Assembly: GCA_039802205.1 (NCBI GenBank)
Contig: JBDRWD010000001.1
Location: 13,658 to 77,657 of the forward strand
DNA length: 64,000 bases
Direction: 5' to 3'
From: a candidate division WOR-3 bacterium
GTDB taxonomy: Bacteria > Hydrothermota > Tepidihabitantia > SM23-42 > JAOAFX01
Shown here: positions 1 to 64,000 of the stretch, piece after piece
Position numbering within the stretch: the stretch's first letter is position 1
Layout of the letters: every line of letters begins with the position of its first letter
Notes under the pieces: generated by a model
Told to the model about the DNA's origin: nothing
Databases searched by the model: none
The model's input: only the letters and a program-made list of their open reading frames with translations
Program-made: the position numbers and the translations under genes

Positions 1-1013
1 AATTACTGGAACAGATTTTGAAAAATATCAAAGAAACCTCAAGTATTGAAGCTCGAAAAAAACTTGCACGAGTTTATAACCAATTGGGTTCGATTTATTC
101 ACGCACCGGAGAATACGAGAAATCATTTGAAGCCTATAAACGCGCATTGAAGATCTATGAGATGCTTGATGATATGGCGGGTATGGCAGTTATATATAAT
201 AATATCAGTGGATATTATGCCCGACAGGGTGACTTTTATAAGGCCTTGGAATACCTCAACAATTCCCTGCAAATCGATATCAAAACCGGAAATCTCCTTG
301 CCCAAGCAATCGCTACTTATAACATTGGCGATATCTACTATCAATTAGGTGATTTGGAACAAGCGATTGAAAGATTTAATGAGTATTTAACAATAAATGC
401 TCAAATAAATAATCAATTAGGTAATGGCTATGGAAATTATGGGCTGGGGAGGGTTTACTTGGAAAAAGAAGATTTGAAGAAGGCAGAAGAGCATCTCAAC
501 CGGGCTTATGAAATTTTTCAAAAGTTAGGTAGTGTTTACCTTGCCACAAATGTGATGGCTACTATTGCAGAATTAGAGACAGAAAAAGAGAATTTTCTCC
601 AGGCGATCGCACTCTTTGATGAGTTAGAAAAAAAATTTGATGACCTCTGTGATATTGAAGGGAAATTAACATGTATTATTGGAAAAGCAGATGTGAAGAT
701 CAAACAGGCTTTGAAAGAAAAAAAACTTATGGTTAGCCATCTCTATTCGGCACTTGAATATCTGAATAATGTTCAAGCAATCCTTAAAGATGATATCGAC
801 TTAGAGATAAAATTTACAGTCGATTTTTACCTGGCGCAAGTAAACTATTATCTCACCAAAATAGATGATGCAAAAAGATTCTTTAACGCTGCAAAAGAAT
901 TATTGAAAAAAATCATTTCGAAAATTCCTGAAGGGGAACCCCAGAAAAAGTTTTTGGGTAAAAGGATTTATCGGAAATTTCAAGAACTTGAAAATCAGCT
1001 TTCTGGGTCTTAA
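1..1013 (+). CDS. TPR-repeat protein, 5' partial. The reading frame is open from the window edge; the ORF tool's first start at 18 is a TTG.
   Basis: Repeated 34-aa TPR-like units (…YNNISGYYARQGDFYKALEYLNNSL…, …YNIGDIYYQLGDLEQAIERFNEYL…). There is no stop between nt 3 and 18 in frame. Confidence 0.6.
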   Translation, partial: LLEQILKNIKETSSIEARKKLARVYNQLGSIYSRTGEYEKSFEAYKRALKIYEMLDDMAGMAVIYNNISGYYARQGDFYKALEYLNNSLQIDIKTGNLLAQAIATYNIGDIYYQLGDLEQAIERFNEYLTINAQINNQLGNGYGNYGLGRVYLEKEDLKKAEEHLNRAYEIFQKLGSVYLATNVMATIAELETEKENFLQAIALFDELEKKFDDLCDIEGKLTCIIGKADVKIKQALKEKKLMVSHLYSALEYLNNVQAILKDDIDLEIKFTVDFYLAQVNYYLTKIDDAKRFFNAAKELLKKIISKIPEGEPQKKFLGKRIYRKFQELENQLSGS

Positions 1014-1034
1014 AAGACCTAAATTAAAAAAAAA

Positions 1035-1108
1035 TGGGCGGTGAGTGATTTGAACACTCGACCTTCGGTATGTGAGACCGACGCTCTAACCAACTGAGCT
1101 AACCGCCC
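1035..1108 (-). tRNA. tRNA-Val (anticodon CAC)
   Basis: The reverse complement folds as a cloverleaf: acceptor GGGCGGT/ACCGCCC, D-stem GCTC/GAGC, anticodon stem TCGGT/ACCGA with loop CTCACAT, T-stem GAGTG/CACTC, T-loop TTCAAAT, discriminator A. Confidence 0.8.
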
Positions 1109-1239
1109 AAAGACGATTTATATATTTTTAATTAATTTTAGAAAAAGCTGCGCAGAAAATAATCAAATGTTTCTTCCATTTAAATTATCGTTTACATTTT
1201 TTGATAACACTTTTAATTTCATTCATCATCATGAAATAT

Positions 1240-1857
1240 TCAAAATACGTTACGGATGACTCTTCGTCCCACAATACGAAATTCACCGGAAAGGACCAGG
1301 TTTATCGCTTCGGTATAAATCCTATGTTCTTCCTTAAGAATCCTTTCAGCAAGGGTTTCGGGAGTATCATCATCAAGGACCGGAACTACGGCCTGGGTAA
1401 TAATCGGTCCTCCATCCACGGTTTCATCCACAAAATGGACAGTGCAACCCGAATATTTGACGCCATATTCAAAGGCTTTTTTTTGTGCTTCTAAACCGGG
1501 GAAGGCTGGAAGCAGAGAAGGATGAATATTCAAAATTCTATTAGGAAAGGCACTCAGCAATGGTTTTTTTATAATCCGCATAAACCCTGCCAGGCAGACC
1601 AGATAAACATCATGCTCTTTTAAAACCCGCACATAATTTTCTTCATATTCAGGCAATAACCAGGTCTTTTTGGGACCAGGATCAAGATAGAGCGCCTTTA
1701 TGTTATGGGCGCGTGCAATCTCTAATGCTCGGGCATTAGGATTATCGCTCAAGACTAAAACAAGATTAGCAATGCAGGTACCATTCTCAATATTTCGTAT
1801 GATGGCTTCTAAATTTGACCCGCGTCCAGAAGCAAGAACGGCGATATTTCTATTCAT
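1240..1857 (-). CDS. purN: phosphoribosylglycinamide formyltransferase
   Basis: N-terminal VLASGRGSNLEAI, and HPSLLPAFPG/HFVDE motifs typical of the PurN formyltransferase fold. Confidence 0.85.
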   Translation of the reverse strand: MNRNIAVLASGRGSNLEAIIRNIENGTCIANLVLVLSDNPNARALEIARAHNIKALYLDPGPKKTWLLPEYEENYVRVLKEHDVYLVCLAGFMRIIKKPLLSAFPNRILNIHPSLLPAFPGLEAQKKAFEYGVKYSGCTVHFVDETVDGGPIITQAVVPVLDDDTPETLAERILKEEHRIYTEAINLVLSGEFRIVGRRVIRNVF

Positions 1858-1919
1858 GGTTAAATTCTACTCAGGCAAATAAAAAAGTCAATAGGGCGAT
1901 TTGTATCATTAAGATTATG

Positions 1920-1948
1920 TTGACAAAAATCAATCTTTTGTTATATTT
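1920..1948 (+). promoter_or_regulatory. sigma70-like promoter (TTGACA-17 nt-TATATT) directly abutting the radical-SAM ATG
   Basis: TTGACA at 1920-1925 and TATATT at 1943-1948, with the ATG at 1954. This implies a leaderless or near-leaderless transcript. Confidence 0.3.
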
Positions 1949-1953
1949 ACTCA

Positions 1954-2709
1954 ATGAATCGATTCGACCCCTTAAAGAAGGCAGATGAAATTCGGTCGGT
2001 CGTGGTGCGGGATAGGCAACGGAAATATTATCGAGTCACGCGCCCGGGCAAATGGTACGGAGGTATCGCCACCGCCGATTGTTGCGGTTGTAATTTGAAT
2101 TGCGTTTTCTGCTGGAGCAATAAACCCCGGGACAATCCGGATAAGATTGGCAATTTCTATTCCGCAGAAGAAGTTGCTGCCAGTCTTATCCGTTGTGCCC
2201 AAAAATATAATTACCGTTATGTCCGCATAAGCGGTAATGAACCAACGATTTGTAAAGAACATCTGCTTTCGGTATTATCAATTATTAGCAGAACGAAACT
2301 CATCTTTATTCTTGAAACCAATGGAACACTTATCGATAAAGATTTTATTAGAGAGCTTACCCCATTCTCTAATCTCCATATCCGCATTTCTTTAAAGGGG
2401 ACGACACCGGAGGAATTTGCCATGCTCACCGGTGCAATACCCGAGAGTTTTAATTTAATTTTAGATAATTTAAATAATCTGGTAAATGCTAACCTAAGTT
2501 TCAATCTTGCTGTAATGCTTTCATTTAGTCCGGACAAAAATGTTCTCTTGTTGAAAGAAAGATTGGGAAGGATATCTCGACGCATAATAGCCGATTTTGA
2601 AGAAGAATATGTTTTTCTCTATCCCCATGTTGTAAAGCGTTTGAAAGAAAACGGTATAAGGCCTCTCATTGCTTATACGCCTGATGGGGTCCCCCGGGAA
2701 CTCATTTGA
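1954..2709 (+). CDS. radical SAM protein, family unassigned
   Basis: CNLNCVFC (Cx3Cx2C) motif near the N-terminus and a glycine-rich SAM-binding region (RISGNEPT). About 250 aa. Confidence 0.65.
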   Translation: MNRFDPLKKADEIRSVVVRDRQRKYYRVTRPGKWYGGIATADCCGCNLNCVFCWSNKPRDNPDKIGNFYSAEEVAASLIRCAQKYNYRYVRISGNEPTICKEHLLSVLSIISRTKLIFILETNGTLIDKDFIRELTPFSNLHIRISLKGTTPEEFAMLTGAIPESFNLILDNLNNLVNANLSFNLAVMLSFSPDKNVLLLKERLGRISRRIIADFEEEYVFLYPHVVKRLKENGIRPLIAYTPDGVPRELI

Positions 2710-2736
2710 ATGGTGTGAGAGAAAAAGGGGAATAAA

Positions 2737-3753
2737 ATGGTGAAAATAGACGGCTCTTATCTGGAAGGCGGTGGTCAGATTTTACGCACGGCGGTGGCAC
2801 TTTCCGCCATCACTAAAAAAAGCGTCCAGATTTACAACATTCGAAAAGGCCGGGAAAAACCAGGTTTAAAAGCTCAGCACCTTGAAGGGATTAAGGCGGC
2901 AGCGAAGATTTGTCATGCTCAGGTCACCGGCGCTGAATTGAATTCGATGGAGGTTACCTTTGTTCCGGAGCTAATAAAGGGTGGATTTTACTACCTGGAT
3001 GTAAAAACTGCCGGTGCAATAACACTTATCCTCCAGACGCTTACTCCCTTGGGTATTTTTGCCTCGGATGTTTTGCGTTTAAATATCCGAGGAGGCACGG
3101 CTGTTCCTTTCAGCCCCACAATTTTTTATTTCAAAGAAGTTTTCTGTTTTTATTTAATGAAAATGGGCGTGGAGGTTTCTGTAGAAATAAAGAGGCACGG
3201 ATTTTATCCCCGAGGTGGGGGAGAGGTGTCGGTCGTTATTTACCCTGGAACTTTAAAGCCAATTTACTTAATTGACCCAGGGGAATTTAGAAAGATAGAA
3301 ATTTTCGCGATCTCGTCTGAACACCTTAGGAGCACCAGGGTAGCGGAAAGACTTATCATGGGATTTCAAAGGATATACCCAAAAGTTGAATCCAGATATC
3401 AATATGTTGATACGGACTCAGCTGGTTGTTTCATCCATTCGCACGCCATCTTTGAAAATTGTGTGATTGGAGTTGACGGTTTAGGCGAAAGAGGTAAACC
3501 TGCCGAGGAAGTAGGTATCCAGACCGCAAAAAGTTTAAAAGAAATTTTAAAAAATGCACCCTGTGTTGATGATCATATGGTAGACCAGATTATTCCGTAT
3601 ATGGGACTTTCCACCTACACCACGGAACAGCAGACGGCAGTAAAATTTTCACAACTAACCCTCCATGCCAAGACAAATATCTGGGTGGTGGAAAATTTTT
3701 TGCCGGTCAAATTTGAAGTCCAGAATAATATTTTGCTGTGCACCAAAATTTAA
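2737..3753 (+). CDS. rtcA: RNA 3'-terminal phosphate cyclase
   Basis: IDGSYLEGGGQILRTAVALSAITKKSVQIYNIRKGREKPGLKAQH closely matches the RtcA N-terminal signature. About 340 aa. An RBS (GGGGAA) precedes the ATG. Confidence 0.8.
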   Translation: MVKIDGSYLEGGGQILRTAVALSAITKKSVQIYNIRKGREKPGLKAQHLEGIKAAAKICHAQVTGAELNSMEVTFVPELIKGGFYYLDVKTAGAITLILQTLTPLGIFASDVLRLNIRGGTAVPFSPTIFYFKEVFCFYLMKMGVEVSVEIKRHGFYPRGGGEVSVVIYPGTLKPIYLIDPGEFRKIEIFAISSEHLRSTRVAERLIMGFQRIYPKVESRYQYVDTDSAGCFIHSHAIFENCVIGVDGLGERGKPAEEVGIQTAKSLKEILKNAPCVDDHMVDQIIPYMGLSTYTTEQQTAVKFSQLTLHAKTNIWVVENFLPVKFEVQNNILLCTKI

Positions 3754-3812
3754 CGATTTTCTCTCAAGCAAATTCACTCTTGAAATTTTTAATAATCCGC
3801 GTATAATCGCAT

Positions 3813-5003
3813 ATGCGTTTATATGAGTTTGAAGGTAAAATGTTACTCCGGCGAAAAAAAATTCCGGTACCGGAGGGCGTGGTCGTGGATAGGAATTCAT
3901 TCTTTGAACTTGATAAAGTGGTGTATCCAGTGGTCATTAAAGCCCAGGTTTTCTTAGGTGGACGGGGAAAAGCCGGGGTCATTCAATTCGCAAATGACCG
4001 GACCGAAGCCGAGGAAAAGATAAATGCGTTGTTGGGTAAAAAACACGGACCATTTGTTATAGAAAAAGCCCTGGTTGAAAGAAAACTAGACATCGCTCAG
4101 GAATTGTATGTTGCTGCCCTCATTGATCGGATTGTCCATAAACCACTTTTGATGGTGTGTAAACGTGGGGGTGTTGATATCGAAGAAATTGCCCAAAGCA
4201 CCCCCGGGGAGATTAAAAAATATTATTTTGACGCAGGAGAAAAGATATTAGAGCATCAGGCACGAAAAATTGCAGGTGAATTGGAATTCAAAGGTAATTT
4301 ATTGACCGGAATAGCAAACGTGATTTTTAATCTCTATAATCTCTTTCTTGATTATGATTGCAAACTCGTTGAGATTAACCCCCTGGCAATAACCCAAGAT
4401 CAAAGGATTTTTGCTCTGGATGCGAAAATTGACTTGGATGAAGATGCGATGTTCAGGCATCCCGATTTGAAAGAGATGGGAATAGTGGCAAGAAATGAAA
4501 TAGGCGAATTGACTGAAAGAGAAAAATTAGCAAAGGCTGCCGGAATTCCGTATGCGGATGTGGACCCAGAGGGTGATATTGGTGTATTCCCGGGTGGAGC
4601 AGGTTTTGGCATTGCGGCGCTGGATTTAATAACCCATTATGGAGGCAGACCTGCCAATTTTATGGACTCGGGCGGTGCTCCAACCCAAGAGAAATTGAAG
4701 GCGATGCTGGGTTTATTGATGGATAATCCTAAAGTGAAGGTGATTTTTGGGGCACGCTTTGGTGGCATTTCCCGCTGCGATGACTGGGCAAAAGCAGTTG
4801 TCCAATATGTAATTGAAAATAAACCACAAAAACCGATGATAATGAGAATGGCAGGGAATATGGAAGAAGAAGGAAGAAGGATCTTTGAGATGGCAAAACG
4901 CGAAAATCCAGAATTGTTCAAAAATATAAAGGTTTATGCCTATGATACACCTATTGAAGAAGTAATTAAAGAGGCAATTCGGGTGGCGAGGGAGATACCT
5001 TAA
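3813..5003 (+). CDS. sucC: succinyl-CoA synthetase beta subunit (ATP-grasp)
   Basis: N-terminal LYEFEGKMLLRRKKIPVPEG (ATP-grasp) and C-terminal CoA-ligase domain. The alpha-subunit gene follows immediately. Confidence 0.8.
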   Translation: MRLYEFEGKMLLRRKKIPVPEGVVVDRNSFFELDKVVYPVVIKAQVFLGGRGKAGVIQFANDRTEAEEKINALLGKKHGPFVIEKALVERKLDIAQELYVAALIDRIVHKPLLMVCKRGGVDIEEIAQSTPGEIKKYYFDAGEKILEHQARKIAGELEFKGNLLTGIANVIFNLYNLFLDYDCKLVEINPLAITQDQRIFALDAKIDLDEDAMFRHPDLKEMGIVARNEIGELTEREKLAKAAGIPYADVDPEGDIGVFPGGAGFGIAALDLITHYGGRPANFMDSGGAPTQEKLKAMLGLLMDNPKVKVIFGARFGGISRCDDWAKAVVQYVIENKPQKPMIMRMAGNMEEEGRRIFEMAKRENPELFKNIKVYAYDTPIEEVIKEAIRVAREIP

Positions 5004-5005
5004 AT

Positions 5006-5881
5006 ATGGCAATATTGATTGACGAACACACCAAAACCATAGTGCAGGGCATCACTGGTGCCAATGCTGCCCTTCATACGAAATTGATGCTGGAATACGG
5101 CACAAAGATTGTCGGTGGTGTGACGCCAGGTAAAGGAGGACAAAAGGTTGAAGGGGTTCCGGTATATGATACAGTTGCGCAGTGTTTGAAAGAACACCCT
5201 GACGCCACGGTTTCCAGCATCTGGGTTCCAGCAAGATTCGCAAAAGAGGCAATTCTTGAGGCGATTGATGCAGGAATAAAAACAGTGGTGGTAATTACCG
5301 AGCGGATTCCAATCCATGATATGCTTTATGTCCGTGAAAAGGCAAAAGAAAAGGGGGTTGTGGTAATCGGAGGTAATACCCCAGGATTGATATCGCCAGG
5401 AAAGTGCCTTGTTGGTATGCTTCCCAAGATTGCTTTTCAACCCGGTAGGATCGGCACGGTAGCACGAAGTGGGGCAGTGACCTACTATATTGCAAACTCT
5501 TTGAATCTTGCGGGACTCGGTGAATCAACATCCGTTGGATTGGGTGGCGATCCGATTCTTGGTTCTAATTTTGAAGATATTTTAAAACTTTTTGAAGAAG
5601 ATCCCGAGACCGATGCAATTGTTTTGGCAGGGGAAATCGGTGGTGTTTATGAAGAACTCGCAGCACCATATATCAAACAAATGAAAAAGCCGGTCATCGC
5701 TTATATTACCGGGAAATCCGCACCCCAGGGTAAAAGATTGGGTCATGCCGGTGCAATAATTGAAGGAAATATGGGTACTGCCCAGAGTAAAATTGAGGCA
5801 TTGAAAAACAATGGAGCATTGATTGCCGAAACCTTGAGTGAGATACCCATACTAGTAAAGAAGGCACTGAGCATCAAATAG
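5006..5881 (+). CDS. sucD: succinyl-CoA synthetase alpha subunit
   Basis: ILIDEHTKTIVQGITG…GVTPGKGG and the phosphohistidine-loop region GxxSRSG. Starts 2 nt after the sucC stop. Confidence 0.88.
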   Translation: MAILIDEHTKTIVQGITGANAALHTKLMLEYGTKIVGGVTPGKGGQKVEGVPVYDTVAQCLKEHPDATVSSIWVPARFAKEAILEAIDAGIKTVVVITERIPIHDMLYVREKAKEKGVVVIGGNTPGLISPGKCLVGMLPKIAFQPGRIGTVARSGAVTYYIANSLNLAGLGESTSVGLGGDPILGSNFEDILKLFEEDPETDAIVLAGEIGGVYEELAAPYIKQMKKPVIAYITGKSAPQGKRLGHAGAIIEGNMGTAQSKIEALKNNGALIAETLSEIPILVKKALSIK

Positions 5882-6020
5882 TTTTGCCGAATTATCTGCC
5901 GCAAATAATCAAAACTCCTCCTTATTTCAACATATTAGCATTCTCTTAATGAAAAAATTCTTTTTTTTGGGATATTTAATTATGGTCCGGAAAAGCAAGA
6001 TTACTGTTGACACTGGGTAA

Positions 6021-9002
6021 TTGTTCAATATAATTAAGTATATGTTCGCTAAAATACTGACTAAAATTTTTGGCACCAAAACGGAACGCGAATTAAAACG
6101 ACTATGGCCTATTGTCGAAAAAATCAATTCCATCTATCCCAAACTTCAAGGAGTGGATTTAGTCAAAACTACTGAGGATTTTAAAAAAAGAATCGCCCAG
6201 GGCGAATCCCTTGATGACCTTTTGCCTGAAGCCTTTGCTCTGGTTAAAGAGGCTTGCCGGAGATTGGTGGGTAAGAAATGGCCGGTGGTGGAGATTGAAA
6301 CCGAATGGAATATGATTCCCTTCGATGTCCAGCTGATAGGCGGGATAGTTCTTCACGAAGGTAAAATTGCGGAGATGAAAACAGGGGAAGGGAAAACTTT
6401 GGTGGCGACGATGCCATTATATCTAAACGCATTGACCGGCCGGGGTGTTCATCTTGTTACGGTCAATGACTACCTGGCAAGGCGGGATAGAGAATGGATG
6501 GGCCCAGTCTATGAATCCTTAGGACTGACCGTCGGTGTTCTCCAGCAGGGGATGGAGACCCAACCGCGGAAAGAAGCGTATAATTGTGATATTACCTACG
6601 GCACAAACAACGAATTCGGTTTTGATTATCTTCGAGACAATATGGTTTGGAACTGGGAAGATAAAGTCCAACGGGGACATTATTATGCTATTGTCGATGA
6701 GGTAGATAGTATTCTGATTGACGAAGCAAGGACTCCATTAATTATTTCAGGTCCAGTAGAGAGAGAAACAAAAAGCTTTGACGAATTAAATCCCATTGTC
6801 CGTAGGCTCTATTCTGCTCAAACCGTGCTAGTAAACCAGATAGTTGAGGAGGCAAAAAAATTGCTCGAAGAAGGAAAAGAAAAAGAAGCAGGAATTAAAT
6901 TACTCCAGGCAAGACGGGGGGCACCAAAAAACAAACAACTTCTGAAATTAGAACAGGAAACTGGAATCAAACGGTTGATAGAAGAAACTGAATTGAATTT
7001 CATAAGAGAAAAAAGTTTTAGCAAAATTGATGAGGAATTATATTTTGTTATCGACGAAAGAATGCACATAGTCGATCTAACCGAAAAAGGCCGACTTTTC
7101 ATTTCACCCAATAACCCAGAAATGTTTGTTTTACCAGATTTGAGCGAAAAGATCGGCAGAATTGAACGGGATGAAAAATTATCGCCCAAGGAGAAATTCA
7201 TTGCTAAAGAAAAGGCTTTTGAAGAGTATGCTAAAAAAAGCGAGATTTTAGCAAATTTACGTGCCCTTTTAAGGGCTTATTCGCTTTTTGAGAAAGATGT
7301 TGAGTATGTTGTTCAGGAGGGAAAGGTAATAATTGTTGATGAGTTTACAGGCAGATTGATGCCAGGAAGGAGATTTTCTGATGGTTTACATCAAGCGCTT
7401 GAAGCAAAAGAAGGGGTGCGCGTTCAAGAAGAAACTCAAACTTTTGCAACAATAACAATACAGAATTATTTCCGGATGTATGAGAAACTGGCAGGGATGA
7501 CCGGGACTGCTGCTACTGAGGCGAATGAATTTTGGGAAATTTATAAACTGGATGTTGTGGAGATACCCACCAAAGAACCGGTACGCCGGATTGATTATGA
7601 AGACATTGTCTATCGTTCCAAAAGGGAAAAATACAATGCAGTCATTGAGGAAATTGTTAAATGGCATAAGGAAAAAAGACCCGTGCTGGTGGGAACTACC
7701 TCGGTAGAAGTTTCAGAGGTGCTTTCTCGACTTTTGCAGCGTAAAGGGATTCCTCACAATGTTTTGAATGCCAAACATCATCAGCGTGAGGCAGTAATTG
7801 TAGCGCAAGCAGGACAACCCGGAGCGGTTACAATTGCCACCAATATGGCAGGTCGAGGTACGGATATCAAACTTGGGCCTGGCGTGGTAAAATGTGATAA
7901 ATGTTGTATAAAATGTCCGGATCAGAATTGTGCTCAGTGTTCTCATGAATTTAAAAAAGAATGCTTTAAAGAAGTTCCTTGTGGACTTTATATCATTGGC
8001 ACCGAACGACATGAATCAAGAAGAATTGACAATCAGCTACGTGGTCGGAGCGGCCGACAAGGTGACCCCGGTTCTTCACGTTTCTTTCTATCTCTTGAAG
8101 ATGATTTAATGCGCATCTTTGGTTCTGATAGGGTTGCAGATATCATGGATCGCTTCGGAGGGGGGGACCAGAAACCACTTACCCATCCATTGGTTACTAA
8201 GGCGATTGCTAATGCCCAAAAAAGAGTAGAAGAAAATCATTTTGAAGTAAGAAAACATCTTCTGGAATATGATGATGTGATGAACCGGCAGCGCGAAATT
8301 ATTTATAAAATGCGCGATGAAATTCTTAAGGGTGAGAATTATGAGGAACTTATTTTTAGAAATTTTGAAACGACAATTGAAAACATTATTCTGAAATATA
8401 CCGATGAAAAAAAAGAATCAGAAGAATGGAATTGGGATGCTTTAATTGGTGAATTCAATCAATTATTTGCTACAAATTTCTTTTTGAGTAAAGACGAGCA
8501 GGCAAAAATAAAACAAACCGAATTATTTGATAGACTTTTGGAAAAAGCAAAAGAGGCGTATTACCAGCGGCGCCAGTACTATGAACCGGTAATGTTTAAG
8601 GAGATGTTGAAATCAATTCTGCTCCTTACCATAGATAATCGCTGGCGCGAACATCTCTATGCACTTGATGCCTTACGCGAAGGGATCAGCTGGCGGAGTT
8701 ATGCTCAAAAAGATCCATTGGTAGAATATAAACAAGAATCATTTAAGATGTTTGATGAACTTTTAAATGAAATCGCTCGCGATGTTTCTGGGATTGTTTT
8801 CCGTGCAACTCCCAAACCGGTAACGCGGAAACCTCTCGTAACTGTTGAGTACAAACCCACTCTTGATAGCGAAAATGATGCAAAGGTTGAAATGATTAAA
8901 CCCCAAACTCAGGTTCGAATGCAAAAAGTAGGAAGGAACGATCCATGTCCATGCGGAAGCGGAAAGAAATATAAAAAATGTTGCGGTAGGAACATTGGAT
9001 GA
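6021..9002 (+). CDS. secA: preprotein translocase ATPase SecA. A second Met at 6042 ([11 protein letters not shown]) may be the true start.
   Basis: Canonical SecA N-terminus ([14 protein letters not shown]), DEAD-like motor motifs ([60 protein letters not shown]) and a C-terminal Zn finger ([14 protein letters not shown]). Confidence 0.92.
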
Positions 9003-10102
9003 AACCCTATCAAGTAAATCTCTTTGCAGAAGAAGAAAAACCAATAATCTTTTTACCATCCGAACCTGTATTTGTTTATAACAATAAAAAATATTTAAAT
9101 TTTTCTTTAGCAGATTGTTTTAATCGCCGTAATAATGAATACTTAATCGAAAATGCAAAACTTAATTTTAACAATCGAAATATTGTAGACATTCGAGATC
9201 CTGACGGTTATCTTGATGCCTTGAAAAAGGTGATGATTGATTTTAAAAAACTGGATTCAATATGTATTTTTTCTGATGAAATATCGGCAGTTTATGCAAT
9301 CAGCTCAATTTTTAGTTCAAAAGTTACATTTTTTCTTGATGCCGAAACTTCTCCTCAGCTGAATGCGCTTCTCAAATATCGAAATGTAGAGTATTATAAC
9401 CATAAAGATATGGAGAGTTTTGCTAAACTTTTAGCTGTACATTCGGAAAAAGTGGTGATCATAGACGGTCTTTATGAATGGTTAGGTTATGCTGCTCCTG
9501 TTAGTGATATTTTGAAGGTTGCCAAGGAAAATCAGGCTACGGTGATTGCTAACGAAATAAATTCTTTTGGTCTTCTTGGGCGGGATGGTCGGGGCATAAT
9601 GGACCTTTATAATCTTTATGATGAAGTAAATATCGAGCTTGGTAGCTTCAGTCGGCATCTAGGAGGTTATGGCGCATATATCGGAGCTAAAAAATATTTG
9701 ATTAACAAAATAATTGAACATACAAACGACATGTTCATGCCAGTTCCGAAATTTATGCTCGCAGTGAATATCGCAAGTATTGAGATGTTAAAAAATGAAT
9801 CCAAAAACCGGAACGATTTTTCCAGGATGTGGGCAAATAGCCGGTTTTTCATAAACCGTTTGAAACAGATTGGTTTAAGGACACTTAGCGAAACTCCGGT
9901 GGTGGTCCTTATTTTAAACAATAACCAAGAAGCAGAATTATTGAGGCAACGACTCTTTGCCGACGGGATAATTGCCAGTGTCAATAGAGAAAGATTACGG
10001 TTTATCCTTTCCATTGAGCATTCAAAATCGGATCTTGAATATACCCTTGATAGGATTGAGGCTCATTTTAAAGATATGGCAATCATCTATCCTAATACCT
10101 AA
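8999..10102 (+). CDS. alpha-oxoamine synthase (BioF/KBL class-II aminotransferase)-like protein with a degenerate PLP site; probable pseudoenzyme
   Basis: The ATGA start/stop overlaps the secA stop, which indicates translational coupling. The fold motifs align to the AOS family (…YLNFS…, …GLLGRDGRG…, …[16 protein letters not shown]…). The PLP-stacking His is Asn (ANEIN) and the Schiff-base Lys is Arg (SFSRHLG). Confidence 0.5.
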
Positions 10103-10154
10103 ACCTTGACGAATTTGGAATTTTGATTATACTCTATGTTTGAAAGGAGGTTAA

Positions 10155-12170
10155 ATGGTTACAATATTAACTATTTGGGTTATTAGTTTTCTGCCGCAGG
10201 AATATATTAATTTGGTAATGAGAGAAGAATATGAAGCGGCAGAAGAATATTGCAAAAAGATGATGGAAAAAAGCTCTGATTTTAAGTGGTATTTAGAATT
10301 AGGAGACCTTTATTTTGACAAACTTGACGAACCAATAAAAGCCAAACAGGTCTATCAAAATATTATTGACAAATATCCCCAGAAAGACGGGTGGGTATAT
10401 TATCGATTGGGTTTGGTATTGGAGACCCTTGAAGATTATCTAAATGCAGCCCGTACCTATGAAATAGTAGCGACTCGTTATCGGAATCCACCCCTTGATT
10501 CATTTGCGCTTTCCGGTGTAGAACGTTGCTTTAAAAAGAATTATCAGGATACCGTGGCAGTCGTTGATGGCTACCGGATTACGCGTCTGGAACTTGATGA
10601 AAGAATGGCAAAACAATCGCCTTTTGCCAAAAAAGATGAAAAAGGGACGCTTGACCAGATGATACTGGAACGTCTTCTTTATGTTCAAGCAATCAAGAAT
10701 AATGTAAAAGCAACTAAGGAATACAAAAACGCGCTAAAACAAACAAGGGTCAGTGCCCTGCTTGACGAAGTGAGAGCGATAAATGTATTAGCCAAAGCGA
10801 TTCCTACGGAAAAAGAAATGCGTAATTATTACAAGAAGAATAAACATTTTTATAAACTCTCCAAAGAAGTAAGAGGAAAAGAAATTGTTGTAGAATCCGA
10901 AAGTCTTGCCGTTCTTATTCGAGATTCGCTTTTGAAGGACCAACAAAGTTTTGACACCCTCGCAAAACTTTATTCAACTGCACCCACCAAAGGGGGGGGA
11001 GGCGAGATGGGTATTGTGATTCCGGGAACCAAACCTAAAGAGGTGGAAGATGTGCTGTTTAGTATTAAATTAAATACCATCTCGGATATAGTTAAGTTCG
11101 AGAATAAATTCGGGATCTATTTGGTATACGAACGCAAACCCGAGAGGTGGCGTGCTTATGATGAGGTAAAAACCCAGGTGGAAGCCGCGGTGCGGGCGGA
11201 AAAAATCCAAAAACAAGAAGAAAAATTTTTAAAAGATCTTAAGGCCAAAGCAAAGATTGAAATATTCAAAGATAGTATTATCACCGATTCCACCCAGAAA
11301 TCATCTACGAGAATTGTTGCACTGGTTAACAATCGGCCTATCAAATTCCAAGATGTGGAAACCAAAAACTCCTCACAACCAATGTTTGCCCGGCTTGATA
11401 TCTCCCAACCAGAGGAGTTTGAAAAAGTTTTGGAGTCATTGATTGAAGAGGAACTGAAATTGGAACTTGCCGAGCGGAATAAGTACTATCTTAACGATGG
11501 TTTTATCACCAAATACCAGGAGGGTATGAAACGCGCTTTGGAACAAGCGCTTTATACCAAGATGGTTATCGAAAATGCTAAAGTTGATTCTCAGGAGGTG
11601 GCAGATTATTATCAACAACATAAAGAAGAGATGAAAATACTTGAGACGATAAGGTGTAAAGAGATTGTCGTCCACAAAAAAGAAGAAGCTGAAAGGATTC
11701 GCAGTGAACTTGCAAAATACTACGGAGAAAAGAAATCATTTATTCCATTTCTAAGTAAGAGAGCAAAAATTAAAGATTTCACCATGTTTGATTCTTTGGC
11801 TAAAACTTACTCTACCGCCTACAATAAGTCCCGAGGCGGGGATACCGGTCCCTTAAAGCGAGGCTCAAGACCTAAGGAGTTTGAAGAAGTTGCATGGAAA
11901 TTAAAAATTGGAGAGCTGAGCAAGGTATTTTTAGTAGGTGATTCAAACTGGACAATTCTCACCAAAATTGAACATAACCCAGCTCGTTATCGGACATTCG
12001 AAGAGGTAAAAGCCTCGATTGAAATGAATCTATTGCGCGAAAAACAGCGTAAGATTGCTGACGATTATCTTGCTAAAATCAAGAATGAAGCGGATATCAA
12101 GATTATGCTGCCCGAACCGGTACCCGAAGAAGCGAAACCCGAAAATACCGAAACACAACCTAAAGAATAA
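10155..12170 (+). CDS. periplasmic PpiC/parvulin-type peptidyl-prolyl isomerase with two parvulin domains and an N-terminal TPR-like region (SurA/PpiD-like chaperone)
   Basis: Two rotamase-like segments (…GGGGEMGIVIPGTKPKEVEDVLFSIKLNTISDIVKFENKFGIYLV… and …RGGDTGPLKRGSRPKEFEEVAWKLKIGELSKVFLVGDSNWTILTKIE…). Hydrophobic N-terminus. Strong RBS (AAAGGAGG). Confidence 0.6.
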   Translation: MVTILTIWVISFLPQEYINLVMREEYEAAEEYCKKMMEKSSDFKWYLELGDLYFDKLDEPIKAKQVYQNIIDKYPQKDGWVYYRLGLVLETLEDYLNAARTYEIVATRYRNPPLDSFALSGVERCFKKNYQDTVAVVDGYRITRLELDERMAKQSPFAKKDEKGTLDQMILERLLYVQAIKNNVKATKEYKNALKQTRVSALLDEVRAINVLAKAIPTEKEMRNYYKKNKHFYKLSKEVRGKEIVVESESLAVLIRDSLLKDQQSFDTLAKLYSTAPTKGGGGEMGIVIPGTKPKEVEDVLFSIKLNTISDIVKFENKFGIYLVYERKPERWRAYDEVKTQVEAAVRAEKIQKQEEKFLKDLKAKAKIEIFKDSIITDSTQKSSTRIVALVNNRPIKFQDVETKNSSQPMFARLDISQPEEFEKVLESLIEEELKLELAERNKYYLNDGFITKYQEGMKRALEQALYTKMVIENAKVDSQEVADYYQQHKEEMKILETIRCKEIVVHKKEEAERIRSELAKYYGEKKSFIPFLSKRAKIKDFTMFDSLAKTYSTAYNKSRGGDTGPLKRGSRPKEFEEVAWKLKIGELSKVFLVGDSNWTILTKIEHNPARYRTFEEVKASIEMNLLREKQRKIADDYLAKIKNEADIKIMLPEPVPEEAKPENTETQPKE

Positions 12171-13172
12171 ATGCCCGAATTAAGAAAAGACCCGGTTTTA
12201 GGGCGCTGGGTTATCATCTCCACGGAACGGGCAAAAAGACCCAAAGATTTTAAGTTTGAGCCCGAAGAAAAAAAAATCAGTCCTCAAGAATGTCCATTCT
12301 GCCCTGGCAACGAATCAGCCACACCCCCTGAGATATATGCGATACGGAATAACGGCACTTTGCCCAACACACCGGGTTGGAGTCTTAGAGTTATTCCTAA
12401 CAAGTTCCCCGCCCTCCGCATCGAAGGCGAGCTTAATCGAAAAGGTGAGGGAATATATGATAAGATGAATGGCATCGGTGCCCATGAGGTGATAATCGAA
12501 ACGAATGACCATCAATACGACCTCGCTGATTTGCCAGAAGAAGCGGTCTATAATCTTGTGGATACTTATCAGAAACGAATAATCGATCTAAAAAAGGATT
12601 CTCGGCTTCGTTATGTCATGATCTTTAAAAACTTTGGGGCAGTAGCAGGAGCCTCGCTTGAACATAGTCATTCTCAACTGATTGCCACTCCAATCATTCC
12701 CAAGAGGGTAATTGAAGAGATGGATGGAGCGAAAAGATATTTTGAGTATCGGGATCGTTGTATTTTCTGTGATATCATAGCCCAGGAAACTAAAGTCAGC
12801 AAAAGAATGGTCTCTGAAAATAATAATTTTATTGCCATCTGCCCTTTTGCTCCGCGTTTTCCATTTGAAATCTGGATAATTCCGCGTCAGCATATTTCTA
12901 ATTTTGAAGACACTGATGGTAATGGGTTATATGACCTCGCAAAGATATTAAAAGATTGCTTGATTCGACTGAAAAAGGCACTGAATACCCCACCTTATAA
13001 CTTCATTATCCATACTACTCCTATCACTCTTAAAGGTATTGAATTCTATCATTACCATATAGAAATCATACCAGTACTCACCCGGATTGCAGGTTTTGAA
13101 TGGGGGACTGGTTTTTACATAAATCCTACGGCTCCTGAAGAATCCGCGGCGTATTTGAAAAATATCATGTGA
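12171..13172 (+). CDS. GalT-family (HIT-like) hexose-1-phosphate nucleotidyltransferase: galactose-1-P uridylyltransferase or ADP-glucose phosphorylase-like
   Basis: Zn-binding CPFCPGNE motif and the HxHxQ active site (LEHSHSQLIA). Starts the base after the upstream stop. Confidence 0.72.
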   Translation: MPELRKDPVLGRWVIISTERAKRPKDFKFEPEEKKISPQECPFCPGNESATPPEIYAIRNNGTLPNTPGWSLRVIPNKFPALRIEGELNRKGEGIYDKMNGIGAHEVIIETNDHQYDLADLPEEAVYNLVDTYQKRIIDLKKDSRLRYVMIFKNFGAVAGASLEHSHSQLIATPIIPKRVIEEMDGAKRYFEYRDRCIFCDIIAQETKVSKRMVSENNNFIAICPFAPRFPFEIWIIPRQHISNFEDTDGNGLYDLAKILKDCLIRLKKALNTPPYNFIIHTTPITLKGIEFYHYHIEIIPVLTRIAGFEWGTGFYINPTAPEESAAYLKNIM

Positions 13173-13197
13173 TTAAACAATGAAAGAACGGAGATAG

Positions 13198-14574
13198 ATG
13201 AAAATTGCTTTTGTCACTCCTGAGGCAGTACCATATGCTAAAACCGGAGGCCTGGCGGATGTTTGTGGGGCACTTCCGGTATACTTAACTAATTTAGGTC
13301 TCCAAGTTTCTCTCATTTTACCTCGATACCAAGGAATTATGGGAGAAAAAATTATGGATGTGGAGGTTGATTTTGGAGGTAGAAAAAAAATTGCCATATT
13401 CAGCGATGGGAAAGCATATTTTGTTGATTATCCAGCGTATTTCCAGCGCGAAGGTCTTTACGGCACATCTGCCGGGGATTATCCAGACAATTTTGAGCGT
13501 TTCACTCTTTTTGCCCAAGCGGTGGTATGCCTGTTAAAAGAAGTAAAATTTGATGTTGTCCACTGCCATGATTGGCAGACAGGGTTGATACCTTTATATA
13601 TCAAAAAATATGGATTGAATATCAAAACGGTTTTTACAATTCACAATCTTGGATATCAGGGCCGCTTTCCTGTCGAAAAGTTTCCCGCACTGAATATTGA
13701 ATGGGATTATTTCACCCCAGAGGGTATTGAATTTTACGGGGACATCAATTTTCTCAAAGCAGGAATTATTTATGCTGACGCAGTCACCACGGTTTCACCC
13801 ACCTATGCTCGACAAATTCAGACTCCAGAATATGGATTCGGGTTGGAAGGGGTTTTAACTAAATACCGCGACAAGCTTTATGGTATCCTTAATGGTATTG
13901 ATTATCGAATATGGAATCCGGAAAACGATCCGTTGATATATGAACCCTACACCAATTATGCGGGCAAGAAGAAAAACAAATCAGCATTGACCAGCGAACT
14001 ATTGCTTGATGCGCGAAGGCCTTTATTGGGGATGGTATCAAGGATCGCTGGACAGAAGGGCTTTGATATCCTGATAAAAGTTCTTGATGATATCTTAACA
14101 CTCAATTACTGCTTTGTTTTGCTAGGATTCGGAGAGGAGTTCTATTGTGAAAAACTTAAGAAATTTGCCAATTCCTATCCGGGTCAAATTTCAGTAAATA
14201 TTAAATTTGATGAAAAATTAGCCCATCGAATATATGCGGGCAGCGATTTCTTTTTGATGCCTTCAAAATATGAACCATGCGGCCTCGGGCAGATGATTAG
14301 TTTAAGATACGGCACAGTACCGATTGTGCATAAAACCGGAGGACTTGCGGATACAGTTTTTGCATTTGATCCGGTAACCCTTGCCGGCAACGGTTTTGTT
14401 TTTGACACTTACTCGCCGGAGAGTATGTTGGATACGTTAAAGTATGCGCACACCATATACTGCCAGGAGACAATTTTTGCGCAACTTTCAGAGAACTGTA
14501 TGAAATATGATTTTTCTTGGAATAATTCAGCTAAGGAATATAAAAATTTATATCAAAAGCTGTGGGAATATTGA
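13198..14574 (+). CDS. glgA: glycogen (starch) synthase, GT5 family
   Basis: MKIAFVTPEAVPYAKTGGLADVCGALP N-terminal ADP-glucose-binding signature and a GT-B C-terminal domain (…PSKYEPCGLGQMISLRYGTVPIVHKTGGLADTV…). Confidence 0.85.
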   Translation: MKIAFVTPEAVPYAKTGGLADVCGALPVYLTNLGLQVSLILPRYQGIMGEKIMDVEVDFGGRKKIAIFSDGKAYFVDYPAYFQREGLYGTSAGDYPDNFERFTLFAQAVVCLLKEVKFDVVHCHDWQTGLIPLYIKKYGLNIKTVFTIHNLGYQGRFPVEKFPALNIEWDYFTPEGIEFYGDINFLKAGIIYADAVTTVSPTYARQIQTPEYGFGLEGVLTKYRDKLYGILNGIDYRIWNPENDPLIYEPYTNYAGKKKNKSALTSELLLDARRPLLGMVSRIAGQKGFDILIKVLDDILTLNYCFVLLGFGEEFYCEKLKKFANSYPGQISVNIKFDEKLAHRIYAGSDFFLMPSKYEPCGLGQMISLRYGTVPIVHKTGGLADTVFAFDPVTLAGNGFVFDTYSPESMLDTLKYAHTIYCQETIFAQLSENCMKYDFSWNNSAKEYKNLYQKLWEY

Positions 14575-14630
14575 CTTTTGAGAAAAATTGACTATAGTTA
14601 ATAAAGTTATGCAAAACAGGAGGTTTAACC

Positions 14631-15554
14631 ATGGCAATGCCTAAATCCGAATATATTTGGATGGATGGAAATTTTGTTAAGTGGGACGATGCTAAAATTC
14701 ATATTTTGTCCCATGTAATTCATTATGGTACCGGGGTTTTTGAAGGATTGCGTTGCTATGATACGCCTAATGGTTCTGTATTATTTCGCTTAAAAGAACA
14801 TACTGAGCGATTGTTCAATTCGGCAAAAATATATCGTATGGAAATACCTTTTACCAAAGAACAGATAAATAATGCAATCATTGAGTTGATAAAAAAGAAT
14901 GGGTTGAAATCCGCATATGTCAGACCTATCGTCTATCGTGGTTATAACGAACTCGGAGTTAATCCTTTTCCCTGCCCGGTCTGTGTAGCAATTGCTACAC
15001 TTCAATGGGGAAAATATTTAGGTGCGGATGCGCTGGAAAATGGCATTGATGTAATGATTTCCTCCTGGAATAGAATGGCACCCAATACATTTCCGGCAAT
15101 GGCAAAATGCAGCGCCAATTATATGAATTCCCAGTTGATAAAAATGGAGGCGCTTGTCTATGGCTTCGTTGAAGGTATTGCCCTTGATAATGCCGGCTAT
15201 GTGAGTGAAGGATCAGGAGAAAATATCTTTGCTGTCAAAAATGGAGTCGTTTATACCCCACCCCTCCATGCTTGTATCTTACCTGGGATAACTCGGGATA
15301 CCGTGATTCAATTATGTAAAGACCTCGGCATCCCGCTTGTTCAAGAGATGTTGAATCGGGAGTTTCTCTATCTTGCTGATGAAGTATTCTTTACCGGTTC
15401 CGCGGCTGAGGTTACTCCCATCCGGAGTATTGATAAAATAACCATTGGTGAAGGTAAAGCTGGACCAATTACCCGAAAAATTCAGAAATACTTTTTTGAT
15501 ATTATTGAAGGACGAATAGAAGATAAACATAACTGGCTTACCAAGGTTGTTTGA
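14631..15554 (+). CDS. ilvE: branched-chain amino acid aminotransferase (class IV PLP fold)
   Basis: Class IV aminotransferase motifs (…HVIHYGTGVFEGLRCY…, …ENIFAVKNGVVYTPP…). RBS AGGAGG. Confidence 0.78.
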   Translation: MAMPKSEYIWMDGNFVKWDDAKIHILSHVIHYGTGVFEGLRCYDTPNGSVLFRLKEHTERLFNSAKIYRMEIPFTKEQINNAIIELIKKNGLKSAYVRPIVYRGYNELGVNPFPCPVCVAIATLQWGKYLGADALENGIDVMISSWNRMAPNTFPAMAKCSANYMNSQLIKMEALVYGFVEGIALDNAGYVSEGSGENIFAVKNGVVYTPPLHACILPGITRDTVIQLCKDLGIPLVQEMLNREFLYLADEVFFTGSAAEVTPIRSIDKITIGEGKAGPITRKIQKYFFDIIEGRIEDKHNWLTKVV

Positions 15555-15569
15555 TAATAAGATATATCT

Positions 15570-16025
15570 ATGAAGATCGGCGTGGGTGCTGACCATCGCG
15601 GTGTGCGTTTGAAGTCCAAAATAAAGGATTTTCTTATTGCCCAAAACCACCGTGTAATCGATTATGGTACTAATTCCGTGGAGCCTGTAGATTATCCTAC
15701 CATCGCGCTCAATGTTGCTCGTGCCGTAGCAAAAAAAAGAATAAAATATGGCATTATCATCTGTTTTAGTGGCCAAGGAATGGCAATAACTGCAAACAAG
15801 GTCCCCGGAATAAGAGCTGCGATCTGTACCGATCGGGAACTCGCCTATTATGCTCGGGCTCATAATGATGCGAATATTCTTGTCTTGCCGGCCCGGACAA
15901 TTAAATATAAACGACAATGGCAACCTATTATTGAAACTTTTTTCAACACTAAGTTTGAGGGTGGGAGGCACGAGCGGCGGCTAAATCTAATTAAAGAATA
16001 TGAAAAGAGTCTTCGGCAAATTTAA
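15570..16025 (+). CDS. rpiB: ribose-5-phosphate isomerase B
   Basis: MKIGVGADHRGVRLK…IICFSGQGMAITANKVPGIRAA…FEGGRHERR aligns along the full length with RpiB/LacAB. Confidence 0.85.
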   Translation: MKIGVGADHRGVRLKSKIKDFLIAQNHRVIDYGTNSVEPVDYPTIALNVARAVAKKRIKYGIIICFSGQGMAITANKVPGIRAAICTDRELAYYARAHNDANILVLPARTIKYKRQWQPIIETFFNTKFEGGRHERRLNLIKEYEKSLRQI

Positions 16026-16081
16026 AGCCATGAAATCAAATGCTATTGGAATCCATGTATTATTGATTTAATACTTCTAAT

Positions 16082-16957
16082 ATGAAAGTTTTACCTATTG
16101 CCTTTGATTCCTTAGGCGCTCGGAGCATGGCGACTTTTATTGAGACAAAAGATGTTAAGATATTCATTGATCCCGCAGTTTCATTGTCACCGGACCGTTT
16201 TTCCTTGCCACCACATAAGGTTGAAATTGATCGACATAGAAAATTATGGGAGGACATCAAAAAATGGGCGTGTCTGGCAGATATAATTATTATCACGCAT
16301 TACCATTATGATCACCATAATCCCAATGAACCGGAATTATTTAAAGAAAAAGAGATCTTTATCAAAAATCCCCATGAATTTATTAATGAAAGCCAGAAAA
16401 ACCGGGCAGCTTTTTTCTTAAGTCAAATAGAGGGTAAAGTCCGCTCAATTGTAGTCGCGGATGGCAGATCGTTTAATTTTGGCCAGACGAAAATCACATT
16501 TTCTCCACCGGTCTATCACGGCCAGAATAATCGTCTGGGTTATGTTTTGATGGTATTAATCGAAGAAAATACGCGGTTTGTCTTCAGCTCTGATATCCAG
16601 GGACCGCTGGTTGAAGAACCGGTTAATTTCATCATAAAAAATGATCCAGAGATTTTGTTTCTGGATGGACCATCAACTTATCTGGTGGGTTCCCATTACA
16701 AAAAAACGGACATGGAATGTGCATTGAATTATTTAAAAAAGATTATCAGCAGTACCCAAATAAAGGACTTCGTCATTGATCACCACCTTTTACGTGATCT
16801 CAACTGGGAGGACTTTGTTGTCAATCTTAGAAATATCAACCACAAGACCAAAATTCAATCGGCAGCTCGATTTCGAGGCAATCCTGAAGACTTGCTGGAA
16901 GCCCGGCGCAAAGATTTTTATGAGGGTAAGTGTCAATTCGTCGATCGGTATGAGTGA
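16082..16957 (+). CDS. MBL-fold metallo-hydrolase (archaeal UPF0282-like)
   Basis: HYHYDHHNP metal-binding motif and beta-lactamase-fold spacing. The 3' end overlaps the MoxR start by 4 nt. Confidence 0.55.
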   Translation: MKVLPIAFDSLGARSMATFIETKDVKIFIDPAVSLSPDRFSLPPHKVEIDRHRKLWEDIKKWACLADIIIITHYHYDHHNPNEPELFKEKEIFIKNPHEFINESQKNRAAFFLSQIEGKVRSIVVADGRSFNFGQTKITFSPPVYHGQNNRLGYVLMVLIEENTRFVFSSDIQGPLVEEPVNFIIKNDPEILFLDGPSTYLVGSHYKKTDMECALNYLKKIISSTQIKDFVIDHHLLRDLNWEDFVVNLRNINHKTKIQSAARFRGNPEDLLEARRKDFYEGKCQFVDRYE

Positions 16958-17952
16958 TTAAAATGACCACAACCAACGGCGTCAAGGCTATTCAAAAGAT
17001 CCACGAATATGTAGTAAAAATAGAACAGGAACTCAGTAAGGTTATTATTGGACAAAAATCGGTCATTGAACAGGTTTTAATCTCTTTATTCTGTAATGGA
17101 CATTCTTTGATAATCGGCGTACCGGGTCTAGCTAAGACAATGCTCGTAAACACCATTGCTCAGATCGTCGACCTTACTTTTAATCGTATCCAGTTTACAC
17201 CGGATTTGATGCCTTCGGATATAACCGGAACCGAAGTAATTGAAGAAGACCGGACCACGGGAAAAAGGAATTTTCGCTTCGTCAAAGGACCTATATTTGC
17301 CAACGTAGTTCTGGCTGATGAGATAAATCGCGCTCCTCCCAAGACCCAGTCGGCTCTGTTACAAGCGATGCAGGAGTACAAAGTCACTTATGGTGGGCAG
17401 ACTTATCCTCTACCGATACCTTTCTTTGTTCTTGCTACCCAAAATCCGATTGAACAAGAAGGAACTTATCCGTTACCCGAGGCACAACTTGACCGTTTTA
17501 TGTTCACAATAAATATCACCTATCCCAGTCGGAAAGAAGAGATTGAGATTGTAAAGACCACCACCTCGGCATATAAAGCCGACTTGAAAAAAGTTATTAA
17601 TGCGGCTGATTTTACTGATTTACAACAGATTATACGCCGGATACCGGTATCGGATGAATTGATTGAAAGAACTGTAGAGCTTGTTGAGATGACTCGTCCC
17701 GAAAACAATAATGCTCCAGAAATGGTAAAAAAATATGTTGCCTGGGGAGCAGGACCAAGGGCATCACAATACTTAATACTTGGGGCGAAGGCACGGGCAG
17801 CAATGGATGGCAGGTTTTCACCCAACCTTGAAGATGTGCGTTATGTATGCCATCCAGTCTTAAGACACCGGATAATTACAAATTTTGCTGCTGAAGCAGA
17901 AGGAATAAAATCCGATTGGATTATTGATGAACTGTTAAGGAATTTCTTGTAA
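16954..17952 (+). CDS. MoxR-family AAA+ ATPase
   Basis: GHSLIIGVPGLAKTMLVNTIAQ (Walker A), LADEINRAPPKTQSALLQAMQE (Walker B / sensor), about 330 aa. These are diagnostic of MoxR/RavA. Confidence 0.85.
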   Translation: MIKMTTTNGVKAIQKIHEYVVKIEQELSKVIIGQKSVIEQVLISLFCNGHSLIIGVPGLAKTMLVNTIAQIVDLTFNRIQFTPDLMPSDITGTEVIEEDRTTGKRNFRFVKGPIFANVVLADEINRAPPKTQSALLQAMQEYKVTYGGQTYPLPIPFFVLATQNPIEQEGTYPLPEAQLDRFMFTINITYPSRKEEIEIVKTTTSAYKADLKKVINAADFTDLQQIIRRIPVSDELIERTVELVEMTRPENNNAPEMVKKYVAWGAGPRASQYLILGAKARAAMDGRFSPNLEDVRYVCHPVLRHRIITNFAAEAEGIKSDWIIDELLRNFL

Positions 17953-18046
17953 TGTAGGGCAAACCTTCAGGTTTGCATTATCAACTTAAAAAGGGGCGGC
18001 TTTTGCCACCCCTTTTGTTTATCGCGGCTTTAAGCCGCTCCTACCA
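17953..18046. repeat. Cloverleaf-type palindromic intergenic element, copy A. It fills the gap between the convergent MoxR and T9SS genes and contains a bidirectional terminator-like hairpin.
   Basis: Outer stem TGTAGG…CCTAC(C)A. Inner hairpins GCAAACC-TTCA-GGTTTGC, AAAAGGGG-(12 nt)-CCCCTTTT and GCGGC-TTTAA-GCCGC. The 3' motif CCTACCATTT is shared with copy B. Confidence 0.55.
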
Positions 18047-18056
18047 TTTGCTGGAT

Positions 18057-20039
18057 TTACCGCACTATCGTCATCGTCTTGGTCGCAGTTCCTTCAGGTG
18101 TTTCAACCCGCACAAAGTAAATACCATTGGGAAGTTCCTGATTGTTTAAGTTGAGTGTATATGTGCCTGCTGATTTAGACTCGTTCACAATATTGTCAAC
18201 CAATCTGCCACTTGCATTATAAATAGATACCTTCACAATGCCCGGATTCTTTGTGGTATATGAAACTTTTGCAGACCCATTTGAGGGATTGGGGGAGAGG
18301 GCCACATCTATCCGCGCAGTAGGTTTTTCTTTGTGCTCCCAGATTCCATAATTCTCATCCGGGAATGATAATCTTGGGTCAGCATCGCTGGAGTAGGTAT
18401 AATATCGCATCCATACAATGGCTGGGAACCATTGATTGTGTGTAGCATTCCACATCGTTGTCATATCTATTTGATAAAAACCATAAGGCCTGCCAAAGTC
18501 GAAAGAAGAAACTAAGGTATCTATTACATTTGCACCGACAACTTCAAAGTAATTGGGATCATATTTGGACATGTTAGCAAGGGCTGTAGAATCATTGAGA
18601 GTTCGTAAAGCAAAAGGAATATAATAGTTGTCTCCATTATGGTCTTTATAGTAAGACAAGTGATAATAATCTGGTCCGGTGTTATTACCCGCATACTCAC
18701 CATCACAGGATATTACCGGAGTTTTCGTCATAACGACATCACCATCAACTAATTGTGATATAAAATTTCCACCGCTTGCCATCCGGAACAGTATTCTAAC
18801 ATTATAATCAGTTGATGTCCAAGGATATCCGAATGCAACAACAACACTTGGCCGATTATAGTTATGAGATGCTGACACATCAATAGCGTCAATACTTTGC
18901 GAATGCACATATTCGGTCTCTATCCAGGAACCTGGTGCACCTGAGATGCTTTCCAAGATGACAAGTGAATTATTAGACTTTCTGGCAACGAATACAAATT
19001 TATCGGTTGATTGGGAAGCAGCACCTTGGGCACCTTTGGGTATTGCATACACGCTTGATGTCCATGAGGAAGTATAAACAGTTGACCAATTCTGCCCCTG
19101 ATCCGTAGATTGTGCAATTACCACATTACCCGTGGTATAATTATGGTAAATGCAGCAGATACGATGCTCACTCCAAATATGTTCAACACTGAGGTGTGGT
19201 TGTATACAAAAATCGCTTGTGTTTTCTACATTGGAGATCATAGTTTGTGAAGAATCATTCAAGTTGCTAAAACGTCTGACCCATATATCACCTGAAGTAA
19301 TCGATGAAATATATGTATAGGCTTCATACAAATACTGATTCCCAGGGTCGATCACCACGTCAAAAACAATACGATCAGCAGTTGTCGAACCATATGAATG
19401 CCATAAACTCCAAGTATTTCCGTAGTCTGTTGAACGCCAAAGAAACATTGTATCATTACCAATCTCTGAAGTTGAGTTGGAAGCGGTTACGAATACATAA
19501 TTGTTGAAAGAGGCGACTGATGGAGTGATGTGATCTACAAGACTTAGATCAACATAACCCATGTCCCAGCCTGTTCCCTGTCTATTATCATCACGGTCAA
19601 ACCATTTTGGGTTATTAAAATTACTGCCACTTTCTTCATATTCGTTCTTTGGAAGTGTTTTTTCTCTTTCTAAATATTTAATATAGTTTTCTGCCTCGTT
19701 CAAGATATAGGTGAATTCAGCATAATTCCAATCGGTTGGTTGCGATTGTAGTTTTTGCCACAGTTTTTGGAGCCTAATTCTGTATCCAACATATTCATTT
19801 TCTTCAGCAGAATAAACATCTTCGGGTAATCTGGGTAACAGGTTATTAAACCTCCGCTGAAGATCCGTGAGTGTAGACTGTTTTTCATTTATTGACATAC
19901 CTTGCCATTCTTTTGCAAGGGCATTCTTTTCGCTTGTCCAGCCGGTAGGCACTATGATAACATTATCATCTTTTTCTACCGCAAAAAGCGGCGCCAACAA
20001 TATTACAAATAACACTAATGCCTTAATTGTTCTTTTCAT
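18057..20039 (-). CDS. secreted BNR/Asp-box repeat protein with a T9SS C-terminal sorting domain
   Basis: Signal peptide (MKRTIKALVLFVILLAPLFA). Asp-box motifs (STDYGNTWS, STDQGQNWS). C-terminal Por_Secre_tail-like segment (…PNPSNGSAKVSY…VSIYNASGRLV…NGIYFVRVETPEGTATKTMTIVR). Confidence 0.7.
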   Translation of the reverse strand: MKRTIKALVLFVILLAPLFAVEKDDNVIIVPTGWTSEKNALAKEWQGMSINEKQSTLTDLQRRFNNLLPRLPEDVYSAEENEYVGYRIRLQKLWQKLQSQPTDWNYAEFTYILNEAENYIKYLEREKTLPKNEYEESGSNFNNPKWFDRDDNRQGTGWDMGYVDLSLVDHITPSVASFNNYVFVTASNSTSEIGNDTMFLWRSTDYGNTWSLWHSYGSTTADRIVFDVVIDPGNQYLYEAYTYISSITSGDIWVRRFSNLNDSSQTMISNVENTSDFCIQPHLSVEHIWSEHRICCIYHNYTTGNVVIAQSTDQGQNWSTVYTSSWTSSVYAIPKGAQGAASQSTDKFVFVARKSNNSLVILESISGAPGSWIETEYVHSQSIDAIDVSASHNYNRPSVVVAFGYPWTSTDYNVRILFRMASGGNFISQLVDGDVVMTKTPVISCDGEYAGNNTGPDYYHLSYYKDHNGDNYYIPFALRTLNDSTALANMSKYDPNYFEVVGANVIDTLVSSFDFGRPYGFYQIDMTTMWNATHNQWFPAIVWMRYYTYSSDADPRLSFPDENYGIWEHKEKPTARIDVALSPNPSNGSAKVSYTTKNPGIVKVSIYNASGRLVDNIVNESKSAGTYTLNLNNQELPNGIYFVRVETPEGTATKTMTIVR

Positions 20040-20165
20040 TTTTTTCTCCTTTCTTTATTTCTACTTATTCACTTTTCAGCCTTTGGCTGAAAGACAACCT
20101 AAACAAATGGAGATATATTATTTTATTTCTCCTTGTAATCACACCTCCTTTCTTAAAAAACTTGT

Positions 20166-20354
20166 TCATTTTTTCTTTGCAATATACTTTTTTCCACATA
20201 CCGGACAGAACTGCGCCATCGGATGTCGGATAGAAGAACCACAATGGGGGCAGGAATCTATCAACCTGGTTTTGCAACTCGGACAGAACCGTTCATGCTT
20301 ATCAACCGTTGAAAACCCACACCTTGGACAGATATAAATTCCATTTTTCTTCAC
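20166..20354 (-). CDS. double zinc-ribbon small protein (62 aa)
   Basis: Four CxxC pairs (CPRCG…CPSCK…CPHCG…CPVCG). Lies between the STAND regulator gene and the BNR cargo gene on the same strand. Confidence 0.45.
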   Translation of the reverse strand: MKKNGIYICPRCGFSTVDKHERFCPSCKTRLIDSCPHCGSSIRHPMAQFCPVCGKKYIAKKK

Positions 20355-20392
20355 TTAATATTATATTTATAACCTATTAGGAAGTCTATTAG

Positions 20393-23300
20393 TCATTTTC
20401 CTTTAATCTCTTCATATAGTTTTATTGTTTCTTCTGAAGGTTGACAGTTATACTCTCTTTTAAAAAGATCCGCGCATTTCTTATATTGCTCTATTGCCTT
20501 CGATTTTTCATTGTTGAGAAGATATGTCTTCATTAAAAACCTATGTGCCTCCTCATCAAGCGGGTCTAAAATTAAAACTTTTTGTAGATTTTCAATTACC
20601 TCTTCAAATTTCAGCTTTTTTAGATAGATTTCGGATAATAAAAAGAGCGCCTGGCGATATTGGCGATTTATCTTTTCGCGTAGTTCTTCAACCCATCGTC
20701 CATAACAATCCTCAAGAAAGGTGCCTTTATAAAGTTTTAATGCATCCTTTAATTTCTCTTCGGCAATGTGAATCTTACCCTGCGAATATAAAATTTTAGC
20801 ATCATTTAACAAGCCAGAAAACTCAATTGCATCAATCCATACATTATCAAGGAAATAAACACCATCTTCATAACAAAAGTAATCCTTTCCTATTATTTTC
20901 TTTAACTCAGAAAGATATACATGAAAGTTGTTTGTAACCTGCTTTTTAGAAAATTCAGGCCACAAGAATATTCCGATTTCGTCCCGGGTTAATCTTTTTC
21001 CTTCAATTTTTGATATTAATAAAATAGAAAAGAAATCTCTCAATTTCTGCCAGTTTAGAAGTTTTATAGAGAGATCCTCCGAATTTAATTTTTGAATATC
21101 CATCCGGCCGAATGTAAATATTCTCAAAATCGGTGGGTTTATCTTTTTAGTATCAGGTTCTAATTTTCCCACCCAGCCCAACATTTTAAATTTTTGGACA
21201 ATAAATTTCAATTTTCTCAAGTGCTCCCTTCTATAAGGATTATTTTTTAACAATTTAGAGCAGAAATATAACATAAAGACTAATTCCGAATAATCTTTTT
21301 GCTCTTCGGCAAGGATTAATGATTTTTTTATTAATGCATTTCTGGTTTCTTTTTTGTTATTTAAGCAAGCAATACCCGCGATTAAATAATAGAGTGGATG
21401 TTCATTATATTTTTTACCGAATACCTTTTTAATATCTTCAAATAATGTTTTTATTTCATCTACCTTGTTAAGAACTGACAGAATTAAACCTTCGTATACC
21501 ATCAGGGTAAATTGGAGGTTCTGATTATGCATTCCTTTAGCAAGTTCAATGCCTTCCTTAAATAGCTTTAATGCCCGTTCGTATTCGCCTATAAAAAACA
21601 AAGCAATACTGTAATATTTTAATAACCAGATTAGGTCTGATTGGTTATTTGTCTCCTGGCATAATTTAATACCTTTTTGGAATTCTTCAACCGCTTGATT
21701 AAAATACCCCTGGAATAGATAGCAGGCACCAAGATTAAGACAAGCCATTATCTGTTCCCTAATCATTCCACTCTTAATACTATAGTTCCGATGTTGCAGC
21801 AGATATTTTACACCTTCTTCAAAATCACAATTATTGATATAAGAAATTCCAAGATTTCCTTGGGCTGATGCGACGAGAGAAGGACTACCTATCTTTTCTG
21901 CAATCTGTAAGGCCAGCATCCGGTATTCAATCGCCTTATTATATTCACTACGAGTGTTAAAGATTGAGCCTAAAAGATTGTAGATATAGTATTGCGAAAT
22001 AAGAGGAGTTTTTTTCTCTATTTTGTTTTTCAATGTAAGTCCTATGTCAAGTGCACTATCTAACTCACCAAGATACTTTAACGCAAACGCCTTATTGGTC
22101 ATAATATCAAAAACTAAATCACTATAGGCATCCAATTTTAATTTCTTTATTTGGGCTAATATTTCATCGGATCTCCTTATTGCTTCATTATATTTTCCTG
22201 CTCGGACCAATCCATTGATAAGAATTGAATATACTTCTAAGAACCGTCTTTTTACTGGTATTTTTGCATCCTTGTAGAGTTTTAAATATTTTTCTGCCAA
22301 TTCTATGGCATCATTGTATATACCGATTTTTAGTTTAATATGAGAGTAATGTGCGATAATATCCAATAATTTTTTGATTGAAAATTTTTTTATCTTTTCT
22401 GCAATATTTAAGCCCTGCCCTAAAAATTTTCCCGCGCGTGTGAAATCTCTTAAGTTTTCAGAAATTTTAGCATTGTGCAACAGATAATCTACCATCCAAA
22501 CTTTGTAAATTCCTGCTTTATCAAAATGTAACAGCGCATTATATTTGTCATTTTTCTTCGCAAAAAATTCGCCCATTTTTTTATGTAAAGTGAGTTTTCT
22601 ATTTTCAGGAATATTGTCATAAATTACCTCTCTGATAATAGGATGACTGAAAACATAATTTTCTTGCTCTTTTCTTATGAGACCCCTGCGTGTTAGGTCA
22701 TTTAAAAGATTAATCTTCAATTTTAAAATGGACGAATTAAATCGTTCGCCAACAACAGAAGCAGTCTCAAGAAATTCAATCTGTTTTTTACTCAATCCTG
22801 CAAATCTTATTTTCAAAATATCGGGTATACCTTTAAAAACTGGTATTTTTTCGTAATTTGGTATGGTGCACCATCTTTCTTCTAACTCATTATAATAAAT
22901 AACACCCTTTTCTAAGAGGGTCAACAAATATTCTTTAAGAAAGAGGGGATTACCGTCTGTTCGAGTAAACAGCCAATCAAAAAATTTCCCTTCTAAATTG
23001 TTGGCAAAAATGATTTCATTTAAATGTAATATCTCATCTTTACCAATATTTCCGAGCGTAATTTTTATTAGATTTTTTGATTGTAATTTATATATAATTT
23101 TAGCATTGTCTGAAGTCAAGATCATTAAAATTGGCAACCCATCCAAACGATTTATGAGTTGATTCAATAAAATAAAGACATCTTCTTCAGCATTTTGAAT
23201 TTCTTCTAAAATAAAAATAATGAAAGAGAATCGGGAAAGTTTTTCTATGAATTCGATGAAATGGTGAGACATTTCTGAGAAATCAGTTTTTTTAGACACA

Positions 23301-23680
23301 GGTTCATACGGAAAATAAACTTTTAATGAAGGTATCACCTCCGAATAATTATTATAAATTTCCCGACCAATAACCTGGACGATTTCCCTTATTTGACGTC
23401 CTGCTCTATTTAGGTAATTATTTATAATTTCCGTGAATAATAAATTTGCCGAAGTTCGGGGTTGTAATACGATATTAAAAGTAATCGGGGCATACTGAAT
23501 GTTTTTTAAAAATTCCACCACCAATCTGGTTTTGCCAATACCGGGCTCACCACTAATAACAACACATTTTCCCTGGTAATTAAAAGCCGATTGCAGATTT
23601 TCCTGCAAAATTTTTAACTCGTTGTTTCTGCCAATAAAAGGAAGTTCTGAAAAATTTTTACTTTTATTGGAGAACATCAT
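20393..23680 (-). CDS. STAND-type signal-transduction ATPase with domain order AAA(AAA_16-like)-TPR-wHTH-BTAD, the reverse of SARP/AfsR regulators
   Basis: N-terminal Walker A (VISGEPGIGKTRL) with a Walker B/hhhhE-like stretch. A long TPR array. A C-terminal OmpR-like start (ILRIFTFGRMDIQ) followed by a BTAD-like helical region (…ALKLYKGTFLEDCYGRWVEELREKINRQYRQA…LDPLDEEAHRFLMKTYLLNNEKSKAIEQYKKCADLFKREYNCQPSEETIKLYEEI). Confidence 0.7.
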   Translation of the reverse strand: MMFSNKSKNFSELPFIGRNNELKILQENLQSAFNYQGKCVVISGEPGIGKTRLVVEFLKNIQYAPITFNIVLQPRTSANLLFTEIINNYLNRAGRQIREIVQVIGREIYNNYSEVIPSLKVYFPYEPVSKKTDFSEMSHHFIEFIEKLSRFSFIIFILEEIQNAEEDVFILLNQLINRLDGLPILMILTSDNAKIIYKLQSKNLIKITLGNIGKDEILHLNEIIFANNLEGKFFDWLFTRTDGNPLFLKEYLLTLLEKGVIYYNELEERWCTIPNYEKIPVFKGIPDILKIRFAGLSKKQIEFLETASVVGERFNSSILKLKINLLNDLTRRGLIRKEQENYVFSHPIIREVIYDNIPENRKLTLHKKMGEFFAKKNDKYNALLHFDKAGIYKVWMVDYLLHNAKISENLRDFTRAGKFLGQGLNIAEKIKKFSIKKLLDIIAHYSHIKLKIGIYNDAIELAEKYLKLYKDAKIPVKRRFLEVYSILINGLVRAGKYNEAIRRSDEILAQIKKLKLDAYSDLVFDIMTNKAFALKYLGELDSALDIGLTLKNKIEKKTPLISQYYIYNLLGSIFNTRSEYNKAIEYRMLALQIAEKIGSPSLVASAQGNLGISYINNCDFEEGVKYLLQHRNYSIKSGMIREQIMACLNLGACYLFQGYFNQAVEEFQKGIKLCQETNNQSDLIWLLKYYSIALFFIGEYERALKLFKEGIELAKGMHNQNLQFTLMVYEGLILSVLNKVDEIKTLFEDIKKVFGKKYNEHPLYYLIAGIACLNNKKETRNALIKKSLILAEEQKDYSELVFMLYFCSKLLKNNPYRREHLRKLKFIVQKFKMLGWVGKLEPDTKKINPPILRIFTFGRMDIQKLNSEDLSIKLLNWQKLRDFFSILLISKIEGKRLTRDEIGIFLWPEFSKKQVTNNFHVYLSELKKIIGKDYFCYEDGVYFLDNVWIDAIEFSGLLNDAKILYSQGKIHIAEEKLKDALKLYKGTFLEDCYGRWVEELREKINRQYRQALFLLSEIYLKKLKFEEVIENLQKVLILDPLDEEAHRFLMKTYLLNNEKSKAIEQYKKCADLFKREYNCQPSEETIKLYEEIKGK

Positions 23681-23813
23681 TTTTGCCTGTATTATTATAC
23701 AAATTTATATTAATTTGTCAAGAAAAATAAAAACTATGCCTTCTCCATTTTTATTGGGTGCTTTCTTTAGGGTAAATAGATTCGTAATGACATTACTTGA
23801 TCTGCATCGGATT

Positions 23814-23944
23814 CTGTAGGGGCAGAGTTTACTCTGCAAGAATCAAGGTTGAGCGAGCTCAACCACTACAGGAAAAATGATTGATTGTAGTGGCAGACCT
23901 CGGTCTGCAGATATCTAAAAAACCGAGTAAACTCGGCCACTACA
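23814..23944. repeat. Two tandem cloverleaf-type palindromic elements (E1 23814-23870, E2 23885-23944) between the C25 peptidase 3' end and the STAND regulator 5' end
   Basis: E1 has outer stem TGTAG…CTACA with hairpins GCAGAGT-TTA-ACTCTGC and GGTTGAGC…GCTCAACC. E2 has outer stem TGTAGTGGC…GCCACTACA with hairpins GCAGAC-CTCG-GTCTGC and CCGAG-TAAA-CTCGG. The E1 hairpin core GAGTTTACTC is the reverse complement of the E2 core GAGTAAACTC. Confidence 0.55.
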
Positions 23945-23959
23945 CGCTTTGCGAATTTA

Positions 23960-26839
23960 CTACCTGATAATCGTCATTATTTTGCTAATGGTCGTTTCCG
24001 AAGATTCCAATCGCACAAAATAGATACCGCTTGGCAATTCATTGTTCATTAATTTAATGGTATGTTTTCCAGCCGGAATAACCTCATCGATTACATTCTT
24101 TATCAACCGTCCAGTTATATCGTAAAGCGAAATTTTGATTCTGTCTTCTTCTTTATTCGTATATGTAAGAGATGCCCATTCAGAACTGGGATTGGGTGTA
24201 ATAATGAACGAAATATTTTTGGATTGTTCTGATTCATTTTCACCTATTCCAATCTGCCAATCATTTCGGTCAAAATAAACTCCGCCATAGACCGGTGAAT
24301 AACTCACATAGACACTTCCATAAACTCCATTGCCTAGGTATTCAATTGATGGTTTTACAGCGTTTCTTGGACGATAATCACCAAATTGCACGGGTGTTGA
24401 CCAGGAACCGTAATAATCACGCCAGGTATAACGGAATCTGCAGCTTGAACCGTCTCCATAAGCATAGATTATTGCCTGACCTCCATTCATCTTCGCAGTT
24501 ATATCAGGGCAGCAAGCAGAAATGGTTGTATCTTCTCCACCCGGAATTCCCCAGTACCAGGATGCACCACCATCATAAGAAGTTTCATATTTGCAGTAAT
24601 AAGGGACCGCAGCACCGGTGCATTCAAAAACAACCAGGATTGTATCTTTATAGGCACCGATTGCAGTGAATTGTGAATTTGCACCAGCAGATAAACTCAA
24701 TACTTTTATGTTAGCACTGTAACGGTAATAATTCGCCTTGGTCACAGTTATTACGACCGTGCCTGAATACTGTGGGGTAATCGGAATGTTTACTGGTGCA
24801 CCCGTAGCAAGTGCCGCACCAATAATCTCTCCATTGGCAGTTAGTGCAATCACTGACCCACTCGTTGCAGTAACTGTGAAATATGTCTGACCCGGTTCAA
24901 TTGTCATTGGATGGTTTACAGTCAGACGTAATGGCGTTCTTGAATAGAGTGTAATAAAACAATCACCGAAATGGTGAAATTCACGCCAGACAAGGCTTTT
25001 GCTTTGTGGGTTTCCAGGCCAGGATGAGGCAGAGAGATAATATTTCCCCGAGGTCATTGCCAGACAAGGTCTCAGGTCACTTGAACCGATTATCCTACCA
25101 AATGTTGGATAACCAGGGTCAAACTGTGGCCAGAGACAATCATAGATTCCCCAGATATATGCGTCATTGCAGAATGATGGGCTTACTGTAGAAGCACAAT
25201 TAACACCCAATGCGCCACACTTTCTACGATGGAATTTTTCAGAAAAGCACTCATAACTCCACTGATAGCGCCCGGTCAAACAATTTGTTGAATAAACAAA
25301 AGGGGGAAGTTGGTTTGTAAGACCATCAAGGTCACTGTTTGTAAAAGAAGGATGTTGCCACCCGAATTCATAACCATGGTCGCGGTGTTGAACCAGAAAT
25401 GCACCGGAATTTATTGCATTTCTTATTCCGATATTATTGCCATTGCTCCACCAGGTTGAATCGTGCTGATTTAGCGTGTCATCAAGCCATCCGACATTAT
25501 ACCAGTATTGAACAACTGAACGTGTGTTTGTCGCAGTTGACCAAGCACAACCTATACTCGGCGAACCACCCGAAACTGTATATTGGCGATTTGGTGATTT
25601 GCCAAGATTGTGGATAAAAAATCCTCGAATTACCTCAGAACACAGTTGGAACCATCGGTCTGTTTCCCAGGAACAGGCGACAAGGGGGTTATTATAGAAA
25701 TTTGTAGAAGTTGGTGGATTTCGTTCATAATTAAGAAATTTATGTATTATTGTATCCAATTGGGCATTATTCTGGGCACAGATACGGCCAATGTGCAATT
25801 CAGGCAATGTATCATTATTGAAATCTACATACCAGTTATCAGAGACACCATCAGGGTAGGGTGGAAGAGCAAAACTCGGTGATGTTATTCCATATACCCT
25901 TCCAGACGATGGATAATCAGATAAAAACAAGACCGCAACTGGCGCTGGATTCCAGGTGTTATAGGCATTCCGCAGAAAATTTTTAATGCTTGCCGAATCA
26001 GAACCGCCGACTTCGCTCAGGGTATACACTTCAGTAGATATGCCCTGGAGTTTACGCCATCTCTTTATTGTATCTGCCCAGGCTTCAAATGTTGCATCGT
26101 TGGGAACAATTATGATATATTCATAACCAGCACGGCTATTAATTCTTTCGGGTGAATAGAAATCAATCTTTGGCAGTGAATTATAATTCAGAATATGATT
26201 TTCAAGTATGGGCTCCCAGAATCTGCTGCGAAGACGGTCTTCGCCAAAATGTCCTGTGCCACCGATAAAATCAATCTTTATTTTGATGTCTTTATATACA
26301 ATCAAATCTTTTGTCACCGGGTTATACTGAAATGGTGTAACACCAAGTAATACAACATCAACCCCTCTGATCTCCCGAATAGGGGAGAGGCAGACCGGAC
26401 TATTCGGGTAATACTCATTTTTGCTATAGATATTCATATCTTTGACATAACGCATTGGTTTATTATCACTATCCATAGGGATATTAGGCGCTGGTGTCAC
26501 TTCAATATTATAAAATGTGTCGGTTCGTGTTTCAAGGATGGTCAATTTTGGAGTAGAACCTTCTGGTATTGCGATATATCTTCCAGTTCCGAGAATATTA
26601 GGTGCGCCTTCTTTATTTGGTAAAAAGAATCCTGGCACACTAAATGTTTTAGTTATTACACCATCAACCTCTTTTTCTTCTATCACCATTTCATGCATAC
26701 TGAAGATTATCTCAACCCCCTGGGGAGTCTCTTTGATTAAGTTGAATAGTGGATACCTTCCCCAGTTGTCTTTAATCTTTATCACCTCACCAGAGTTAAT
26801 GCTAATGATTGACATAATTATTATCGCAATTCTATTCAT
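23960..26839 (-). CDS. secreted gingipain-like cysteine peptidase (peptidase C25 family) with a BNR/ACCPD accessory domain and a T9SS C-terminal sorting domain
   Basis: C25-like core (…YEYIIIVPNDATFEAWADTIKRWRKLQGISTEVYTL…VAVLFLSDYP…). Candidate catalytic dyad His (LVQHRDHGYEFGW) and Cys (VYSTNCLTGRY). C-terminal …PNPSSEWASLTY…ISLYDITGRLI…SGIYFVRLESSETTISKIMTIIR. Confidence 0.6.
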   Translation of the reverse strand: MNRIAIIIMSIISINSGEVIKIKDNWGRYPLFNLIKETPQGVEIIFSMHEMVIEEKEVDGVITKTFSVPGFFLPNKEGAPNILGTGRYIAIPEGSTPKLTILETRTDTFYNIEVTPAPNIPMDSDNKPMRYVKDMNIYSKNEYYPNSPVCLSPIREIRGVDVVLLGVTPFQYNPVTKDLIVYKDIKIKIDFIGGTGHFGEDRLRSRFWEPILENHILNYNSLPKIDFYSPERINSRAGYEYIIIVPNDATFEAWADTIKRWRKLQGISTEVYTLSEVGGSDSASIKNFLRNAYNTWNPAPVAVLFLSDYPSSGRVYGITSPSFALPPYPDGVSDNWYVDFNNDTLPELHIGRICAQNNAQLDTIIHKFLNYERNPPTSTNFYNNPLVACSWETDRWFQLCSEVIRGFFIHNLGKSPNRQYTVSGGSPSIGCAWSTATNTRSVVQYWYNVGWLDDTLNQHDSTWWSNGNNIGIRNAINSGAFLVQHRDHGYEFGWQHPSFTNSDLDGLTNQLPPFVYSTNCLTGRYQWSYECFSEKFHRRKCGALGVNCASTVSPSFCNDAYIWGIYDCLWPQFDPGYPTFGRIIGSSDLRPCLAMTSGKYYLSASSWPGNPQSKSLVWREFHHFGDCFITLYSRTPLRLTVNHPMTIEPGQTYFTVTATSGSVIALTANGEIIGAALATGAPVNIPITPQYSGTVVITVTKANYYRYSANIKVLSLSAGANSQFTAIGAYKDTILVVFECTGAAVPYYCKYETSYDGGASWYWGIPGGEDTTISACCPDITAKMNGGQAIIYAYGDGSSCRFRYTWRDYYGSWSTPVQFGDYRPRNAVKPSIEYLGNGVYGSVYVSYSPVYGGVYFDRNDWQIGIGENESEQSKNISFIITPNPSSEWASLTYTNKEEDRIKISLYDITGRLIKNVIDEVIPAGKHTIKLMNNELPSGIYFVRLESSETTISKIMTIIR

Positions 26840-27860
26840 CTTTACCTCCCGAATTTATAATCAGTTCATTGTTAGAGATGGACTCAAATAAGCCATAGCC
26901 TAATCCGTAAATTCTGAGTCGGTGGTTAAAATCTATGTATGAGATAAGCATCCAGTAATGAGAGAAACCAACATTCTTGCAGATATCAATACCACGGTCA
27001 GCATCAGCGATACCGGTGGCAATTGAACTCCAGGATATTGCCTCAGGGTCATCCCAGAGCAGGCGCAAAACTCCGTCGTTTATGATCGCCCCACAATAGA
27101 GTCTGGTATTTGTGTCGTCCTGGTCACCGATCAATACTATTTCATCAATTGAATCCGGTGATGTTACGGAAAAAACCTCTACATAGTACGAGCCATTACT
27201 AAAACTATCCCTCTGGGCATCGGTTGCCCGGAAACGGTATAGATATGCCTGATTCTGGGCAGCGGGTCTTGAGAAACATACATAGCAATGATTTGCAACG
27301 ATTGCCGCACTCAATGTCTTTATACGATATGAATATGTATAATAGTAGCGTTCATACCAGGTATAACCACCATTGGTTGAGTAATTAACAGACCAGCCTG
27401 AATTAGAACCATCCCGACAGAGTGCGATTACAAACAAATTTCCGGTAGCACGATGAACATCGAATGCTACCGCATATACCGAATCGCGGTTTCCGATTCT
27501 TACATCCTGTGCCCAGCGATTATCCGATTTTGTTTTTATTGGTTCTTTCCAGTGAATTTCTAATCCGAGGTCTTTAGTAGTGATGAATGGTTCGATTTTA
27601 GAAAATTGGTTAATTGCTGATTCATAATTTCCACTATTCCAGAGTTCTTCAATGGTTTTTATGAGTAGCTTTGTTCCATACGATTCATCAGATTCAAATA
27701 GAAACTTAATCTCGGAATTATTCCTTTCTTCATCATTCATTCGCTCCAGAGTTTTATAAATATGTTCAACACAATTTTCTCCGTTAGCAAACAGCACTTT
27801 CAGGGCGAAGAAAACTAACAAGAAAATATAACTCAAGTTTGTAATTTTGGTGATAATCAT
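26832..27860 (-). CDS. secreted BNR/Asp-box protein; paralog of the N-terminal half of the 27905..29407 product, with no CTD
   Basis: Signal peptide. W(A/G)xDVRIGN/D motif and an Asp-box (STNGGYTW). Homology extends over about 230 aa to the neighbouring gene. The 3' end overlaps the C25 gene start by 8 nt. Confidence 0.55.
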   Translation of the reverse strand: MIITKITNLSYIFLLVFFALKVLFANGENCVEHIYKTLERMNDEERNNSEIKFLFESDESYGTKLLIKTIEELWNSGNYESAINQFSKIEPFITTKDLGLEIHWKEPIKTKSDNRWAQDVRIGNRDSVYAVAFDVHRATGNLFVIALCRDGSNSGWSVNYSTNGGYTWYERYYYTYSYRIKTLSAAIVANHCYVCFSRPAAQNQAYLYRFRATDAQRDSFSNGSYYVEVFSVTSPDSIDEIVLIGDQDDTNTRLYCGAIINDGVLRLLWDDPEAISWSSIATGIADADRGIDICKNVGFSHYWMLISYIDFNHRLRIYGLGYGLFESISNNELIINSGGKDE

Positions 27861-27904
27861 ATTCCACCTCGGTTATTTAACAAACCTAAAATTTGTTGTA
27901 TTGT

Positions 27905-29407
27905 TCATTTTTGAATTATAGCAATCGTTTTTGTTAATGTTCCTTCAGGTGTTTCCATTTTAACAAGGTAGATACCATCCGCCAGTTCTTTTCCATTTAG
28001 CGTTATTGCGTGGGCGCCAGCATGTTTTCTTTCGTTTACAATAGTTCTTACTAATCTACCGGATATATCATAAAGTGAAAGTTTAACATTTCCCGTTTTC
28101 TTAATTGAAAAAGAAATGTTTGTTATGCCATTTGAAGGATTGGGTGAAATCTTGATTTTATCCGATTTTGCACTATAGATTTCATTCTCTGCAATTCCTG
28201 CCCAGTCATTACGGTCAAAGTATGCCGCACCATAGATTGGAGAGTAACTCACATAAATACAACCATAGATATCATTGCCAAGATATTCAATCGCGGGCTT
28301 TATATTGTTTGGTGGTTGGTAGTCACCAAACTGCACCGGTGTTGTCCAGGAACCATAATAATCGCACCAGGTATATCGGAATCTGCGGCTACCACTTGTT
28401 CCATAGGCGTATGCGATACCTTCGCCACCATTGTCTCGTGCGGCAACATCAGGACAACAGGCAGCGGTAGTGGTGTCAGTCAGATTGTAATAAAACCAGG
28501 TATTGCCACCATTATAGGATGCTCCATACTGGATGTAATATGCTACTGCATAGCCACTCCTTTCGTAAACCGTTATTGCTGTATCATGATATGCGCCAAT
28601 CGAAGTAAATCGCGAATTCGGACCCGCAAAAATTGTGGAAAGGCCGGTTCGGTTGCCGTAATAGTCAAACCCATCAATTTGCAGATAGTCATTGTTCTTG
28701 ATATAAGAGGCGAAGGCATAATAATTGGAATATCCTTCATTGGTGCAGGCATCAAGCCCCCGACTGGCATTTGTAACGCCGGTTGAGATTTCATACCAGT
28801 TCACACCCGCAGTGTCACTGTAGAAATATTTTAAGGAGCCATTTTTAGTTATAGCAAATAGATTCTGGTATTGATCATCGAAGTCGTGGTCGCTGACCAG
28901 TGCTATTTCTTTAATAGTATCAACGGGATTTGTGACGACCAAGTCTATATATTGAGCACCGTTATTAAAGTTAACCTGTGCACCATCAGATACACGAAAT
29001 CTAAAAAACCGTACCACATGTGGCGTCCAACTATTCGCGGCAAGATAGTAATGATTACCTGTAGTAGTGAGGCTGAGTTTCGGATTCGGCAGAATTCCAT
29101 TTGCAACAAATGGGTTAGCTTTATAAATCCACGATGCACCTCTATTTGTTGAAAAATACATGTTGATTGAGGTTTGATTACTGAAGTAGTAGTAACACGC
29201 AGCCATGATATGTGAAGTTGGTCTATGTATGTCAAGGGAAACGCAACAGAGAGAGTCTATATCACCTATGCGCACATCATTTCCCCATCGGTCCTCAAGC
29301 GGAACAGGATGTGGTTGGTCATATTCTGTTGGTTCATTTGATTCTGCTCGGGCAGTTACAAAAAATCCCGACAGAAAAATTATTGTACAGATTTTTTTGT
29401 TATTCAT
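27905..29407 (-). CDS. secreted BNR/Asp-box protein with the conserved ACCPD domain and a T9SS C-terminal sorting domain
   Basis: Signal peptide (MNNKKICTIIFLSGFFVTARA). Asp-boxes (STNRGASW, SYNGGNTW). A roughly 150-aa block nearly identical in pattern to the C25 protein (FTSIGAYHDT…ACCPD…RFRYTW.DYYGSW.TPVQFGDY…FDRNDW). CTD …ISPNPSNG…LSLYDISGRLV…DGIYLVKMETPEGTLTKTIAIIQK. Confidence 0.65.
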   Translation of the reverse strand: MNNKKICTIIFLSGFFVTARAESNEPTEYDQPHPVPLEDRWGNDVRIGDIDSLCCVSLDIHRPTSHIMAACYYYFSNQTSINMYFSTNRGASWIYKANPFVANGILPNPKLSLTTTGNHYYLAANSWTPHVVRFFRFRVSDGAQVNFNNGAQYIDLVVTNPVDTIKEIALVSDHDFDDQYQNLFAITKNGSLKYFYSDTAGVNWYEISTGVTNASRGLDACTNEGYSNYYAFASYIKNNDYLQIDGFDYYGNRTGLSTIFAGPNSRFTSIGAYHDTAITVYERSGYAVAYYIQYGASYNGGNTWFYYNLTDTTTAACCPDVAARDNGGEGIAYAYGTSGSRRFRYTWCDYYGSWTTPVQFGDYQPPNNIKPAIEYLGNDIYGCIYVSYSPIYGAAYFDRNDWAGIAENEIYSAKSDKIKISPNPSNGITNISFSIKKTGNVKLSLYDISGRLVRTIVNERKHAGAHAITLNGKELADGIYLVKMETPEGTLTKTIAIIQK

Positions 29408-29611
29408 TTTTCCTCCTCATATATTTTAACCCTCTCCCACCATAGGAGAGTGAAATATTTGGGGGCATTGTTTTTTCACCCTCACCTTTATCTTCTCTTC
29501 TCAAGGGAGAGGACATAATAATAAAGGTGCAATATATCCAGCATCCCAACCCAAACCTATCAACCATATTTTTTAGGTATTTAAGCATTTTGAACCTTTA
29601 GGTATTTTATA

Positions 29612-39800: not shown

Positions 39801-40246
39801 GCTGGGGTTTTGGGGTAGCCCGAATACATTGAATCTACTTCAACAATAGTAGCATCACCAATTCGGGCATAGATGTAAACCTTCCTGGTGCCGGTACTTA
39901 CGATTCTTTCCCACACCTGGATAACCGGGCGGGTAGCGGCAAGAGGCGTTGCCAGTTGAATACTACCATTGTTCACCCCCCAAACATTATCAGTATCAAC
40001 TTCCACATTATAGCCACGTAAAGTTCCATTCCATAGCAACCGCTGACGATAAACGCTATTACGACCACTACCCCACCTCAAATCTTCCCAAGCAATATAC
40101 GCGGTGGTATCCCTGGCCGCGACCGATGGATATATCTCACGCCGGTATCCTTGATCATTATCCCAGACATAGATAGAATCGATTCCAAAGAGGGTTAAAG
40201 GCAAGAACATCAATAGCCAAACAAAATTTCTCATATTACCTCCCAA
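36839..40246 (-). CDS. very large (1135 aa) secreted protein with a T9SS C-terminal sorting domain; function unknown
   Basis: Signal peptide (MRNFVWLLMFLPLTLFG). C-terminal …VHPNPFTDKIEIFL…EIYDVSGRIV…QGIYFCKFTALEKSEVVKIIYLK. Confidence 0.65.
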   Translation of the reverse strand: MGGNMRNFVWLLMFLPLTLFGIDSIYVWDNDQGYRREIYPSVAARDTTAYIAWEDLRWGSGRNSVYRQRLLWNGTLRGYNVEVDTDNVWGVNNGSIQLATPLAATRPVIQVWERIVSTGTRKVYIYARIGDATIVEVDSMYSGYPKTPAMDCRDNGEFVVSFTYYYPPQNVYAIYHKRYNIGGNFIHGSYIEPNLRMRGRSVSRCAFCDSGYVVVYVDSATTGDSLRSIYLQYRGISSNIIDTKIKVSRPGTDGRNELAPDVAVNQNGFVVVTWTYEYSATDPDVYARTFQMRPGLDTLMPVSPSDFAIANSTAPEFGPKVTVFPNNDYMIVYTKETNYNKGVYAKVSISGTLKPECIINNDQKPQAWDQYAGDVACRWNDTCIVAWMNLPDTNISKSYLAREVFCRTYYRAPSSTYGILEKSSEVIDPTPRGPGWLWYYDDENYDDPLTVDWNEDPIDEEDSVYLPIDSAIVDQFDEFNQVRVKYHLTVRDTLPRSQKSGRGLSSYKQVIVNLGFRLNDTPAGVISTEDQYELINYINSGKPILLTGNDFGFMYNGTTLFEKFHANYVSDGQPFDIGNIDTLYGQPGTFAQNETLAYQYRKEADNYVDIISPRPEAKLILADWETEKEWLAGRCVGWGNYWKDLRDNGSTIYCSFSPNGIKDRHHPHTAQEFIRRCLGFLGMVCPPEPITAIYCSTNTATEGSVILRWRVVSDDSLKESAAGPYKLKFSRKKITSEVAFNDSCEEYYQKWNTKDSVVGSWYRVVLEGLPPMDTLIFALKVSDEDTLWGALGAEPRAIVSGDSVTPHYLKVGSTSNPYGYVKDFSVKYEFLDRRAKNDTGTDYDSLFVTWDYPMNPPWFYVGFARCNLYTEGDLFIYVDTKPGGADSTVPYNGTSGRSAFQPVPPDSFKPDYCLIVDNGSTVVYKKYVSTKDGRGSWIDTTFYGRVCEDSVINNYLYTELYIPYNNMGYTAGNPFKLVVLMTQENTNYIINAFPIFNPLGTYKTIGQYYSWGSDGLTSGKVPARKSTIGIGETTFNPKKQIKNLKLAVHPNPFTDKIEIFLPTMEIPGCQASLEIYDVSGRIVKTFNLKSCRASLPTSVSWDGTDDKGEIVSQGIYFCKFTALEKSEVVKIIYLK

Positions 40247-40457
40247 TCCATTCCAAAAACTTAAACTGAATAATAATACTTACTTTTAAGCAAAAGTCAA
40301 GGTCCGAAGGGGCTTTTCCCCAAGCACACTCAATATAACAAACATCCTAAAAATAACTTCCCTCCAAAGATATCTCTTTACAAGTGCAGGCAGAATCACC
40401 AGCCATCATTGAAAATTTTTGGAATTTAGATATAATGTACTAATCAAAAGGAGGTAT

Positions 40458-40646
40458 ATGCATACAGCCATTACCTTAAGGTCCGTGAATGAAATTTTTT
40501 ATGAAGAATTTCAGGTTGCGAAGGCATTGGGCGGTCTAGCGAAATATCCGATCGCGGGAAGACTCCTACAGGTAGCCCTGCTGAGTTTCGATGAAAATCG
40601 TCAAAAGAATAAAACGGTCCCAAGTCTTAGAAATAGTCCGATATAA
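40458..40646 (+). CDS. hypothetical small protein (62 aa) in a divergent intergenic region
   Basis: ATG preceded by AAAGGAGG at optimal spacing. The ORF tool's longer 40419 start lacks an RBS. No recognisable domain. Confidence 0.3.
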   Translation: MHTAITLRSVNEIFYEEFQVAKALGGLAKYPIAGRLLQVALLSFDENRQKNKTVPSLRNSPI

Positions 40647-40725
40647 AAATAAACCCTAATGGAAGTCACTACCGGGTTAAAATATCCTGAAGAGATTAAA
40701 AACTTGAACGCTTTAAATGTCTTGT

Positions 40726-40761
40726 CGATTGCGCCCTTCGGGGTGCGAAGTCTTACAATCG
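40726..40761. repeat. Short nested palindrome related to the cloverleaf family (possible degenerate copy C)
   Basis: Outer stem CGATTG…CAATCG enclosing GCGCCC-TTCG-GGGTGCG (UUCG tetraloop). The upstream TTAAAAAC motif resembles the central segment of copies A and B. Confidence 0.3.
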
Positions 40762-40873
40762 TTCATATTTAAATATGCCCATCTATCGATATGCTTAGAC
40801 GACTGGGCAGTTTTAATGCTCTAATCAAAAAATTAATAGTTATTAAAATATTGAGAGGAGAATCTTTTTAACC

Positions 40874-42856
40874 ATGCTCGTGGATGTAGCAATACCCAAT
40901 ACCAAGTTTGATTATTTCACTTACCAGACTGAATTGAATTTACATCCCGGAGATCTGGTTCTGGTTCCCCTGCGAAAAAAAGTCAAACACGGCATCATCA
41001 TCGCTACCAATGTAAAGCGAGACCTGCCACAGGTAAAAGAGGTCCAGAGACTTGTAGAGGCGAATTTTATTCCGCCAAGGTTATTGACACTTTATAAATG
41101 GATTGGAAATTATTACATCGCCTATTTAGGGGAGGTTCTCAAGCAGGCACTCCCTTCCAGGATTTTAAAAAAATTTGAGGATATCAAAAAAGAAGAAGCA
41201 GAACCCATTCAGGTTAAGGAGCCTACCCCAACCTATCAGCAGTATAATGCCATAAACCGGATACTTTATTCGGTAAAAAGGAACACCTTTAAGGTATATC
41301 TGCTCTTCGGGGTTACCGGCAGCGGCAAGACCGAAGTCTATTTGCGAGTCGTTGCCGAGGTTATAAAAAATGGCGGCCGGGCTTTAATCCTGGTTCCGGA
41401 GATCTCAATGACCCCTTTAATATCAAGGCGATTTATGGAACGCTTTGGGAATGAAGTCATTACCATCCATTCCCGGCTTACCGAAAAAGAACGTAGACAC
41501 GCCTGGTACAGTATAAAAAAGGGTCTTTATAAAGTCATCATCGGCCCCAGAAGCGCCGTGTTTCTACCCATCCCGGATTTAAGGATAATTATTGTTGATG
41601 AAGAACATGACCATTCTTATAAAGAACACCAGCAGGCTGTAAAGTATCATGCCCGGGATGTGGTGGTCATGCGGGGTAAGATTGAAAATATTGTGGTAGT
41701 ATTGGGCAGTGCCACTCCTCAGATTGAATCCTATCACAATGCGGGAATCGGTAAGTATGAGCTGTTAATTTTAAAAGAGCGAATTGATTCCCGCCCTCTG
41801 CCTAAGGTAGAAATAGTAGATTTGAAAAAAGAGCGAAAAAAATTCATCTCCCCAAAACTTGAGCGTGGGCTTGAAGAAGTTTTACAGCGCAACGAACAGG
41901 CGATTTTGTTTTTGAATCGTCGAGGCTTTGCTCCCAGTATGCTGTGTCCGAGCTGTGGTTATGTAATAAAATGCCCCTTTTGCCGATTGCCTCTGGTCTA
42001 CCACCGGACACTGGCTCCAGATAATTCTTCAAAACTCATCTGCCATACCTGTGATTACAAAACTGAATTTTTCAAAATCTGTCCGAATTGCGGTCAAACC
42101 ACTTTACTCTATCGCGGCGCCGGGACCCAGCGGATTGAGGAAATTATTAAAAAAATCTTGGCGACAAAAATTACATGTGCAGCAAATGATGTAGCCAATT
42201 ATGTTCTTAGACTTGACCGGGATGTGGCGAAAAAAAGAGGGGAAGCGGAAAAAATTTTGCAAAGTTTTGAAGCCGAGAAGGCAAAAATTTTGCTGGGGAC
42301 CCAGCTGGTTACCAAAGGTTTTGATTTTCCTAATGTGACATTTGTAGGGATTGTCAATGCTGATACCCTTTTAAATCTTCCGGATTTCCGGAGCAGTGAA
42401 AAAACCTTTCAAATCCTCACCCAGGTGGCGGGTCGGGCAGGCCGGGGTGAAAAACCCGGGACAGTCCTAATCCAGACCTATCATCCCGAACAATATTCAA
42501 TCCTCTTTAGCCAATTACAAAATTACCCCAAGTTTTATGCGGAAGAAATGAAGTTACGCCGTGAACTCAATTTTCCGCCTTTCTCACGCTTGATCCTACT
42601 CCGTCTTTCCGGAAAAAATGAGACCCTGGTCTGGGAAGATGCAAAAAAGATTTACGATCTGTTGAATAAGATAAAAGGTCCCAAGATTTTTGGACCCAAT
42701 CCTTCTTTTTATTATAAAATCCGGAATGATTACCGGGTTTATATCCTTATCAAAGCTCCCCTGAAATTTGACCACCGCCGACTTAGATTTTTAAAGCAGA
42801 TCAAACTAAACCGCACCAAGCTGGAAATCGATGTGGACCCCCTCGATGTTTTTTAA
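40874..42856 (+). CDS. priA: primosomal protein N' (replication restart helicase)
   Basis: N-terminal 3'-DNA-binding region. Helicase motifs (GVTGSGKTEVY, DEEHD). CxxC Zn-finger cluster (CPSCGYVIKCPFC…CHTCDY…CPNCG). C-terminal domain. Confidence 0.85.
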   Translation: MLVDVAIPNTKFDYFTYQTELNLHPGDLVLVPLRKKVKHGIIIATNVKRDLPQVKEVQRLVEANFIPPRLLTLYKWIGNYYIAYLGEVLKQALPSRILKKFEDIKKEEAEPIQVKEPTPTYQQYNAINRILYSVKRNTFKVYLLFGVTGSGKTEVYLRVVAEVIKNGGRALILVPEISMTPLISRRFMERFGNEVITIHSRLTEKERRHAWYSIKKGLYKVIIGPRSAVFLPIPDLRIIIVDEEHDHSYKEHQQAVKYHARDVVVMRGKIENIVVVLGSATPQIESYHNAGIGKYELLILKERIDSRPLPKVEIVDLKKERKKFISPKLERGLEEVLQRNEQAILFLNRRGFAPSMLCPSCGYVIKCPFCRLPLVYHRTLAPDNSSKLICHTCDYKTEFFKICPNCGQTTLLYRGAGTQRIEEIIKKILATKITCAANDVANYVLRLDRDVAKKRGEAEKILQSFEAEKAKILLGTQLVTKGFDFPNVTFVGIVNADTLLNLPDFRSSEKTFQILTQVAGRAGRGEKPGTVLIQTYHPEQYSILFSQLQNYPKFYAEEMKLRRELNFPPFSRLILLRLSGKNETLVWEDAKKIYDLLNKIKGPKIFGPNPSFYYKIRNDYRVYILIKAPLKFDHRRLRFLKQIKLNRTKLEIDVDPLDVF

Positions 42857-42863
42857 ATGTAGA

Positions 42864-42953
42864 CGGAGAGAGAGGGATTCGAACCCCCGATCCTGATTTT
42901 GTCAGGATACCCCGTTTCGAGCGGGGCGCCTTAGTCCACTCGGCCATCTCTCC
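42864..42953 (-). tRNA. tRNA-Ser (anticodon CGA)
   Basis: Reverse complement GGAGAGATGGCCGAGTGG… with anticodon stem CCCCG/CGGGG and loop CTCGAAA. It has a long variable arm, a GGTTCGAATCC T-loop, acceptor GGAGAGA/TCTCTCC and discriminator G. Confidence 0.8.
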
Positions 42954-42977
42954 AAGCCATTGTCAAATCATCACCGC

Positions 42978-43445
42978 CTATCCTTTCTTATCCCTCCGTT
43001 TCATCTCAAAAAATCTTTGCATCAAACTTATCGCTTCTTCTTTTAAAACTCCTTCTACAACCTCAATCTGGTGATTCAACTTCTTTTCATTGACAACATT
43101 AAAAACCGAACCACAGCCTCCAAATTTCTCATCCCGGGCACCAAAAACAATCTTTTTGACCCGTGCCAGCACCAGGGCACCGGCACACATGATACAAGGT
43201 TCAATTGTAGAGTAAATGATCACATCCTTAAGCCGCCAGGAATGTAAAGCATTAGCAGCGGCAGTGAGCGCAAGTATCTCGGCATGAGCGGTCGGATCCT
43301 GAAGTGCTTCGGTCCGATTATGACCCCTCCCGATTATTTGATTTTTATAGACGGCAACTGCTCCAACCGGTACTTCATCCAGGGCAAATGCCTTCGCTGC
43401 CTCTTTTAATGCCTCGGTCATGAAGTATGAATCACTATCCTGCAT
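42978..43445 (-). CDS. tadA: tRNA-specific adenosine(34) deaminase
   Basis: CDA-fold Zn motifs HAEILAL and PCIMCAGA. About 155 aa. TadA-type N-terminus (MTEALKEAAKA…VPVGAV). Confidence 0.8.
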   Translation of the reverse strand: MQDSDSYFMTEALKEAAKAFALDEVPVGAVAVYKNQIIGRGHNRTEALQDPTAHAEILALTAAANALHSWRLKDVIIYSTIEPCIMCAGALVLARVKKIVFGARDEKFGGCGSVFNVVNEKKLNHQIEVVEGVLKEEAISLMQRFFEMKRRDKKG

Positions 43446-43459
43446 CTTACTTAAATAAA

Positions 43460-43533
43460 CGCGCCCGACGTGACTTGAACACGTAGCCTGCGGATTCGTA
43501 GTCCGCCGCTCTATCCAGTTGAGCTACGGGCGC
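43460..43533 (-). tRNA. tRNA-Arg (anticodon ACG)
   Basis: Reverse complement GCGCCCGTAGCTCAACTGGATAGAGCGGCGGACTACGAATCCGCAGGCTACGTGTTCAAGTCACGTCGGGCGCG. Anticodon stem GCGGA/TCCGC with loop CTACGAA. T-stem ACGTG/CACGT. Confidence 0.85.
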
Positions 43534-43637
43534 AAACTTAATTAAAGATTATATTCAACTTTCCTGCTTCGTCAATGCTGAATTTTGCTGGATAAAAAAG
43601 CGGTAATCGGATTGGTTGAATTGACAAAACGAAAAGA

Positions 43638-44591
43638 TTATTCTTTCTTTTTTAAAGTCTCAATCAAACCAATTAAATCATTTCTCAGTGATTCGGAAAA
43701 TTTTACATCATCATTTACACTGTTGGAACGTGTCGCAATCTCTTCTTTGGTTTTGACATCCCTTAGGCTGATCGTATAATCAATCTTCGTCCCACTTTTA
43801 CTCACCCTGCCCATGACGATATAATTACACATCGTGTAACTAGCCACTTGAAATGCCTGATTTTCATCAATGAGTTTATAATCCCATTTTCGTTTTGTCA
43901 TCTCGGTCATTATCAATGCCTTACTCACAATATTATATGATTGCTCATAACTTTTCAAAGCATTATACAGCTCATTTTGGCATTTCATCCCAAGGTTTTC
44001 AGCCATGGCTTCACTATTTTCTTCTTTCAAAGGCAGAATGCCGATATATTTCTTTGCCCCGGGTGCTGTCGCGGCGATGCCATATTCCCGGTTTAATTCA
44101 TTGATCACCAGCTCGGTGATGTTCAACTCTGGAGAGGCATAAAAGATGTCTTCCGAAAGGTCTAACACCATTGAGAAGCCTTCCTGCTGTGCAATCTTGG
44201 CAATCGCATCATTGATTTTCTTCAACAGGGGCGCCATCAATTCATCGTTCTTCTGCTCAATTTTCCCACCAGGACCGAATACCTCCTGGAGGTACTGATT
44301 GTAAAGCTGGGTATATCTTTCAATCTCATCCAGTTTTTTTAAACGTGCTTCCTCGCTCAACATCAATTTCTGGGCTTCAAATTCATTTTTTAGGTTTTGG
44401 ATATTGAGCTGTAACTTGGCAGCCGAGTCCCGACAGGCATTCACAAATTCATTAAACTGTTCATTGGCGCTCGCGGTCGCCTGATACTGGGCGAGGATTT
44501 TTGATGATTCCACAAAGCCAACCTTTTGCTCCTTGGCAAAGATAACTAAAGGTACCATTATCATGATGAAAATCAAGCGGTATTTTATCAT
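43638..44591 (-). CDS. Skp/OmpH-family periplasmic chaperone with a C-terminal extension of about 150 aa
   Basis: Signal peptide. OmpH-like coiled-coil region (…LNIQNLKNEFEAQKLMLSEEARLKKLDEIERYTQ…). Sits immediately downstream of bamA, as in the canonical bamA-skp arrangement. Confidence 0.6.
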   Translation of the reverse strand: MIKYRLIFIMIMVPLVIFAKEQKVGFVESSKILAQYQATASANEQFNEFVNACRDSAAKLQLNIQNLKNEFEAQKLMLSEEARLKKLDEIERYTQLYNQYLQEVFGPGGKIEQKNDELMAPLLKKINDAIAKIAQQEGFSMVLDLSEDIFYASPELNITELVINELNREYGIAATAPGAKKYIGILPLKEENSEAMAENLGMKCQNELYNALKSYEQSYNIVSKALIMTEMTKRKWDYKLIDENQAFQVASYTMCNYIVMGRVSKSGTKIDYTISLRDVKTKEEIATRSNSVNDDVKFSESLRNDLIGLIETLKKKE

Positions 44592-44605
44592 AATAACCTC
44601 CGTTC

Positions 44606-46798
44606 TCAGAACATACCAAAGGGGTTGATCTGGAAATGCGGCTCAAAGCCGGGCTGGGCGCGGTCAAAACCGTAACCCAGGTCAAAACCCAAAACCCCCA
44701 TCATTGGAATTTCCACCCGAATTCCCACGCCGGCACCTCTTTTTAAATCGTAAAGATTGAAATCCCGATGCGAGGCAAAGGCATTTCCCATATCGTAAAA
44801 AGCCAGAAGGGCAAAATTCTGTGAGAACTTCAGTTTCAATTCAATGTTGTTTATGAAAAGTGCATTGCCGCCGATCCTCTTGCCATCCTGGATTGGTGAA
44901 AGCGAACGATCTGAGTATCCTCGAACGCCGTCTTCACCAGTTCCCCCGGCGTAAAATCTTTTGTAGTAAGGAACCTCATCACGACTCGTCACAATTCCTA
45001 TGCGGATACGCGTCATAAAAACGAACTTCCAGAAGAGGGGGAAATAGGTCCGCGTTTCAAAGGTGAACCGATTATAGTCAATATTGGCAAATAACCAGGG
45101 TTTGGCGATTTCGCTCTGGATTGATATATAAGATCCGCTTGAGGGATTAAAGATAAAATCCCGGGTGTCCCGGGTTATTCCGTAGTTGTTGGCAAGCGTC
45201 CATTTAGGAATGGTATCTTTTCTTAAATCATAGCCGGTAGTAGGTTGATATTCTTTGGCAATATCCAGAATCTGCGTCCGTTCAACACGAAATGTATAAT
45301 TGAATCGGGTATAATCAAGATAGAAAGGAAAAGAAAAATTCGTCGCTCCTCCCACATCCCTTTTGGTGTAAAAATCCCACAAACGATTGGTATAATAAAT
45401 GTCAAAGCCTGCGGTCGTGCGGGTATCAAAAAGCCAGGGTTCGGTAAACCCGAACTGGATATTAGTAAGCCTCCCCCCGATTTCAAATTTGGTATAGATA
45501 CGCTGTCCCCGGCCGAAAACATTGGGATGGCTCAGTTCGATATACCCGGTAAGTTTGTCCTGAGCTGAATAAGCCATACCCGCACCAATAGAACCCACCC
45601 CTTCTTTTTCTTTCACCCGATAAATCAAGTCAATATTACCACTGTCATCCGGTGTACCTGTTTCCGGAGTAATATCTTCAAAAAAACCAAGATTGAAAAT
45701 CTCGCGCATACTCCTTATCACCTGGGAACGTCGGAAACGGGTGCTGGGAAAGGTAACGATCTCCCGGCGAATCACCTTTTCCCGGGTCCGGTGGTTACCC
45801 GTGATGATCACCCGATTAATATTCGCCGGTTTTGACTCATTAATTTGATATTCAATGTCCAGAAAACTATCCCGGATGGTCTCCACCGGAATAATTGAAC
45901 AATAAATATACCCTTCATCCGCATAGGCCTCATAGAATTTCTGTAAACTGTTCTGGGCTTTGGTAAGATTGAATATCTCGTTGGGTTTTATCTTCAGCAT
46001 CTTTTCCAACTGCAAATCCGAAAAGAGGGTATTGCCCTTAAATTTGATGTTTCCCACATAATACCGTTGATTCTCCTGAATTTTAATTGTAACTACAAGT
46101 TGATTATTGACTACTTCAATCTTCGGTTCCTCAACGGTCACATCTAAAAATCCATTATCTTTGTATAATGTTTTAATCCGCTCGATATCCTCCTTCAGTT
46201 TGGCATGGTCAAGTTTTCCACTCCTTAAAAAACCCTTTTCTTTATTCTGCATCTTTCTCTTTATTGCCCCTTCAGGCAGAATTTTATTACCTTCAATCTT
46301 GATCTTTCCAATTTTCAAAACCTGGCCCTCGTTGATTAGAAAATAAAGTTTTACCCGATTCAAAGTATCAGGCACGAGGCTATCCCGTATTGTAGTATGG
46401 TAAAAATTTTTTTCTTGATAGAGTTCCCTGAGTTTAACCCGGGCATCAAAGACTGCTTTTTGGGTTAAAACCTGTCCCGCTTTTAAATCCACCCTTTTTT
46501 TAAGTTCGGTTTTTTTTATCTTCTTATTGCCGATGAATTCCACCTCGCCGCTAAGAAAGGGTGCTTCTTTTAAAAGGATTTTTATAAATATCCCATCTGC
46601 AACTATCGTGGTATCGATAGCGATGTGGTCAAATAACTTCAGGCGATAAAGATTGTTTATCGCCTGTGGAATCATTGATTCCTTGAACTGTTCACCAATT
46701 CTGAAGCCGCTGGTTTGAATTATGAGGTCTTTATTGGTATAGTGGGCATCAACACTGATGCCCGCAATCGTATACGCCAGAAGGATGAGAAAGATCAT
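44606..46798 (-). CDS. bamA: outer membrane protein assembly factor BamA
   Basis: N-terminal POTRA repeats. C-terminal Omp85 beta-barrel with a terminal aromatic residue (…QINPFGMF). 730 aa. Confidence 0.85.
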
Positions 46799-49197
46799 TT
46801 AACCTTGAATTCCAGTTTATCACCGGCGCGAACCAGTTTTATGTGTTTACCTTCTTTGATATTCCCCTTTAATATCTCCTCTGCCAAGGGGTCTTCAATC
46901 AATCTCCTTATCGTCCTTCTTATCGGCCGGGCTCCATACTGTGGATCAAAGCCTTCCTCTACCAACAATTCTTTGCCCGACTCATCAATTTCCAATACCA
47001 TCTTTTTATCATCCAGCCGCTCTTCTAATTCCGCAATAAGAATATCCACTATCTTCATCATATCCTCTTTGGTCAATTGCCGGAATACCACAATTTCATC
47101 TACACGATTCAAAAACTCCGGATTGAACAATTTCTTCACTTCCTCAAGCAACCGCTCTTTCATCTTCTCGTAAGAGACATTGGGGTCTACCTTCGCAAAG
47201 CCTAAACCATCACTCCTTCTGATCTCTGCGGTCCCAATATTGGAAGTCATGATAATCACGGTGTTCTTAAAATCAACCTTTCGACCAAAAGAGTCGGTAA
47301 GCTGACCATCTTCCAAGATCTGGAGCAAAATATTGAAAACATCAGGATGGGCTTTTTCAATCTCGTCAAAGAGCACTACAGAATAAGGTTTGCGCCGCAC
47401 CTTTTCGGTCAACTGCCCACCTTCTTCATAGCCAACATATCCCGGCGGTGCACCGATTAATCGTGAAACGTTAAATTTTTCCATATATTCGGACATATCC
47501 AGTGTGATGAGGGCATTGATATCATTGAACAAAAATTCTGCAAGCCTGCGGGCCAGTTCTGTCTTGCCGACACCGGTGGGTCCTAAAAAGATAAACGACC
47601 CAATAGGACGTCTGGGGTCTTTCACACCCGCACGACTCCGCCGAATTGCCCGACAGATCACCTTTATTGCCTCATCCTGCCCCACAATCTTTTTCTTCAA
47701 CTCCTCTTCCATTCTCAACAACCGCTTGGATTCCTTTTCCTCAATCCTCGAAACCGGAATCCCGGTCCAACGGGAGACAACAAAGGCAATATCCTCTTCG
47801 CCAACCACCGGCCGGGTGCTTTCCCCCAGCGTCTCTTTTCTTTTTCTTATCTGTTCCTGGATTTTTAACTCCTCTTTATGCAACTCCGCTGCTTCCTCAT
47901 ATCTCTGCTCCGCCACCATCCTATCCTTGGTTCTCTTTATCTCCTGGAGTTTGTTTTCCAGTTCTACTATTTTCTGGTCCTTGGTTACCTTAGATAGTTT
48001 CACTTTGGCTCCGGCTTCATCTATCACATCAATCGCTTTATCTGGGAGAAAACGGTCGGTTATATAGCGGTCCGAAAGATAAGCAGCTGCCTCCAGTGCC
48101 TCATCAGAGTATATTACTCCATGGTGTTTCTCATAGTTCTCCTTTAATCCCTTCAATATCCCAATCGTCTCCTGGACCGTAGGCGGATTGACAATGATGG
48201 GTTGGAACCTTCGCTCCAATGCTCCATTCCTTTCAATATAACGGCGATAATCTTCCAGGGTGGTCGCACCGATACACTGGATTTCACCTCGGGCGAGTGC
48301 CGGTTTCAACATATTAGAGGCATCAATCGCTCCTTCCGCCGCACCAGCACCAACAATGGTATGCAATTCATCAATAAAGAGGATGACATCTTTGCTATTG
48401 GTCACCTCATTGATCACGGCTTTAAGTCTTTCTTCAAATTGACCACGATATTTGGTTCCGGCCACGATGGAAGCCATATCCAGCGCCAGGACGCGTTTTT
48501 GTTTAAGGGAATCCGGAACCCTACCGGCTACGATATCCTGAGCAAGGCCTTCCACTATTGCGGTCTTACCCACACCGGCTTCACCGATGAGTACCGGGTT
48601 ATTCTTTTTGCGCCGGGAAAGAATCTGAATTACGCGTTCAATCTCTTTTTCCCGGCCAATTATCGGATCCAATTTCCCTTCGCGGGCAAGCTGCGTCAAA
48701 TCTCGGGAAAAGAGATCAAGTGCCGAACCTCTTTGTTTACCCTTGGGCTTTCCCGCGGCAACACCTTCGGGTTTCAGCAATTGAATGATCTCATTCTTGG
48801 CGATTTCATAATCAATACCCATGGAAGCCAGTATCTGCGAACCTAGACTATCTTCGGTCCTTATTATTCCTAACAATAAATGCTCAGTCCCGACATAGGT
48901 GTGTCCGAGGTTCTTGGCTTCCTCCATCGCATAGTTGAGACAGCGCTTTGCACTATCACTTAGTTGGACATCAATCTTCCCTCCTGGGCCAAAACTCATT
49001 GAATTCTCAATCGCCTTGATCAACTCATTCAATTCCACACCGAGATTTATCAAGACCATTGCCCCGACACCTTCGCCTTCCTTAATGAGTGCCAAAAGCA
49101 AATGCTCGGTGCCAATAAAATTATGACGAAAACGCAATGCCTCTTCCCGGGCATAATGTAAAATTCTTCTTACCCTTTCGGTGAATCGTTCATGCAA
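46795..49197 (-). CDS. clpC: ATP-dependent Clp protease ATP-binding subunit, ClpC type
   Basis: Two Clp_N repeats ([29 protein letters not shown]). AAA-1 ([15 protein letters not shown]). A UVR-like linker. AAA-2 ([15 protein letters not shown]). A ClpP-binding-loop region. Confidence 0.85.
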
Positions 49198-49294
49198 AGC
49201 AAACCTCCTTAAATTCTAATTATAATTCTATATAAAATCGCCCTTCTGTCAAGAATTAGACAAGCCATGAGTACAAAAGTTTATGCCGGACGAA

Positions 49295-50548
49295 TTATTT
49301 TACCGCCCGAAAGCGGGCAAAAAAGTTAAAGAAAGTTTCCGGCTTATTTGTTAGTTTTAATCTAAATCTCGGTTCTTTTCTGTAGACCTCGCTGATTGCT
49401 TCACCTGCATAGGTCAAATGCTCGCTGGTATATACCCGGCGGGGGAGAGCAAGACGTAGTTCCTCACCAAATACCCCACCCCTTATCCCTGTTTGTAAAT
49501 AGATCTCGGCTCCGAGAACATAAGCGGCATAAGGTATCTTGACCCGTGGAATAAGCACCACCCCGTGCCCGCCAAATGGTTCAAAGACTTTAACCCCTCT
49601 GGCCTTCAAGATATTCCCTAAGAGATGAACTTTTTCAATGTGGGAACGGAGAAAATCCTCTTCGATCGCCTCTTTTAAACCAACTGCCATCGCCGCTAAA
49701 TCCCGTGCCGCAAGCCCACCGGAACTCGGGTAGGACTCCTGTTCAATGATTCGGGCTTTTAACTTTTCATACAACCCCTTGTCCCGCACGCCAATGAATC
49801 CCCCGATGTTCGTCAAACAATCTTTTTTGCTGCTCAGATATAATATGTCACAATATCGGAACATCTCGTGACAAATCGCTAAGATCGATTTTTTTGTTTT
49901 TGTATACCTTTTTATGAAAAAGGCATTATCGGCAAAACGGCTGGCATCAAAGATAATCAGCCCATTTCGTTTTTTTATTAAATCATAAGCAGCTTGGATA
50001 TTTTCGAGGGAAACCGGTTGCCCCCCTTTTACATTATTGGTCAGGGTCAATATCACTGCTCTCAGTCTTTTCTCTTCTTTTACTGCATTCTCCAGCCTTT
50101 GTAAATCAATATTACCGCAGAAAGGCGGTGTAAAATCCGGAATATCAATAACCATACAGCCGATTCTTTCCAGATTCGCCCGGGTTGTCTCAAAATGGGT
50201 GTTAGAAAAGATTTTATCTCCTTTATTAAAAAGCAGGTTGAAGAGAATATTTTCTGCCACCCGTCCCTGATGCACCGGTTGGATAAAGGGGAAATTAGTT
50301 ATCCCCTGAGCAACCTTTATGAATTCTTCACTCGCTTTTTGCCCGGAAAAATCTTCTTCGGCTTCCATCATTTGCGCCCAGGCGCGAGAACTCATTGCCC
50401 CGGTCCCGGAATCGGAAATAAAATCCAGATAGACATAACGCGCGGGAATCATAAAAAGATTGTAGCCCACTTGCTTTAATATCTTCTTGCGCTCTTCATG
50501 GGTAGTCTTATTCAATGGTTCCACAACTTTTATTCGGAACGGTTCCAT
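49295..50548 (-). CDS. beta-eliminating lyase of the tryptophanase / tyrosine phenol-lyase family
   Basis: N-terminal EPFRIKVVEP…DFISDSGTGAMS aligns with TnaA/TPL. The PLP-lysine motif is SSKKDCLTNIGG. Confidence 0.7.
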   Translation of the reverse strand: MEPFRIKVVEPLNKTTHEERKKILKQVGYNLFMIPARYVYLDFISDSGTGAMSSRAWAQMMEAEEDFSGQKASEEFIKVAQGITNFPFIQPVHQGRVAENILFNLLFNKGDKIFSNTHFETTRANLERIGCMVIDIPDFTPPFCGNIDLQRLENAVKEEKRLRAVILTLTNNVKGGQPVSLENIQAAYDLIKKRNGLIIFDASRFADNAFFIKRYTKTKKSILAICHEMFRYCDILYLSSKKDCLTNIGGFIGVRDKGLYEKLKARIIEQESYPSSGGLAARDLAAMAVGLKEAIEEDFLRSHIEKVHLLGNILKARGVKVFEPFGGHGVVLIPRVKIPYAAYVLGAEIYLQTGIRGGVFGEELRLALPRRVYTSEHLTYAGEAISEVYRKEPRFRLKLTNKPETFFNFFARFRAVK

Positions 50549-50549
50549 C

Positions 50550-52181
50550 TCATTCTCCTTTTAGATTCAAAAGTTTAATTTTTACTTTCTTATTTTGGGG
50601 TTCAAGTTTAAGGACTCTTTTGTAAGTTTCTCGGGCCTTTTCTAACTCACCCAGTTTTAGATATACATCACCTAGATGTTCCAGGATCACTGGGTCCTCA
50701 ACGAGTTCGCTTGCTCGTTTCAGGTCATTAAATGCTGATTCGTAATCACCCAGCTGATAATAGACCCAGCCGCGCGAGTCGATGATATAACCGTTATTCG
50801 GTTCAATGCTCAATGCCCTTTCAATTAAAGTCAGAGCATAATCAAGCCTTTCGCCTCTTTCAGCATAGGTATAGCCCACATAATTCAATGCCGTAGCATC
50901 CAGTGAATCCAGGGCAATAATCTTTTCAAAAAGCTCCAACGCCTCTTCTTTTCTTCCCAGGCGGTCACAAAGATTGGCGAGGGCGGTCAAACCAAATAAT
51001 GCATTGGGATTCAAGGTAAGCGCCTTTTTATAATTAAAATATGCATCATTAAAGGCGCTATCCAGCTCGCAGACAGCGCCCAAAAGATAATAAATCTGCG
51101 CCATATCCGCATTACGATACGCTGCCTCAGTGAAATAATAGCGGGCGCTTTTATAATCTTTCTTATCCATGGCGATAAATCCTGCATATATCCACAACTC
51201 CACAAAATCCGGATTTATTCTTATTGCCTCGGCAATTGCTTTCTGAGCCTCATCATACTTTCGCCTCTCCAGATTGATCCGGGCGATATAGAAACGGGAA
51301 TAATCATCCTGGGGATTAAGTCCGGCACTGATCAGAAATTCACTTAATGCCTCATCAAAGTTTTGGGTTTTGTATAAAGCAAATCCCAGACTCCGCCGGA
51401 CAAAGGCATCGTAATAATCATAATGGAGTATCTCCCGGGCGATGTAAATGAGCTTTTCGTACTGCTCGGTATCCCCGTAAAGATCGAGTAGCCGCTTGCG
51501 TAAATCAATAGAATTGCTCATCCTCAATGCCTGCTCATAATAATAGATTGCCGAGTCTTTTACATTCATGAGATCAAAACCTGTGCCAATGCCTATTAAG
51601 GCAAGAACATTCATACTATCAAGGGTGTAGGCTCTTTTGTAGTATTTTATCGCCTCTTCATGATCCTGCTTCTTACCAAATAGTGTCCCCAGTCGGTTGT
51701 AGATATCAACATTCTTTAAACTATCCGGGATCTCCAGCAGCACGTTTATCGCCTGGCTCAAATCTCCCATGCCTTCATAAAGGACGGCAATACCCTGCAC
51801 TATACTCACATCCGATGGTTTTAGCTCTTTTATTTTCTCGTAGATTTTGATCGCCTCAGGCAGGCTTCCTTTGCCAATATAACCGGCAGCAATGAGCCCA
51901 TAGAACTCAATACTATCTCGGGTATACAAAAGCCCCTGATTGGCATGAGCAATCCCTTTATCAAACTCCCGGAGTTTGTAAAATGCACTGGCTAATGTAT
52001 AATAGATCTCGCTGCTCATCGGATCATACTGGAGGGCCTTCTGGTAGTAATTTATTGCCTCAACAATCTTGCCTTCAAGTTCCAGTTGACAGCCAATGCT
52101 GAAGAGCTCATAGGAATTGCCGGAATGGTTGAAAGAAATAAACCAGAACGCTAAAATTCGACAAATGTAGAGAGTAACCAT
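50550..52181 (-). CDS. TPR-repeat protein with a signal peptide or N-terminal anchor
   Basis: Hydrophobic N-terminus. More than ten TPR units (…YYLLGAVCELDSAFNDAYFNYKKALTLNP…). Confidence 0.6.
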   Translation of the reverse strand: MVTLYICRILAFWFISFNHSGNSYELFSIGCQLELEGKIVEAINYYQKALQYDPMSSEIYYTLASAFYKLREFDKGIAHANQGLLYTRDSIEFYGLIAAGYIGKGSLPEAIKIYEKIKELKPSDVSIVQGIAVLYEGMGDLSQAINVLLEIPDSLKNVDIYNRLGTLFGKKQDHEEAIKYYKRAYTLDSMNVLALIGIGTGFDLMNVKDSAIYYYEQALRMSNSIDLRKRLLDLYGDTEQYEKLIYIAREILHYDYYDAFVRRSLGFALYKTQNFDEALSEFLISAGLNPQDDYSRFYIARINLERRKYDEAQKAIAEAIRINPDFVELWIYAGFIAMDKKDYKSARYYFTEAAYRNADMAQIYYLLGAVCELDSAFNDAYFNYKKALTLNPNALFGLTALANLCDRLGRKEEALELFEKIIALDSLDATALNYVGYTYAERGERLDYALTLIERALSIEPNNGYIIDSRGWVYYQLGDYESAFNDLKRASELVEDPVILEHLGDVYLKLGELEKARETYKRVLKLEPQNKKVKIKLLNLKGE

Positions 52182-52921
52182 AAGCCTCCTGGATTTTTTA
52201 TGGGGTCGTTATTGTAGATGTGATACTTCAACTCCATCCCGATACGCCTGTCAAGGTTCTTGTAGAATAAACTAATTCTGGCATAATCTTGATGATAAAA
52301 TGCTGTATCACTCCGACAGACCAATAGGTTGAGATTGATAAATCCACCATAGTTATCGCCATTCAGAAAATTGTATATCAGATCAACACTCCCATCAAAC
52401 CGGTAATCAGCACCTGCATTTATATCCCAACCGTGATATCGCCAGTGGGGATAAAAACGCCCGTTTAATGCCCAAAGAGATGTCTTTTTGGTCGAGATTA
52501 TCCGGGATGGATGATATTCCGCATTTGCTACTAACAGAGAAAAACGATTAAATACTGGAGTTCCGGATACTTCATAATCGATATCATGGATACAGTCGTG
52601 AATAAAAGAAAACTGACCAAAAAATTTTGAGAAATTATATTCAAATCCAGCAGTAAAATAGTAATGGGCATAGCGCGGATCCAGAGAAACTCCGCCCTTT
52701 TGCTCGGCCATATCCAGGTCATCCCGATAATCCATGAAAAAAGCCCCGGTATTCCATCTTACCATCCTGCAGCGTAACTGGACCGAGGCATCCATGTTGA
52801 ATCGGGTAGTATCACTATTCAGATATTTGCCAAGAAATGCCCGGCCATTAAATTCCATGGGAAATTCCAATCGCGCCCATAAGATAAAAATAATATCAAA
52901 CGCCATACAAGTCCGCCCCAT
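52151..52921 (-). CDS. hypothetical protein, possibly an outer-membrane beta-barrel
   Basis: Alternating hydrophobic/aromatic dyads and a C-terminal …STFVEF ending in Phe. Overlaps the downstream TPR gene by 31 nt. No domain assignment. Confidence 0.4.
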   Translation of the reverse strand: MGRTCMAFDIIFILWARLEFPMEFNGRAFLGKYLNSDTTRFNMDASVQLRCRMVRWNTGAFFMDYRDDLDMAEQKGGVSLDPRYAHYYFTAGFEYNFSKFFGQFSFIHDCIHDIDYEVSGTPVFNRFSLLVANAEYHPSRIISTKKTSLWALNGRFYPHWRYHGWDINAGADYRFDGSVDLIYNFLNGDNYGGFINLNLLVCRSDTAFYHQDYARISLFYKNLDRRIGMELKYHIYNNDPIKNPGGLWLLSTFVEF

Positions 52922-54125
52922 TCATTCCTTTGATTTTACACCAATAAAAATCCCCTATTCTTACTTTGGTTTGTTTTATTATCACCTGTCCATCGATTTC
53001 AGGTGTGGCAAATTCAGCATGACCGATGTAATATTTATTTTTCCCGTGAATAAGCACACGGTAGGTCTTATTCAAACGCCGCCGGTTTTTCTCCTGAATT
53101 AATTTTTGCTGCAGATTCAGCATTGTTGAAAATCTTTTGTTCACAATTTGCGATGGCAATGGTTCCCAAGCGCCAGCCGGTGTCTCTTTTTCGCGATAGT
53201 ATTTAAAAACCCCAAACCAGTCAAAATGACCTGCTTTCAAAAAATCATAGAGTTCTTTAAACTCTTCCTCGGTTTCTGAAGGAAACCCGACGATGACCGT
53301 GGTTCGTAAAGTTATTCCCTTTAATTTTTCAATTTTTTCAATGATTTCTCTTTTTGTGATATTACGATTCATCAATTTGAGAAGACGTTCGTTGATATGC
53401 TGGAGCGGCATCTCCAGGTATTTACAAACTTTCGGGTTATTCCTTACCTCCGCGATGATTTCATCATCAAGCGAACGGGGATGGAGATAGAGCAATCTTA
53501 TCCATTCAATACCATCTATCTGGGAAATCTCCCTGATTAAAGGCACCAGCATCTTTTTGCCATAAAGATCCACCCCGTATCGAGCGGTGTCCTGGGCAAT
53601 GAGAATCAGCTCCTTAACCCCAAGCCCAGCCAGGGCCCTGGCTTCTGCAAGTAGATGGTCAAATTTGATACTTTTATACGGACCTTTGATAAAAGGAATT
53701 GTGCAATATGAGCAGTGGTTTGAGCACCCATCAGCAATCTTTAAATAGGCATAGCCCGCAGTGGTGAGAAGTCGGGCATCACGCCGGGAATTTTTTTTGA
53801 CAATATGGCGGATGAGTTGGTCTCTCTCTTCTATGAAATACCAACCTGCCACATCAGGAAATTCTTTTTTCCAAATTTTGCGTGTCCGGTTGACCGCGCA
53901 ACCATAGACAAAAATTTTTTTCTTTGATTTAAGGAGTCGTTTTATCTCCGTGCGGGTCTCACGCAAGGCCGGTTCAATAAAGCCGCAGGTATTTAGGATT
54001 ACCACATCGCTCTCTTTTAAGTGAGAAACAATGATCGCTCCTTTATTTTCCAATTCCCCCATTATCTTTTCGGTATCCACAAGATTTTTCGGACAGCCGA
54101 GTGCAATAAAATATACCTTAATCAA
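52896..54125 (-). CDS. rimO: ribosomal protein S12 methylthiotransferase (radical SAM MTTase family)
   Basis: N-terminal MTTase domain (KVYFIALGCPKNLVDTEKIMGEL). Radical SAM CSNHCSYC. C-terminal TRAM-like domain. About 410 aa. Confidence 0.75.
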   Translation of the reverse strand: MIKVYFIALGCPKNLVDTEKIMGELENKGAIIVSHLKESDVVILNTCGFIEPALRETRTEIKRLLKSKKKIFVYGCAVNRTRKIWKKEFPDVAGWYFIEERDQLIRHIVKKNSRRDARLLTTAGYAYLKIADGCSNHCSYCTIPFIKGPYKSIKFDHLLAEARALAGLGVKELILIAQDTARYGVDLYGKKMLVPLIREISQIDGIEWIRLLYLHPRSLDDEIIAEVRNNPKVCKYLEMPLQHINERLLKLMNRNITKREIIEKIEKLKGITLRTTVIVGFPSETEEEFKELYDFLKAGHFDWFGVFKYYREKETPAGAWEPLPSQIVNKRFSTMLNLQQKLIQEKNRRRLNKTYRVLIHGKNKYYIGHAEFATPEIDGQVIIKQTKVRIGDFYWCKIKGMNGADLYGV

Positions 54126-54549
54126 TTTTTATCAATTTAACATCTGCCCAGGCGATTATCTCACCATCAACCTGTTTGATTTCAGCCTGCGCTTTCACGA
54201 GTTTATATTTCACCGCCATTATCCGACCGGTAGCAAGGTATTCCGCACCGGCAAACATCGGCTTTTTTATCCGGACATTCAACTCAGCGGTCACCGCCTT
54301 ATGACCTTTTTTAAAAGATGCCCAGACCGCCATTTCATCGAGGATGGTAGCGATAATCCCACCGTGAATGATATTTTGATATCCTTGGAATAATTGAGTA
54401 AGACGGAGTGGTGCCCAAACCCCGGCTTCGTTCTCCCGTATCTCAAGATGCATACCCACCGGGTTTTCCGACCCGCAGGCAAAACACCGGTTGTCCATCA
54501 AAAATTTATTGTTCAATGATCTCGGTCCCTTTAGGTGGTTTGAATTCAA
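54118..54549 (-). CDS. PaaI/YbgC-type hotdog-fold thioesterase
   Basis: N-terminal CFACGSENPVGMHLE and a hotdog core (GGIIATILDEMAVWAS). About 140 aa. Confidence 0.65.
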   Translation of the reverse strand: MNSNHLKGPRSLNNKFLMDNRCFACGSENPVGMHLEIRENEAGVWAPLRLTQLFQGYQNIIHGGIIATILDEMAVWASFKKGHKAVTAELNVRIKKPMFAGAEYLATGRIMAVKYKLVKAQAEIKQVDGEIIAWADVKLIKID

Positions 54550-55120
54550 ATAGTTTCCGGGAAATTTTTTTATTTAACTGGATGTTCCGGAAAGTAAACT
54601 TGTTCTCCGAATCGGTTTCATCTACAATACTGACCCCTTTGATCTCATATCTCTGCCGGTCAATACTCACGACTATTTTCTTATAGATTTCCGTAGCCTG
54701 CTTAGGTGTCAAAATTATCTCATAATCGCTATTTTTATTCAATTGGGCGTTAAACTTCTCCTGATAATCCTTAAGCAGGATATCGGGATTAACAGCAAAG
54801 GGGATATTCGCACCCAAATGCTGCCTTATCGCCTTTTTCCGTTCGGGAAAATAGATCCATAACGAAATGCTATCTCCAACATAAATTTGCCGCGGATTTT
54901 TTATCTCCATCCGGAAGAAATTGGGTTTGAGAAAATAAATCAAACCTTCAAAGCTTTCGCAGCTCCCCGATTCTTTGTCACAGAACTGCTGATGGAATTC
55001 GATATAAAAACTCTTCAAATTCTGATAATTGGCTATTGTCCTCTCGATTACTGTATCAAGATCTTGGGTAAAACCCATGACGAAAACACCGATCAATACT
55101 ATGAGAGTATTTTTACCCAT
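54506..55120 (-). CDS. LolA-like outer-membrane lipoprotein carrier / sorting protein
   Basis: Signal peptide. Size and sequence pattern of the LolA family (…NYQNLKSFYIEFHQQF…LIYFLKPNFFRMEI…). Confidence 0.5.
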   Translation of the reverse strand: MGKNTLIVLIGVFVMGFTQDLDTVIERTIANYQNLKSFYIEFHQQFCDKESGSCESFEGLIYFLKPNFFRMEIKNPRQIYVGDSISLWIYFPERKKAIRQHLGANIPFAVNPDILLKDYQEKFNAQLNKNSDYEIILTPKQATEIYKKIVVSIDRQRYEIKGVSIVDETDSENKFTFRNIQLNKKISRKLFEFKPPKGTEIIEQ

Positions 55121-55184
55121 TGGTCCTTCCTTTCATGATTTTAATTTTACATAGAAACAAGTCAATGTCAATGATTGCGGGATA

Positions 55185-55793
55185 TTATTTTCGCATTCGT
55201 CCCAGTTCAAAAGCCTTGATATTTAAATCTTGGTACTGTGGTTTGACATTTTCCTTTATCGCCTCCATCCAGATTTGATCCGGAAGATCAAGATAATGAG
55301 CCAGACTCCCGAGCAGCACAACATTAGCCACCCGCACATTGCCCAAACCGAGTGCAATCTCCTGAGCTGGCACCACTTCCACATTACCAATGGTTTTTAA
55401 TGTCTCAATTATCCCCTTAGGATATGTTTTCTCTTCGGCTAAAACACTCATCGGCGGCAGTTCCAGATCGTTCACAATTATCCAGCCATCCTTTTTTAGA
55501 AAATAGCTATACCGTAAAGCTTCAAGTTTTTCAAATGCCAGGATAAAATCCGCACAGCCTTCTTCAATCAGTGGCGAATATACCTTTTTTCCGAATCGGA
55601 CATGAGTAATCACACTCCCGCCGCGTTGAGCCATACCATGGATTTCGCTCTTTTTTACATCATAGCCAGATAAAAAGGCGGCGGTGCAGAGAATGTCCGA
55701 CGACAGCAGGATACCCTGGCCGCCCACTCCACAGATGATGACATTCGTCGTTTTATCTCCATGTGATTTCATCTGTTCATTCTTTCTTTTCAT
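55185..55793 (-). CDS. iorB: indolepyruvate:ferredoxin oxidoreductase, beta subunit
   Basis: Pyruvate/2-ketoacid oxidoreductase gamma-type domain (NVIICGVGGQGILLSSDIL…EIHGMAQRGGSV). Immediately downstream of iorA. Confidence 0.75.
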   Translation of the reverse strand: MKRKNEQMKSHGDKTTNVIICGVGGQGILLSSDILCTAAFLSGYDVKKSEIHGMAQRGGSVITHVRFGKKVYSPLIEEGCADFILAFEKLEALRYSYFLKKDGWIIVNDLELPPMSVLAEEKTYPKGIIETLKTIGNVEVVPAQEIALGLGNVRVANVVLLGSLAHYLDLPDQIWMEAIKENVKPQYQDLNIKAFELGRMRK

Positions 55794-55796
55794 TTT

Positions 55797-57575
55797 TCAA
55801 TCCTTTTTTGAAGAATGAATTGCCCCATGGTGGCATACTTGAATACAGAGACCGCATCCGTTGCAGAGCGTTGGTTCAATAAATGCAACTGGCTTCTCCC
55901 GCCCCACAATCCTTTCCAGGCGGAGCGCTGGACAGCCGAGGCGTAGACATAATTTACAACCATTGCATTTTTCAATATCTACCACCAGCGAAGGCTGGGG
56001 TTTCTTAAGGAAGACACAAGGACTCCGGAAGATGAGCACAGTGACACCTTCAAAATCCAGTGCTTCTTTTATTGCCTGTTCGGTTTCCTTAAGATTCATC
56101 GGATCCACAACCTTCACAAACTCCACCCCGCAACCCCGGGCAACATCCTCGGGGAGAATTCTTTTTCCTTCTTCACCGTGGGCGAGTCTTCCTGTACCGG
56201 GATGAGGTTGATGACCGGTCATGGCGGTCGTCAAATTATCAAGGATGATAAGGTTCAAATTTCCTTTATTGTATACAGCATTCATCAAACCTGTGACACC
56301 CATATGAAAGAATGTAGAATCCCCAATAACCGCAACCAATTTTTTACTCAATTCCTTGCCGCCAGCTTTATCCATTCCGTGGGCATTCGTCACCGAAGCC
56401 CCCATGCAGATACAAGTATCCATGGCATTCAAAGGGGGAAGGGCACCCAAGGTATAACACCCTATATCTCCTGTGGCGATGAGTTTCAATTTATTTATCA
56501 CATAGAACACACCCCGTTCCGGACAACCCGGGCAGAGCACAGGTGGTCTTTCCGGAATATCTTTCAAATCAAATTTTGGTTTATAAACCCTTTTACCAAA
56601 ACTCTTTTTTATCACCGTGGGGTCAAGTTCTCCGCATAACGGAATCTTCTCTTTTCCAATAACCTCTATTCCCATTGCCTTTATCTCCTGCTCCAATATC
56701 GGATCGCCTTCTTCAATAACCAAGATCTTTTTGACCTGCCGGGCGAATTTTTTTATCAGATTTCTGGGTAAGGGGTAGGTCAAAGAAAGTTTTAAAAAAC
56801 TGGCTTCCGGAAAAACCTCCTTGGCGTACATATAACTAACCCCGGAGCTTATTATTCCTAAGTTTAGGTCCCCCCATTCAATCTTGTTGTAGGGAAAAAT
56901 CTCCCCATATTCGGCAATTTTCTTCAACCGCTCTTCCAGCTTCTGATGTAAGATTCGCGCATGGGCTGGCAGCACGAGTCTTTTTCGAATATCTTTGATG
57001 TAGCCTTTTATCGGAATTTCCTTGCGCGATCCTAATTCTACAATCCCTGAGGAATGAGAAATCCGGGTGGTGAGGCGTAAAAGAAAGACACTATCAAATT
57101 TTTCCGAGAGTTCAAATGCCATTTGAGTAAAGAGCTTTGCTTCGTTAGAATCGGCTGGCTCCAAAAGCGGAATTTTGGCATGTCGGGCATAGTGCCGATT
57201 ATCCTGCTCATTCTGAGAAGACCACATACCTGGATCATCACAGGTGACGATGATCAGTCCGCCGGTGACCCCGGTGTAGCCCAAGGTAAACATCGGGTCC
57301 GCCGCAACATTCAGTCCCACATGTTTCATCGCAGTGAGCGCCCGCGCACCAACAAATGATGCTCCGGCACAGGCTTCAAGTGCCACTTTTTCATTCACCG
57401 ACCATTCGGTATAAATATCCGGATATTTGATGATATTCTCCAGTATCTCGGTGGATGGTGTCCCGGGATAGGCCGCAGCAAAATGACAACCACCTTCCCA
57501 GGCACCCCGTGCCACTGCTTCATTACCAGAAAGAATTCTTTTGGCAATCGTCGTCATAATCGTTATTATAATCAA
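55797..57575 (-). CDS. iorA: indolepyruvate:ferredoxin oxidoreductase, alpha subunit
   Basis: TPP-binding domain (GDSTFFHMG). C-terminal 2x[4Fe-4S] ferredoxin motifs (CNGCKLCLRLGCP, CNGCGLCIQVC). About 590 aa. Confidence 0.8.
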   Translation of the reverse strand: MIIITIMTTIAKRILSGNEAVARGAWEGGCHFAAAYPGTPSTEILENIIKYPDIYTEWSVNEKVALEACAGASFVGARALTAMKHVGLNVAADPMFTLGYTGVTGGLIIVTCDDPGMWSSQNEQDNRHYARHAKIPLLEPADSNEAKLFTQMAFELSEKFDSVFLLRLTTRISHSSGIVELGSRKEIPIKGYIKDIRKRLVLPAHARILHQKLEERLKKIAEYGEIFPYNKIEWGDLNLGIISSGVSYMYAKEVFPEASFLKLSLTYPLPRNLIKKFARQVKKILVIEEGDPILEQEIKAMGIEVIGKEKIPLCGELDPTVIKKSFGKRVYKPKFDLKDIPERPPVLCPGCPERGVFYVINKLKLIATGDIGCYTLGALPPLNAMDTCICMGASVTNAHGMDKAGGKELSKKLVAVIGDSTFFHMGVTGLMNAVYNKGNLNLIILDNLTTAMTGHQPHPGTGRLAHGEEGKRILPEDVARGCGVEFVKVVDPMNLKETEQAIKEALDFEGVTVLIFRSPCVFLKKPQPSLVVDIEKCNGCKLCLRLGCPALRLERIVGREKPVAFIEPTLCNGCGLCIQVCHHGAIHSSKKD

Positions 57576-57627
57576 AAGTGGCAGTGGGTCAATGATTTTT
57601 CTTCTATCGGAAAAATTAATTATCTTC

Positions 57628-57655
57628 TTGACGCTCGTATTTTTTCATGTATAAT
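57628..57655 (+). promoter_or_regulatory. sigma70-like promoter (TTGACG-16 nt-TATAAT) upstream of glnA
   Basis: TTGACG at 57628-57633 and TATAAT at 57650-57655. This overlaps the tool-predicted ATG at 57647 and favours the Met at 57665 as the start. Confidence 0.3.
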
Positions 57656-59014
57656 AAAAGACCTATGAGGAAAAAAACTTCTACTGACTTAAAAAAAAGT
57701 ACCCTGGTAAAGGCAGGCGTAAAATTTATTGACCTTAAGTATTGCACCCTCATCGGAACACTCAATCACATCACCATCCCGGTGGAAAGATTTGAAGAAA
57801 TGGTAAATGAAGGTGTCGGGGTTGACGGTTCGAGTTTGCCTGGCTACAAAGGTGTTCAAAAAGGAGACATGCTGTTATTTCCTGACCTCAATACCGGCTT
57901 CATCGACCCATTTTTTGAAGATAAAACTCTCTCCTTTTTATGTAGTGTCTATCTACCAGATAAACTCGTGCCTTACGAAAGGGATTCGAGGAATATTGCC
58001 ATCAAAGCCACCAACTATCTGCAAAAAACCCTCCGCACTCAGGCTTTCTTCCAACCTGAACTTGAATTCTATATCTTTGAGAAATGTGTCTTCGGTGAAG
58101 GTCCGGGTTGCGGTTACTATAGGATTGAAACCGGTGGCGATGCAGAAAACAATGTCTACTATCCCATACGTTATAAAGGTGGATACCATATCGGTCCACC
58201 CGAAGACCGTTATGCTAATTTCCGCAATGAGATGATAAAATTGCTCAACAATTGTGGGATAAAGGCAAAATATCATCACCATGAGGTCGGTTCCCGAGCT
58301 CAGATGGAGATAGAGTTGCTACTGGAACCACTCCTGAAGGCTGCGGATAATATATTTTTGGCCAAATATCTACTGAAATCTTTTGCCCATAGGCACAACA
58401 AATATCTCACCTTCATGCCCAAGCCGTTCCTCGGCGAACCAGGAAACGGACTCCATCTTCACCAGTATTTGGGTGAAAGGAACAATTCGCTTTTTTATGA
58501 CCCAAAGAAAAACAATAATCTGAGCGAATTATGTCTCAAATACATCGGCGGTATCCTTCATCATTCCCGGGCTCTTTGTGCCTTTACCAACCCTAGCACC
58601 AACTCCTATAAGCGTCTAATCCCCGGCTTTGAAGCCCCCACTTATACCGATTTTGCCTTAGGCAGTCGGACCTCGGCGATTCGCGTTCCGGCCTATATCC
58701 GCAATAAAAAAGAACTGGACATCGAATACCGAATTCCCGATGCTACCAGCAATCCATATCTGGCGATTAGTGCCATCCTCTTGGCAGGGCTTGATGGGAT
58801 TGAAAATAACCTTAAACCCGATAAAAGAGAAAAACTACCAACCAATTCCTATGAGGCTATAAATGCCCTGAAAGAAGATTACAAATTCCTGCTCAAGGGC
58901 GATGTCTTCAACATGGATCTCATCGAGCGCTGGATTGAAGTAAAAACCAAGGAGTTTGAAGAAATCCATCTCCGTCCCCATCATTATGAGTTTAATCTCT
59001 ATTTAGGGGTATGA
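57647..59014 (+). CDS. glnA: glutamine synthetase (type I-like). The true start may be the Met at 57665.
   Basis: GS beta-grasp N-domain (…VKFIDLKYCTLIGTLNHITIPV…). Catalytic domain motifs (…KYHHHEVGSRAQMEIE…, …NPSTNSYKRLIPGFEAP…). Confidence 0.8.
   Translation: MYNKRPMRKKTSTDLKKSTLVKAGVKFIDLKYCTLIGTLNHITIPVERFEEMVNEGVGVDGSSLPGYKGVQKGDMLLFPDLNTGFIDPFFEDKTLSFLCSVYLPDKLVPYERDSRNIAIKATNYLQKTLRTQAFFQPELEFYIFEKCVFGEGPGCGYYRIETGGDAENNVYYPIRYKGGYHIGPPEDRYANFRNEMIKLLNNCGIKAKYHHHEVGSRAQMEIELLLEPLLKAADNIFLAKYLLKSFAHRHNKYLTFMPKPFLGEPGNGLHLHQYLGERNNSLFYDPKKNNNLSELCLKYIGGILHHSRALCAFTNPSTNSYKRLIPGFEAPTYTDFALGSRTSAIRVPAYIRNKKELDIEYRIPDATSNPYLAISAILLAGLDGIENNLKPDKREKLPTNSYEAINALKEDYKFLLKGDVFNMDLIERWIEVKTKEFEEIHLRPHHYEFNLYLGV

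Positions 59015-64000: not shown

Follow-up and report, generated by a model that had tools for sequence, protein, structure and literature searches.

A cysteine-rich insert at the VAR position of SecA in candidate division WOR-3 and other little-studied bacterial phyla

Inserted elements and metal sites in secretion motors and related proteins

The motor of E. coli SecA carries, in NBD2 between helicase motifs V and VI, the VAR subdomain, the presence of which depends on the lineage. VAR is helical in the crystal structure and forms a cap at the nucleotide cleft. Das et al. reportedly assigned it, in 2012, to residues 519-547 of E. coli SecA and measured its effect on ADP release in E. coli. 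Open reviews were found to contain no discussion of VAR. Elements that occur, depending on the lineage, either in a Cys4-Zn form or in a metal-free form are known from the LID of adenylate kinase and from the C+/C- ribosomal proteins; C- ribosomal paralogues are covered by PMC5912738. A nested pair of metal sites is represented by the Cys-rich domain of DnaJ (PF00684), which extends over approximately 70 residues and consists of four CxxCxGxG repeats with a conserved Gly after each CxxC. Its eight Cys are said, in work of Martinez-Yamout et al. from 2000, to bind two Zn, one centre being built from repeats 1 and 4 and the second from repeats 2 and 3.

Within the ATPase domain of a secretion motor, an inserted Cys4 Zn site has been described as the CM subdomain of GspE/EpsE and PilB. 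The Cys residues of CM are essential, those of its loop can be interchanged, and some paralogues have CM whereas others do not (PMC5061722). SecA itself ends in a metal-binding domain (MBD) of small size, the SEC-C motif (PF02810). In E. coli, the MBD of SecA carries iron in vivo and binds Zn in vitro (10.1101/613315).

The secA gene of the window

The window (the whole 64,000-nucleotide stretch of DNA that was analyzed) contains one secA gene and no second copy. The gene and the two domains of immediate interest are located as follows.

6042..9002, + strand: secA, 986 amino acids from ATG, identified by the open reading frame list, an NCBI match, Pfam and equivalog models
7578..8159, + strand: NBD2 (IRA2), RecA-like, the host of the insert (PF21090 P-loop_SecA, E = 4.4e-84)
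8934..8990, + strand: SEC-C metal-binding motif, 19 residues, C-terminal, a separate known site (PF02810, E = 3.3e-10)

The mechanically defined open reading frame of secA begins further upstream, at TTG 6021. An NCBI protein of likewise 986 residues, which derives from a MAG of candidate division WOR-3, is 100 % identical to the SecA of the window. The protein contains the complete domain set of a housekeeping SecA, comprising a DEAD-like NBD1 and an NBD2 with helicase motifs, the PPXD, and the scaffold/wing; Pfam yielded matches to SecA_DEAD (1.2e-125), P-loop_SecA (4.4e-84), SecA_PP_bind (9e-26) and SecA_SW (1.6e-63), plus SEC-C. Its scores exceed the cut-offs of the SecA equivalogs TIGR00963 (1053.6 vs. 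800) and NF009538 (1099.6 vs. 814) and remain below those of all SecA2 models against which it was run. SecA sequences of the PDB match the protein with E values down to 3e-241, and its SEC-C motif matches the SecA MBD peptides 1sx0, 1ozb and 1tm6.

Position and sequence of the insert

PF21090 aligns end to end with NBD2 and leaves a Cys-rich segment of 34 residues (residues 615-648 of SecA, nucleotides 7884-7985) as an unmatched insertion. The segment and its surroundings are composed of the following features.

7851..7868, + strand: helicase motif V, GRGTDI, 8 residues before Cys1, unchanged in 106 relatives
7890..7982, + strand: insert proper, K617-C647, 31 residues, between helicase motifs V and VI of NBD2, defined by frame check and alignment
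7893..7904, + strand: Cys1-x2-Cys2 (C618, C621), N-terminal half of the putative outer Cys4 site, still present in P0169/P0212, which are 4-Cys relatives, and in many further lineages
7905..7940, + strand: Cys3-x2-Cys4-x4-Cys5-x2-Cys6 (C622, C625, C630, C633), putative inner Cys4 site, assigned by co-occurrence and joint loss
7944..7946, + strand: His635, two residues past Cys6, kept in WOR-3 only
7962..7982, + strand: Cys7-x5-Cys8 (C641, C647, with P646), C-terminal half of the putative outer site, assigned by conservation, abutting the GLYII strand
7998..8066, + strand: helicase motif VI region, 23 residues, beginning 5 residues past Cys8, compared across 106 relatives

The Cys codons are at 7893, 7902, 7905, 7914, 7929, 7938, 7962 and 7980, with that of His at 7944, which gives the spacing C-x2-C-C-x2-C-x4-C-x2-C followed by C-x5-C. 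No further copy of the C..CC..C motif occurs within the window. The Cys density of 8 in 34 residues compares with 0.63 % in the remainder of SecA, and the binomial probability of at least eight Cys in 34 residues is 3.9e-11. In a phmmer alignment, the insert lies opposite the VAR stretch of E. coli SecA (6s0k, 2fsf), where B. subtilis SecA (1tf2) has only the three residues ELG.

These data bear out much of the first-pass annotation of the DNA, which had read eight Cys and one His in the SecA frame between GRGTDIKLG and a second conserved motif (7890-7985), had placed them at the VAR position of NBD2, and had recognized the C-terminal Zn motif beside the insert. Its view that the Cys-free insert of other SecAs is longer did not hold, as the spacing from GRGTDI to GTERH is 44 residues in E. 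coli and 43 in the SecA of the window.

The insert shares with E. coli VAR the site in NBD2 between motifs V (GRGTDI) and VI (GTERHESRR), a nearly equal length, and a lineage-dependent presence. However, VAR contains no Cys vs. eight in the insert, and merely scattered identities appear in the alignment, without sequence similarity. AlphaFold2 modeled the core of the full-length protein with confidence when given 106 relatives, and the insert with a pLDDT of 46-51; NBD2 alone with 15 relatives gave a poorer model (mean pLDDT 55), and across the two runs the insert scored about 45-50. In contrast to the helical VAR, the predicted insert consists largely of coil, interrupted by two 3-residue turns and one 7-residue helix, and lacks a helical hairpin, which at such low pLDDT is weak evidence.

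The SEC-C motif is likewise a small Cys-based metal site, and it belongs to the same protein, but its pattern is C-x-C-x8-C-[CH] and it is located on a flexible tail, whereas the insert lies inside the motor, has another spacing, and does not match PF02810. Three versions of the insert, searched alone against Pfam, yielded no match at E <= 10. Functionally, the best precedent for a Zn staple that is structural and required by ATPase activity is CM, albeit as an analogue only: it belongs to an unrelated superfamily (hexameric AAA+-like vs. SF2 DEAD-like), has no sequence similarity to the insert, and forms one site (CXXC-X29-CXXC), whereas a nested pair with an outer CxxC...C-x5-C is proposed for SecA. 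Compared with the Cys-rich domain of DnaJ, the insert is short (31 residues), has no G-x-G, contains the adjacent Cys2-Cys3 and a last pair spaced C-x5-C, and gives no Pfam match.

Conservation and phyletic distribution

All eight Cys are retained in 91 of the 120 closest SecAs (WOR-3 and relatives, 64-100 % identity), even where overall identity has dropped to about 65 %; among the 120, one, P0156, has seven; C641, P646 and C647 are without change in 106 relatives. Species genomes were also searched with an 8-Cys DNA pattern, which itself required the Cys. It matched at least 120 species genomes, from which 118 inserts were recovered, distributed over six or more named phyla; the carriers include WOR-3/Stahlbacteria, Eisenbacteria, Latescibacterota, Krumholzibacteriota, Muiribacteriota and Thermodesulfobacteriota. 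Among the 118 pattern-matched inserts the Cys alone are constant, and the loops vary from 3 to 8 residues between Cys4 and Cys5 and from 6 to 13 between Cys6 and Cys7. Lys, Glu and Asp abound in the loops, which evolve rapidly. Besides the Cys, conservation across phyla is limited to GVV, the PCGL anchor and a single hydrophobic residue that follows Cys3. The Pro after Cys4 is replaced elsewhere by L, S, I, E or K. His635 is kept in WOR-3, and P, E or S-N take its place in Eisenbacteria, Krumholzibacteriota, Thermodesulfobacteriota and others; because its conservation is specific to WOR-3, it is unlikely to be a general ligand.

The site also accommodates other forms. In Phycisphaerae/Planctomycetota, 112 of 113 SecAs keep a long form, in which approximately 24 residues have been added between Cys1 and Cys2, and Cys-free inserts of equal length occur in P0257, P0261, P0272 and P0278. 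The 4-Cys forms first surfaced in a homology search with the short segment, which returned only fragments of less than 150 amino acids. Cluster look-ups assigned one 4-Cys type to Ca. Mcinerneyibacteriota and one long 8-Cys type to Phycisphaerae. The carriers stem for the most part from metagenomes of sediment and other subsurface sites. In the source databases almost all of them are named plainly "preprotein translocase subunit SecA" and a few "SEC-C (metal-binding) domain-containing protein". The alternation between Cys4 and Cys-free forms at the SecA site parallels that of the adenylate kinase LID and the C+/C- ribosomal proteins, but the latter have no second, nested site.

The insert is real and under selection. 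That its unusual composition arose from an assembly or sequencing artefact, such as a compensated frameshift, or from a neutral low-complexity expansion has a negligible probability: the other two frames of the plus strand hold several stop codons across the segment, which excludes a compensated frameshift; hundreds of assemblies, obtained independently in different studies and from different phyla, show the same pattern; and the alignment columns next to the Cys are saturated with change, whereas those of the Cys do not vary.

The insert is by no means unique to this one protein. It is one form of a widespread family in which a single Cys4 clamp is the commonest form in the unbiased sample described below. 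The statement of the first-pass annotation that the insert of other SecAs is Cys-free or missing is incomplete, as inserts with four or eight Cys occur at this site in many SecAs. The annotation had also named as a refutation that the segment is widespread in a clade and already annotated there; the former is the case, but no description was found in Pfam, NCBIfam or the PDB. Its impression of novelty agrees with our failure to find a description of a Cys-rich SecA insert in the searchable literature, in Pfam, or among PDB sequences. The insert is apparently an undescribed module that is conserved in the SecA of several little-studied bacterial phyla.

Co-occurrence and pairing of the cysteines

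An unbiased sample of 117 unique metagenome inserts came from a search that fixed nothing but the flanks and Cys8. These inserts contain one Cys (3 inserts), four (83), five (7), six (5) or eight (19), and none has two, three or seven. With the exception of the 5-Cys and 6-Cys forms, the Cys numbers of the natural variants fit multiples of four. Cys7 is present in 113 of the 117, Cys8 having been set by the search pattern. The full set of Cys3-6 was found solely in inserts in which Cys1, Cys2, Cys7 and Cys8 were also present, and inner-only, first-four-only and last-four-only patterns were absent from the sample.

The same grouping emerges from three 4-Cys lineages in the 8-Cys WOR-3 clade (P0169/P0212, with Cys3-6 replaced by S, Y, R and Y; P0147/P0174; and P0200). 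In each of them Cys3-6 are gone jointly and the outer four are kept, and their nearest neighbours, with 83-87 % identity outside the insert, are 8-Cys forms. Cys3-6 were lost as a block at least twice within WOR-3. Since the inner site has been lost repeatedly, it is dispensable and may matter little. A cross-braced pairing ({1, 2, 5, 6} and {3, 4, 7, 8}) and a sequential pairing ({1-4} and {5-8}) were also considered and rejected, as the co-loss predicted by each is absent among the natural variants.

The nested topology favoured by co-occurrence and co-loss would resemble that of the DnaJ Cys-rich domain, but the 6-Cys variants fit it imperfectly. The patterns of the five 6-Cys inserts leave just two inner Cys and are better accommodated by a bridged binuclear cluster than by two Cys4 sites in isolation.

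A proposed metal-stapled counterpart of VAR

The reading that we favour, to which we assign a little better than an even chance, is that the eight Cys form two nested Cys4 metal sites, probably of structural zinc, which staple a VAR-equivalent lid that tunes ATPase activity and ADP release. The 31-residue loop between motifs V and VI would be a compact, metal-stapled stand-in for the VAR subdomain. The outer site (Cys1, Cys2, Cys7, Cys8) would join the ends of the loop where it exits and re-enters the RecA-like core, and the inner site (Cys3-Cys6, CxxC-x4-CxxC) would fold the tip of the loop. The metal would most likely be structural Zn(II), and the two sites of the insert together with the C-terminal SEC-C site would therefore amount to three metal ions per SecA monomer. 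The module may then form a rigid cap next to the nucleotide cleft and tune ATPase activity and ADP release, as reported for E. coli VAR.

The internal metal site that the first-pass annotation had proposed is strengthened, at the level of sequence, by invariant Cys among variable loops, by Cys counts at four or eight, and by block-wise gain and loss. The data establish the position, conservation and phyletic spread of the insert, the quantised Cys counts and the block-wise loss; metal binding, redox sensitivity, the pairing of the Cys, which metal they hold and any influence on the ATPase cycle are inferred. The position of the insert alone suggests a VAR-like function.

Iron would be as plausible a metal as zinc, given that the carriers are largely sediment and subsurface lineages, among which anaerobes are many. 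A more far-reaching role of iron, in which the eight Cys would bind one or more Fe-S clusters or rubredoxin-like Fe(Cys)4 centres and the module, as a sensor of redox state or oxygen, would switch the SecA motor in the manner of Fe-S domains that interrupt the motor domains of some SF1/SF2 helicases, is considered unlikely. SecA is an SF2-type motor, and one source describes conserved Fe-S clusters in many helicases and iron binding in vivo by the SecA-like MBDs of E. coli (10.1101/613315). The C-x2-C-C-x2-C-P of the window loosely resembles ferredoxin motifs, but its spacing differs from the C-x2-C-x2-C-x3-C-P of ferredoxin-type [4Fe-4S] sites, the Pro after Cys4 is variable, and neither Fer4 nor any other Pfam family matches the insert even at E <= 10. 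Moreover, 31 mostly charged residues would be insufficient to bury two cubane clusters, and the commonest unbiased form, a single Cys4 clamp whose spacing varies widely, has the character that structural Zn sites typically show. A conceivable variant is a mononuclear Fe(Cys)4 centre.

In another reading, to which we likewise give a low probability, the loop chiefly serves the docking of a lineage-specific partner (the ribosome, a chaperone, a SecYEG loop, or anionic lipid) and the metals are purely structural. The fast-evolving loops rich in Lys, Glu and Asp, including Lys-rich ones such as KKGKKMT in Thermodesulfobacteriota, are as expected on an exposed surface, and the C-terminal MBD of SecA is, according to the same source, a binding module for SecB and ribosomes (10.1101/613315). 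However, a docking surface should conserve residues other than Cys, and only the few positions named above are kept across phyla. No evident candidate partner gene was found among the genes adjoining secA, and the location between motifs V and VI speaks rather for an influence on the ATPase.

Instead of an inert staple, the Cys could constitute a regulatory thiolate switch through which, in several phyla of bacteria, the rate of Sec export would follow the cell's redox or metal status, a proposal that we regard as distinctly unlikely. Still much less probable is a loop knotted without metal by four disulfides, or by two in the 4-Cys forms. Even Cys numbers predominate, Cys-rich knots of this small size exist in secreted proteins, and the sole matches of a phmmer search of the insert against PDB sequences, although non-significant (E = 0.8-3.3), were to disulfide-rich proteins. 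However, SecA is cytoplasmic, and a reducing cytoplasm is expected in the sediment and subsurface carriers; the CxxC pairs are classic metal knuckles; and disulfides would make two and six Cys as acceptable as four and eight, whereas 2-Cys inserts number 0 of 117 and 6-Cys inserts 5 of 117.

Significance for SecA

SecA is among the most intensively studied bacterial machines, and the model organisms have at this position either no insert or a helical, Cys-free one. The phyla concerned (among them WOR-3, Eisenbacteria, Latescibacterota, Krumholzibacteriota, Thermodesulfobacteriota and Phycisphaerae) are known here mainly from metagenome-assembled genomes, and their SecA contains a conserved, probably metal-binding module a few residues away from two ATP-sensing helicase motifs. 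If the favoured reading of two nested metal sites is true, SecA of at least seven named phylum-level groups, including Planctomycetota, binds three metal ions rather than one. Should the Cys be purely structural, the insert would be a further case of a Zn staple that replaces packing, which would help annotation and structure prediction and would not be surprising. Should they be redox- or metal-labile, they would link protein export directly to the redox or metal state of the cell. The family, which extends from no insert over the helical VAR and the one-site clamp to the two-site clamp, constitutes a natural series for the role of the VAR position in the ATPase cycle.

The SecA protein of the window and its neighbours

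A single full-length SecA is encoded in the window, whose six-frame translation revealed neither a second secA nor a further copy of the C..CC..C motif. The relevant features are as follows.

6021..9002, + strand: secA, mechanical ORF
7851-7868, + strand: helicase motif V, GRGTDI; the insert starts 8 residues downstream
7890-7982, + strand: insert proper, K617-C647, 31 residues
7998-8066, + strand: helicase motif VI region; the insert stops 5 residues upstream
8999-10102, + strand: ORF of 367 aa, the ATG of which overlaps the secA stop codon (ATGA)
10155-12170, + strand: PpiC/SurA-type peptidyl-prolyl isomerase, 671 aa, with two Rotamase stretches and a SurA_N-like region

An NCBI protein of 986 aa from a candidate division WOR-3 MAG is 100 % identical and starts at ATG 6042. 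All SecA domains were detected by Pfam, including the C-terminal SEC-C motif, and the NCBIfam score of the protein exceeds the cut-off for the housekeeping SecA equivalogs and stays under the cut-offs for SecA2; the long PRK12901-type SecA is the top model by score but remains below its own cut-off. The protein belongs to SecA. Its length is due to about 100 extra residues at the NBD1-PPXD junction relative to B. subtilis SecA (residues about 282-404, window about 6885-7253, + strand), where the phmmer alignment with the latter is broken between query residues 288 and 412. This stretch is mostly charged and helical, with helices predicted by AlphaFold2. NBD1 contains a 13-residue insertion (residues 78-90, window 6273-6311, + strand) that is a gap in the alignments with B. 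subtilis and E. coli SecA and in which W80, V82 and W89 are invariant across 106 relatives.

For the 367-aa ORF no Pfam match reached E <= 1e-5, and none up to E <= 1 was credible. On visual inspection its product recalls a degenerate alpha-oxoamine-synthase or class-II aminotransferase fold, in which a variant stretch replaces the DEAHS.G..G..GRG of those enzymes and R stands in place of the PLP Lys; this product may be a pseudo-enzyme whose translation is coupled to that of secA. The isomerase gene, the second gene after secA on the + strand, may encode a PpiD-like periplasmic chaperone functionally linked to the Sec translocon.

A conserved eight-cysteine insert

The cysteine-rich peptide quoted in the first-pass annotation is present in the SecA frame as described. 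Eight cysteines occur within 34 residues of the insert segment, whereas they make up 0.63 % of the remainder of SecA (binomial probability 3.9e-11). A compensated frameshift is ruled out because stop codons close the other two frames of the + strand. In phmmer comparisons with solved SecAs, the insertion point holds just three residues, ELG, in B. subtilis SecA, and E. coli SecA aligns there with a Cys-free stretch, its variable (VAR) subdomain. The statement that the insert is longer in other SecAs is incorrect for E. coli, in which 44 residues separate GRGTDI from GTERH compared with 43 in the window SecA.

Among the 120 closest SecAs (64-100 % identity), chosen regardless of their Cys content and, where named, assigned to WOR-3, TA06 or "bacterium", 91 carry the eight Cys in register, one has seven, 28 have four or five, and none has fewer than four. 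The eight-Cys consensus is GVV.C..CC[ILV].C....C..C.H..K.EC....PCGLYII. When 106 of these proteins were aligned, C641, P646 and C647 proved invariant, and C621 and C633 almost invariant.

Proposed pairing of the cysteines

To avoid circularity, metagenome contigs were scanned with a pattern in which only the flanks, a 12-residue element and GTERH, and with them Cys8, were fixed. The 117 unique inserts contained one (n=3), four (n=83), five (n=7), six (n=5) or eight (n=19) Cys; none of the 117 had two, three or seven. Cys7 was nearly always present. The four-Cys classes consisted of Cys1, 2, 7 and 8; of Cys1, C-x3-C, Cys7 and Cys8; or of Cys2, one mid-loop Cys, Cys7 and Cys8. The complete inner set, Cys3-6, occurred only together with the outer four (Cys1, 2, 7, 8), and inserts with only the inner, the first or the last four were absent from the 117. 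Within the eight-Cys WOR-3 clade, three four-Cys lineages (P0169/P0212, P0147/P0174 and P0200) share 83-87 % identity outside the insert with their nearest eight-Cys neighbours. P0169 and P0212 match the eight-Cys form position by position and carry S, Y, R and Y in place of Cys3-6. The inner four Cys were thus lost en bloc at least twice, with the outer four retained. Such block loss is what two nested Cys4 sites would predict.

Five metagenome inserts among loci L121-L240 have six Cys, two of them inner (for example KCEECCLFSDNNNCNVDINQCYRDPPCG). Two separate Cys4 sites do not account for these inserts, which might form a bridged Zn2Cys6-type cluster; they hint that in some lineages the true arrangement could be a thiolate-bridged binuclear cluster. 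Cross-braced or sequential pairing does not predict block loss of the inner four. Disulfides would predict common two-Cys and six-Cys forms, which were seen in 0 and 5 of the 117 inserts, respectively.

Distribution beyond WOR-3

When 1.84 billion cluster representatives were searched exhaustively with a query of 61 residues, the matches comprised short eight-Cys forms, many four-Cys forms, Cys-free inserts of equal length, and long eight-Cys forms; the long forms measure 74-95 residues and lie in SecAs 1200-1400 aa long. Of the 113 P0270 homologues, 112 have the long form (Cys1, ~24 residues, CC..C, x7, C..C, ~20 residues, C-x5-C); where named, these homologues belong to Phycisphaerae, Planctomycetota or Planctomycetaceae. 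A degenerate DNA pattern for the short form matched at least 120 species-representative genomes. Among the matches listed, 79 of 80 titles are explicitly labeled as MAGs and none of the 80 names a cultured species.

Taxonomic breakdown of 80 titles among the at least 120 genomes matched
WOR-3: 13 genomes
Ca. Stahlbacteria: 6 genomes
Ca. Eisenbacteria: 8 genomes
Latescibacterota: 4 genomes
Krumholzibacteriota: 6 genomes
Thermodesulfobacteriota, "Deltaproteobacteria" or "Proteobacteria": 10 genomes
Muiribacteriota: 1 genome
UBP1: 1 genome
"Patescibacteria group": 1 genome
Unclassified: 30 genomes

Since the pattern demanded the Cys, their presence in these matches is circular; the informative part is the variation in everything else. 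Between C4 and C5 lie 3 to 8 residues and between C6 and C7 6 to 13, and among the matches listed only those from WOR-3 have the His two positions after Cys6. The "Patescibacteria group bacterium" locus L015 (DATKWS010000105.1) has an eight-Cys insert of the Krumholzibacteriota type, KCERCCILCETPDECGLCPNSRKRTECERDVPCG (compare L016, L034 and L119); possible reasons are mis-binning of the contig or a mislabeled MAG.

Other inserts occupy the same site. P0257, P0261, P0272, P0278 and three metagenome inserts are of equal length (43-44 aa) and have lost nearly all Cys; they retain GVV and [PS][CS]GL, look amphipathic or helical (for example KLGEGVVHLERSLVESDKALEDICDGKKLRTLLEERPCGLHVI), and are possible intermediates linking Cys-clamped to helical VAR-type inserts. 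In the SecAs P0253 and P0266 an insert of 139-145 residues, which looks like a whole small alpha/beta domain, is followed by a four-Cys segment (PECAINTKNPRPGVTCPMDPKKCIEEGVPCG); the VAR site thus tolerates much larger additions.

Relation to known families and proposed function

The insert shares its site with E. coli VAR but neither sequence nor predicted secondary structure. It matched no Pfam family even at E <= 10 and no PDB sequence. It lacks the spacings that define SEC-C, the CxxCxGxG repeats of DnaJ, ferredoxin motifs and the GspE CM domain. Full-text literature searches yielded no description of a Cys-rich SecA insert, and source annotations read nearly always "preprotein translocase subunit SecA" and in a few cases "SEC-C (metal-binding) domain-containing protein". 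The first-pass reading of a second, internal metal or redox site is partly supported and can be extended; the insert is not a one-off. Cys-clamped inserts at the VAR position form a widespread and apparently undescribed family, of which the window insert is the probable two-site form.

In the AlphaFold2 model of the full protein the SecA core is confident and the insert is coil with short turns (pLDDT 46-51); NBD2 alone gave a worse result. The geometry of the insert, the identity of its metal and any effect on the ATPase are inferred. The outer site would tie the ends of the loop together at its exit from the strand that follows motif V and its return to the strand that precedes motif VI, and the inner CxxC-x4-CxxC knuckle pair would fold the tip, so that a small and rigid cap would sit at the VAR position. 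By its position the module would take the same role as VAR, with metal instead of helix packing responsible for folding. In their title Das et al. link E. coli VAR to ATPase activity and ADP release, and they reportedly found that its deletion is tolerated, confers azide resistance and accelerates ADP release. Zinc is the default metal for such Cys sites. Iron is a real possibility because the tail motif of E. coli SecA binds iron in vivo (10.1101/613315). By analogy, a precedent in another secretion motor is the CXXC-X29-CXXC zinc site of EpsE, which is needed for ATPase activity and in which the loop residues are interchangeable (PMC5061722).

The insert is a lineage-specific addition at the VAR site with ordinary Cys4-type chemistry, and its role is most likely structural. 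An alternation between zinc-containing and zinc-free forms is familiar from other housekeeping proteins. Here, a conserved and probable extra metal centre would adjoin the catalytic motifs of a textbook motor.

What the first reader, a model, noticed from the sequence alone, without database searches (positions are those of the whole stretch)
8999..10102. Alpha-oxoamine-synthase-like protein with both PLP-contacting residues substituted, translationally coupled to secA
The fold-defining glycine-rich motifs of the BioF/KBL/SPT family are present. However, the His that stacks on PLP is Asn (ANEIN instead of DDAH), and the Schiff-base Lys is Arg (SFSRHLG instead of S/TxSKALG). That is hard to reconcile with PLP catalysis. 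The start codon overlaps the secA stop (ATGA), which implies stoichiometric co-expression. A catalytically dead AOS-fold protein co-translated with SecA could be a structural or accessory partner of the translocase rather than a biosynthetic enzyme.
Basis: partly seen in the sequence, partly recalled or inferred. Interest (0 to 1): 0.6.

Follow-up and report, generated by a model that had tools for sequence, protein, structure and literature searches.

The report
Dead PLP-enzyme gene welded to secA
Bacteria of the uncultivated phylum WOR-3 keep a gene for a PLP-enzyme look-alike with a dismantled cofactor site attached to the end of secA, the protein-export motor gene, which suggests an undescribed partner or regulator of protein export.

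Summary
ORF 8999-10102 (367 aa) has the alpha-oxoamine-synthase (BioF/KBL/SPT) fold. Its ATG overlaps the secA stop (ATGA).

It belongs to a discrete, unnamed family. In 1.84 billion representatives there is one at 568 bits, then 181 bits. Named members are WOR-3, Stahlbacteria or TA06. dN/dS is 0.02-0.16. The Lys position flips K/R at least 14 times, whereas Asn185 and Glu186 never change.

In 40 of 40 loci the secA stop and this start lie within 4 nt, while other neighbours change. Two further degenerate clades (Lys->Arg/His; Lys->Tyr) also sit directly after secA. Their closest canonical relatives (KBL-like) follow a tdh-like dehydrogenase gene, and 0 of 80 other AOS-homologue loci have secA nearby.

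Best reading: a non-catalytic AOS-fold protein co-expressed with SecA, acting in protein export. Loss of catalysis and the linkage are shown. Physical partnership is inferred and untested. One WOR-3 clade lacks the gene at secA. No literature was found.

The parts
6007..6034 (+). Consensus sigma-70 type promoter TTGACA-16-TATAAT directly upstream of secA; start of the secA-AOSL transcription unit
   Evidence: 12/12 match. TATAAT ends 7 nt before ATG 6042. An equivalent TTGAC(A/T)-N16/17-TATAAT upstream of secA, ending a few to about 17 nt before its start codon, is readable in most of the 37 clade-A loci that include the secA 5' end. Loci outside clade A (L040, L041, L046-L049) show weaker matches or none. 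Function is inferred.
6042..9002 (+). secA (986 aa from ATG 6042; the mechanical ORF starts at TTG 6021)
   Evidence: ORF. P0345, 100% identical and 986 aa, is named SecA of a candidate division WOR-3 bacterium and carries the SecA Pfam domains.
8940..8984 (+). Codons for the SecA C-terminal metal-binding motif [15 protein letters not shown], ending 15 nt before the AOSL start
   Evidence: The motif is present in the SecA of all 42 loci extracted, with single-residue variants in three (L021, L022, L030).
8987..8991 (+). Shine-Dalgarno-like TAGGA inside the last secA codons (Gly-Arg-Asn), 7 nt before the AOSL ATG
   Evidence: 36 of 44 secA-AOSL junctions carry AGGA, GGAG or GAGG 5-18 nt upstream of the start.
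8999..9002 (+). ATGA stop/start overlap between secA and AOSL
   Evidence: The junction is ATGA in 34 loci, TAATG in 3 and TAGnATG in 3 of 40.
8999..10102 (+). AOSL: 367-aa alpha-oxoamine-synthase-like protein without a PLP site (clade A)
   Evidence: No TM segment (maximum Kyte-Doolittle 19-residue mean is 1.46). pI 6.1; family median 5.7.
8999..9025 (+). Nearly invariant N-terminal peptide MKPYQV(N/H)LF, predicted disordered
   Evidence: M1, K2, P3, Y4 and L8 are >=90% conserved and Q5 and F9 are invariant in 71 sequences. pLDDT is below 50 for residues 2-12. Third-codon positions vary (AAA/AAG, CCA/CCC/CCT/CCG), so the constraint acts on the protein.
9275..9280 (+). Asp93-Glu94 in place of the phosphate-binding Thr-Gly of S-T-G-Y (SPT 133-134)
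   Evidence: alignment. D in 67/71 and E in 68/71.
9347..9352 (+). Thr117-Ser118; Ser118 replaces the PLP-stacking His (SPT H159)
   Evidence: alignment. T in 70/71 and S in 62/71.
9551..9562 (+). Asn185-Glu186-Ile187-Asn188 in place of Asp-Glu/Asp-Ala-His (SPT D231, H234)
   Evidence: N185 71/71, E186 71/71, N188 64/71. Zero changes at positions 185 and 186 on the tree.
9653..9655 (+). Arg219 (CGG) at the Schiff-base Lys position (SPT K265)
   Evidence: K36/R33/Q1/T1. At least 14 changes on the NJ tree against a family median of 12 per site.
9986..10000 (+). Arg330-Glu-Arg332-Leu-Arg334: retained basic residues aligning with SPT R378 and R390; the 8-residue PxVPxG loop before them is deleted
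   Evidence: R332 70/71 and R334 68/71. The carboxylate-binding role of these residues is from my own knowledge of SPT.
10155..12170 (+). Context only: 671-aa TPR + SurA-N + PPIC-type PPIase (PpiD/SurA-like) gene, 52 nt downstream, with its own promoter-like site at 10106-10133
   Evidence: It is next to AOSL only in the window's sub-clade (8 loci), not in the rest of the family.

Best explanation
The ORF encodes a soluble, cytoplasmic protein that keeps the alpha-oxoamine-synthase (fold-type I PLP) fold but no longer binds PLP or catalyses a reaction. It is made from the same mRNA as SecA. Ribosomes finishing secA restart at once on an ATG that overlaps the secA stop, helped by a Shine-Dalgarno-like sequence written into the last secA codons.

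I think its selected function is non-enzymatic and tied to SecA and protein export. It could be a SecA-binding accessory or regulatory subunit, or an export-related chaperone or adaptor. The most likely contacts are its remodelled, acidic former active-site face and/or its conserved disordered N-terminal peptide.

Shown: the fold, the loss of the PLP site, purifying selection, and conserved gene fusion-like coupling to secA in three divergent clades.
Inferred: co-expression stoichiometry, any physical contact with SecA, and any role in export.

My sub-probabilities: non-catalytic for AOS chemistry about 0.85; function linked to SecA or export about 0.55; direct physical SecA partner about 0.35.
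For: Fold and homology:
- AOS family hits.
- AF2 model with pLDDT 84.8 and Foldseek TM 0.83 to ThAOS and SPT.

Loss of the PLP site:
- D231N, H234N, H159S, TG->DE and K265R, plus deletions of the PxVPxG loop and of 3 residues after the stacking-His position.
- The Lys site has K36/R33/Q1/T1 with at least 14 switches, an average site rate. Asn185 and Glu186 are invariant.

The protein is functional:
- dN/dS is 0.02-0.16.
- 38 columns are invariant in 71 sequences.
- The family is discrete: one representative at 568 bits, the next at 181 bits, among 1.84e9 representatives.

Linkage to secA:
- secA is immediately upstream in 39/39 genome loci plus the window.
- Stop and start lie within 4 nt in 40/40.
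- An SD-like tetramer sits in the secA tail in 36/44 junctions.
- Every other flank varies: sucCD, lipBA or others upstream; ppiD-like, trmI, patatin, Aminotran_4 or others downstream.
- Clade B (P0077 group, about 27% identical to the window protein) is also directly after secA in 2/2 loci. Clade C (Lys->Tyr) is too, in 2/2 loci.
- The closest canonical relatives (P0232, P0235; SGF, NHAS, DDAH and LSK intact in A3/A5) follow a zinc-dependent alcohol-dehydrogenase-family gene (PF08240/PF00107), which I read as a tdh-kbl pair.
- 0 of 80 AOS-homologue loci from metagenomes (30-37% identical to the clade-B query; active-site residues not inspected) have secA within 4.5 kb.

Operon structure: a consensus promoter lies right before secA, and no +-strand terminator separates secA from AOSL.
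Against: - There is no direct evidence of any SecA-AOSL contact. Gene order within one phylum can persist partly by descent.
- A WOR-3 clade (SecA 64-66% identical; L046, L047, L048, L130) has no AOSL after secA. It has a small membrane-anchored coiled-coil protein there instead. The factor is therefore dispensable or replaceable.
- Half of clade A keeps Lys at the canonical position. Clade C member L131 keeps SGY, the stacking His and D-x-x-H and lacks only the Lys. Residual ligand or PLP binding in some members is not excluded.
- The Arg/Lys residues that align with the SPT carboxylate-binding arginines are conserved. This could indicate a small-molecule site rather than a protein-protein site.
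Confidence: 0.5

Rival explanations
1. It is an LCB1/SPTLC1-like silent subunit. It heterodimerises with a catalytically active AOS paralogue encoded elsewhere in the genome and supplies in-trans residues to a single active site. The position next to secA is then a matter of expression, not of function.
For: In eukaryotic SPT, the core is a heterodimer in which the LCB1 subunit lacks the PLP lysine and other key residues (PMC3794620). AOSL keeps motifs that in AOS dimers lie at the subunit interface: SETP, GxxGRxGRG and ERxR..EH(S/T) (the interface role is from my own knowledge). LCB1 chains appear among the sequence and structure hits.
Against: No second AOS homologue exists in the 64-kb window or in the flanks held for the other secA-AOSL loci (up to 6-8 kb each side where the contig allows). 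The loop that carries the in-trans residue in SPT (the N100 region) is shortened. This reading does not explain why only the degenerate clades are glued to secA.
Confidence: 0.12
2. It is still a small-molecule-binding protein. It would sense or sequester an amino acid, B6 vitamer or acyl-CoA/ACP in the remodelled pocket, and would either report metabolic state to SecA or act independently of SecA.
For: A basic residue is kept at the Lys position (K/R in 69 of 71). Arg332 and Arg334 are kept, and position 330 is Lys/Arg. Clade C member L131 retains nearly the whole PLP cradle with only Lys->Tyr. This looks like a binder that cannot form the internal aldimine. Invariant Asn185-Glu186 suggests a specific polar site.
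Against: In clade A the phosphate loop has become Asp-Glu and the stacking His is Ser. Three pocket loops are shortened. No ligand can be named. If ligand binding were the conserved function, the pocket would not be expected to differ so much between clades A, B and C.
Confidence: 0.2
3. It is an active enzyme with a new, PLP-independent or differently anchored chemistry on the AOS scaffold.
For: Purifying selection is strong and polar residues in the former active site are invariant: N185, E186, T117 and Y159-E160-W161.
Against: No candidate catalytic residue is shared by clades A, B and C at the old active site. The Lys position drifts. I know of no precedent for cofactor-free catalysis on this fold. 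No biosynthetic neighbours are conserved.
Confidence: 0.06
4. It is a hitch-hiker. The gene persists after secA only through phylogenetic inertia and for the convenience of a strong housekeeping promoter, and its unknown function is unrelated to export.
For: All loci come from one phylum-level lineage. 4-nt overlaps are common, with at least three others in this window. One clade has lost the gene from this position.
Against: Both flanks have been rearranged many times while this junction stayed within 4 nt. AOSL has diverged to 23-27% identity between clades while keeping its position. The Arg codon AGG that provides the SD is maintained inside secA.
Confidence: 0.15

Closest known systems
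Alpha-oxoamine synthases / CoA-dependent acyltransferases (BioF, KBL, SPT, ALAS, CqsA, ThAOS)
   Same: Same fold-type I PLP fold and domain order (Foldseek TM 0.83). Shared motifs are GxxGxxGRG, S(E/Q)TP, RxR...H(S/T) and W278. The closest sequence models are the BioF/Kbl family and SPT.
   Different: Asp, both His, the phosphate loop and, in the window, the Lys of the PLP site are replaced. Loops lining the active site are deleted. Scores are far below every curated cutoff (113.8 vs 535 bits) and there is no Pfam PF00155 hit. The gene is not in a biotin, threonine, haem or sphingolipid context but fused to secA.
Eukaryotic SPT subunit LCB1/SPTLC1 (non-catalytic AOS-fold subunit)
   Same: An AOS-family member that has lost the PLP lysine and other key residues yet is retained under selection as a structural or regulatory subunit (PMC3794620). 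This is the precedent for a 'dead' AOS fold with a function.
   Different: LCB1 is membrane-bound and pairs with the active paralogue LCB2. Here the protein has no TM segment, no paralogue is nearby, and the conserved partner gene is secA.
SecB and other SecA C-tail (zinc-finger) partners
   Same: Only the idea is shared: a mildly acidic (median pI 5.7) soluble protein, oligomeric if it keeps the usual AOS dimer (not tested here), made together with a SecA that carries the canonical basic [13 protein letters not shown] tail. That SecB binds this tail is from my own knowledge.
   Different: There is no sequence or fold similarity to SecB, since the fold is AOS. Binding is untested. I know of no conserved secA-secB stop/start overlap of this kind; that comparison is from memory and was not tested here.
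tdh-kbl (threonine dehydrogenase / 2-amino-3-ketobutyrate CoA ligase) operon
   Same: The nearest intact relatives of the less degenerate clade B (about 42% identity) are KBL-like enzymes. The likely ancestor is therefore a KBL-type enzyme.
   Different: Those intact genes follow a zinc-dependent alcohol-dehydrogenase-family gene, read here as tdh, and keep SGF, NHAS, DDAH and LSK. The secA-linked genes have lost the Lys in clades B and C, and the whole site in clade A.

Membership tests
Active alpha-oxoamine synthase (BioF/KBL/SPT/ALAS) | Fold-type I PLP fold with AOS-type domain arrangement | tested here: met
   AF2 pLDDT 84.8; Foldseek TM 0.83 and E=3e-25 to ThAOS 8s1y and SPT 2jg2. TIGR01825 E=7e-33.
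Active alpha-oxoamine synthase (BioF/KBL/SPT/ALAS) | Schiff-base lysine (SPT K265) in the S/T-x-S-K motif | tested here: not met
   Arg219 in the window. The family has K36/R33/Q1/T1 with at least 14 switches. Clade B has Arg/His and clade C has Tyr.
Active alpha-oxoamine synthase (BioF/KBL/SPT/ALAS) | Asp pairing with the pyridine N and His at O3' (D-x-x-H; SPT D231, H234) | tested here: not met
   Asn185 (71/71) and Asn188 (64/71).
Active alpha-oxoamine synthase (BioF/KBL/SPT/ALAS) | His stacking on the PLP ring (SPT H159) and the S-G-Y/F phosphate loop | tested here: not met
   Ser118 (62/71). Asp93-Glu94 (67 and 68 of 71).
Active alpha-oxoamine synthase (BioF/KBL/SPT/ALAS) | Score above curated family cutoffs | tested here: not met
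   The best NCBIfam score is 113.8 bits against a cutoff of 535.4. No Pfam PF00155 hit at E<=1.
Active alpha-oxoamine synthase (BioF/KBL/SPT/ALAS) | PLP binding and Claisen-type condensation activity | not testable with these tools
   Needs recombinant protein, UV-vis spectra and an activity assay.
Non-catalytic AOS-fold subunit (LCB1/SPTLC1-like) | AOS fold retained, PLP lysine and key residues lost, under selection | tested here: met
   The LCB1 precedent is in PMC3794620.
Non-catalytic AOS-fold subunit (LCB1/SPTLC1-like) | Obligate heterodimer with an active AOS paralogue | tested here: inconclusive
   No second AOS gene in the 64-kb window or in the locus flanks.
SecA accessory / partner protein | Conserved genetic coupling to secA | tested here: met
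   secA lies immediately upstream at all 44 junctions examined across clades A-C. The gap is at most 4 nt in the 40 clade-A loci, 0-1 nt in clade C and 12-14 nt in clade B. It is absent next to the closest canonical relatives and in 0 of 80 other AOS-homologue loci.
SecA accessory / partner protein | Physical binding to SecA or an effect on translocation | not testable with these tools
   Only single-chain structure prediction was available. No experiments.
SecA accessory / partner protein | Resemblance to a known SecA partner (SecB, Syd, SecM) | tested here: not met
   All sequence and fold hits are AOS enzymes.

The most novel reading that the evidence does not exclude
A PLP-enzyme fold has been exapted into a subunit of the bacterial Sec motor. 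AOSL would be a stoichiometric SecA-binding protein in WOR-3. It might dock on the basic C-terminal zinc finger or on the lineage-specific 8-Cys insertion in NBD2, using its conserved N-terminal peptide and/or its acidic ex-active site. It would act as a SecB-like targeting or holding factor or as a regulator of SecA ATPase. The Lys was lost first (clade C), and the rest of the cofactor site then decayed (clades B, A), because only the scaffold mattered.
Probability: 0.3. Interest if true: 0.8.

Novelty: new variant of a known kind. Interest (0 to 1): 0.62.

Why it matters
SecA partners outside Proteobacteria are poorly known. From my own knowledge, the SecA zinc-finger tail is conserved in phyla that lack SecB, and what it binds there is an open question. 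A phylum-wide protein translationally coupled to secA is a concrete candidate that can be tested by co-expression and pull-down.

For enzymologists it offers a natural series showing how a fold-type I PLP enzyme is converted into a non-enzyme: Lys->Tyr with the cradle intact, then Lys->Arg/His with His lost, then the whole site and loops lost.

It also corrects annotation. Some family members are labelled as a PLP-dependent aminotransferase-fold enzyme, glycine C-acetyltransferase or KAPA-synthase-like, and the rest as hypothetical proteins. The enzyme labels would falsely credit these genomes with biotin, threonine or sphingolipid steps.

Tried and rejected
1. Pfam scan of the ORF gave no PF00155 hit, so NCBIfam, PDB and the fold search were used instead.
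2. The metagenome-contig scan with the clade-B alignment picked generic patterns. It returned only AOS homologues 30-37% identical to the query and no new clade-B loci. I reused them as a negative control for secA adjacency.
3. I looked for natural SecA-AOS fusions among long hits of the profile search (P0079, P0080, P0121, P0161, P0163, P0219). Their only Pfam hits were PLP-fold families, two stretches of PF00155 each, and none carried a SecA domain.
4. I looked for an active AOS paralogue as a heterodimer partner.
5. Pseudogene or decay was rejected by dN/dS of 0.02-0.16 and 38 invariant columns.
6. RNA-level constraint on the conserved N-terminus was rejected because third-codon positions vary.
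7. Four literature searches found nothing on the linkage or the family: secA + oxoamine synthase, WOR-3/Stahlbacteria + SecA, pseudoenzyme + PLP + SPT, and secA + translationally coupled + aminotransferase. The WOR-3 genomics paper PMC12542636 does not mention SecA, biotin or sphingolipids.
8. The SecA 8-Cys insertion as co-evolving docking site is only suggestive. It is present in AOSL-bearing loci except L022 and reduced to 4-5 Cys in the AOSL-less clade. That amounts to one or two evolutionary events.
9. Pocket inspection of the AF2 model was not possible because coordinates are not exposed.


Full report
**What is there**

The window carries a 367-codon ORF at 8999..10102 on the + strand. 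Its ATG (8999-9001) overlaps the TGA of the preceding 986/993-codon secA (9000-9002), giving ATGA. A 100%-identical protein, P0001, is annotated 'hypothetical protein ABIL39_00105' in a candidate division WOR-3 MAG. The matching SecA is P0345.

**Homology and fold**

- Pfam finds nothing at E<=1.
- NCBIfam places the protein next to the BioF/Kbl family (TIGR01825, E=7e-33), bioF, SPT and KBL models. All scores lie far below the curated cutoffs, for example 113.8 vs 535 bits.
- The best solved relatives are Sphingomonas SPT (2jg2, E=2e-20) and Thermus ThAOS.
- An AF2 model built on 71 family sequences has pLDDT 84.8 and pTM 0.83. It superposes on ThAOS, SPT, KBL, BioF and ALAS structures with TM about 0.8.

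**The cofactor site**

In the HMMER alignment to 2jg2 the chain numbering can be read directly.

| SPT residue | Role (from my own knowledge of AOS structures) | Window residue |
|---|---|---|
| D231 | pairs with the pyridine N | Asn185 |
| H234 | H-bonds PLP O3' | Asn188 |
| K265 | Schiff base | Arg219 |
| H159 | stacks on the PLP ring | Ser118 |
| T133-G134 | phosphate loop | Asp93-Glu94 |

The His in D-x-x-H is not the stacking His, and three further PLP ligands are also gone. Relative to canonical enzymes the family also lacks three segments:
- about 8 residues of the PxVPxG loop;
- 3 residues after the stacking-His position;
- 5-8 residues of the N-terminal glycine loop.

Basic residues that align with SPT R378 and R390 are kept: position 330 is K/R, R332 is 70/71 and R334 is 68/71.

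**It is a family, not an accident**

- The 5.8-billion-protein search returned 73 close homologues at 43-100% identity, then nothing until 68 bits.
- A profile search of 1.84 billion 50%-identity representatives found one representative at 568 bits and the next at 181 bits.
- Within 71 aligned members, Asn185 and Glu186 are invariant. Thr117, Asp93, Glu94 and Asn188 are 90% or more conserved, and Ser118 is present in 62 of 71 (87%).
- The Lys position is K36/R33/Q1/T1.
- On an NJ tree that position needs at least 14 changes, against a family median of 12 per site. Positions 185 and 186 need none. The position behaves as 'any basic residue', not as a catalytic lysine.
- Nei-Gojobori dN/dS between close orthologues is 0.02-0.16, so the protein is under strong purifying selection.
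- It has no TM segment and is mildly acidic (median pI 5.7).
- The N-terminal peptide MKPYQVxLF is almost invariant although AF2 leaves it disordered. Synonymous third positions vary, so the constraint is on the peptide.

**Linkage to secA**

A scan of one genome per GTDB species found 39 loci. Those whose records name a taxon are WOR-3, 'Stahlbacteria' or a 'TA06' MAG; the rest are titled only 'bacterium' or 'uncultured bacterium'.
- In 39 of 39, secA is the gene immediately upstream.
- Including the window, the junction is ATGA in 34 loci, TAATG in 3 and TAGnATG in 3. Stop and start are never more than 4 nt apart.
- In 36 of 44 junctions an AGGA, GGAG or GAGG tetramer lies 5-18 nt upstream, written into the Gly-Arg(AGG)-Asn codons that end SecA.
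- Everything else around the pair changes. Upstream are sucCD, lipB-lipA or others. Downstream are a PpiD/SurA-like PPIase (this window's sub-clade only), trmI, patatin or others.
- A 12/12 consensus promoter sits 7 nt before the secA ATG at 6042. No +-strand terminator-like site lies between the two genes. A similar consensus-like promoter close to the secA start recurs in most clade-A loci.

A single ATGA overlap is commonplace, with several others in this window. The conservation is the signal.

**Deeper relatives tell the same story**

*Clade B.* The 181-bit hit P0077 heads a small group of 385-aa proteins, about 27% identical to the window protein and about 42% to canonical KBL.
- It shares the N-terminal Q-x-x-L-F-E-E motif, FP-x-D-x-S-A and the 3-residue deletion.
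- It has lost the Lys (Arg/His) and both His, but keeps the Asp and the PxVPxG loop.
- Both loci recovered place it 12-14 nt after secA, with its own SD and a TTG start.

*Clade C.* Looking below the 71% step in SecA identity gave a third clade.
- In L131 a 391-aa PF00155 protein starts 1 nt after secA. It retains SGY, the stacking His and D-x-x-H but has Tyr at the Lys position.
- In L049 a 321-aa version (Lys->Tyr, stacking His->Arg) starts immediately after the secA stop.

*Controls.* The nearest intact relatives (P0232, P0235; SGF, NHAS, DDAH and LSK all present) follow a zinc-dependent alcohol-dehydrogenase-family gene, which I read as a classical tdh-kbl arrangement. None of 80 AOS-homologue loci from metagenomes (553 kb; 30-37% identical to the clade-B query, active-site residues not inspected) has secA within 4.5 kb.

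So only Lys-less versions sit at secA, and they show graded erosion of the PLP cradle. The parsimonious reading (inference) is that catalysis was lost early and a non-catalytic function tied to this position was kept. The cofactor site then decayed at different rates. The Lys seen in half of clade A would be a neutral Arg<->Lys exchange.

**Limits of the association**

Four loci from another WOR-3 clade (SecA 64-66% identical; two named WOR-3) lack AOSL after secA. They encode a 131-138-aa protein with an N-terminal TM helix and a charged helical tail, with no Pfam hit, followed by an NfeD/S49 gene on the other strand. AOSL is therefore not indispensable to every WOR-3 SecA.

The assignment of clades B and C to WOR-3 rests only on SecA similarity and shared neighbours such as smpB and amidase_3. 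It was not verified.

**Mechanism**

Shown:
- AOS fold;
- no PLP site;
- purifying selection;
- an operon with secA, with conserved stop/start overlap and an embedded SD.

Inferred:
- Termination-reinitiation gives co-expression with SecA.
- The selected function concerns SecA or export. The protein could be a SecA-binding accessory or regulator, or a holding factor.
- Candidate contact elements on AOSL are the conserved disordered N-terminus and the ex-active-site face, now lined by Asp93, Glu94, Glu116, Glu160 and Glu186.
- Candidate elements on SecA are the basic zinc-finger tail, encoded right at the junction, or the lineage-specific Cys-rich NBD2 insertion.

Rivals:
- An LCB1-like silent partner of an active paralogue. 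None is nearby, and whole genomes were not searched.
- A ligand sensor. Basic residues and arginines are kept, and clade C has a nearly intact cradle.
- A novel enzyme.
- A mere hitch-hiker.

**Known or new**

Dead AOS-fold subunits have a precedent in eukaryotic LCB1/SPTLC1 (PMC3794620). As a kind of thing, a pseudoenzyme in this family, this is a variant of something known. I found no description of a bacterial AOS pseudoenzyme family or of any secA-linked PLP-fold gene. Databases call members 'hypothetical', 'aminotransferase class I/II-fold PLP-dependent enzyme', 'glycine C-acetyltransferase' or 'KAPA synthetase-like', and the enzyme names are very probably wrong.

**Verdict**

The interest is that this is a specific, testable candidate for a new SecA-associated factor, together with a natural pseudoenzymisation series.

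Noticed in passing
window 7884-7985 (SecA residues 615-648, counted from ATG 6042): SecA carries a Cys-rich insertion between GRGTDI and [12 protein letters not shown] in NBD2: C-x2-CC-x2-C-x4-C-x2-C-x-H-x5-C-x5-PCG, with 8 Cys and 1 His in the window. It could be a metal or Fe-S site. The 8-Cys pattern is conserved in all AOSL-bearing loci except L022, though clade C lacks the His. It is reduced to 4-5 Cys in the WOR-3 clade that lacks AOSL. A literature search found no description.
   Followed up: partly
window 6007-6042: A perfect TTGACA-16-TATAAT promoter ends 7 nt before the secA ATG at 6042, with no Shine-Dalgarno sequence between them. This implies a leaderless or near-leaderless secA mRNA. 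A similar consensus-like promoter with a very short leader recurs in most clade-A loci. The mechanical ORF start (TTG 6021) lies inside the promoter, so the real start is probably ATG 6042, matching the 986-aa NCBI protein.
   Followed up: partly
L046 7994-8410; L047 8019-8414; L048 7998-8414; L130 7116-7529: In a WOR-3 clade without AOSL, the slot after secA is taken by a conserved 131-138-aa protein. It has an N-terminal TM helix and a charged coiled-coil-like tail and gives no Pfam hit. An NfeD/S49 protease gene follows on the opposite strand. It may be another SecA-linked factor.
   Followed up: partly
L131 8221-9569; L049 9027-10390: In clade C the Lys->Tyr AOS-like gene is followed, in both loci, by an Aminotran_4 (class IV aminotransferase) gene and rpiB. 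This is a different conserved neighbourhood from clades A and B.
   Followed up: no
window 10155-12170: A 671-aa protein with TPR, a SurA-like N-domain and two PPIC-type PPIase stretches (PpiD/SurA-like periplasmic chaperone) lies 52 nt after AOSL. A promoter-like site is at 10106-10133. The secA-AOSL-PPIase order holds only in the window's sub-clade.
   Followed up: partly
L022 (TA06 DG_78 contig LJNI01000045.1), SecA C-terminus: This SecA has an extra roughly 14-residue tail after the CCGKNV motif (…SSLSSNGRDVT) and a degenerate NBD2 Cys insertion, yet it still ends in an ATGA overlap with AOSL.
   Followed up: no
table (P0034, P0038, P0043, P0048 and others): Many family members are annotated in JGI/NCBI as glycine C-acetyltransferase, 7-keto-8-aminopelargonate synthetase-like or PLP-dependent aminotransferase. 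Given the missing PLP site, these names are probably misannotations that would distort metabolic reconstructions of WOR-3.
   Followed up: partly

Follow-up and report, generated by a model that had tools for sequence, protein, structure and literature searches.

What kind of element forms the cloverleaf-like palindromes that recur between genes in this candidate division WOR-3 DNA is the question raised by positions 17953-18046 of the 64-kb stretch that was analysed as a whole (the window). An earlier note had described a palindromic family with four main copies, and these were found where it had placed them, at 17953-18046 (A), 23814-23870 (B1), 23885-23944 (B2) and 32710-32787 (D). What repeats is a single GTAG-tagged hairpin rather than the whole cloverleaf: two different units, placed head to head, make up each cloverleaf, and copy A has an ordinary bidirectional terminator in addition. 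The elements are probably GTAG-tagged REPs arranged as head-to-head dimers, that is, the GTAG-REP plan in WOR-3.

The plan of the unit emerged from a census of perfect GC hairpins: (T)GTAG, then 1-3 nt, then a perfect GC-rich stem of 5-7 bp closed by a loop of 3-5 nt. In all eight main units, and in four units from other genomes, GTAG lies 1-3 nt ahead of the stem. All four elements of the window are arranged head-to-head, with 9-47 nt between the hairpins of a dimer. Because the tags point outward, they pair with each other and form the outer TGTAG/CTACA stem that had been described; this stem and the inner GC hairpins were borne out in the four main copies. In both RNA and DNA folds, the two units of a dimer have different stems and form separate hairpins, and only the tags pair, closing a three- or four-way junction in each dimer. 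RNA folding gave z-scores of -6.2 (A), -5.0 (B1 and B2 together) and -4.3 (D), with no shuffled sequence equally stable, and single-stranded DNA folds of the elements gave z-scores from -3.3 to -6.3. The CCUUCAGG-type loops that had been claimed for the family are present in only two of the eight units, the others having TTTA, CTCG or TAA. Scores in bits below refer to a covariance model of the unit (R1), with a reporting threshold of 20 bits.

Element A (17953-18046) lies between two convergent genes assigned from ORFs and Pfam, namely a MoxR gene (16954-17952, plus strand) and a gene for a T9SS-tail protein (18057-20039, minus strand). The MoxR product is 329 aa in the called gene and 332 aa in the window ORF, which differ in the choice of start codon. 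The first unit, A-u1 (17953-17977, plus strand; TGTAGG GCAAACC ttca GGTTTGC; 30.6 bits), begins immediately 3' of the MoxR stop codon. The second, A-u2 (18022-18045, minus strand; GGTAGGA GCGGC ttaaa GCCGC; 20.5 bits), begins 12 nt 3' of the stop codon of the T9SS-tail gene. The spacer of the dimer is occupied by a bidirectional intrinsic terminator (17988-18020; A-run, GGGGCGGC tttt GCCACCCC, T-run), so that A is indeed the copy with a bidirectional terminator hairpin between convergent genes. This hairpin is an ordinary bidirectional terminator and no unit of the family, and its stem (GGGGATGGC/GCCATCCCC) is kept in the related loci L084, L100 and L101. For each of the convergent genes, the order is thus stop codon, own GUAG-hairpin and shared terminator.

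Dimers B1 and B2 are both located 3' of the stop codon of a C25 peptidase gene with a T9SS tail (23960-26839, minus strand; ORFs and Pfam), and a perfect TTGACA-16-TATAAT promoter of the next gene follows downstream of them. B1 (23814-23870) has the outer stem CTGTAG/CTACAG and comprises B1-u1 (23815-23839, plus strand; TGTAGGG GCAGAG ttta CTCTGC; 34.3 bits) and a second unit (23846-23870, minus strand; TGTAGT GGTTGAG ctcg CTCAACC; 27.1 bits). B2 (23885-23944) has an outer stem of 9 bp and comprises a first unit (23886-23910, plus strand; TGTAGTG GCAGAC ctcg GTCTGC; 29.2 bits) and B2-u2 (23920-23944, minus strand; TGTAGTGG CCGAG ttta CTCGG, then TTTTTT; 21.3 bits), which is terminator-like and lies 13 nt 3' of the peptidase stop codon. 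As a separate observation on this region, assembly GCA_039802305.1 contains another IS (ends ..GGGACCTT / AAGGTCCC..) whose insertion point is 3-4 nt upstream of the -35 box in the perfect promoter that precedes a BTAD/AAA/TPR regulator gene (L088 8200-8318; L081 20483-20658, equivalent to window position ~23722); this IS is absent from the window strain.

Dimer D (32710-32787) comprises a first unit (32710-32734, plus strand; GGTAGC CGCACCC ttca GGGTGCG) and D-u2 (32762-32786, minus strand; GGTAGG CGCAGGC ttta GCCTGCG). A decayed third unit of the same IS-adjacent cluster follows at 32835-32859 (minus strand; TGTAGG GCAAGAC tcta GCCTTGT; 20.4 bits). The neighbours of the dimer are the relic of an IS110-family transposase gene (32246-32638, minus strand) and the start of a cyclase gene (32994, plus strand). 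The claim that all copies sit at gene ends therefore fails for D, which lies between the start of the IS transposase relic and the start of the cyclase gene. A CCTACCATTT tail is common to the copies at 17953 and 32710, as had been noted. This tail runs on into the apparent last codons of a T9SS gene, and a likeness between A-u2 and D-u2 that extends into an apparent T9SS gene 3' end means that this pair may stem, to judge from the sequences, from a segmental duplication rather than from transposition.

The statistical case for a family rests on the tag. GTAG stands before 9 of the window's 272 GC hairpins, compared with a background rate of 0.5% (binomial p = 1e-5), and is the most enriched of all 256 tetramers before GC hairpins (corrected p 0.003). 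An outward GTAG is borne by 7 of the 24 strongest GC hairpins of the window, and all seven fall within A, B1, B2 and D. Among the aligned units, stems start with GCA or GCG in 7 of 9. The eight main stems are all perfectly Watson-Crick paired without G-T pairs, despite their differing sequences, and the loop-side pairs of the aligned units vary from one to the next yet are always complementary. The pairing statistics are partly circular, because the units were picked as hairpins; the statistics on the tag and on the GCR start of the stem are not. The unit model returned 10 matches of at least 20 bits in the 64-kb window, two of them outside its training set (B2-u2, 21.3 bits, and the unit at 32835-32859, 20.4 bits). 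In control DNA it returned 2 matches of at least 20 bits in a total of 1.3 Mb from 80 unrelated genomes, the control being loci of a MoxR scan from other phyla with a MoxR identity of at most 62%. The density of units in the window is thus ~100-fold that of the control.

These figures bear directly on whether the elements merely resemble one another by chance, as AT-rich intergenic terminators might. The units are short, their stems differ, and B2-u2 and A's central hairpin resemble terminators, all of which would suit chance resemblance. However, the enrichment of the tag and the control scan effectively refute the idea, a T-run is missing from most units, and the unit is found again in other genomes; chance accordingly deserves almost no credence. 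Likeness to Rho-independent terminators is real in so far as GC-rich hairpins stand directly after stop codons and T-runs follow the central hairpin of A and B2-u2. In contrast to such terminators, six of the eight main units are not followed by a T-run, and the outward GTAG tag is conserved. Intrinsic terminators were consequently rejected as the identity of most units, a U-run being present only at the A central hairpin and B2-u2. A tRNA-like or other known RNA was also rejected, since neither Rfam 15 nor ARAGORN gave support: only three tRNAs in the window reach the Rfam 15 gathering threshold, and the best Rfam match near A is sraA, which scores 28.6 bits where the threshold is 56 (E = 0.66).

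A possible fifth copy had been proposed at 40726-40761, where a single hairpin is found (GCGCCC ttcg GGGTGC; z = -2.1). It is preceded by GTCGATT instead of GTAG, has no partner and is missed by the unit model, and was not counted as a member for these reasons. The hairpin lies 80 nt downstream of a 62-aa ORF (40458-40646, plus strand). This ORF has an AGGAGG ribosome-binding site, lies in a 627-nt gap between divergent genes and has no Pfam match.

Among known systems, the closest comparison is with the GTAG REPs, and E. coli REP/BIME and Pseudomonas REPs were also considered. GTAG REPs have stems of 5-13 bp and loops of 2-20 nt, with dimer partners 1-100 bp apart (Di Nocera, 2013; PMC3733652). 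Head-to-head dimers predominate among them, heterodimers occur and spacers may contain small stem-loops, and family sizes extend from thousands of units to 20-100 or fewer (PMC3733652). The WOR-3 units likewise end a short GC-rich stem-loop with an unpaired GTAG tag, and their stems of 5-7 bp are inside the published range. They form head-to-head dimers with the tags outside and the hairpins at the spacing given above, the dimers are heterodimers, and a spacer is able to hold a stem-loop of its own. Furthermore, the WOR-3 stem variants show complementary changes, the unit content varies between related genomes, and the units are mostly extragenic and downstream of genes. There are also differences. 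The WOR-3 stems are far more diverse than those of classical high-copy REP families, and the family looks very small and locally clustered in the sequence available; unlike in GTAG REPs, one unit is held at an orthologous site across near-saturated divergence.

REPINs are REP doublets that form hairpins, as described by Bertels and Rainey. As in REPINs, an inverted pair of WOR-3 units forms one structure with the tags at its outer ends, and singletons resemble decayed doublets (L084, L100 and L101). REPINs, however, are inverted copies of one sequence paired over their full length, whereas the stems of WOR-3 partners differ and the tags alone pair. The WOR-3 dimers are not strict REPINs, because the paired units differ and fold separately. 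The proposal of a REP/MITE-like family holds for its REP half. Its MITE half does not stand: no target-site duplication was found around A, B1, B2 or D, the inverted ends are only the tags of 5-9 bp, with no terminal inverted repeats beyond them, and no IS end matching the GTAG elements was found.

RAYTs are usually single-copy and often flanked by their REPs. No RAYT/Y1 transposase (PF01797) was encoded by an ORF of the window or listed in the gene tables of the WOR-3 loci, which represent ~5-10% of a genome. We know of no report of REPs for candidate division WOR-3. In other phyla, the same census turned up further TGTAG-tagged families: Ca. Poribacteria OZ242335.1 has TGTAGTT GCCCGAT tYa TCGGGC with stem variants (L027 5497-5650 and 9100-9468), and a Planctomycetota locus (L012 3513-3633) has TTGTAGTTCCGCCTTCAGGCGG twice. 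No RAYT-sized ORF was seen between the REP clusters of the Poribacteria locus.

The earlier note had made its case depend on the motif recurring elsewhere, and it does recur, at unrelated loci in L084, L096, L100, L101 and L089/L091. Recurrence within one genome amounts to the ten matches in the window, and the cases at other loci all come from other WOR-3 genomes. L084 has the unit TGTAG(G/T)GGCAGAGTTTACTCTGCAA at its A locus, and the window has it at B1; TGTAGGGCAAGGCTTTAGCC(T/G)TGC is found in L089, beside an IS, and in L100, at the MoxR locus. The third unit at 32835-32859 has a better copy in L089 (29.4 bits) and a near-identical free counterpart at the L100 MoxR locus. L096 has another unit, TGTAGGGGCAGGGcttgcCCCTGC, at an unrelated locus away from a gene 3' end. 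Identical or near-identical units at unrelated loci of different genomes point to copying. The window units all lie within 15 kb (17.9-32.9 kb), no unit was found in ~16 kb beyond the window ends, and ~54 kb of other WOR-3 loci held only the IS-linked cluster, a decayed pair in L090 and the L096 unit. In the sequence examined, then, the family looks small and clustered.

In the reading as GTAG-tagged REPs, the units would have spread by copying, as is thought for REPs via a RAYT-type Y1 (HUH) transposase, and such an enzyme would read the tag and hairpin on single-stranded DNA. Units that came to reside just after stop codons would be kept because the hairpin serves the host. From their position, the host role would most likely be that of a 3'-end stabiliser or a terminator helper.

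The MoxR/T9SS spacer allowed one site to be followed through related genomes. The comparison covered near-identical strains (L081-L083 and L085-L088), a more distant strain (L084) and other WOR-3 genomes (L089-L091 and L095-L101). A search for homologues of the T9SS-tail protein gave two short matches only, both at orthologous A loci, and a metagenome scan with a lineage-specific 342-aa protein gave no match. In the near-identical strains, the elements are unchanged except for one loop SNP. In L084, A-u2 is identical and ~215 nt are inserted after the first half of A-u1, the insert including a copy of B1-u1 that is identical at 24 of 25 positions. In L101, A-u1 is identical at 24 of 24 positions and lies 17 nt after that genome's own stop codon, and A-u2 is decayed and interrupted. 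In L100, the A-u1 position is occupied by TGTAGGGCAAGGCtttaGCCTTGC, whose stem GCAAGGC/GCCTTGC represents two compensatory pairs relative to the window; an additional decayed copy in tandem lies in the spacer, and A-u2 is decayed or interrupted. The identity of the MoxR gene to that of the window at third codon positions is 0.47 in L101 and 0.53 in L100, and in both genomes the spacer next to A-u1 is unalignable with the window. Since A-u1 is identical in L101 despite the third-codon identity of 0.47 and an unalignable spacer, it is under constraint. On this sequence comparison, A-u1 is strongly conserved across deep, near-saturated divergence, and the family is old. The unit content of the orthologous spacer nevertheless differs among the window, L084, L100 and L101 through gain, loss and decay.

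Conservation of this kind also raises the alternative that the hairpins evolved in the host as 3'-UTR or terminator-associated structures and were never mobile, with (U)GUAG bound or processed via a host protein or RNase and with copies that arose in place or through duplication of gene ends. Deep conservation of A-u1 and its terminator at one orthologous site, with compensatory change, would be expected if this were so. The low copy number, the units 0-13 nt past stop codons in A and B2, the flanks shared by A-u2 and D-u2 that resemble a T9SS gene end, and the lack of a RAYT in the WOR-3 loci examined are all in line with it. Immobile host hairpins fit poorly, however, with near-identical units at unrelated loci of different genomes, and the occurrence of both orientations as perfect DNA palindromes without G-T pairs suits a strand-symmetric DNA element better. 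In addition, three of the five T9SS-tail genes of the window have no downstream unit, and dimer D and the L096 unit are away from gene 3' ends. An origin without mobility is therefore judged unlikely, though it keeps some weight. A general link between the units and T9SS gene ends was rejected, as units follow two of the five window T9SS-tail genes and none of the three in L089. A 14-bp perfect bidirectional terminator hairpin at 61516-61547, between convergent lnt and T9SS-tail genes, has no GTAG units; T9SS gene ends thus do not always bear the element. Two T9SS-tail genes contain a direct repeat of 231 nt with 73% identity (24257-24487 and 28202-28432), which probably represents paralogous C-terminal sorting domains.

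Copy D requires separate treatment, given its position beside a decayed IS1111-type IS (31646-32672, minus strand). The relic, which is no member of the GTAG family, is 1027 bp long, with 18-bp subterminal inverted repeats (TATAAAAGGTTTGTCAAT), a broken DEDD transposase (PF01548) and, downstream of the transposase gene, a long non-coding region. Alignment of 8 IS copies (window, L089/L091, L090, L092/L093 and L095-L099) placed the IS ends at GATATAA on the left and ..TATAGCA on the right, and their flanks placed the insertion site in the loop of the palindrome ..TCCTCTCCAC-TTACGAA|GTGGAGAGGA... In the window, the insertion is flanked by a mutated right palindrome arm (31631-31644) and by the left arm (32932-32945; CTGAGTCCTCTCCA on the minus strand). 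Every IS copy examined has a split or broken transposase. The otherwise intact L089 copy has a 197-nt non-coding region downstream of the transposase gene, and subterminal repeats and a downstream non-coding region are features of the IS1111 family (PMC11187229). At its start (TCTCCACTTA), the non-coding region agrees with the target junction and is therefore a candidate seekRNA guide.

The suggestion that IS110-family elements target these repeats held only in part. The IS relic, which is IS1111-type, does target a palindrome, but a different one from the GTAG elements, and targeting of the GTAG element by the IS was ruled out, the target being the CTCTCCAC/GTGGAGAG palindrome. A copy had been said to abut the IS relic directly; dimer D is close by, 37 nt beyond the IS left end. 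Known IS1111/IS110 elements that land in palindromes include ISPpu9 and ISPpu10 in REPs and IS4321 and IS5075 in Tn21 inverted repeats. The WOR-3 IS resembles them in its DEDD transposase, its 18-bp subterminal repeats, its downstream non-coding region, whose start agrees with the target junction, and its seat in a palindrome loop, and differs in that its target palindrome is no GTAG unit. A bridge or seek RNA was rejected as an identity for dimer D, which is outside the IS ends and upstream of the gene, the non-coding region of the IS being downstream.

The IS-bearing palindrome (CTGAnTCCTCTCCAC..GTGGAGAGGAnTCAG) was located at window 31631-32945, L089 3498-4976 and L090 9714-10739, and in L092 and L095-L099. 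TTGAC(A/T) lies 12-13 nt outside the palindrome arms in four of five outer flanks, and TATAAT 16-17 nt further in four of four (window 32946-32993, L089 4977-5040, L092 1211-1270 and L090 9650-9713). The genes that follow these hexamers encode a cyclase, an S8 peptidase, rpsL and an unknown product, and the sequences suggest that the palindrome may be a promoter-upstream site. The motif GTAAAATAA is shared by the outer left flank in L089 (3489-3497) and the outer right flank in L092/L093 (L092 1211-1219); it could represent a 9-bp target duplication of a larger arm-bounded element, or a chimeric assembly of L089. A second small kind of repeat, CCCTCACCC.. with CCCTCTCCCC/GGGGAGAGG hairpins, is found near IS copies and in one window spacer (L090 9755-9815, L095 9880-9930, L098 ~380-430 and window 29475-29530), and one copy in L090 ends in CTAC.

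Between the left palindrome arm and the IS lie dimer D and the third unit. L089/L091 have an identical dimer D at another locus, equally far from a copy of this IS, and the window, L089/L091 and L090 all have 250-300 nt with GTAG units between left arm and IS, the L090 units being a decayed B2-like dimer in the IS-adjacent position. Since D is identical beside the same IS at a second locus, it cannot be counted as a free element; either the IS carries it along, or both have one landing site and D was inserted into the palindrome that the IS also uses. The occurrence of GTAG dimers inside palindromes is already known (PMC3733652), and modular circles that carry a neighbouring module have been documented for ISPpu9, an IS110-family element (PMC12288879). 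The recurrence of a GTAG module next to the WOR-3 IS resembles ssr9 beside ISPpu9 (PMC12288879).

It could accordingly be argued that modular transposition of the IS1111-type element, or of some larger one with CTGAnTCCTCTCCA/TGGAGAGGAnTCAG arms, has carried all units along as passengers, with A, B1 and B2 as leftovers. The identical dimer D and third unit between arm and IS at two loci (window and L089/L091), the B2-like dimer at the equivalent position in L090 and the precedent of ISPpu9 are consistent with such transport. However, A, B1 and B2 have no arms, IS ends or nearby IS remnants, and the left flank of five other IS copies (L095-L099) is free of GTAG units. A test for a second, decayed left end of the IS at the left arm gave no significant result, and the short-read assembly of L089 may be a chimera joined across the repeat. 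As a general explanation, transport by the IS is rather improbable. A combined history seems similarly doubtful, in which the lineage has no RAYT and the GTAG clusters moved as passengers of the IS1111-type or palindrome-armed element and were then domesticated as conserved 3'-end elements; if true, it would provide a second, RAYT-independent route for spreading REPs.

With GTAG-tagged REPs in head-to-head dimers as the preferred reading, current views are not overturned. The finding would add an uncultured phylum of the FCB group to the hosts of GTAG-tagged REPs. The repeated presence of a REP cluster and an IS1111-type element in one palindrome offers a lead on the landing sites that REPs and RNA-guided insertion sequences have in common. 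The family is small and tractable, with one unit constant over near-saturated divergence and another changing by compensatory pairs, which suggests that some REP units are kept for a host function and are not pure junk.

What the first reader, a model, noticed from the sequence alone, without database searches (positions are those of the whole stretch)
20166..23680. Reverse-order SARP-like STAND regulator (AAA-TPR-wHTH-BTAD) with a co-oriented double-zinc-ribbon mini-gene, directly upstream of the BNR cargo gene
Canonical SARP/AfsR regulators run wHTH-BTAD-NB-ARC-TPR. Here the ATPase and TPR come first, and the OmpR-like winged helix plus BTAD lie at the extreme C-terminus. The next gene on the same strand is a 62-aa protein with four CxxC pairs. 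Only 126 nt downstream of it is the first T9SS cargo gene, with a stable hairpin in that spacer. This looks like a dedicated sensory regulator module for the secreted-enzyme island.
Basis: partly seen in the sequence, partly recalled or inferred. Interest (0 to 1): 0.55.

Follow-up and report, generated by a model that had tools for sequence, protein, structure and literature searches.

The report
MalT-like regulator with tail-end SARP domain
A large ATP-driven sensor-regulator from an uncultured WOR-3 bacterium carries its DNA-binding "SARP" module at the tail instead of the head, and next to it lies a conserved promoter that it probably switches on to express a tiny zinc-ribbon protein and, likely, a secreted enzyme; it is a tidy, testable variant of a known kind of regulator, not a new kind.

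Summary
On the minus strand lie a 1095-aa gene (23680..20393), a 62-aa gene with four CxxC pairs (20354..20166), a 126-nt spacer, and a T9SS-tailed gene with Asp-box motifs (20039..18057).

The large protein runs AAA_16 STAND NTPase, about 12 TPR-like repeats, an OmpR-type winged helix, then BTAD. Pfam misses the winged helix. A profile search (AfsR E about 1e-21) and a confident AlphaFold model (TM 0.82-0.85 to the AfsR SARP domain) confirm it.

The reversed order is real but not rare. Of the 149 SARP modules closest to this one in 1.84 billion representatives, 105 sit at the C-terminus of larger proteins.

The new result is a promoter starting right after the regulator's stop codon: 7-nt direct repeat, 5 nt, repeat, 8 nt, TATAAT, 5 nt, start codon of the mini-gene. 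This geometry holds in about 16 WOR-3/Stahlbacteria loci. The repeat sequence changes (CTAATAG to GTTAAGA) in the most divergent orthologues.

It matches the SARP-box rule (3' repeat 8 bp from -10) and recalls afsR-afsS.

The regulator, mini-gene and a downstream secreted-protein gene stay together in every orthologous locus examined. Control of the wider "island" is not supported.

Function is inferred, not shown.

The parts
23694..23721 (-). Promoter of the regulator gene: TTGACA, 16 nt, TATAAT, ending 13 nt before the ATG. It has a full -35 and so looks activator-independent.
   Evidence: 12/12 consensus match. The same TTGACA...TATAAT is present upstream of the orthologues in L001, L003, L004 and L005.
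20393..23680 (-). Regulator gene, 1095 aa: STAND NTPase, TPR repeats, winged helix, BTAD.
   Evidence: ORF. Pfam domains. Exact match to NCBI MEO0161261.1 from a candidate division WOR-3 MAG. Full-length AF2 model with pLDDT 87.6.
22616..23680 (-). NOD module, residues 1-355: P-loop NTPase (AAA_16 at 14-187, Walker A GEPGIGKT at 44-51, acidic Walker B-like ILEE at about 158-161), followed by helical and winged-helix subdomains.
   Evidence: The best full-length Foldseek hit is the solved STAND-TPR protein 6mfv (E 2.9e-13), followed by Avs3.
21161..22606 (-). TPR-like helical-repeat region, residues 359-840 (about 24 helices). This is the presumed sensor and autoinhibitory arm.
   Evidence: TPR_12 and TPR_MalT hits. 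Helix pattern in the AF2 model.
20834..21127 (-). OmpR-type winged helix-turn-helix, residues 852-949. The recognition helix is at 912-930 (KKQVTNNFHVYLSELKKII).
   Evidence: Profile hit to AfsR and EmbR. AF2 model plus Foldseek. No Pfam Trans_reg_C hit.
20396..20833 (-). BTAD (bacterial transcriptional activator domain), residues 950-1095.
   Evidence: PF03704, E 5.9e-21. Fold match to AfsR and EmbR.
20374..20392 (-). Predicted operator: two CTAATAG direct repeats (20392..20386 and 20380..20374) separated by ACTTC, giving a 12-bp period. It starts directly after the regulator's TGA stop codon.
   Evidence: It is the only zero-mismatch match in the window. 18 of 19 positions are invariant in six loci whose synonymous sites are near saturation. 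The repeat becomes GTTAAGA, with identical geometry, in L010, L017 and L161.
20360..20365 (-). -10 hexamer TATAAT of the mini-gene promoter. It lies 8 nt after the 3' repeat and 5 nt before the GTG start, which implies a leaderless mRNA. The -35 position holds only TAGACT, inside the repeat box.
   Evidence: The same 5-6 nt spacing between -10 and start codon occurs at three other genes of the window that do have a TTGACx -35.
20166..20354 (-). Mini-gene: a 62-aa double zinc ribbon protein with four CxxC pairs, an HP(M/L)AQ(F/Y)CPVCG motif and a Lys-rich tail.
   Evidence: PF12773. Conserved in every orthologous locus examined whose contig reaches the site. dN/dS 0.06-0.25.
20142..20150 (-). 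Orphan perfect Shine-Dalgarno-like AAGGAGGTG, 15 nt after the mini-gene stop. No conserved start codon follows it.
   Evidence: Present in the window, L001, L003, L005, L006, L009 and L012. In the predicted fold it pairs with UAUAUCUCC. Its role is unexplained.
20074..20092 (-). Stem-loop CUUUCAGC-CAA-AGGCUGAAAG region (8 bp) in the spacer between mini-gene and cargo gene. It has no U-tract.
   Evidence: Every orthologous spacer has an 8-10 bp hairpin at the equivalent place, with a different sequence. The scan did not call it a terminator.
18057..20039 (-). T9SS cargo gene, 660 aa: signal peptide, Asp-box (BNR-like) beta-propeller region, and a Por_Secre_tail C-terminal domain. Its own SD, GGAG, is at 20050..20047.

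Best explanation
Shown:
- The 1095-aa protein is a MalT-type (AAA_16) STAND ATPase with a TPR region. Its output domain is a complete SARP module (OmpR-type winged helix plus BTAD) placed at the C-terminus.
- Directly after its stop codon lies a conserved promoter with a perfect -10 but no usable -35. Two 7-nt direct repeats occupy about -38 to -20 instead.
- The start codon of a conserved 62-aa double-zinc-ribbon gene follows 5 nt after the -10.

Inferred:
- In the resting, presumably ADP-bound, state the NOD and TPR parts hold the SARP module inactive.
- An unknown ligand sensed by the TPR region, together with ATP binding, releases or oligomerises the protein.
- Two SARP modules then sit side by side on the two repeats. 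As in AfsR at the afsS promoter, they would replace the missing -35 contact for sigma region 4.
- This would switch on a leaderless transcript encoding the zinc-ribbon protein.
- No terminator or promoter is detectable in the 126-nt spacer of this window, so the transcript most likely continues into the T9SS cargo gene. The spacer hairpin and orphan SD would modulate stability or translation.
- The regulator itself is made from a separate consensus sigma-70 promoter.
- The zinc-ribbon protein is most likely a small partner or feedback factor of the regulator, in the manner of AfsS. This is the weakest step.
For: Architecture:
- Domain hits and models.

Operator and promoter:
- The geometry repeat(7)-5-repeat(7)-8-TATAAT-5/6-start holds in the window, L001, L003, L005, L006, L011, L012 and L124. 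It holds with a 7-nt gap in L009, L015, L093, L131, L144, L149 and L160, and with GTTAAGA repeats in L010, L017 and L161.
- The repeats and the -10 are invariant, while 6 of the 8 gap positions vary.
- Synonymous sites of the adjacent mini-gene are 50-90% changed.
- Published SARP rule: direct repeats, the 3' repeat 8 bp from the -10, and the box centred at -29.5 overlapping the -35 (PMC10936776). Here the box centre is about -29 if the start codon is +1.
- The regulator's own promoter and three leaderless-type promoters elsewhere in the window have TTGACx at -35. This promoter does not.
- Recognition-helix residues differ between CTAATAG loci and GTTAAGA loci: T to I, S to H, K to A/S.

Linkage:
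- The regulator, mini-gene and a downstream secreted-protein gene stay together in every orthologous locus examined. This spans regulators as low as 32-34% identical to the window protein; in L011 the contig ends inside the mini-gene.
- All 7 genuine extra matches to the operator in metagenomes lie upstream of this mini-gene.
- The DZR profile also matches the N-termini of 7 related cyclase-AAA_16-TPR STAND proteins, a fusion link.
Against: - There is no transcript, transcription start site, binding or ligand data.
- The repeat period is 12 bp, not the 11 or 22 bp of characterised SARP boxes. Side-by-side docking may therefore differ.
- The -35 position reads TAGACT in this window (4 of 6), so some activator-independent transcription is possible. 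Read-through from the regulator gene is also possible, because no terminator lies between them.
- In L009 and L012 the spacer contains its own TTGAC(A/G)-type promoter, so co-transcription of the cargo gene is not universal.
- The co-variation of helix and repeat rests on only two clades.
- DZR domains are fused to many kinds of signalling proteins, so the fusion argument is weak.
Confidence: 0.6

Rival explanations
1. The regulator and operator work as in the main explanation, but only the zinc-ribbon gene is the direct target, exactly as afsS is for AfsR. The spacer hairpin ends or strongly attenuates the transcript. The T9SS cargo gene is transcribed on its own, and its conserved position reflects shared ancestry or an indirect link.
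For: - A hairpin is present in the spacer of every locus.
- L012 and L009 carry TTGAC(G/A)-N16-18-TATAAT-like promoters inside the spacer.
- The downstream gene changes identity in L010, L017 and L161, while the mini-gene does not.
- The cargo proteins are only 21-28% identical to the window's.
Against: - In this window the spacer has no promoter-like site of at least 9/12 on the coding strand and no hairpin with a U-tract.
- The gene after the mini-gene encodes a secreted protein in all loci.
Confidence: 0.22
2. The direct-repeat box is recognised by something else, such as another tandem-binding regulator or an alternative sigma factor. The STAND-SARP protein would act at distant promoters, and its adjacency to the box would be incidental.
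For: - No binding data exist.
- The 12-bp period departs from the SARP norm.
- Only 64 kb of the genome was visible, so other sites cannot be excluded.
Against: - The box keeps its position next to this regulator gene in about 16 loci.
- It changes sequence together with the regulator's recognition helix.
- The 8-bp offset from the -10 matches SARP promoters.
- No genuine copy was found away from the regulator/mini-gene pair.
Confidence: 0.1
3. The protein binds the box but represses. By sitting over the -35/spacer region it would block RNA polymerase until a signal removes it.
For: - The box overlaps the core promoter.
- The -35 position is 4 of 6 in this window.
Against: - In L010, L017 and L161 the -35 position has almost no match to TTGACA, as expected for an activator-dependent promoter.
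- BTAD-containing SARPs characterised so far are activators, and the box position matches theirs.
Confidence: 0.05
4. It is an Avs-like anti-phage STAND NTPase whose C-terminal domain is an effector, not a housekeeping transcription factor.
For: Avs3 is the second-best full-length fold hit, as expected for any STAND-TPR protein.
Against: - No PADLOC defence model matches beyond a weak generic TPR hit.
- The locus sits in conserved chromosomal synteny with aminotransferase, MoxR and sugar-metabolism genes in several genomes.
- The C-terminal domain is a DNA-binding SARP module, not a nuclease or protease.
Confidence: 0.03

Closest known systems
AfsR-afsS of Streptomyces coelicolor (large SARP of the NB-ARC STAND type and its adjacent small-protein target)
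   Same: - A SARP module (winged helix plus BTAD) of the same fold, TM 0.82-0.85.
- The module is coupled to a NOD ATPase and TPR repeats.
- The target promoter has two direct repeats overlapping the -35, with the 3' repeat 8 bp from the -10 and the box centred near -29.
- The direct target is a small protein gene. From my own recollection, untested here, afsS encodes about 63 aa and lies just downstream of afsR.
   Different: - The domain order is inverted: NOD-TPR-SARP instead of SARP-NOD-TPR.
- The NTPase is AAA_16/MalT-type, not NB-ARC.
- The repeat period is 12 bp, not 11.
- The small protein is a four-CxxC zinc ribbon, unrelated to AfsS.
- The target mRNA is leaderless and is followed by a T9SS cargo gene.
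- The host is an AT-rich WOR-3 bacterium, not an actinomycete, and no secondary-metabolite cluster is involved.
MalT / LAL regulators (large ATP-binding LuxR-family regulators)
   Same: - The order is AAA_16-type STAND NTPase, then a TPR-like sensor (TPR_MalT hit), then a C-terminal DNA-binding domain.
- The expected logic is ligand- and ATP-dependent multimerisation that activates a promoter lacking a good -35.
   Different: - The C-terminal DNA-binding domain is a SARP module, not a LuxR/GerE helix-turn-helix (no PF00196 hit).
- The predicted sites are two close direct repeats abutting the -10, not MalT boxes.
PH0952-type STAND-TPR proteins (PDB 6mfv) and PknK-like AAA_16-TPR signalling proteins
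   Same: It is the best full-length structural match (E 2.9e-13 over 718 columns). It shares the NOD plus TPR sensor layout.
   Different: Those proteins carry other effector domains or none. None has a C-terminal SARP module.
Uncharacterised 'BTAD domain-containing putative transcriptional regulator' proteins with NTPase-TPR-BTAD order
   Same: They have the same architecture. At least 26 representatives at the 50%-identity cluster level share both the N-terminal NTPase and the C-terminal module.
   Different: None is characterised in the papers I retrieved, and no target promoter has been proposed. The zinc-ribbon partner was found only in the WOR-3/Stahlbacteria subgroup.

Membership tests
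SARP family (Streptomyces antibiotic regulatory protein-type activators) | OmpR-type winged helix-turn-helix DNA-binding domain | tested here: met
   The profile aligns to AfsR 45-264 and EmbR 32-256. The AF2 model (pLDDT 91.7) matches the whole AfsR SARP domain at TM 0.82-0.85. Pfam Trans_reg_C itself gives no hit at E<=0.1.
SARP family (Streptomyces antibiotic regulatory protein-type activators) | BTAD immediately after the winged helix | tested here: met
   PF03704, 75.8 bits against a cut-off of 22.1, residues 950-1092.
SARP family (Streptomyces antibiotic regulatory protein-type activators) | SARP module at the N-terminus, as in all small, medium, large and SARP-LAL classes described | tested here: not met
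   The module occupies residues 852-1095 of 1095. The published classes all place it N-terminally.
SARP family (Streptomyces antibiotic regulatory protein-type activators) | Target promoter with direct repeats whose 3' repeat lies 8 bp from the -10 | tested here: met
   CTAATAG-5-CTAATAG-8-TATAAT at 20392..20360. The gap is 8 nt in 11 distinct loci and 7 nt in the Stahlbacteria-type loci. The rule is quoted from PMC10936776. This is a sequence pattern only; binding was not tested.
SARP family (Streptomyces antibiotic regulatory protein-type activators) | Repeats spaced 11 or 22 bp apart | tested here: not met
   The start-to-start spacing is 12 bp in every locus.
SARP family (Streptomyces antibiotic regulatory protein-type activators) | Binds the repeats and activates transcription with RNA polymerase | not testable with these tools
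   This needs EMSA or footprinting and in vitro or reporter transcription.
STAND NTPases, MalT/AAA_16 clade | P-loop NTPase with Walker A and an acidic Walker B | tested here: met
   AAA_16 scores 53.4 bits against a cut-off of 32.6. GEPGIGKT is at residues 44-51. The Walker B region reads FIIFILEE, where relatives have DD.
STAND NTPases, MalT/AAA_16 clade | NOD followed by a helical-repeat sensor, with overall STAND fold | tested here: met
   The AF2 full-length model has pLDDT 87.6. The top PDB hit is 6mfv STAND-TPR at E 2.9e-13, followed by Avs3. Global TM is low (0.2-0.3), as expected for a flexible multi-domain protein.
STAND NTPases, MalT/AAA_16 clade | Nucleotide-dependent switch and oligomerisation | not testable with these tools
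   This needs biochemistry.
MalT/LAL regulators | C-terminal LuxR/GerE-type helix-turn-helix | tested here: not met
   There is no PF00196 hit. The C-terminus is winged helix plus BTAD.
AfsR-type large SARPs | NB-ARC-type NOD | tested here: not met
   NB-ARC is not among the Pfam hits at E<=0.1. AAA_16 and AAA_22 hit instead.
Double zinc ribbon (DZR, PF12773) proteins | Two consecutive zinc ribbons, four CxxC pairs | tested here: met
   41.8 bits against a cut-off of 27.3. The 8 Cys are invariant in 9 orthologues.
T9SS type A cargo | C-terminal Por_Secre_tail sorting domain plus an N-terminal signal peptide | tested here: met
   PF18962 scores 47.5 against 27, and TIGR04183 scores 47 against 23. 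The N-terminus MKRTIKALVLFVILLAPLFA is hydrophobic by inspection.
BNR/Asp-box (sialidase-like) beta-propellers | Repeated SxDxGxTW Asp-boxes on a propeller fold | tested here: inconclusive
   Pfam BNR_2 scores 23.3 bits, below the 31.4 cut-off. There are two Asp-boxes, at residues 203 and 311. The family profile hits GH74 xyloglucanase at 8e-8 and sialidases at about 1e-4, over short stretches only.
Avs-type anti-phage STAND systems | Match to defence-system models and location in defence islands | tested here: not met
   PADLOC gives only a generic TPR hit at 1.1e-5. The locus is syntenic with housekeeping genes.

The most novel reading that the evidence does not exclude
The 62-aa double zinc ribbon protein may be more than a passive product. 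It could be an obligatory partner that binds back to the STAND regulator's TPR or NOD region, possibly in a zinc- or redox-dependent way. Together they would form a self-reinforcing two-protein switch, a non-actinobacterial, architecturally inverted counterpart of AfsR-AfsS. This switch would gate expression of a T9SS-secreted glycosidase-like enzyme in response to an environmental polymer or its breakdown product. It would be the first target promoter, partner and output defined for the large, uncharacterised class of STAND regulators with a C-terminal SARP module.
Probability: 0.2. Interest if true: 0.65.

Novelty: new variant of a known kind. Interest (0 to 1): 0.45.

Why it matters
STAND regulators with a C-terminal SARP module are numerous in uncultured and non-actinobacterial lineages. 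I found no paper describing one: published SARP classifications list only N-terminal modules.

This locus gives a concrete hypothesis for the class. It offers a 19-bp operator, a -10 at SARP-typical distance, a leaderless target gene and a likely secreted output. The hypothesis can be tested with a purified 250-residue domain and a 60-bp DNA fragment.

If confirmed, it would show that the sigma-adaptation mode seen for AfsR does not depend on where the SARP module sits in the protein. It would also give a handle on how WOR-3 bacteria control a T9SS-secreted enzyme. It does not reveal a new kind of system.

Tried and rejected
- Pfam Trans_reg_C on the full protein gave no hit. The winged helix was resolved by profile and structure instead.
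- The first homologue search suggested the reversed order was rare, because most AAA_16+BTAD hits were canonical. The exhaustive search with the C-terminal module overturned that.
- The search for related loci with the 25-sequence alignment failed for lack of a conserved stretch. It succeeded with 9 sequences.
- A search for further copies of the operator found one exact site in the window, and matches with 3 mismatches were at chance level. In metagenomes, 69 of 76 loci were chance AT-rich matches and 7 sites were genuine, all at the mini-gene. No wider regulon was found, but only exact matches were searched.
- Rfam on 17900-24100 gave nothing above chance.
- RNAalifold on five spacers gave a weak, uninformative consensus (-3.2 kcal/mol), because the spacers align poorly. 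Per-sequence folds were used instead.
- A small ORF after the orphan SD (ITRRNKIIYLHLFRLSFSQRLKSE in the window) was considered and rejected. It is interrupted after 8 codons in L005 and has no conserved start.
- The anti-phage STAND reading was rejected.
- Two literature searches for a described C-terminal-SARP STAND regulator found none. The library lacks many subscription papers, for example the original STAND classification, so earlier mention cannot be excluded.
- An N-terminal DZR in the window's second STAND gene (32994..36710) is absent.

Full report
**What is there**

Three co-oriented genes lie on the minus strand:
- a 1095-aa ORF at 23680..20393;
- a 62-aa ORF at 20354..20166, with a GTG start;
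- after a 126-nt spacer, a 660-aa ORF at 20039..18057.

The 1095-aa protein is identical to NCBI MEO0161261.1, 'BTAD domain-containing putative transcriptional regulator', from a candidate division WOR-3 MAG. The 62-aa protein is MEO0161262.1, 'zinc ribbon domain-containing protein'. NCBI taxonomy now calls this phylum Caldifarciminota.

**Domains of the regulator**

Pfam gives AAA_16 at residues 14-187, TPR_12/TPR_MalT at about 576-723, and BTAD at 950-1092. All three families score above their cut-offs except TPR_MalT. Walker A is GEPGIGKT at residue 44, and the Walker B region is FIIFILEE.

Pfam Trans_reg_C does not hit, so the claimed winged helix was tested three ways:
- The NCBIfam AfsR model aligns residues 893-1092 to AfsR 64-265.
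- A profile of 20 C-terminal modules hits the AfsR PDB chains at about 1e-21 (profile positions 39-258 to AfsR 45-264) and EmbR at 3.6e-13.
- An AlphaFold2 model of residues 839-1095 (pLDDT 91.7) has the strand-helix-helix-helix-wing order. It superposes on the entire AfsR SARP domain (8k60: TM 0.82-0.85 over 247 columns, rmsd 2.6-2.8) and on EmbR.

The C-terminus is therefore a complete SARP module.

A full-length model (pLDDT 87.6, pTM 0.56) shows these parts in order: NTPase, helical and winged-helix subdomains (to about residue 355), about 24 repeat helices (359-840), a short disordered linker, and the SARP module. Its best PDB match is the solved STAND-TPR protein 6mfv (E 2.9e-13), then Avs3. 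No anti-phage defence model matches.

**Is the reversed order unusual?**

In the first search, most distant AAA_16+BTAD proteins had the SARP module at the N-terminus. An exhaustive search of 1.84 billion representatives with the C-terminal 249 residues gave a different answer. Among the 149 best hits:
- 69 carry the module at the C-terminus of proteins of at least 900 aa;
- 36 carry it at the C-terminus of proteins of 400-899 aa;
- 6 carry it at the N-terminus;
- 38 are shorter than 400 aa.

Sampled members are AAA_16-TPR-BTAD, NB-ARC-TPR-BTAD, NB-ARC-BTAD, REC-TPR-BTAD, and even SARP-NB-ARC-TPR-SARP. At least 26 representatives share both ends with the window protein.

The order is therefore real but is the norm for this branch of SARP modules. 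What is missing is characterisation. Published SARP classes (small, medium, large, SARP-LAL) all have the module N-terminal, and I found no paper on the reversed type.

**The mini-gene**

It matches DZR PF12773 (41.8 bits against 27.3) and has CxxC at residues 9, 24, 35 and 50. A homologous ORF follows the regulator in every orthologous locus examined whose contig reaches the site. Gene callers missed it in L001 and L004.

The eight Cys and an HP(M/L)AQ(F/Y)CPVCG motif are invariant or nearly so. dN/dS is 0.06-0.25. The family is small and was seen only in WOR-3/Stahlbacteria (8 clusters).

A profile of it also matches the N-termini of seven cyclase-AAA_16-TPR STAND proteins that were among the regulator's own distant hits. 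This is a weak fusion link between the two gene products.

**The main new observation: a conserved promoter/operator**

Reading the minus strand from the regulator's TGA stop codon:

TGA CTAATAG ACTTC CTAATAG GTTATAAA TATAAT ATTAA GTG (20395..20352)

The same layout is found as follows: 7-nt repeat, 5 nt, the same repeat, 8 nt, TATAAT, 5-6 nt, start codon.
- With the 8-nt gap: L001, L003, L005, L006, L011, L012 and L124.
- With a 7-nt gap: L009, L015, L093, L131, L144, L149 and L160.
- With GTTAAGA (or GTTAATA/GTTAAGA) repeats: L010, L017 and L161, whose regulators are among the most divergent (about 34% identity for L010 and L017).

Across six CTAATAG loci, both repeats and the -10 are invariant and 6 of the 8 gap positions vary. 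Synonymous sites in the adjoining gene are 50-90% substituted.

The distance from the regulator's stop codon varies from 0 to about 200 nt. The distance to the mini-gene start does not vary. The element therefore belongs to the mini-gene.

**Comparison with known SARP promoters**

The published description states that the direct repeats have their 3' repeat 8 bp from the -10. The afs box spans -40 to -19, is centred at -29.5, and overlaps a poor -35. Two SARP protomers bind it side by side and offer sigma region 4 an alternative dock (PMC10936776).

If transcription starts at the start codon here, the box spans about -38 to -20, centred at about -29. The one clear departure is the 12-bp rather than 11-bp period.

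**Support for an activator-dependent, leaderless promoter**

- The consensus scan finds TAGACT-17-TATAAT here. In L010-type loci the -35 position has essentially no match.
- The regulator's own promoter is a perfect TTGACA-16-TATAAT, conserved in L001 and L003-L005.
- Three other genes in the window have TTGACx-17-TAnnnT followed 5-6 nt later by ATG. Leaderless transcripts with this spacing therefore seem normal in this genome, and the mini-gene promoter differs from them precisely in lacking the -35.
- Recognition-helix residues differ between CTAATAG and GTTAAGA loci...QVTNNFHVCLSELKKI... against ...KMINNFHVCLHQLKAI.... This suggests co-evolution but rests on only two clades.

**Downstream gene and spacer**

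The 660-aa protein has a signal peptide, two Asp-boxes and a Por_Secre_tail domain. A family profile weakly matches GH74 and sialidase propellers.

A homologous T9SS-tailed protein follows the mini-gene in L001, L005, L006, L009, L012 and L160. These are only 21-28% identical to the window's. In L010, L017 and L161 a different secreted protein follows.

In this window the spacer has no promoter-like site on the coding strand and no terminator-like hairpin, so co-transcription is the simplest reading. L009 and L012, however, have promoter-like TTGAC(A/G) sites in their spacers.

The spacer folds to -21.3 kcal/mol (z = -2.1). Every orthologous spacer carries an 8-10 bp hairpin 20-45 nt before the cargo start, with differing sequences.

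A perfect Shine-Dalgarno-like AAGGAGGTG just after the mini-gene stop is conserved in seven loci, with no start codon after it. I could not explain it.

**Scope of regulation**

Only one exact copy of the box exists in the 64-kb window. In metagenomes the only genuine matches precede the mini-gene.

The window does hold several T9SS cargo genes: a C25 peptidase at 26839..23960, a 500-aa gene at 29407..27905, and an 1135-aa gene at 40246..36839. The C25 gene is absent from the orthologous loci. No evidence links these genes to this regulator.

**Verdict**

The best-supported model is a MalT-like STAND switch with a SARP output domain that activates the adjacent leaderless zinc-ribbon gene, and probably the T9SS cargo gene, from a SARP-type direct-repeat promoter. 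This is an inverted, non-actinobacterial analogue of afsR-afsS. The architecture and the promoter anatomy are shown. Binding, activation, the ligand and the role of the zinc-ribbon protein are inferred.

Noticed in passing
window 20142-20150 (- strand); also L001, L003, L005, L006, L009 and L012 spacers: A perfect Shine-Dalgarno-like AAGGAGGTG(A) is conserved just after the mini-gene stop. In L001 it overlaps the stop, and in L006 it lies inside an extended ORF. No conserved start codon follows it. In the window it can pair with UAUAUCUCC (20148..20109). Its function is unknown.
   Followed up: partly
window genes 1240..1857 (-), 1954..2709 (+), 3813..5003 (+): Each has TTGACx-N17-TAnnnT followed 5-6 nt later by ATG and has no Shine-Dalgarno. 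Leaderless mRNAs therefore appear common in this WOR-3 genome, alongside genes with strong GGAGG sites.
   Followed up: partly
window 23800-23950 (- strand); L015 about 9560-9690; L160 about 60-120: Pairs of GC-rich hairpins bracketed by TGTAGTGG...CCACTACA-like ends lie in intergenic DNA upstream of the regulator promoter. In Stahlbacteria loci they lie upstream of the mini-gene promoter. They look like REP- or MITE-like palindromic elements. One doubles as a terminator-like hairpin with a T-run after the C25 gene (23938..23921).
   Followed up: no
window 32994..36710 (+): A second AAA_16 STAND gene in the same window encodes Guanylate_cyc-AAA_16-TPR (1238 aa). It has a leaderless-looking promoter and no N-terminal zinc ribbon. 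It is flanked by another T9SS-tailed gene (36839..40246).
   Followed up: partly
window 24257-24487 and 28202-28432: A 231-nt stretch is 73% identical between the C25 peptidase gene and the 500-aa Por_Secre_tail gene. This is a shared domain in two neighbouring T9SS cargo genes.
   Followed up: no
L008 7040-7110; L015 9330-9440: Short tandem repeats follow the regulator's stop codon directly in Candidatus Stahlbacteria loci: GATGGTAGAT-like units in L008 and AAATACCTAAA/AAATGCCTAAA units in L015. They lie between the regulator and the mini-gene promoter.
   Followed up: no
L013, L014, L016, L018: Paralogous NTPase-TPR-SARP regulators (32-47% identity) in the same WOR-3 MAGs have no zinc-ribbon gene downstream. 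L013 and L018 instead have a long palindrome (TTTCAAGATTTCAAAATTTTGAAATCTTGAAA) after the stop codon.
   Followed up: no
L001 10289-10495; L004 3419-3607: The conserved zinc-ribbon mini-gene was not called by the gene predictions stored for these contigs, so its distribution is under-counted in protein databases.
   Followed up: yes

What the first reader, a model, noticed from the sequence alone, without database searches (positions are those of the whole stretch)
24247..24700. Conserved roughly 150-aa domain of unknown function with vicinal cysteines (ACCPD), placed just upstream of the T9SS CTD in two proteins
The C25 peptidase (nt ~24247-24700) and the BNR protein 27905-29407 (nt ~28165-28625) share a strikingly conserved block: FT(A/S)IGAY.DT…Y..SY.GG..W…T…ACCPD..A..NGG..I.YAYG…S.RFRYTW.DYYGSW.TPVQFGDY.P.N..KP.IEYLGN..YG..YVSYSP.YG..YFDRNDW. 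Sequence identity within it is much higher than in the rest of the two proteins. That pattern suggests recent domain shuffling or a functionally constrained module, for example a carbohydrate-binding or adhesion domain, sitting between the catalytic or BNR region and the sorting signal. I do not recognise it as a named domain.
Basis: seen in the sequence. Interest (0 to 1): 0.55.

Follow-up and report, generated by a model that had tools for sequence, protein, structure and literature searches.

The report
Split seven-bladed propeller flanking a protease
The shared 150-residue block is not a stand-alone domain but the last three blades of a seven-bladed BNR-type propeller. In the protease it is detached from the first four blades, which the overlapping upstream gene encodes, so this looks like a natural two-gene split propeller.

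Summary
C25 peptidase aa 715-862 (nt 24254-24697) and BNR protein aa 258-403 (nt 28199-28636) are 62% identical, against 41% in the CTD and nothing elsewhere.

The interpretation needs revision. No Pfam, NCBIfam or PDB sequence match exists. Exhaustive HMMER found 185 clusters, and in 124 of the best 150 the block directly follows a ~210-aa "N-half".

In the C25 peptidase the block is orphaned. The missing N-half lies in the 342-aa gene immediately upstream, whose last codons overlap the C25 start and contain its Shine-Dalgarno.

This pairing recurs in all 8 loci where the upstream gene is visible (WOR-3, Zixibacteria, metagenomes). It is absent from about 50 related loci whose C25 genes lack the block. 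Both halves are under purifying selection.

In the window lineage the C25 block was replaced by the neighbouring BNR paralog's block, which explains the high identity. The CC pair is a clade marker (6 of 179), not a family feature.

Physical 4+3 assembly in trans is inferred, not shown.

The parts
24254..24697 (-). Orphan block in the C25 peptidase (aa 715-862). It forms the outer strand of blade 4 plus blades 5-7 of a seven-bladed Asp-box propeller. The Asp-box is SYDGGASW, and the clade-specific ACCPD lies in the first strand of blade 6.
24698..26839 (-). C25 peptidase proper: signal-peptide-like N-terminus, Propeptide_C25 (aa 25-191), Peptidase_C25 (241-626) and the C25 Ig-like domain (636-712). 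There is no room for further blades.
   Evidence: Pfam.
23978..24196 (-). T9SS type A C-terminal sorting domain of the C25 peptidase (aa 882-954).
   Evidence: PF18962, TIGR04183.
26832..27860 (-). 342-aa gene for the orphan N-half. It encodes a signal-peptide-like N-terminus, a ~90-aa mostly helical region, then blades 1-4 (aa ~113-325). It has no block and no CTD, and its tail is unconserved.
   Evidence: 30% identity to BNR aa 16-250. (architecture). (dN/dS 0.12). (model).
26832..26850 (-). Gene junction. The Shine-Dalgarno GGAGG (26849-26845) lies inside the end of the 342-aa gene. The C25 ATG (26839-26837) overlaps that gene's last codons, and its TAG stop is at 26834-26832. The two genes overlap by 8 nt.
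   Evidence: sequence read directly.
28199..28636 (-). Block in the contiguous BNR-500 paralog (aa 258-403), equal to blades 5-7.
28637..29296 (-). N-half (blades 1-4) of the BNR-500 paralog (aa 38-257), contiguous with its block.
27917..28150 (-). T9SS CTD of the BNR-500 paralog (aa 420-497).
23921..23938 (-). Terminator-like hairpin plus T-run just after the C25 stop codon. This is consistent with the 342-aa and C25 genes forming one transcription unit.
   Evidence: consensus scan only.

Best explanation
The block is the C-terminal three blades (plus the outer strand of blade 4) of an uncharacterised seven-bladed BNR/Asp-box beta-propeller family. Members are mostly T9SS surface cargo of WOR-3 and other FCB-group candidate phyla.

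In the BNR-500 protein the propeller is whole: N-half, block, then CTD. In the C25 (gingipain-family) peptidase only blades 5-7 are present. Blades 1-4 are made as a separate secreted 342-aa protein from the translationally coupled upstream gene.

Proposed mechanism (inferred, not shown). Both products are exported by Sec. The four-blade protein and the three-blade tail of the peptidase dock into one closed seven-bladed propeller, with strand exchange at both seams. The C25 chain gives the fourth strand of blade 4, and the N-half's conserved DVRI strand closes blade 7. This ties a partner that has no CTD to the protease. It may let that partner ride the protease's sorting signal, and it gives the protease the same non-catalytic binding module that paralogs carry as one chain.

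In the window/L001 lineage the protease's three blades were later overwritten by the adjacent BNR-500 paralog's block, through recombination or gene conversion. That event produced the 62% identity and the shared CC.

For: Superfamily. The family profile hits sialidase blades (E 6e-6). Sub-threshold Pfam BNR hits occur in 26 of 59 members.

One unit. 124 of 150 block-bearing proteins have the N-half directly upstream of the block.

Split pair. Every C25 gene with a block whose upstream region is visible has an N-half-only gene 9-25 nt upstream or overlapping. That is 8 of 8: window, L001, L006, L013, L017, L035-37, L039 and L041. Two more are cut by contig ends. About 50 related loci whose C25 genes lack the block contain no N-half gene.

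Coupling. The Shine-Dalgarno sits inside the upstream gene and the start and stop overlap.

Selection, window against L001. dN/dS is 0.12 for the orphan N-half, 0.06 for the orphan block and 0.10 for the peptidase.

Functional link. P0099 carries the propeller and a C25 peptidase in one chain.

Swap. Identity, bootstrap resampling, diagnostic columns and the CC marker all agree.
Against: No physical evidence of a complex exists. The chimera model is a fused chain, and an MSA of contiguous homologs drives it, so it shows compatibility and not assembly. I could not run a multimer prediction or inspect coordinates.

Designed WD40 3- and 4-blade fragments formed homo-oligomers and never 7-blade hetero-oligomers (PMC6805158).

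The window's two halves have different ancestries. A strict interface would have had to tolerate or adapt to the swap.

The co-occurrence could partly reflect inheritance of one ancestral cassette. The ligand and function of the propeller are unknown.
Confidence: 0.62

Rival explanations
1. The two orphan pieces do not pair with each other. Each self-associates (for example 3+3 or 3+3+3 blades for the protease tail, 4+4 for the 342-aa protein), as oligomeric propeller lectins and designed fragments do.
Against: The two genes show perfect adjacency and co-occurrence with translational coupling across phyla. The blades are strongly differentiated, not near-identical repeats. The split point coincides exactly with the N-half/block junction of the contiguous family.
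Confidence: 0.15
2. One reading: the block is an autonomous ~150-aa binding or adhesion domain that acts as a spacer module in front of the T9SS CTD, and the vicinal cysteines form a disulfide or metal site.
For: The block is conserved, lies before a CTD in both window proteins, and folds confidently on its own in AF2.
Against: The fold is an open three-blade arc of a propeller. It is contiguous with four more blades in 124 of 150 relatives. It occurs without a CTD and ahead of other modules. CC occurs in only 6 of 179 blocks, all in one clade.
Confidence: 0.08
3. The 342-aa gene is only a leftover of a propeller gene that insertion of a C25 gene disrupted. The protease merely captured the 3' end for its sorting signal, and the N-half has no current role.
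For: The arrangement N-half | C25 | block-CTD looks like a gene-into-gene insertion. The pair is missing from the syntenic loci L002 and L003.
Against: The orphan N-half has dN/dS 0.12 and 88% identity between window and L001. That is better conserved than the intact paralog's N-half at 56%. It has been retained with intact ORFs in 8 loci that have diverged to about 50% identity. The block is also kept where no T9SS CTD follows.
Confidence: 0.05
4. The two ORFs are translated as one polypeptide by programmed frameshift or readthrough, giving a propeller with a C25 domain inserted between blades 4 and 5.
For: The propeller tolerates large insertions: in P0005 a Kelch domain sits inside blade 7. 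Four loci have in-frame gaps of 9 or 15 nt.
Against: Spacing and frame vary between loci (-8, 9, 9, 9, 11, 13, 15 and 25 nt). Each C25 ORF has its own start and a signal-peptide-like N-terminus. The window has a canonical Shine-Dalgarno 5 nt before the ATG.
Confidence: 0.03

Closest known systems
BNR/Asp-box beta-propellers (sialidase superfamily; Pfam BNR and BNR_2)
   Different: This family models with seven blades, whereas canonical sialidases have six (own knowledge). No Pfam model reaches its threshold. Sequence identity to any solved structure is 9-18%. Catalytic residues were not assessed.
Propellers completed in trans: Sec13-Nup145C, Sec13-Sec31 and Seh1-Nup85
   Different: In those cases one blade is donated (6+1), the proteins are eukaryotic, and the genes are unlinked (own knowledge). 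Here the split would be about 4+3, bacterial, encoded by overlapping genes, and a protease lies between the halves.
Oligomeric propeller lectins and designed fragments (Kordia lectin 6htn, Pizza3, WRAP fragments)
   Same: Both involve two- or three-blade polypeptides that need partners to close the ring.
   Different: Those are homo-oligomers of near-identical blades. Here two different, highly differentiated pieces are encoded side by side.
Gingipains (Peptidase C25: RgpA and Kgp of Porphyromonas gingivalis)
   Same: The window protein shares the C25 propeptide, catalytic domain, Ig-like domain and T9SS CTD. Gingipains also combine the protease with non-catalytic adhesin modules held non-covalently on the surface (own knowledge).
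   Different: The gingipain adhesin modules are haemagglutinin/cleaved-adhesin domains cut from the same polyprotein, not a propeller split over two genes.
CylK C-terminal propeller (7ron) and the seven-bladed lectins PLL and BP39L
   Different: Identity is only 9-11%. There is no evidence of shared active-site or sugar-site residues, so the resemblance is at fold level only.

Membership tests
BNR/Asp-box beta-propeller superfamily | Beta-propeller fold built from four-stranded blades | tested here: met
BNR/Asp-box beta-propeller superfamily | Asp-box motif S-x-D-x-G-x-T-W between strands 3 and 4 of blades | tested here: met
   SYDGGASW occurs in the block and STNGGYTW in the N-half. G44 and W47 are present in at least 90% of sequences. 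The family profile hits sialidase blades at E 6e-6.
BNR/Asp-box beta-propeller superfamily | Match to Pfam BNR or BNR_2 at the gathering threshold | tested here: not met
   The excised blocks give no hit at E<=10. BNR reaches 15.7 bits against a cut-off of 27. Hits are sub-threshold in 26 of 59 members.
GH33 sialidase | Six-bladed propeller | tested here: not met
   The chimera model has 28 strands, equal to 7 blades. Its best whole-domain matches are proteins I know to be seven-bladed: CylK, PLL, BP39L, integrin alpha and WD40.
GH33 sialidase | Arg triad, Tyr/Glu nucleophile pair and Asp acid/base | not tested
   No model coordinates were available to me, and identity to sialidases is only 10-18%.
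T9SS type A cargo | C-terminal Por_Secre_tail / TIGR04183 domain above threshold | tested here: met
   C25 scores 39.9 bits against a cut-off of 27, and BNR-500 scores 48.0 bits. The domain is absent from the 342-aa protein.
T9SS type A cargo | The genome encodes the T9SS machinery (SprA/Sov, PorU/V and others) | not tested
   I did not look for it in the window or in the related MAGs.
Peptidase C25 (gingipain family) | Pfam Propeptide_C25, Peptidase_C25 and Peptidase_C25_C domains | tested here: met
   E-values are 5e-22, 6e-46 and 1e-9.
Peptidase C25 (gingipain family) | Catalytic His/Cys dyad intact | not tested
   No reference alignment was made.
Trans-completed (split) beta-propeller | Each chain alone carries too few blades to close a ring | tested here: met
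   The 342-aa protein has the N-half only, and the C25 protein has the block only. Pfam domains fill the rest of the C25 chain.
Trans-completed (split) beta-propeller | The two chains co-occur and are co-expressed | tested here: met
   The genes are adjacent in 8 of 8 visible loci, and about 50 related loci whose C25 genes lack the block contain no N-half gene. The start and stop overlap, with the Shine-Dalgarno inside the upstream gene. Expression itself was not measured.
Trans-completed (split) beta-propeller | The chains physically assemble into one closed propeller | not testable with these tools
   Only a fused-chain AF2 model was possible. No multimer prediction or experiment was available.

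The most novel reading that the evidence does not exclude
This would be a natural, heritable 4+3 split of a seven-bladed beta-propeller across two overlapping genes, with a gingipain-type protease encoded between the halves. The halves would reassemble in trans in the periplasm, interlocked by strand exchange at both seams. That would tether a partner lacking a CTD to a T9SS (or otherwise sorted) protease and possibly let it piggyback on the protease's secretion signal. In one lineage one half was swapped for a paralog's half while the pair stayed under purifying selection.
Probability: 0.5. Interest if true: 0.75.

Novelty: new variant of a known kind. Interest (0 to 1): 0.6.

Why it matters
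Propeller blades are almost always on one chain, and attempts to build 3+4 hetero-propellers from fragments failed (PMC6805158). A conserved natural two-gene propeller would therefore be a rare test case for how repeat folds tolerate fission, domain insertion and module swapping.

It would also suggest a way for proteins without a CTD to join T9SS cargo. It gives a first structural handle on an abundant, unannotated surface-protein family of WOR-3, Zixibacteria and other uncultured FCB-group lineages, and on how their gingipain-like proteases are targeted.

For annotation, the practical point is that the "domain" should be modelled as a ~360-aa propeller, not as a 150-aa unit.

Tried and rejected
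- The word-indexed homolog search with the single block found nothing. With the 40-sequence profile it found only 4 short fragments. The exhaustive HMMER search was needed.
- Pfam and NCBIfam on the blocks and whole proteins gave no family for the block or the N-half.
- PDB sequence searches with a single block and a block profile gave only insignificant hits.
- hhalign of the block against the N-half gave no significant internal repeat beyond the Asp-box.
An 8-sequence alignment worked.
I rebuilt it from protein-search ids.
- The CTD phylogeny, meant to set the limits of the swapped tract, was uninformative because the domain is short and fast-evolving.
- A search for compensatory or convergent changes after the swap gave no clear signal. 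In the N-half, 2 of 22 diagnostic columns match the other group, and in the block 5 of 16 do, all conservative changes.
- A Biopython NJ bootstrap timed out. I replaced it with a nearest-neighbour resampling test.
- The afdb50 fold library was not available.
- I rejected a metal or disulfide role for CC because the pair is not conserved and lies in a strand.
- I rejected recent duplication because dS is saturated.

Full report
**1. Observation**

The region holds four co-directional minus-strand genes:
- a beta-helix protein (29612-31012);
- a 500-aa protein, here called BNR-500 (27905-29407);
- a 342-aa protein (26832-27860);
- a 959-aa C25 peptidase (23960-26839).

A 1095-aa BTAD/AAA/TPR regulator and a 660-aa CTD protein follow them.

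BLASTP aligns C25 aa 715-959 with BNR-500 aa 258-499 and nothing else. tblastn finds the block only at 24254-24697 and 28199-28636. Identity is 62% in the block against 41% in linker plus CTD. Between the two copies dN is 0.29 and dS about 2.8, which is saturated. The copies are therefore old and constrained, not recently duplicated.

**2. No named family, but a real one**

Pfam covers C25 aa 25-712 (propeptide, catalytic and Ig-like domains) and the CTD, but not the block. Nothing covers BNR-500 outside its CTD, or the 342-aa protein at all. The excised blocks give no Pfam hit even at E<=10, and PDB sequence searches are insignificant.

The word-indexed search found nothing. An exhaustive HMMER search of 1.84 billion representatives found 185 clusters with E<=1e-3, of which 85 have E<=1e-10. 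The usual layout is about 350 aa, then the block, then about 96 aa of CTD.

Other layouts exist:
- C25, Ig-like domain, block, CTD (P0013);
- propeller followed by C25 in one chain (P0099);
- S8 peptidase followed by a partial propeller (P0136);
- Kelch, or CBM9 plus BACON, modules after or inside the block (P0005, P0106).

**3. What the block is**

A 40-sequence alignment shows three units of about 48 residues, each ending in W: SYxGGxxW, RYxWRxYxGxW and YFDRSDW.

BNR-500 aa 16-250 is 30% identical to aa 92-322 of the 342-aa protein. A profile of this "N-half" hits 124 of the 150 block proteins directly upstream of the block. The conserved unit is therefore N-half plus block, about 360 aa.

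The DSSP strand order gives 28 propeller strands. My reading of that order, which I could not check against coordinates, is as follows:
- blades 1-4 come from the N-half;
- the fourth strand of blade 4 comes from the C25 segment VLSLS;
- blades 5-7 come from the block;
- the conserved N-terminal DVRI strand is left over as the likely closing "velcro" strand of blade 7.

The family profile reaches sialidase blades at E 6e-6, and 26 of 59 members have sub-threshold Pfam BNR hits. So this is an unannotated seven-bladed branch of the Asp-box propellers.

**4. The split**

In the C25 peptidase the block stands alone, and known domains take up the rest of the chain. The 342-aa protein is the converse: a signal-peptide-like start, a helical region and the N-half, then a stop about 15-25 residues after the last N-half strand, with no CTD.

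Its TAG stop (26834-26832) overlaps the C25 ATG (26839-26837). A GGAGG lies 5 nt upstream of that ATG, inside the 342-aa gene. A terminator-like hairpin follows the C25 gene.

The same pair, an N-half-only gene of 342-404 aa followed 9-25 nt later by a C25 gene with a block, occurs in these loci:
- L001 and L006 (WOR-3 MAGs);
- L017 (Zixibacteria chromosome CP070813);
- L013 (an uncultured-bacterium MAG);
- L035-37 (the contigs carrying P0013);
- L039 and L041 (metagenome contigs).

With the window, that is 8 of 8 cases where the upstream gene is visible. L010 and L040 are cut by contig ends. A scan keyed on the C25 Ig-like region returned about 50 further loci whose C25 genes lack the block, and none of those loci contains an N-half gene.

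Three of the block-bearing C25 proteins (L013, L017, L041) have no detectable T9SS CTD. The block is therefore tied to the N-half partner and not to the sorting signal.

Between the window and L001 (dS about 0.55), dN/dS is 0.12 for the orphan N-half at 88% identity, 0.06 for the orphan block at 92%, and 0.10 for the peptidase. The contiguous BNR-500 halves are only 56% and 75% identical. The N-half gene is therefore not a decaying remnant.

Gaps and reading frames between the two genes vary (-8 to +25 nt), which argues against a conserved recoding event.

**5. Why the two window blocks are so alike**

The window and L001 C25 blocks are 55-73% identical to BNR-500-type blocks (window, L001-L005). 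They are only 46-51% identical to the other C25-linked blocks, and the BNR-500 type is nearer in 500 of 500 resamplings.

The window's orphan N-half shows the reverse. It is 48-53% identical to other orphan N-halves and 32-39% identical to BNR-500 N-halves, with BNR-500 nearer in 0 of 500 resamplings.

Diagnostic columns agree: 11 of 16 block columns are BNR-500-like, and 15 of 22 N-half columns are orphan-like. The CC pair occurs in only 6 of 179 blocks, namely four BNR-500 orthologs and the two C25 blocks of window and L001. Other C25 blocks have ES at that position.

So in this lineage the protease's three blades were replaced by those of the paralog about 1 kb away. CC is a marker of that clade, not a functional hallmark.

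Synteny shows the N-half and C25 pair is a cassette. L002 and L003 keep the order beta-helix, BNR-500, (regulator), CTD protein, MoxR, but lack the pair.

**6. Mechanism**

Four things are shown: the fold, the co-linearity with the contiguous family, strict gene pairing with translational coupling, and purifying selection on both halves.

The following is inferred. After Sec export the two pieces form one seven-bladed propeller in trans. This gives the protease a non-catalytic binding module and ties a partner without a CTD to a sorted protein. Piggyback secretion through the T9SS is speculation. The ligand is unknown. The structural neighbours include lectins and glycan-active enzymes, but only at fold level.

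There are caveats. The chimera model is a fused chain driven by contiguous homologs. WD40 3- and 4-blade fragments did not form hetero-propellers in vitro (PMC6805158). The block swap means the interface must be tolerant of change.

**7. Comparison and novelty**

The closest known families and systems are these:
- Asp-box propellers share the motif and fold, but this family has seven blades and no Pfam membership.
- Sec13-Nup145C-type propellers are completed in trans, but as 6+1, in eukaryotes, from unlinked genes.
- Oligomeric lectin propellers are homo-oligomers.
- Gingipains are the same protease family and also carry non-covalently held adhesin modules, but of a different kind.

The block itself is a new, unannotated member of a known fold class. 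The conserved two-gene 4+3 split around a protease is a new variant.

The source organism is a WOR-3 bacterium close to MAG QZM1.Bin.155. L001 shares 84-88% identity in the beta-helix and C25 genes and 63-73% in the BNR-500 and N-half genes, all in the same order.

Noticed in passing
window 20393-23680 (-): A 1095-aa AAA_16/TPR/BTAD (SARP- or MalT-like) regulator lies directly downstream of the C25 gene. A similar regulator sits directly upstream of the N-half/C25 pair in L035 and L036. In L003 one lies between the BNR-500 gene and the CTD protein, although the pair is absent there.
   Followed up: partly
P0005 (aa 358-485 and 831-843); also P0017, P0090 and P0148 (about 950 aa): In P0005 a Kelch propeller (aa ~488-830) appears to be inserted inside blade 7 of the block, because the last block strand (AYFDRSDW-like) matches again after it. 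This suggests the propeller tolerates whole-domain insertions. The other three proteins have a similar length but I did not examine them.
   Followed up: partly
L038 1-2215 (P0136, GCA_004796375.1): A subtilase (S8) carries blade 4 of the N-half plus the block at its C-terminus and has no CTD. The gene is cut at the contig start, so any partner gene is unseen. It may be another protease-linked partial propeller.
   Followed up: partly
L013 5331-8282 and L017 5802-8738: The Zixibacteria-type C25-plus-block proteins end in a Cys-rich repeated tail (GDVNGS..YNGLDITYGV) in place of a T9SS CTD. It looks dockerin-like by eye, but Pfam did not call it at E<=0.01. A second C25 gene without a block lies divergently upstream in both loci.
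   Followed up: partly
L032 156-1160 and 935-1867: An N-half-only ORF and a block-only ORF overlap in different frames, at the head of a tandem array of paralogs. This is probably a frameshifted copy or an assembly error, not a true split. Tandem paralog arrays also occur in L026 and L031.
   Followed up: no
window 18057-20039 (-): A 660-aa T9SS cargo protein has a weak BNR_2 match (E 4.8e-5, below threshold) and no detectable similarity to the block. It may be a further, different Asp-box propeller. Orthologs in L002 and L003 match it mainly in the CTD.
   Followed up: no
window 29612-31012 (-): A 466-aa right-handed beta-helix protein with a lipoprotein-like N-terminus is conserved (76-84% identity) directly upstream of the BNR-500 gene in L001-L005. 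It may be functionally linked to the propeller family.
   Followed up: no
window 32994-36710 (+) and 36839-40246 (-): One gene encodes a 1238-aa adenylate/guanylate cyclase with AAA_16 and TPR domains. The other encodes a 1135-aa protein whose only Pfam hit is a FlgD_ig-like C-terminus, and which may be another secreted surface protein.
   Followed up: no
window 24295-24669 (+), 28168-28470 (+) and 28316-28786 (+): Antisense ORFs of 100-156 aa overlap the two blocks. They have no support and are most likely by-products of the coding strand's composition.
   Followed up: no
family block alignment, block positions 22 and 35: Cysteines are common at two other block columns: 81 of 179 at DTxxC and 46 of 179 at xCRY. 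They could form a family disulfide in blade 5. The window C25 block has V and C at these positions.
   Followed up: no
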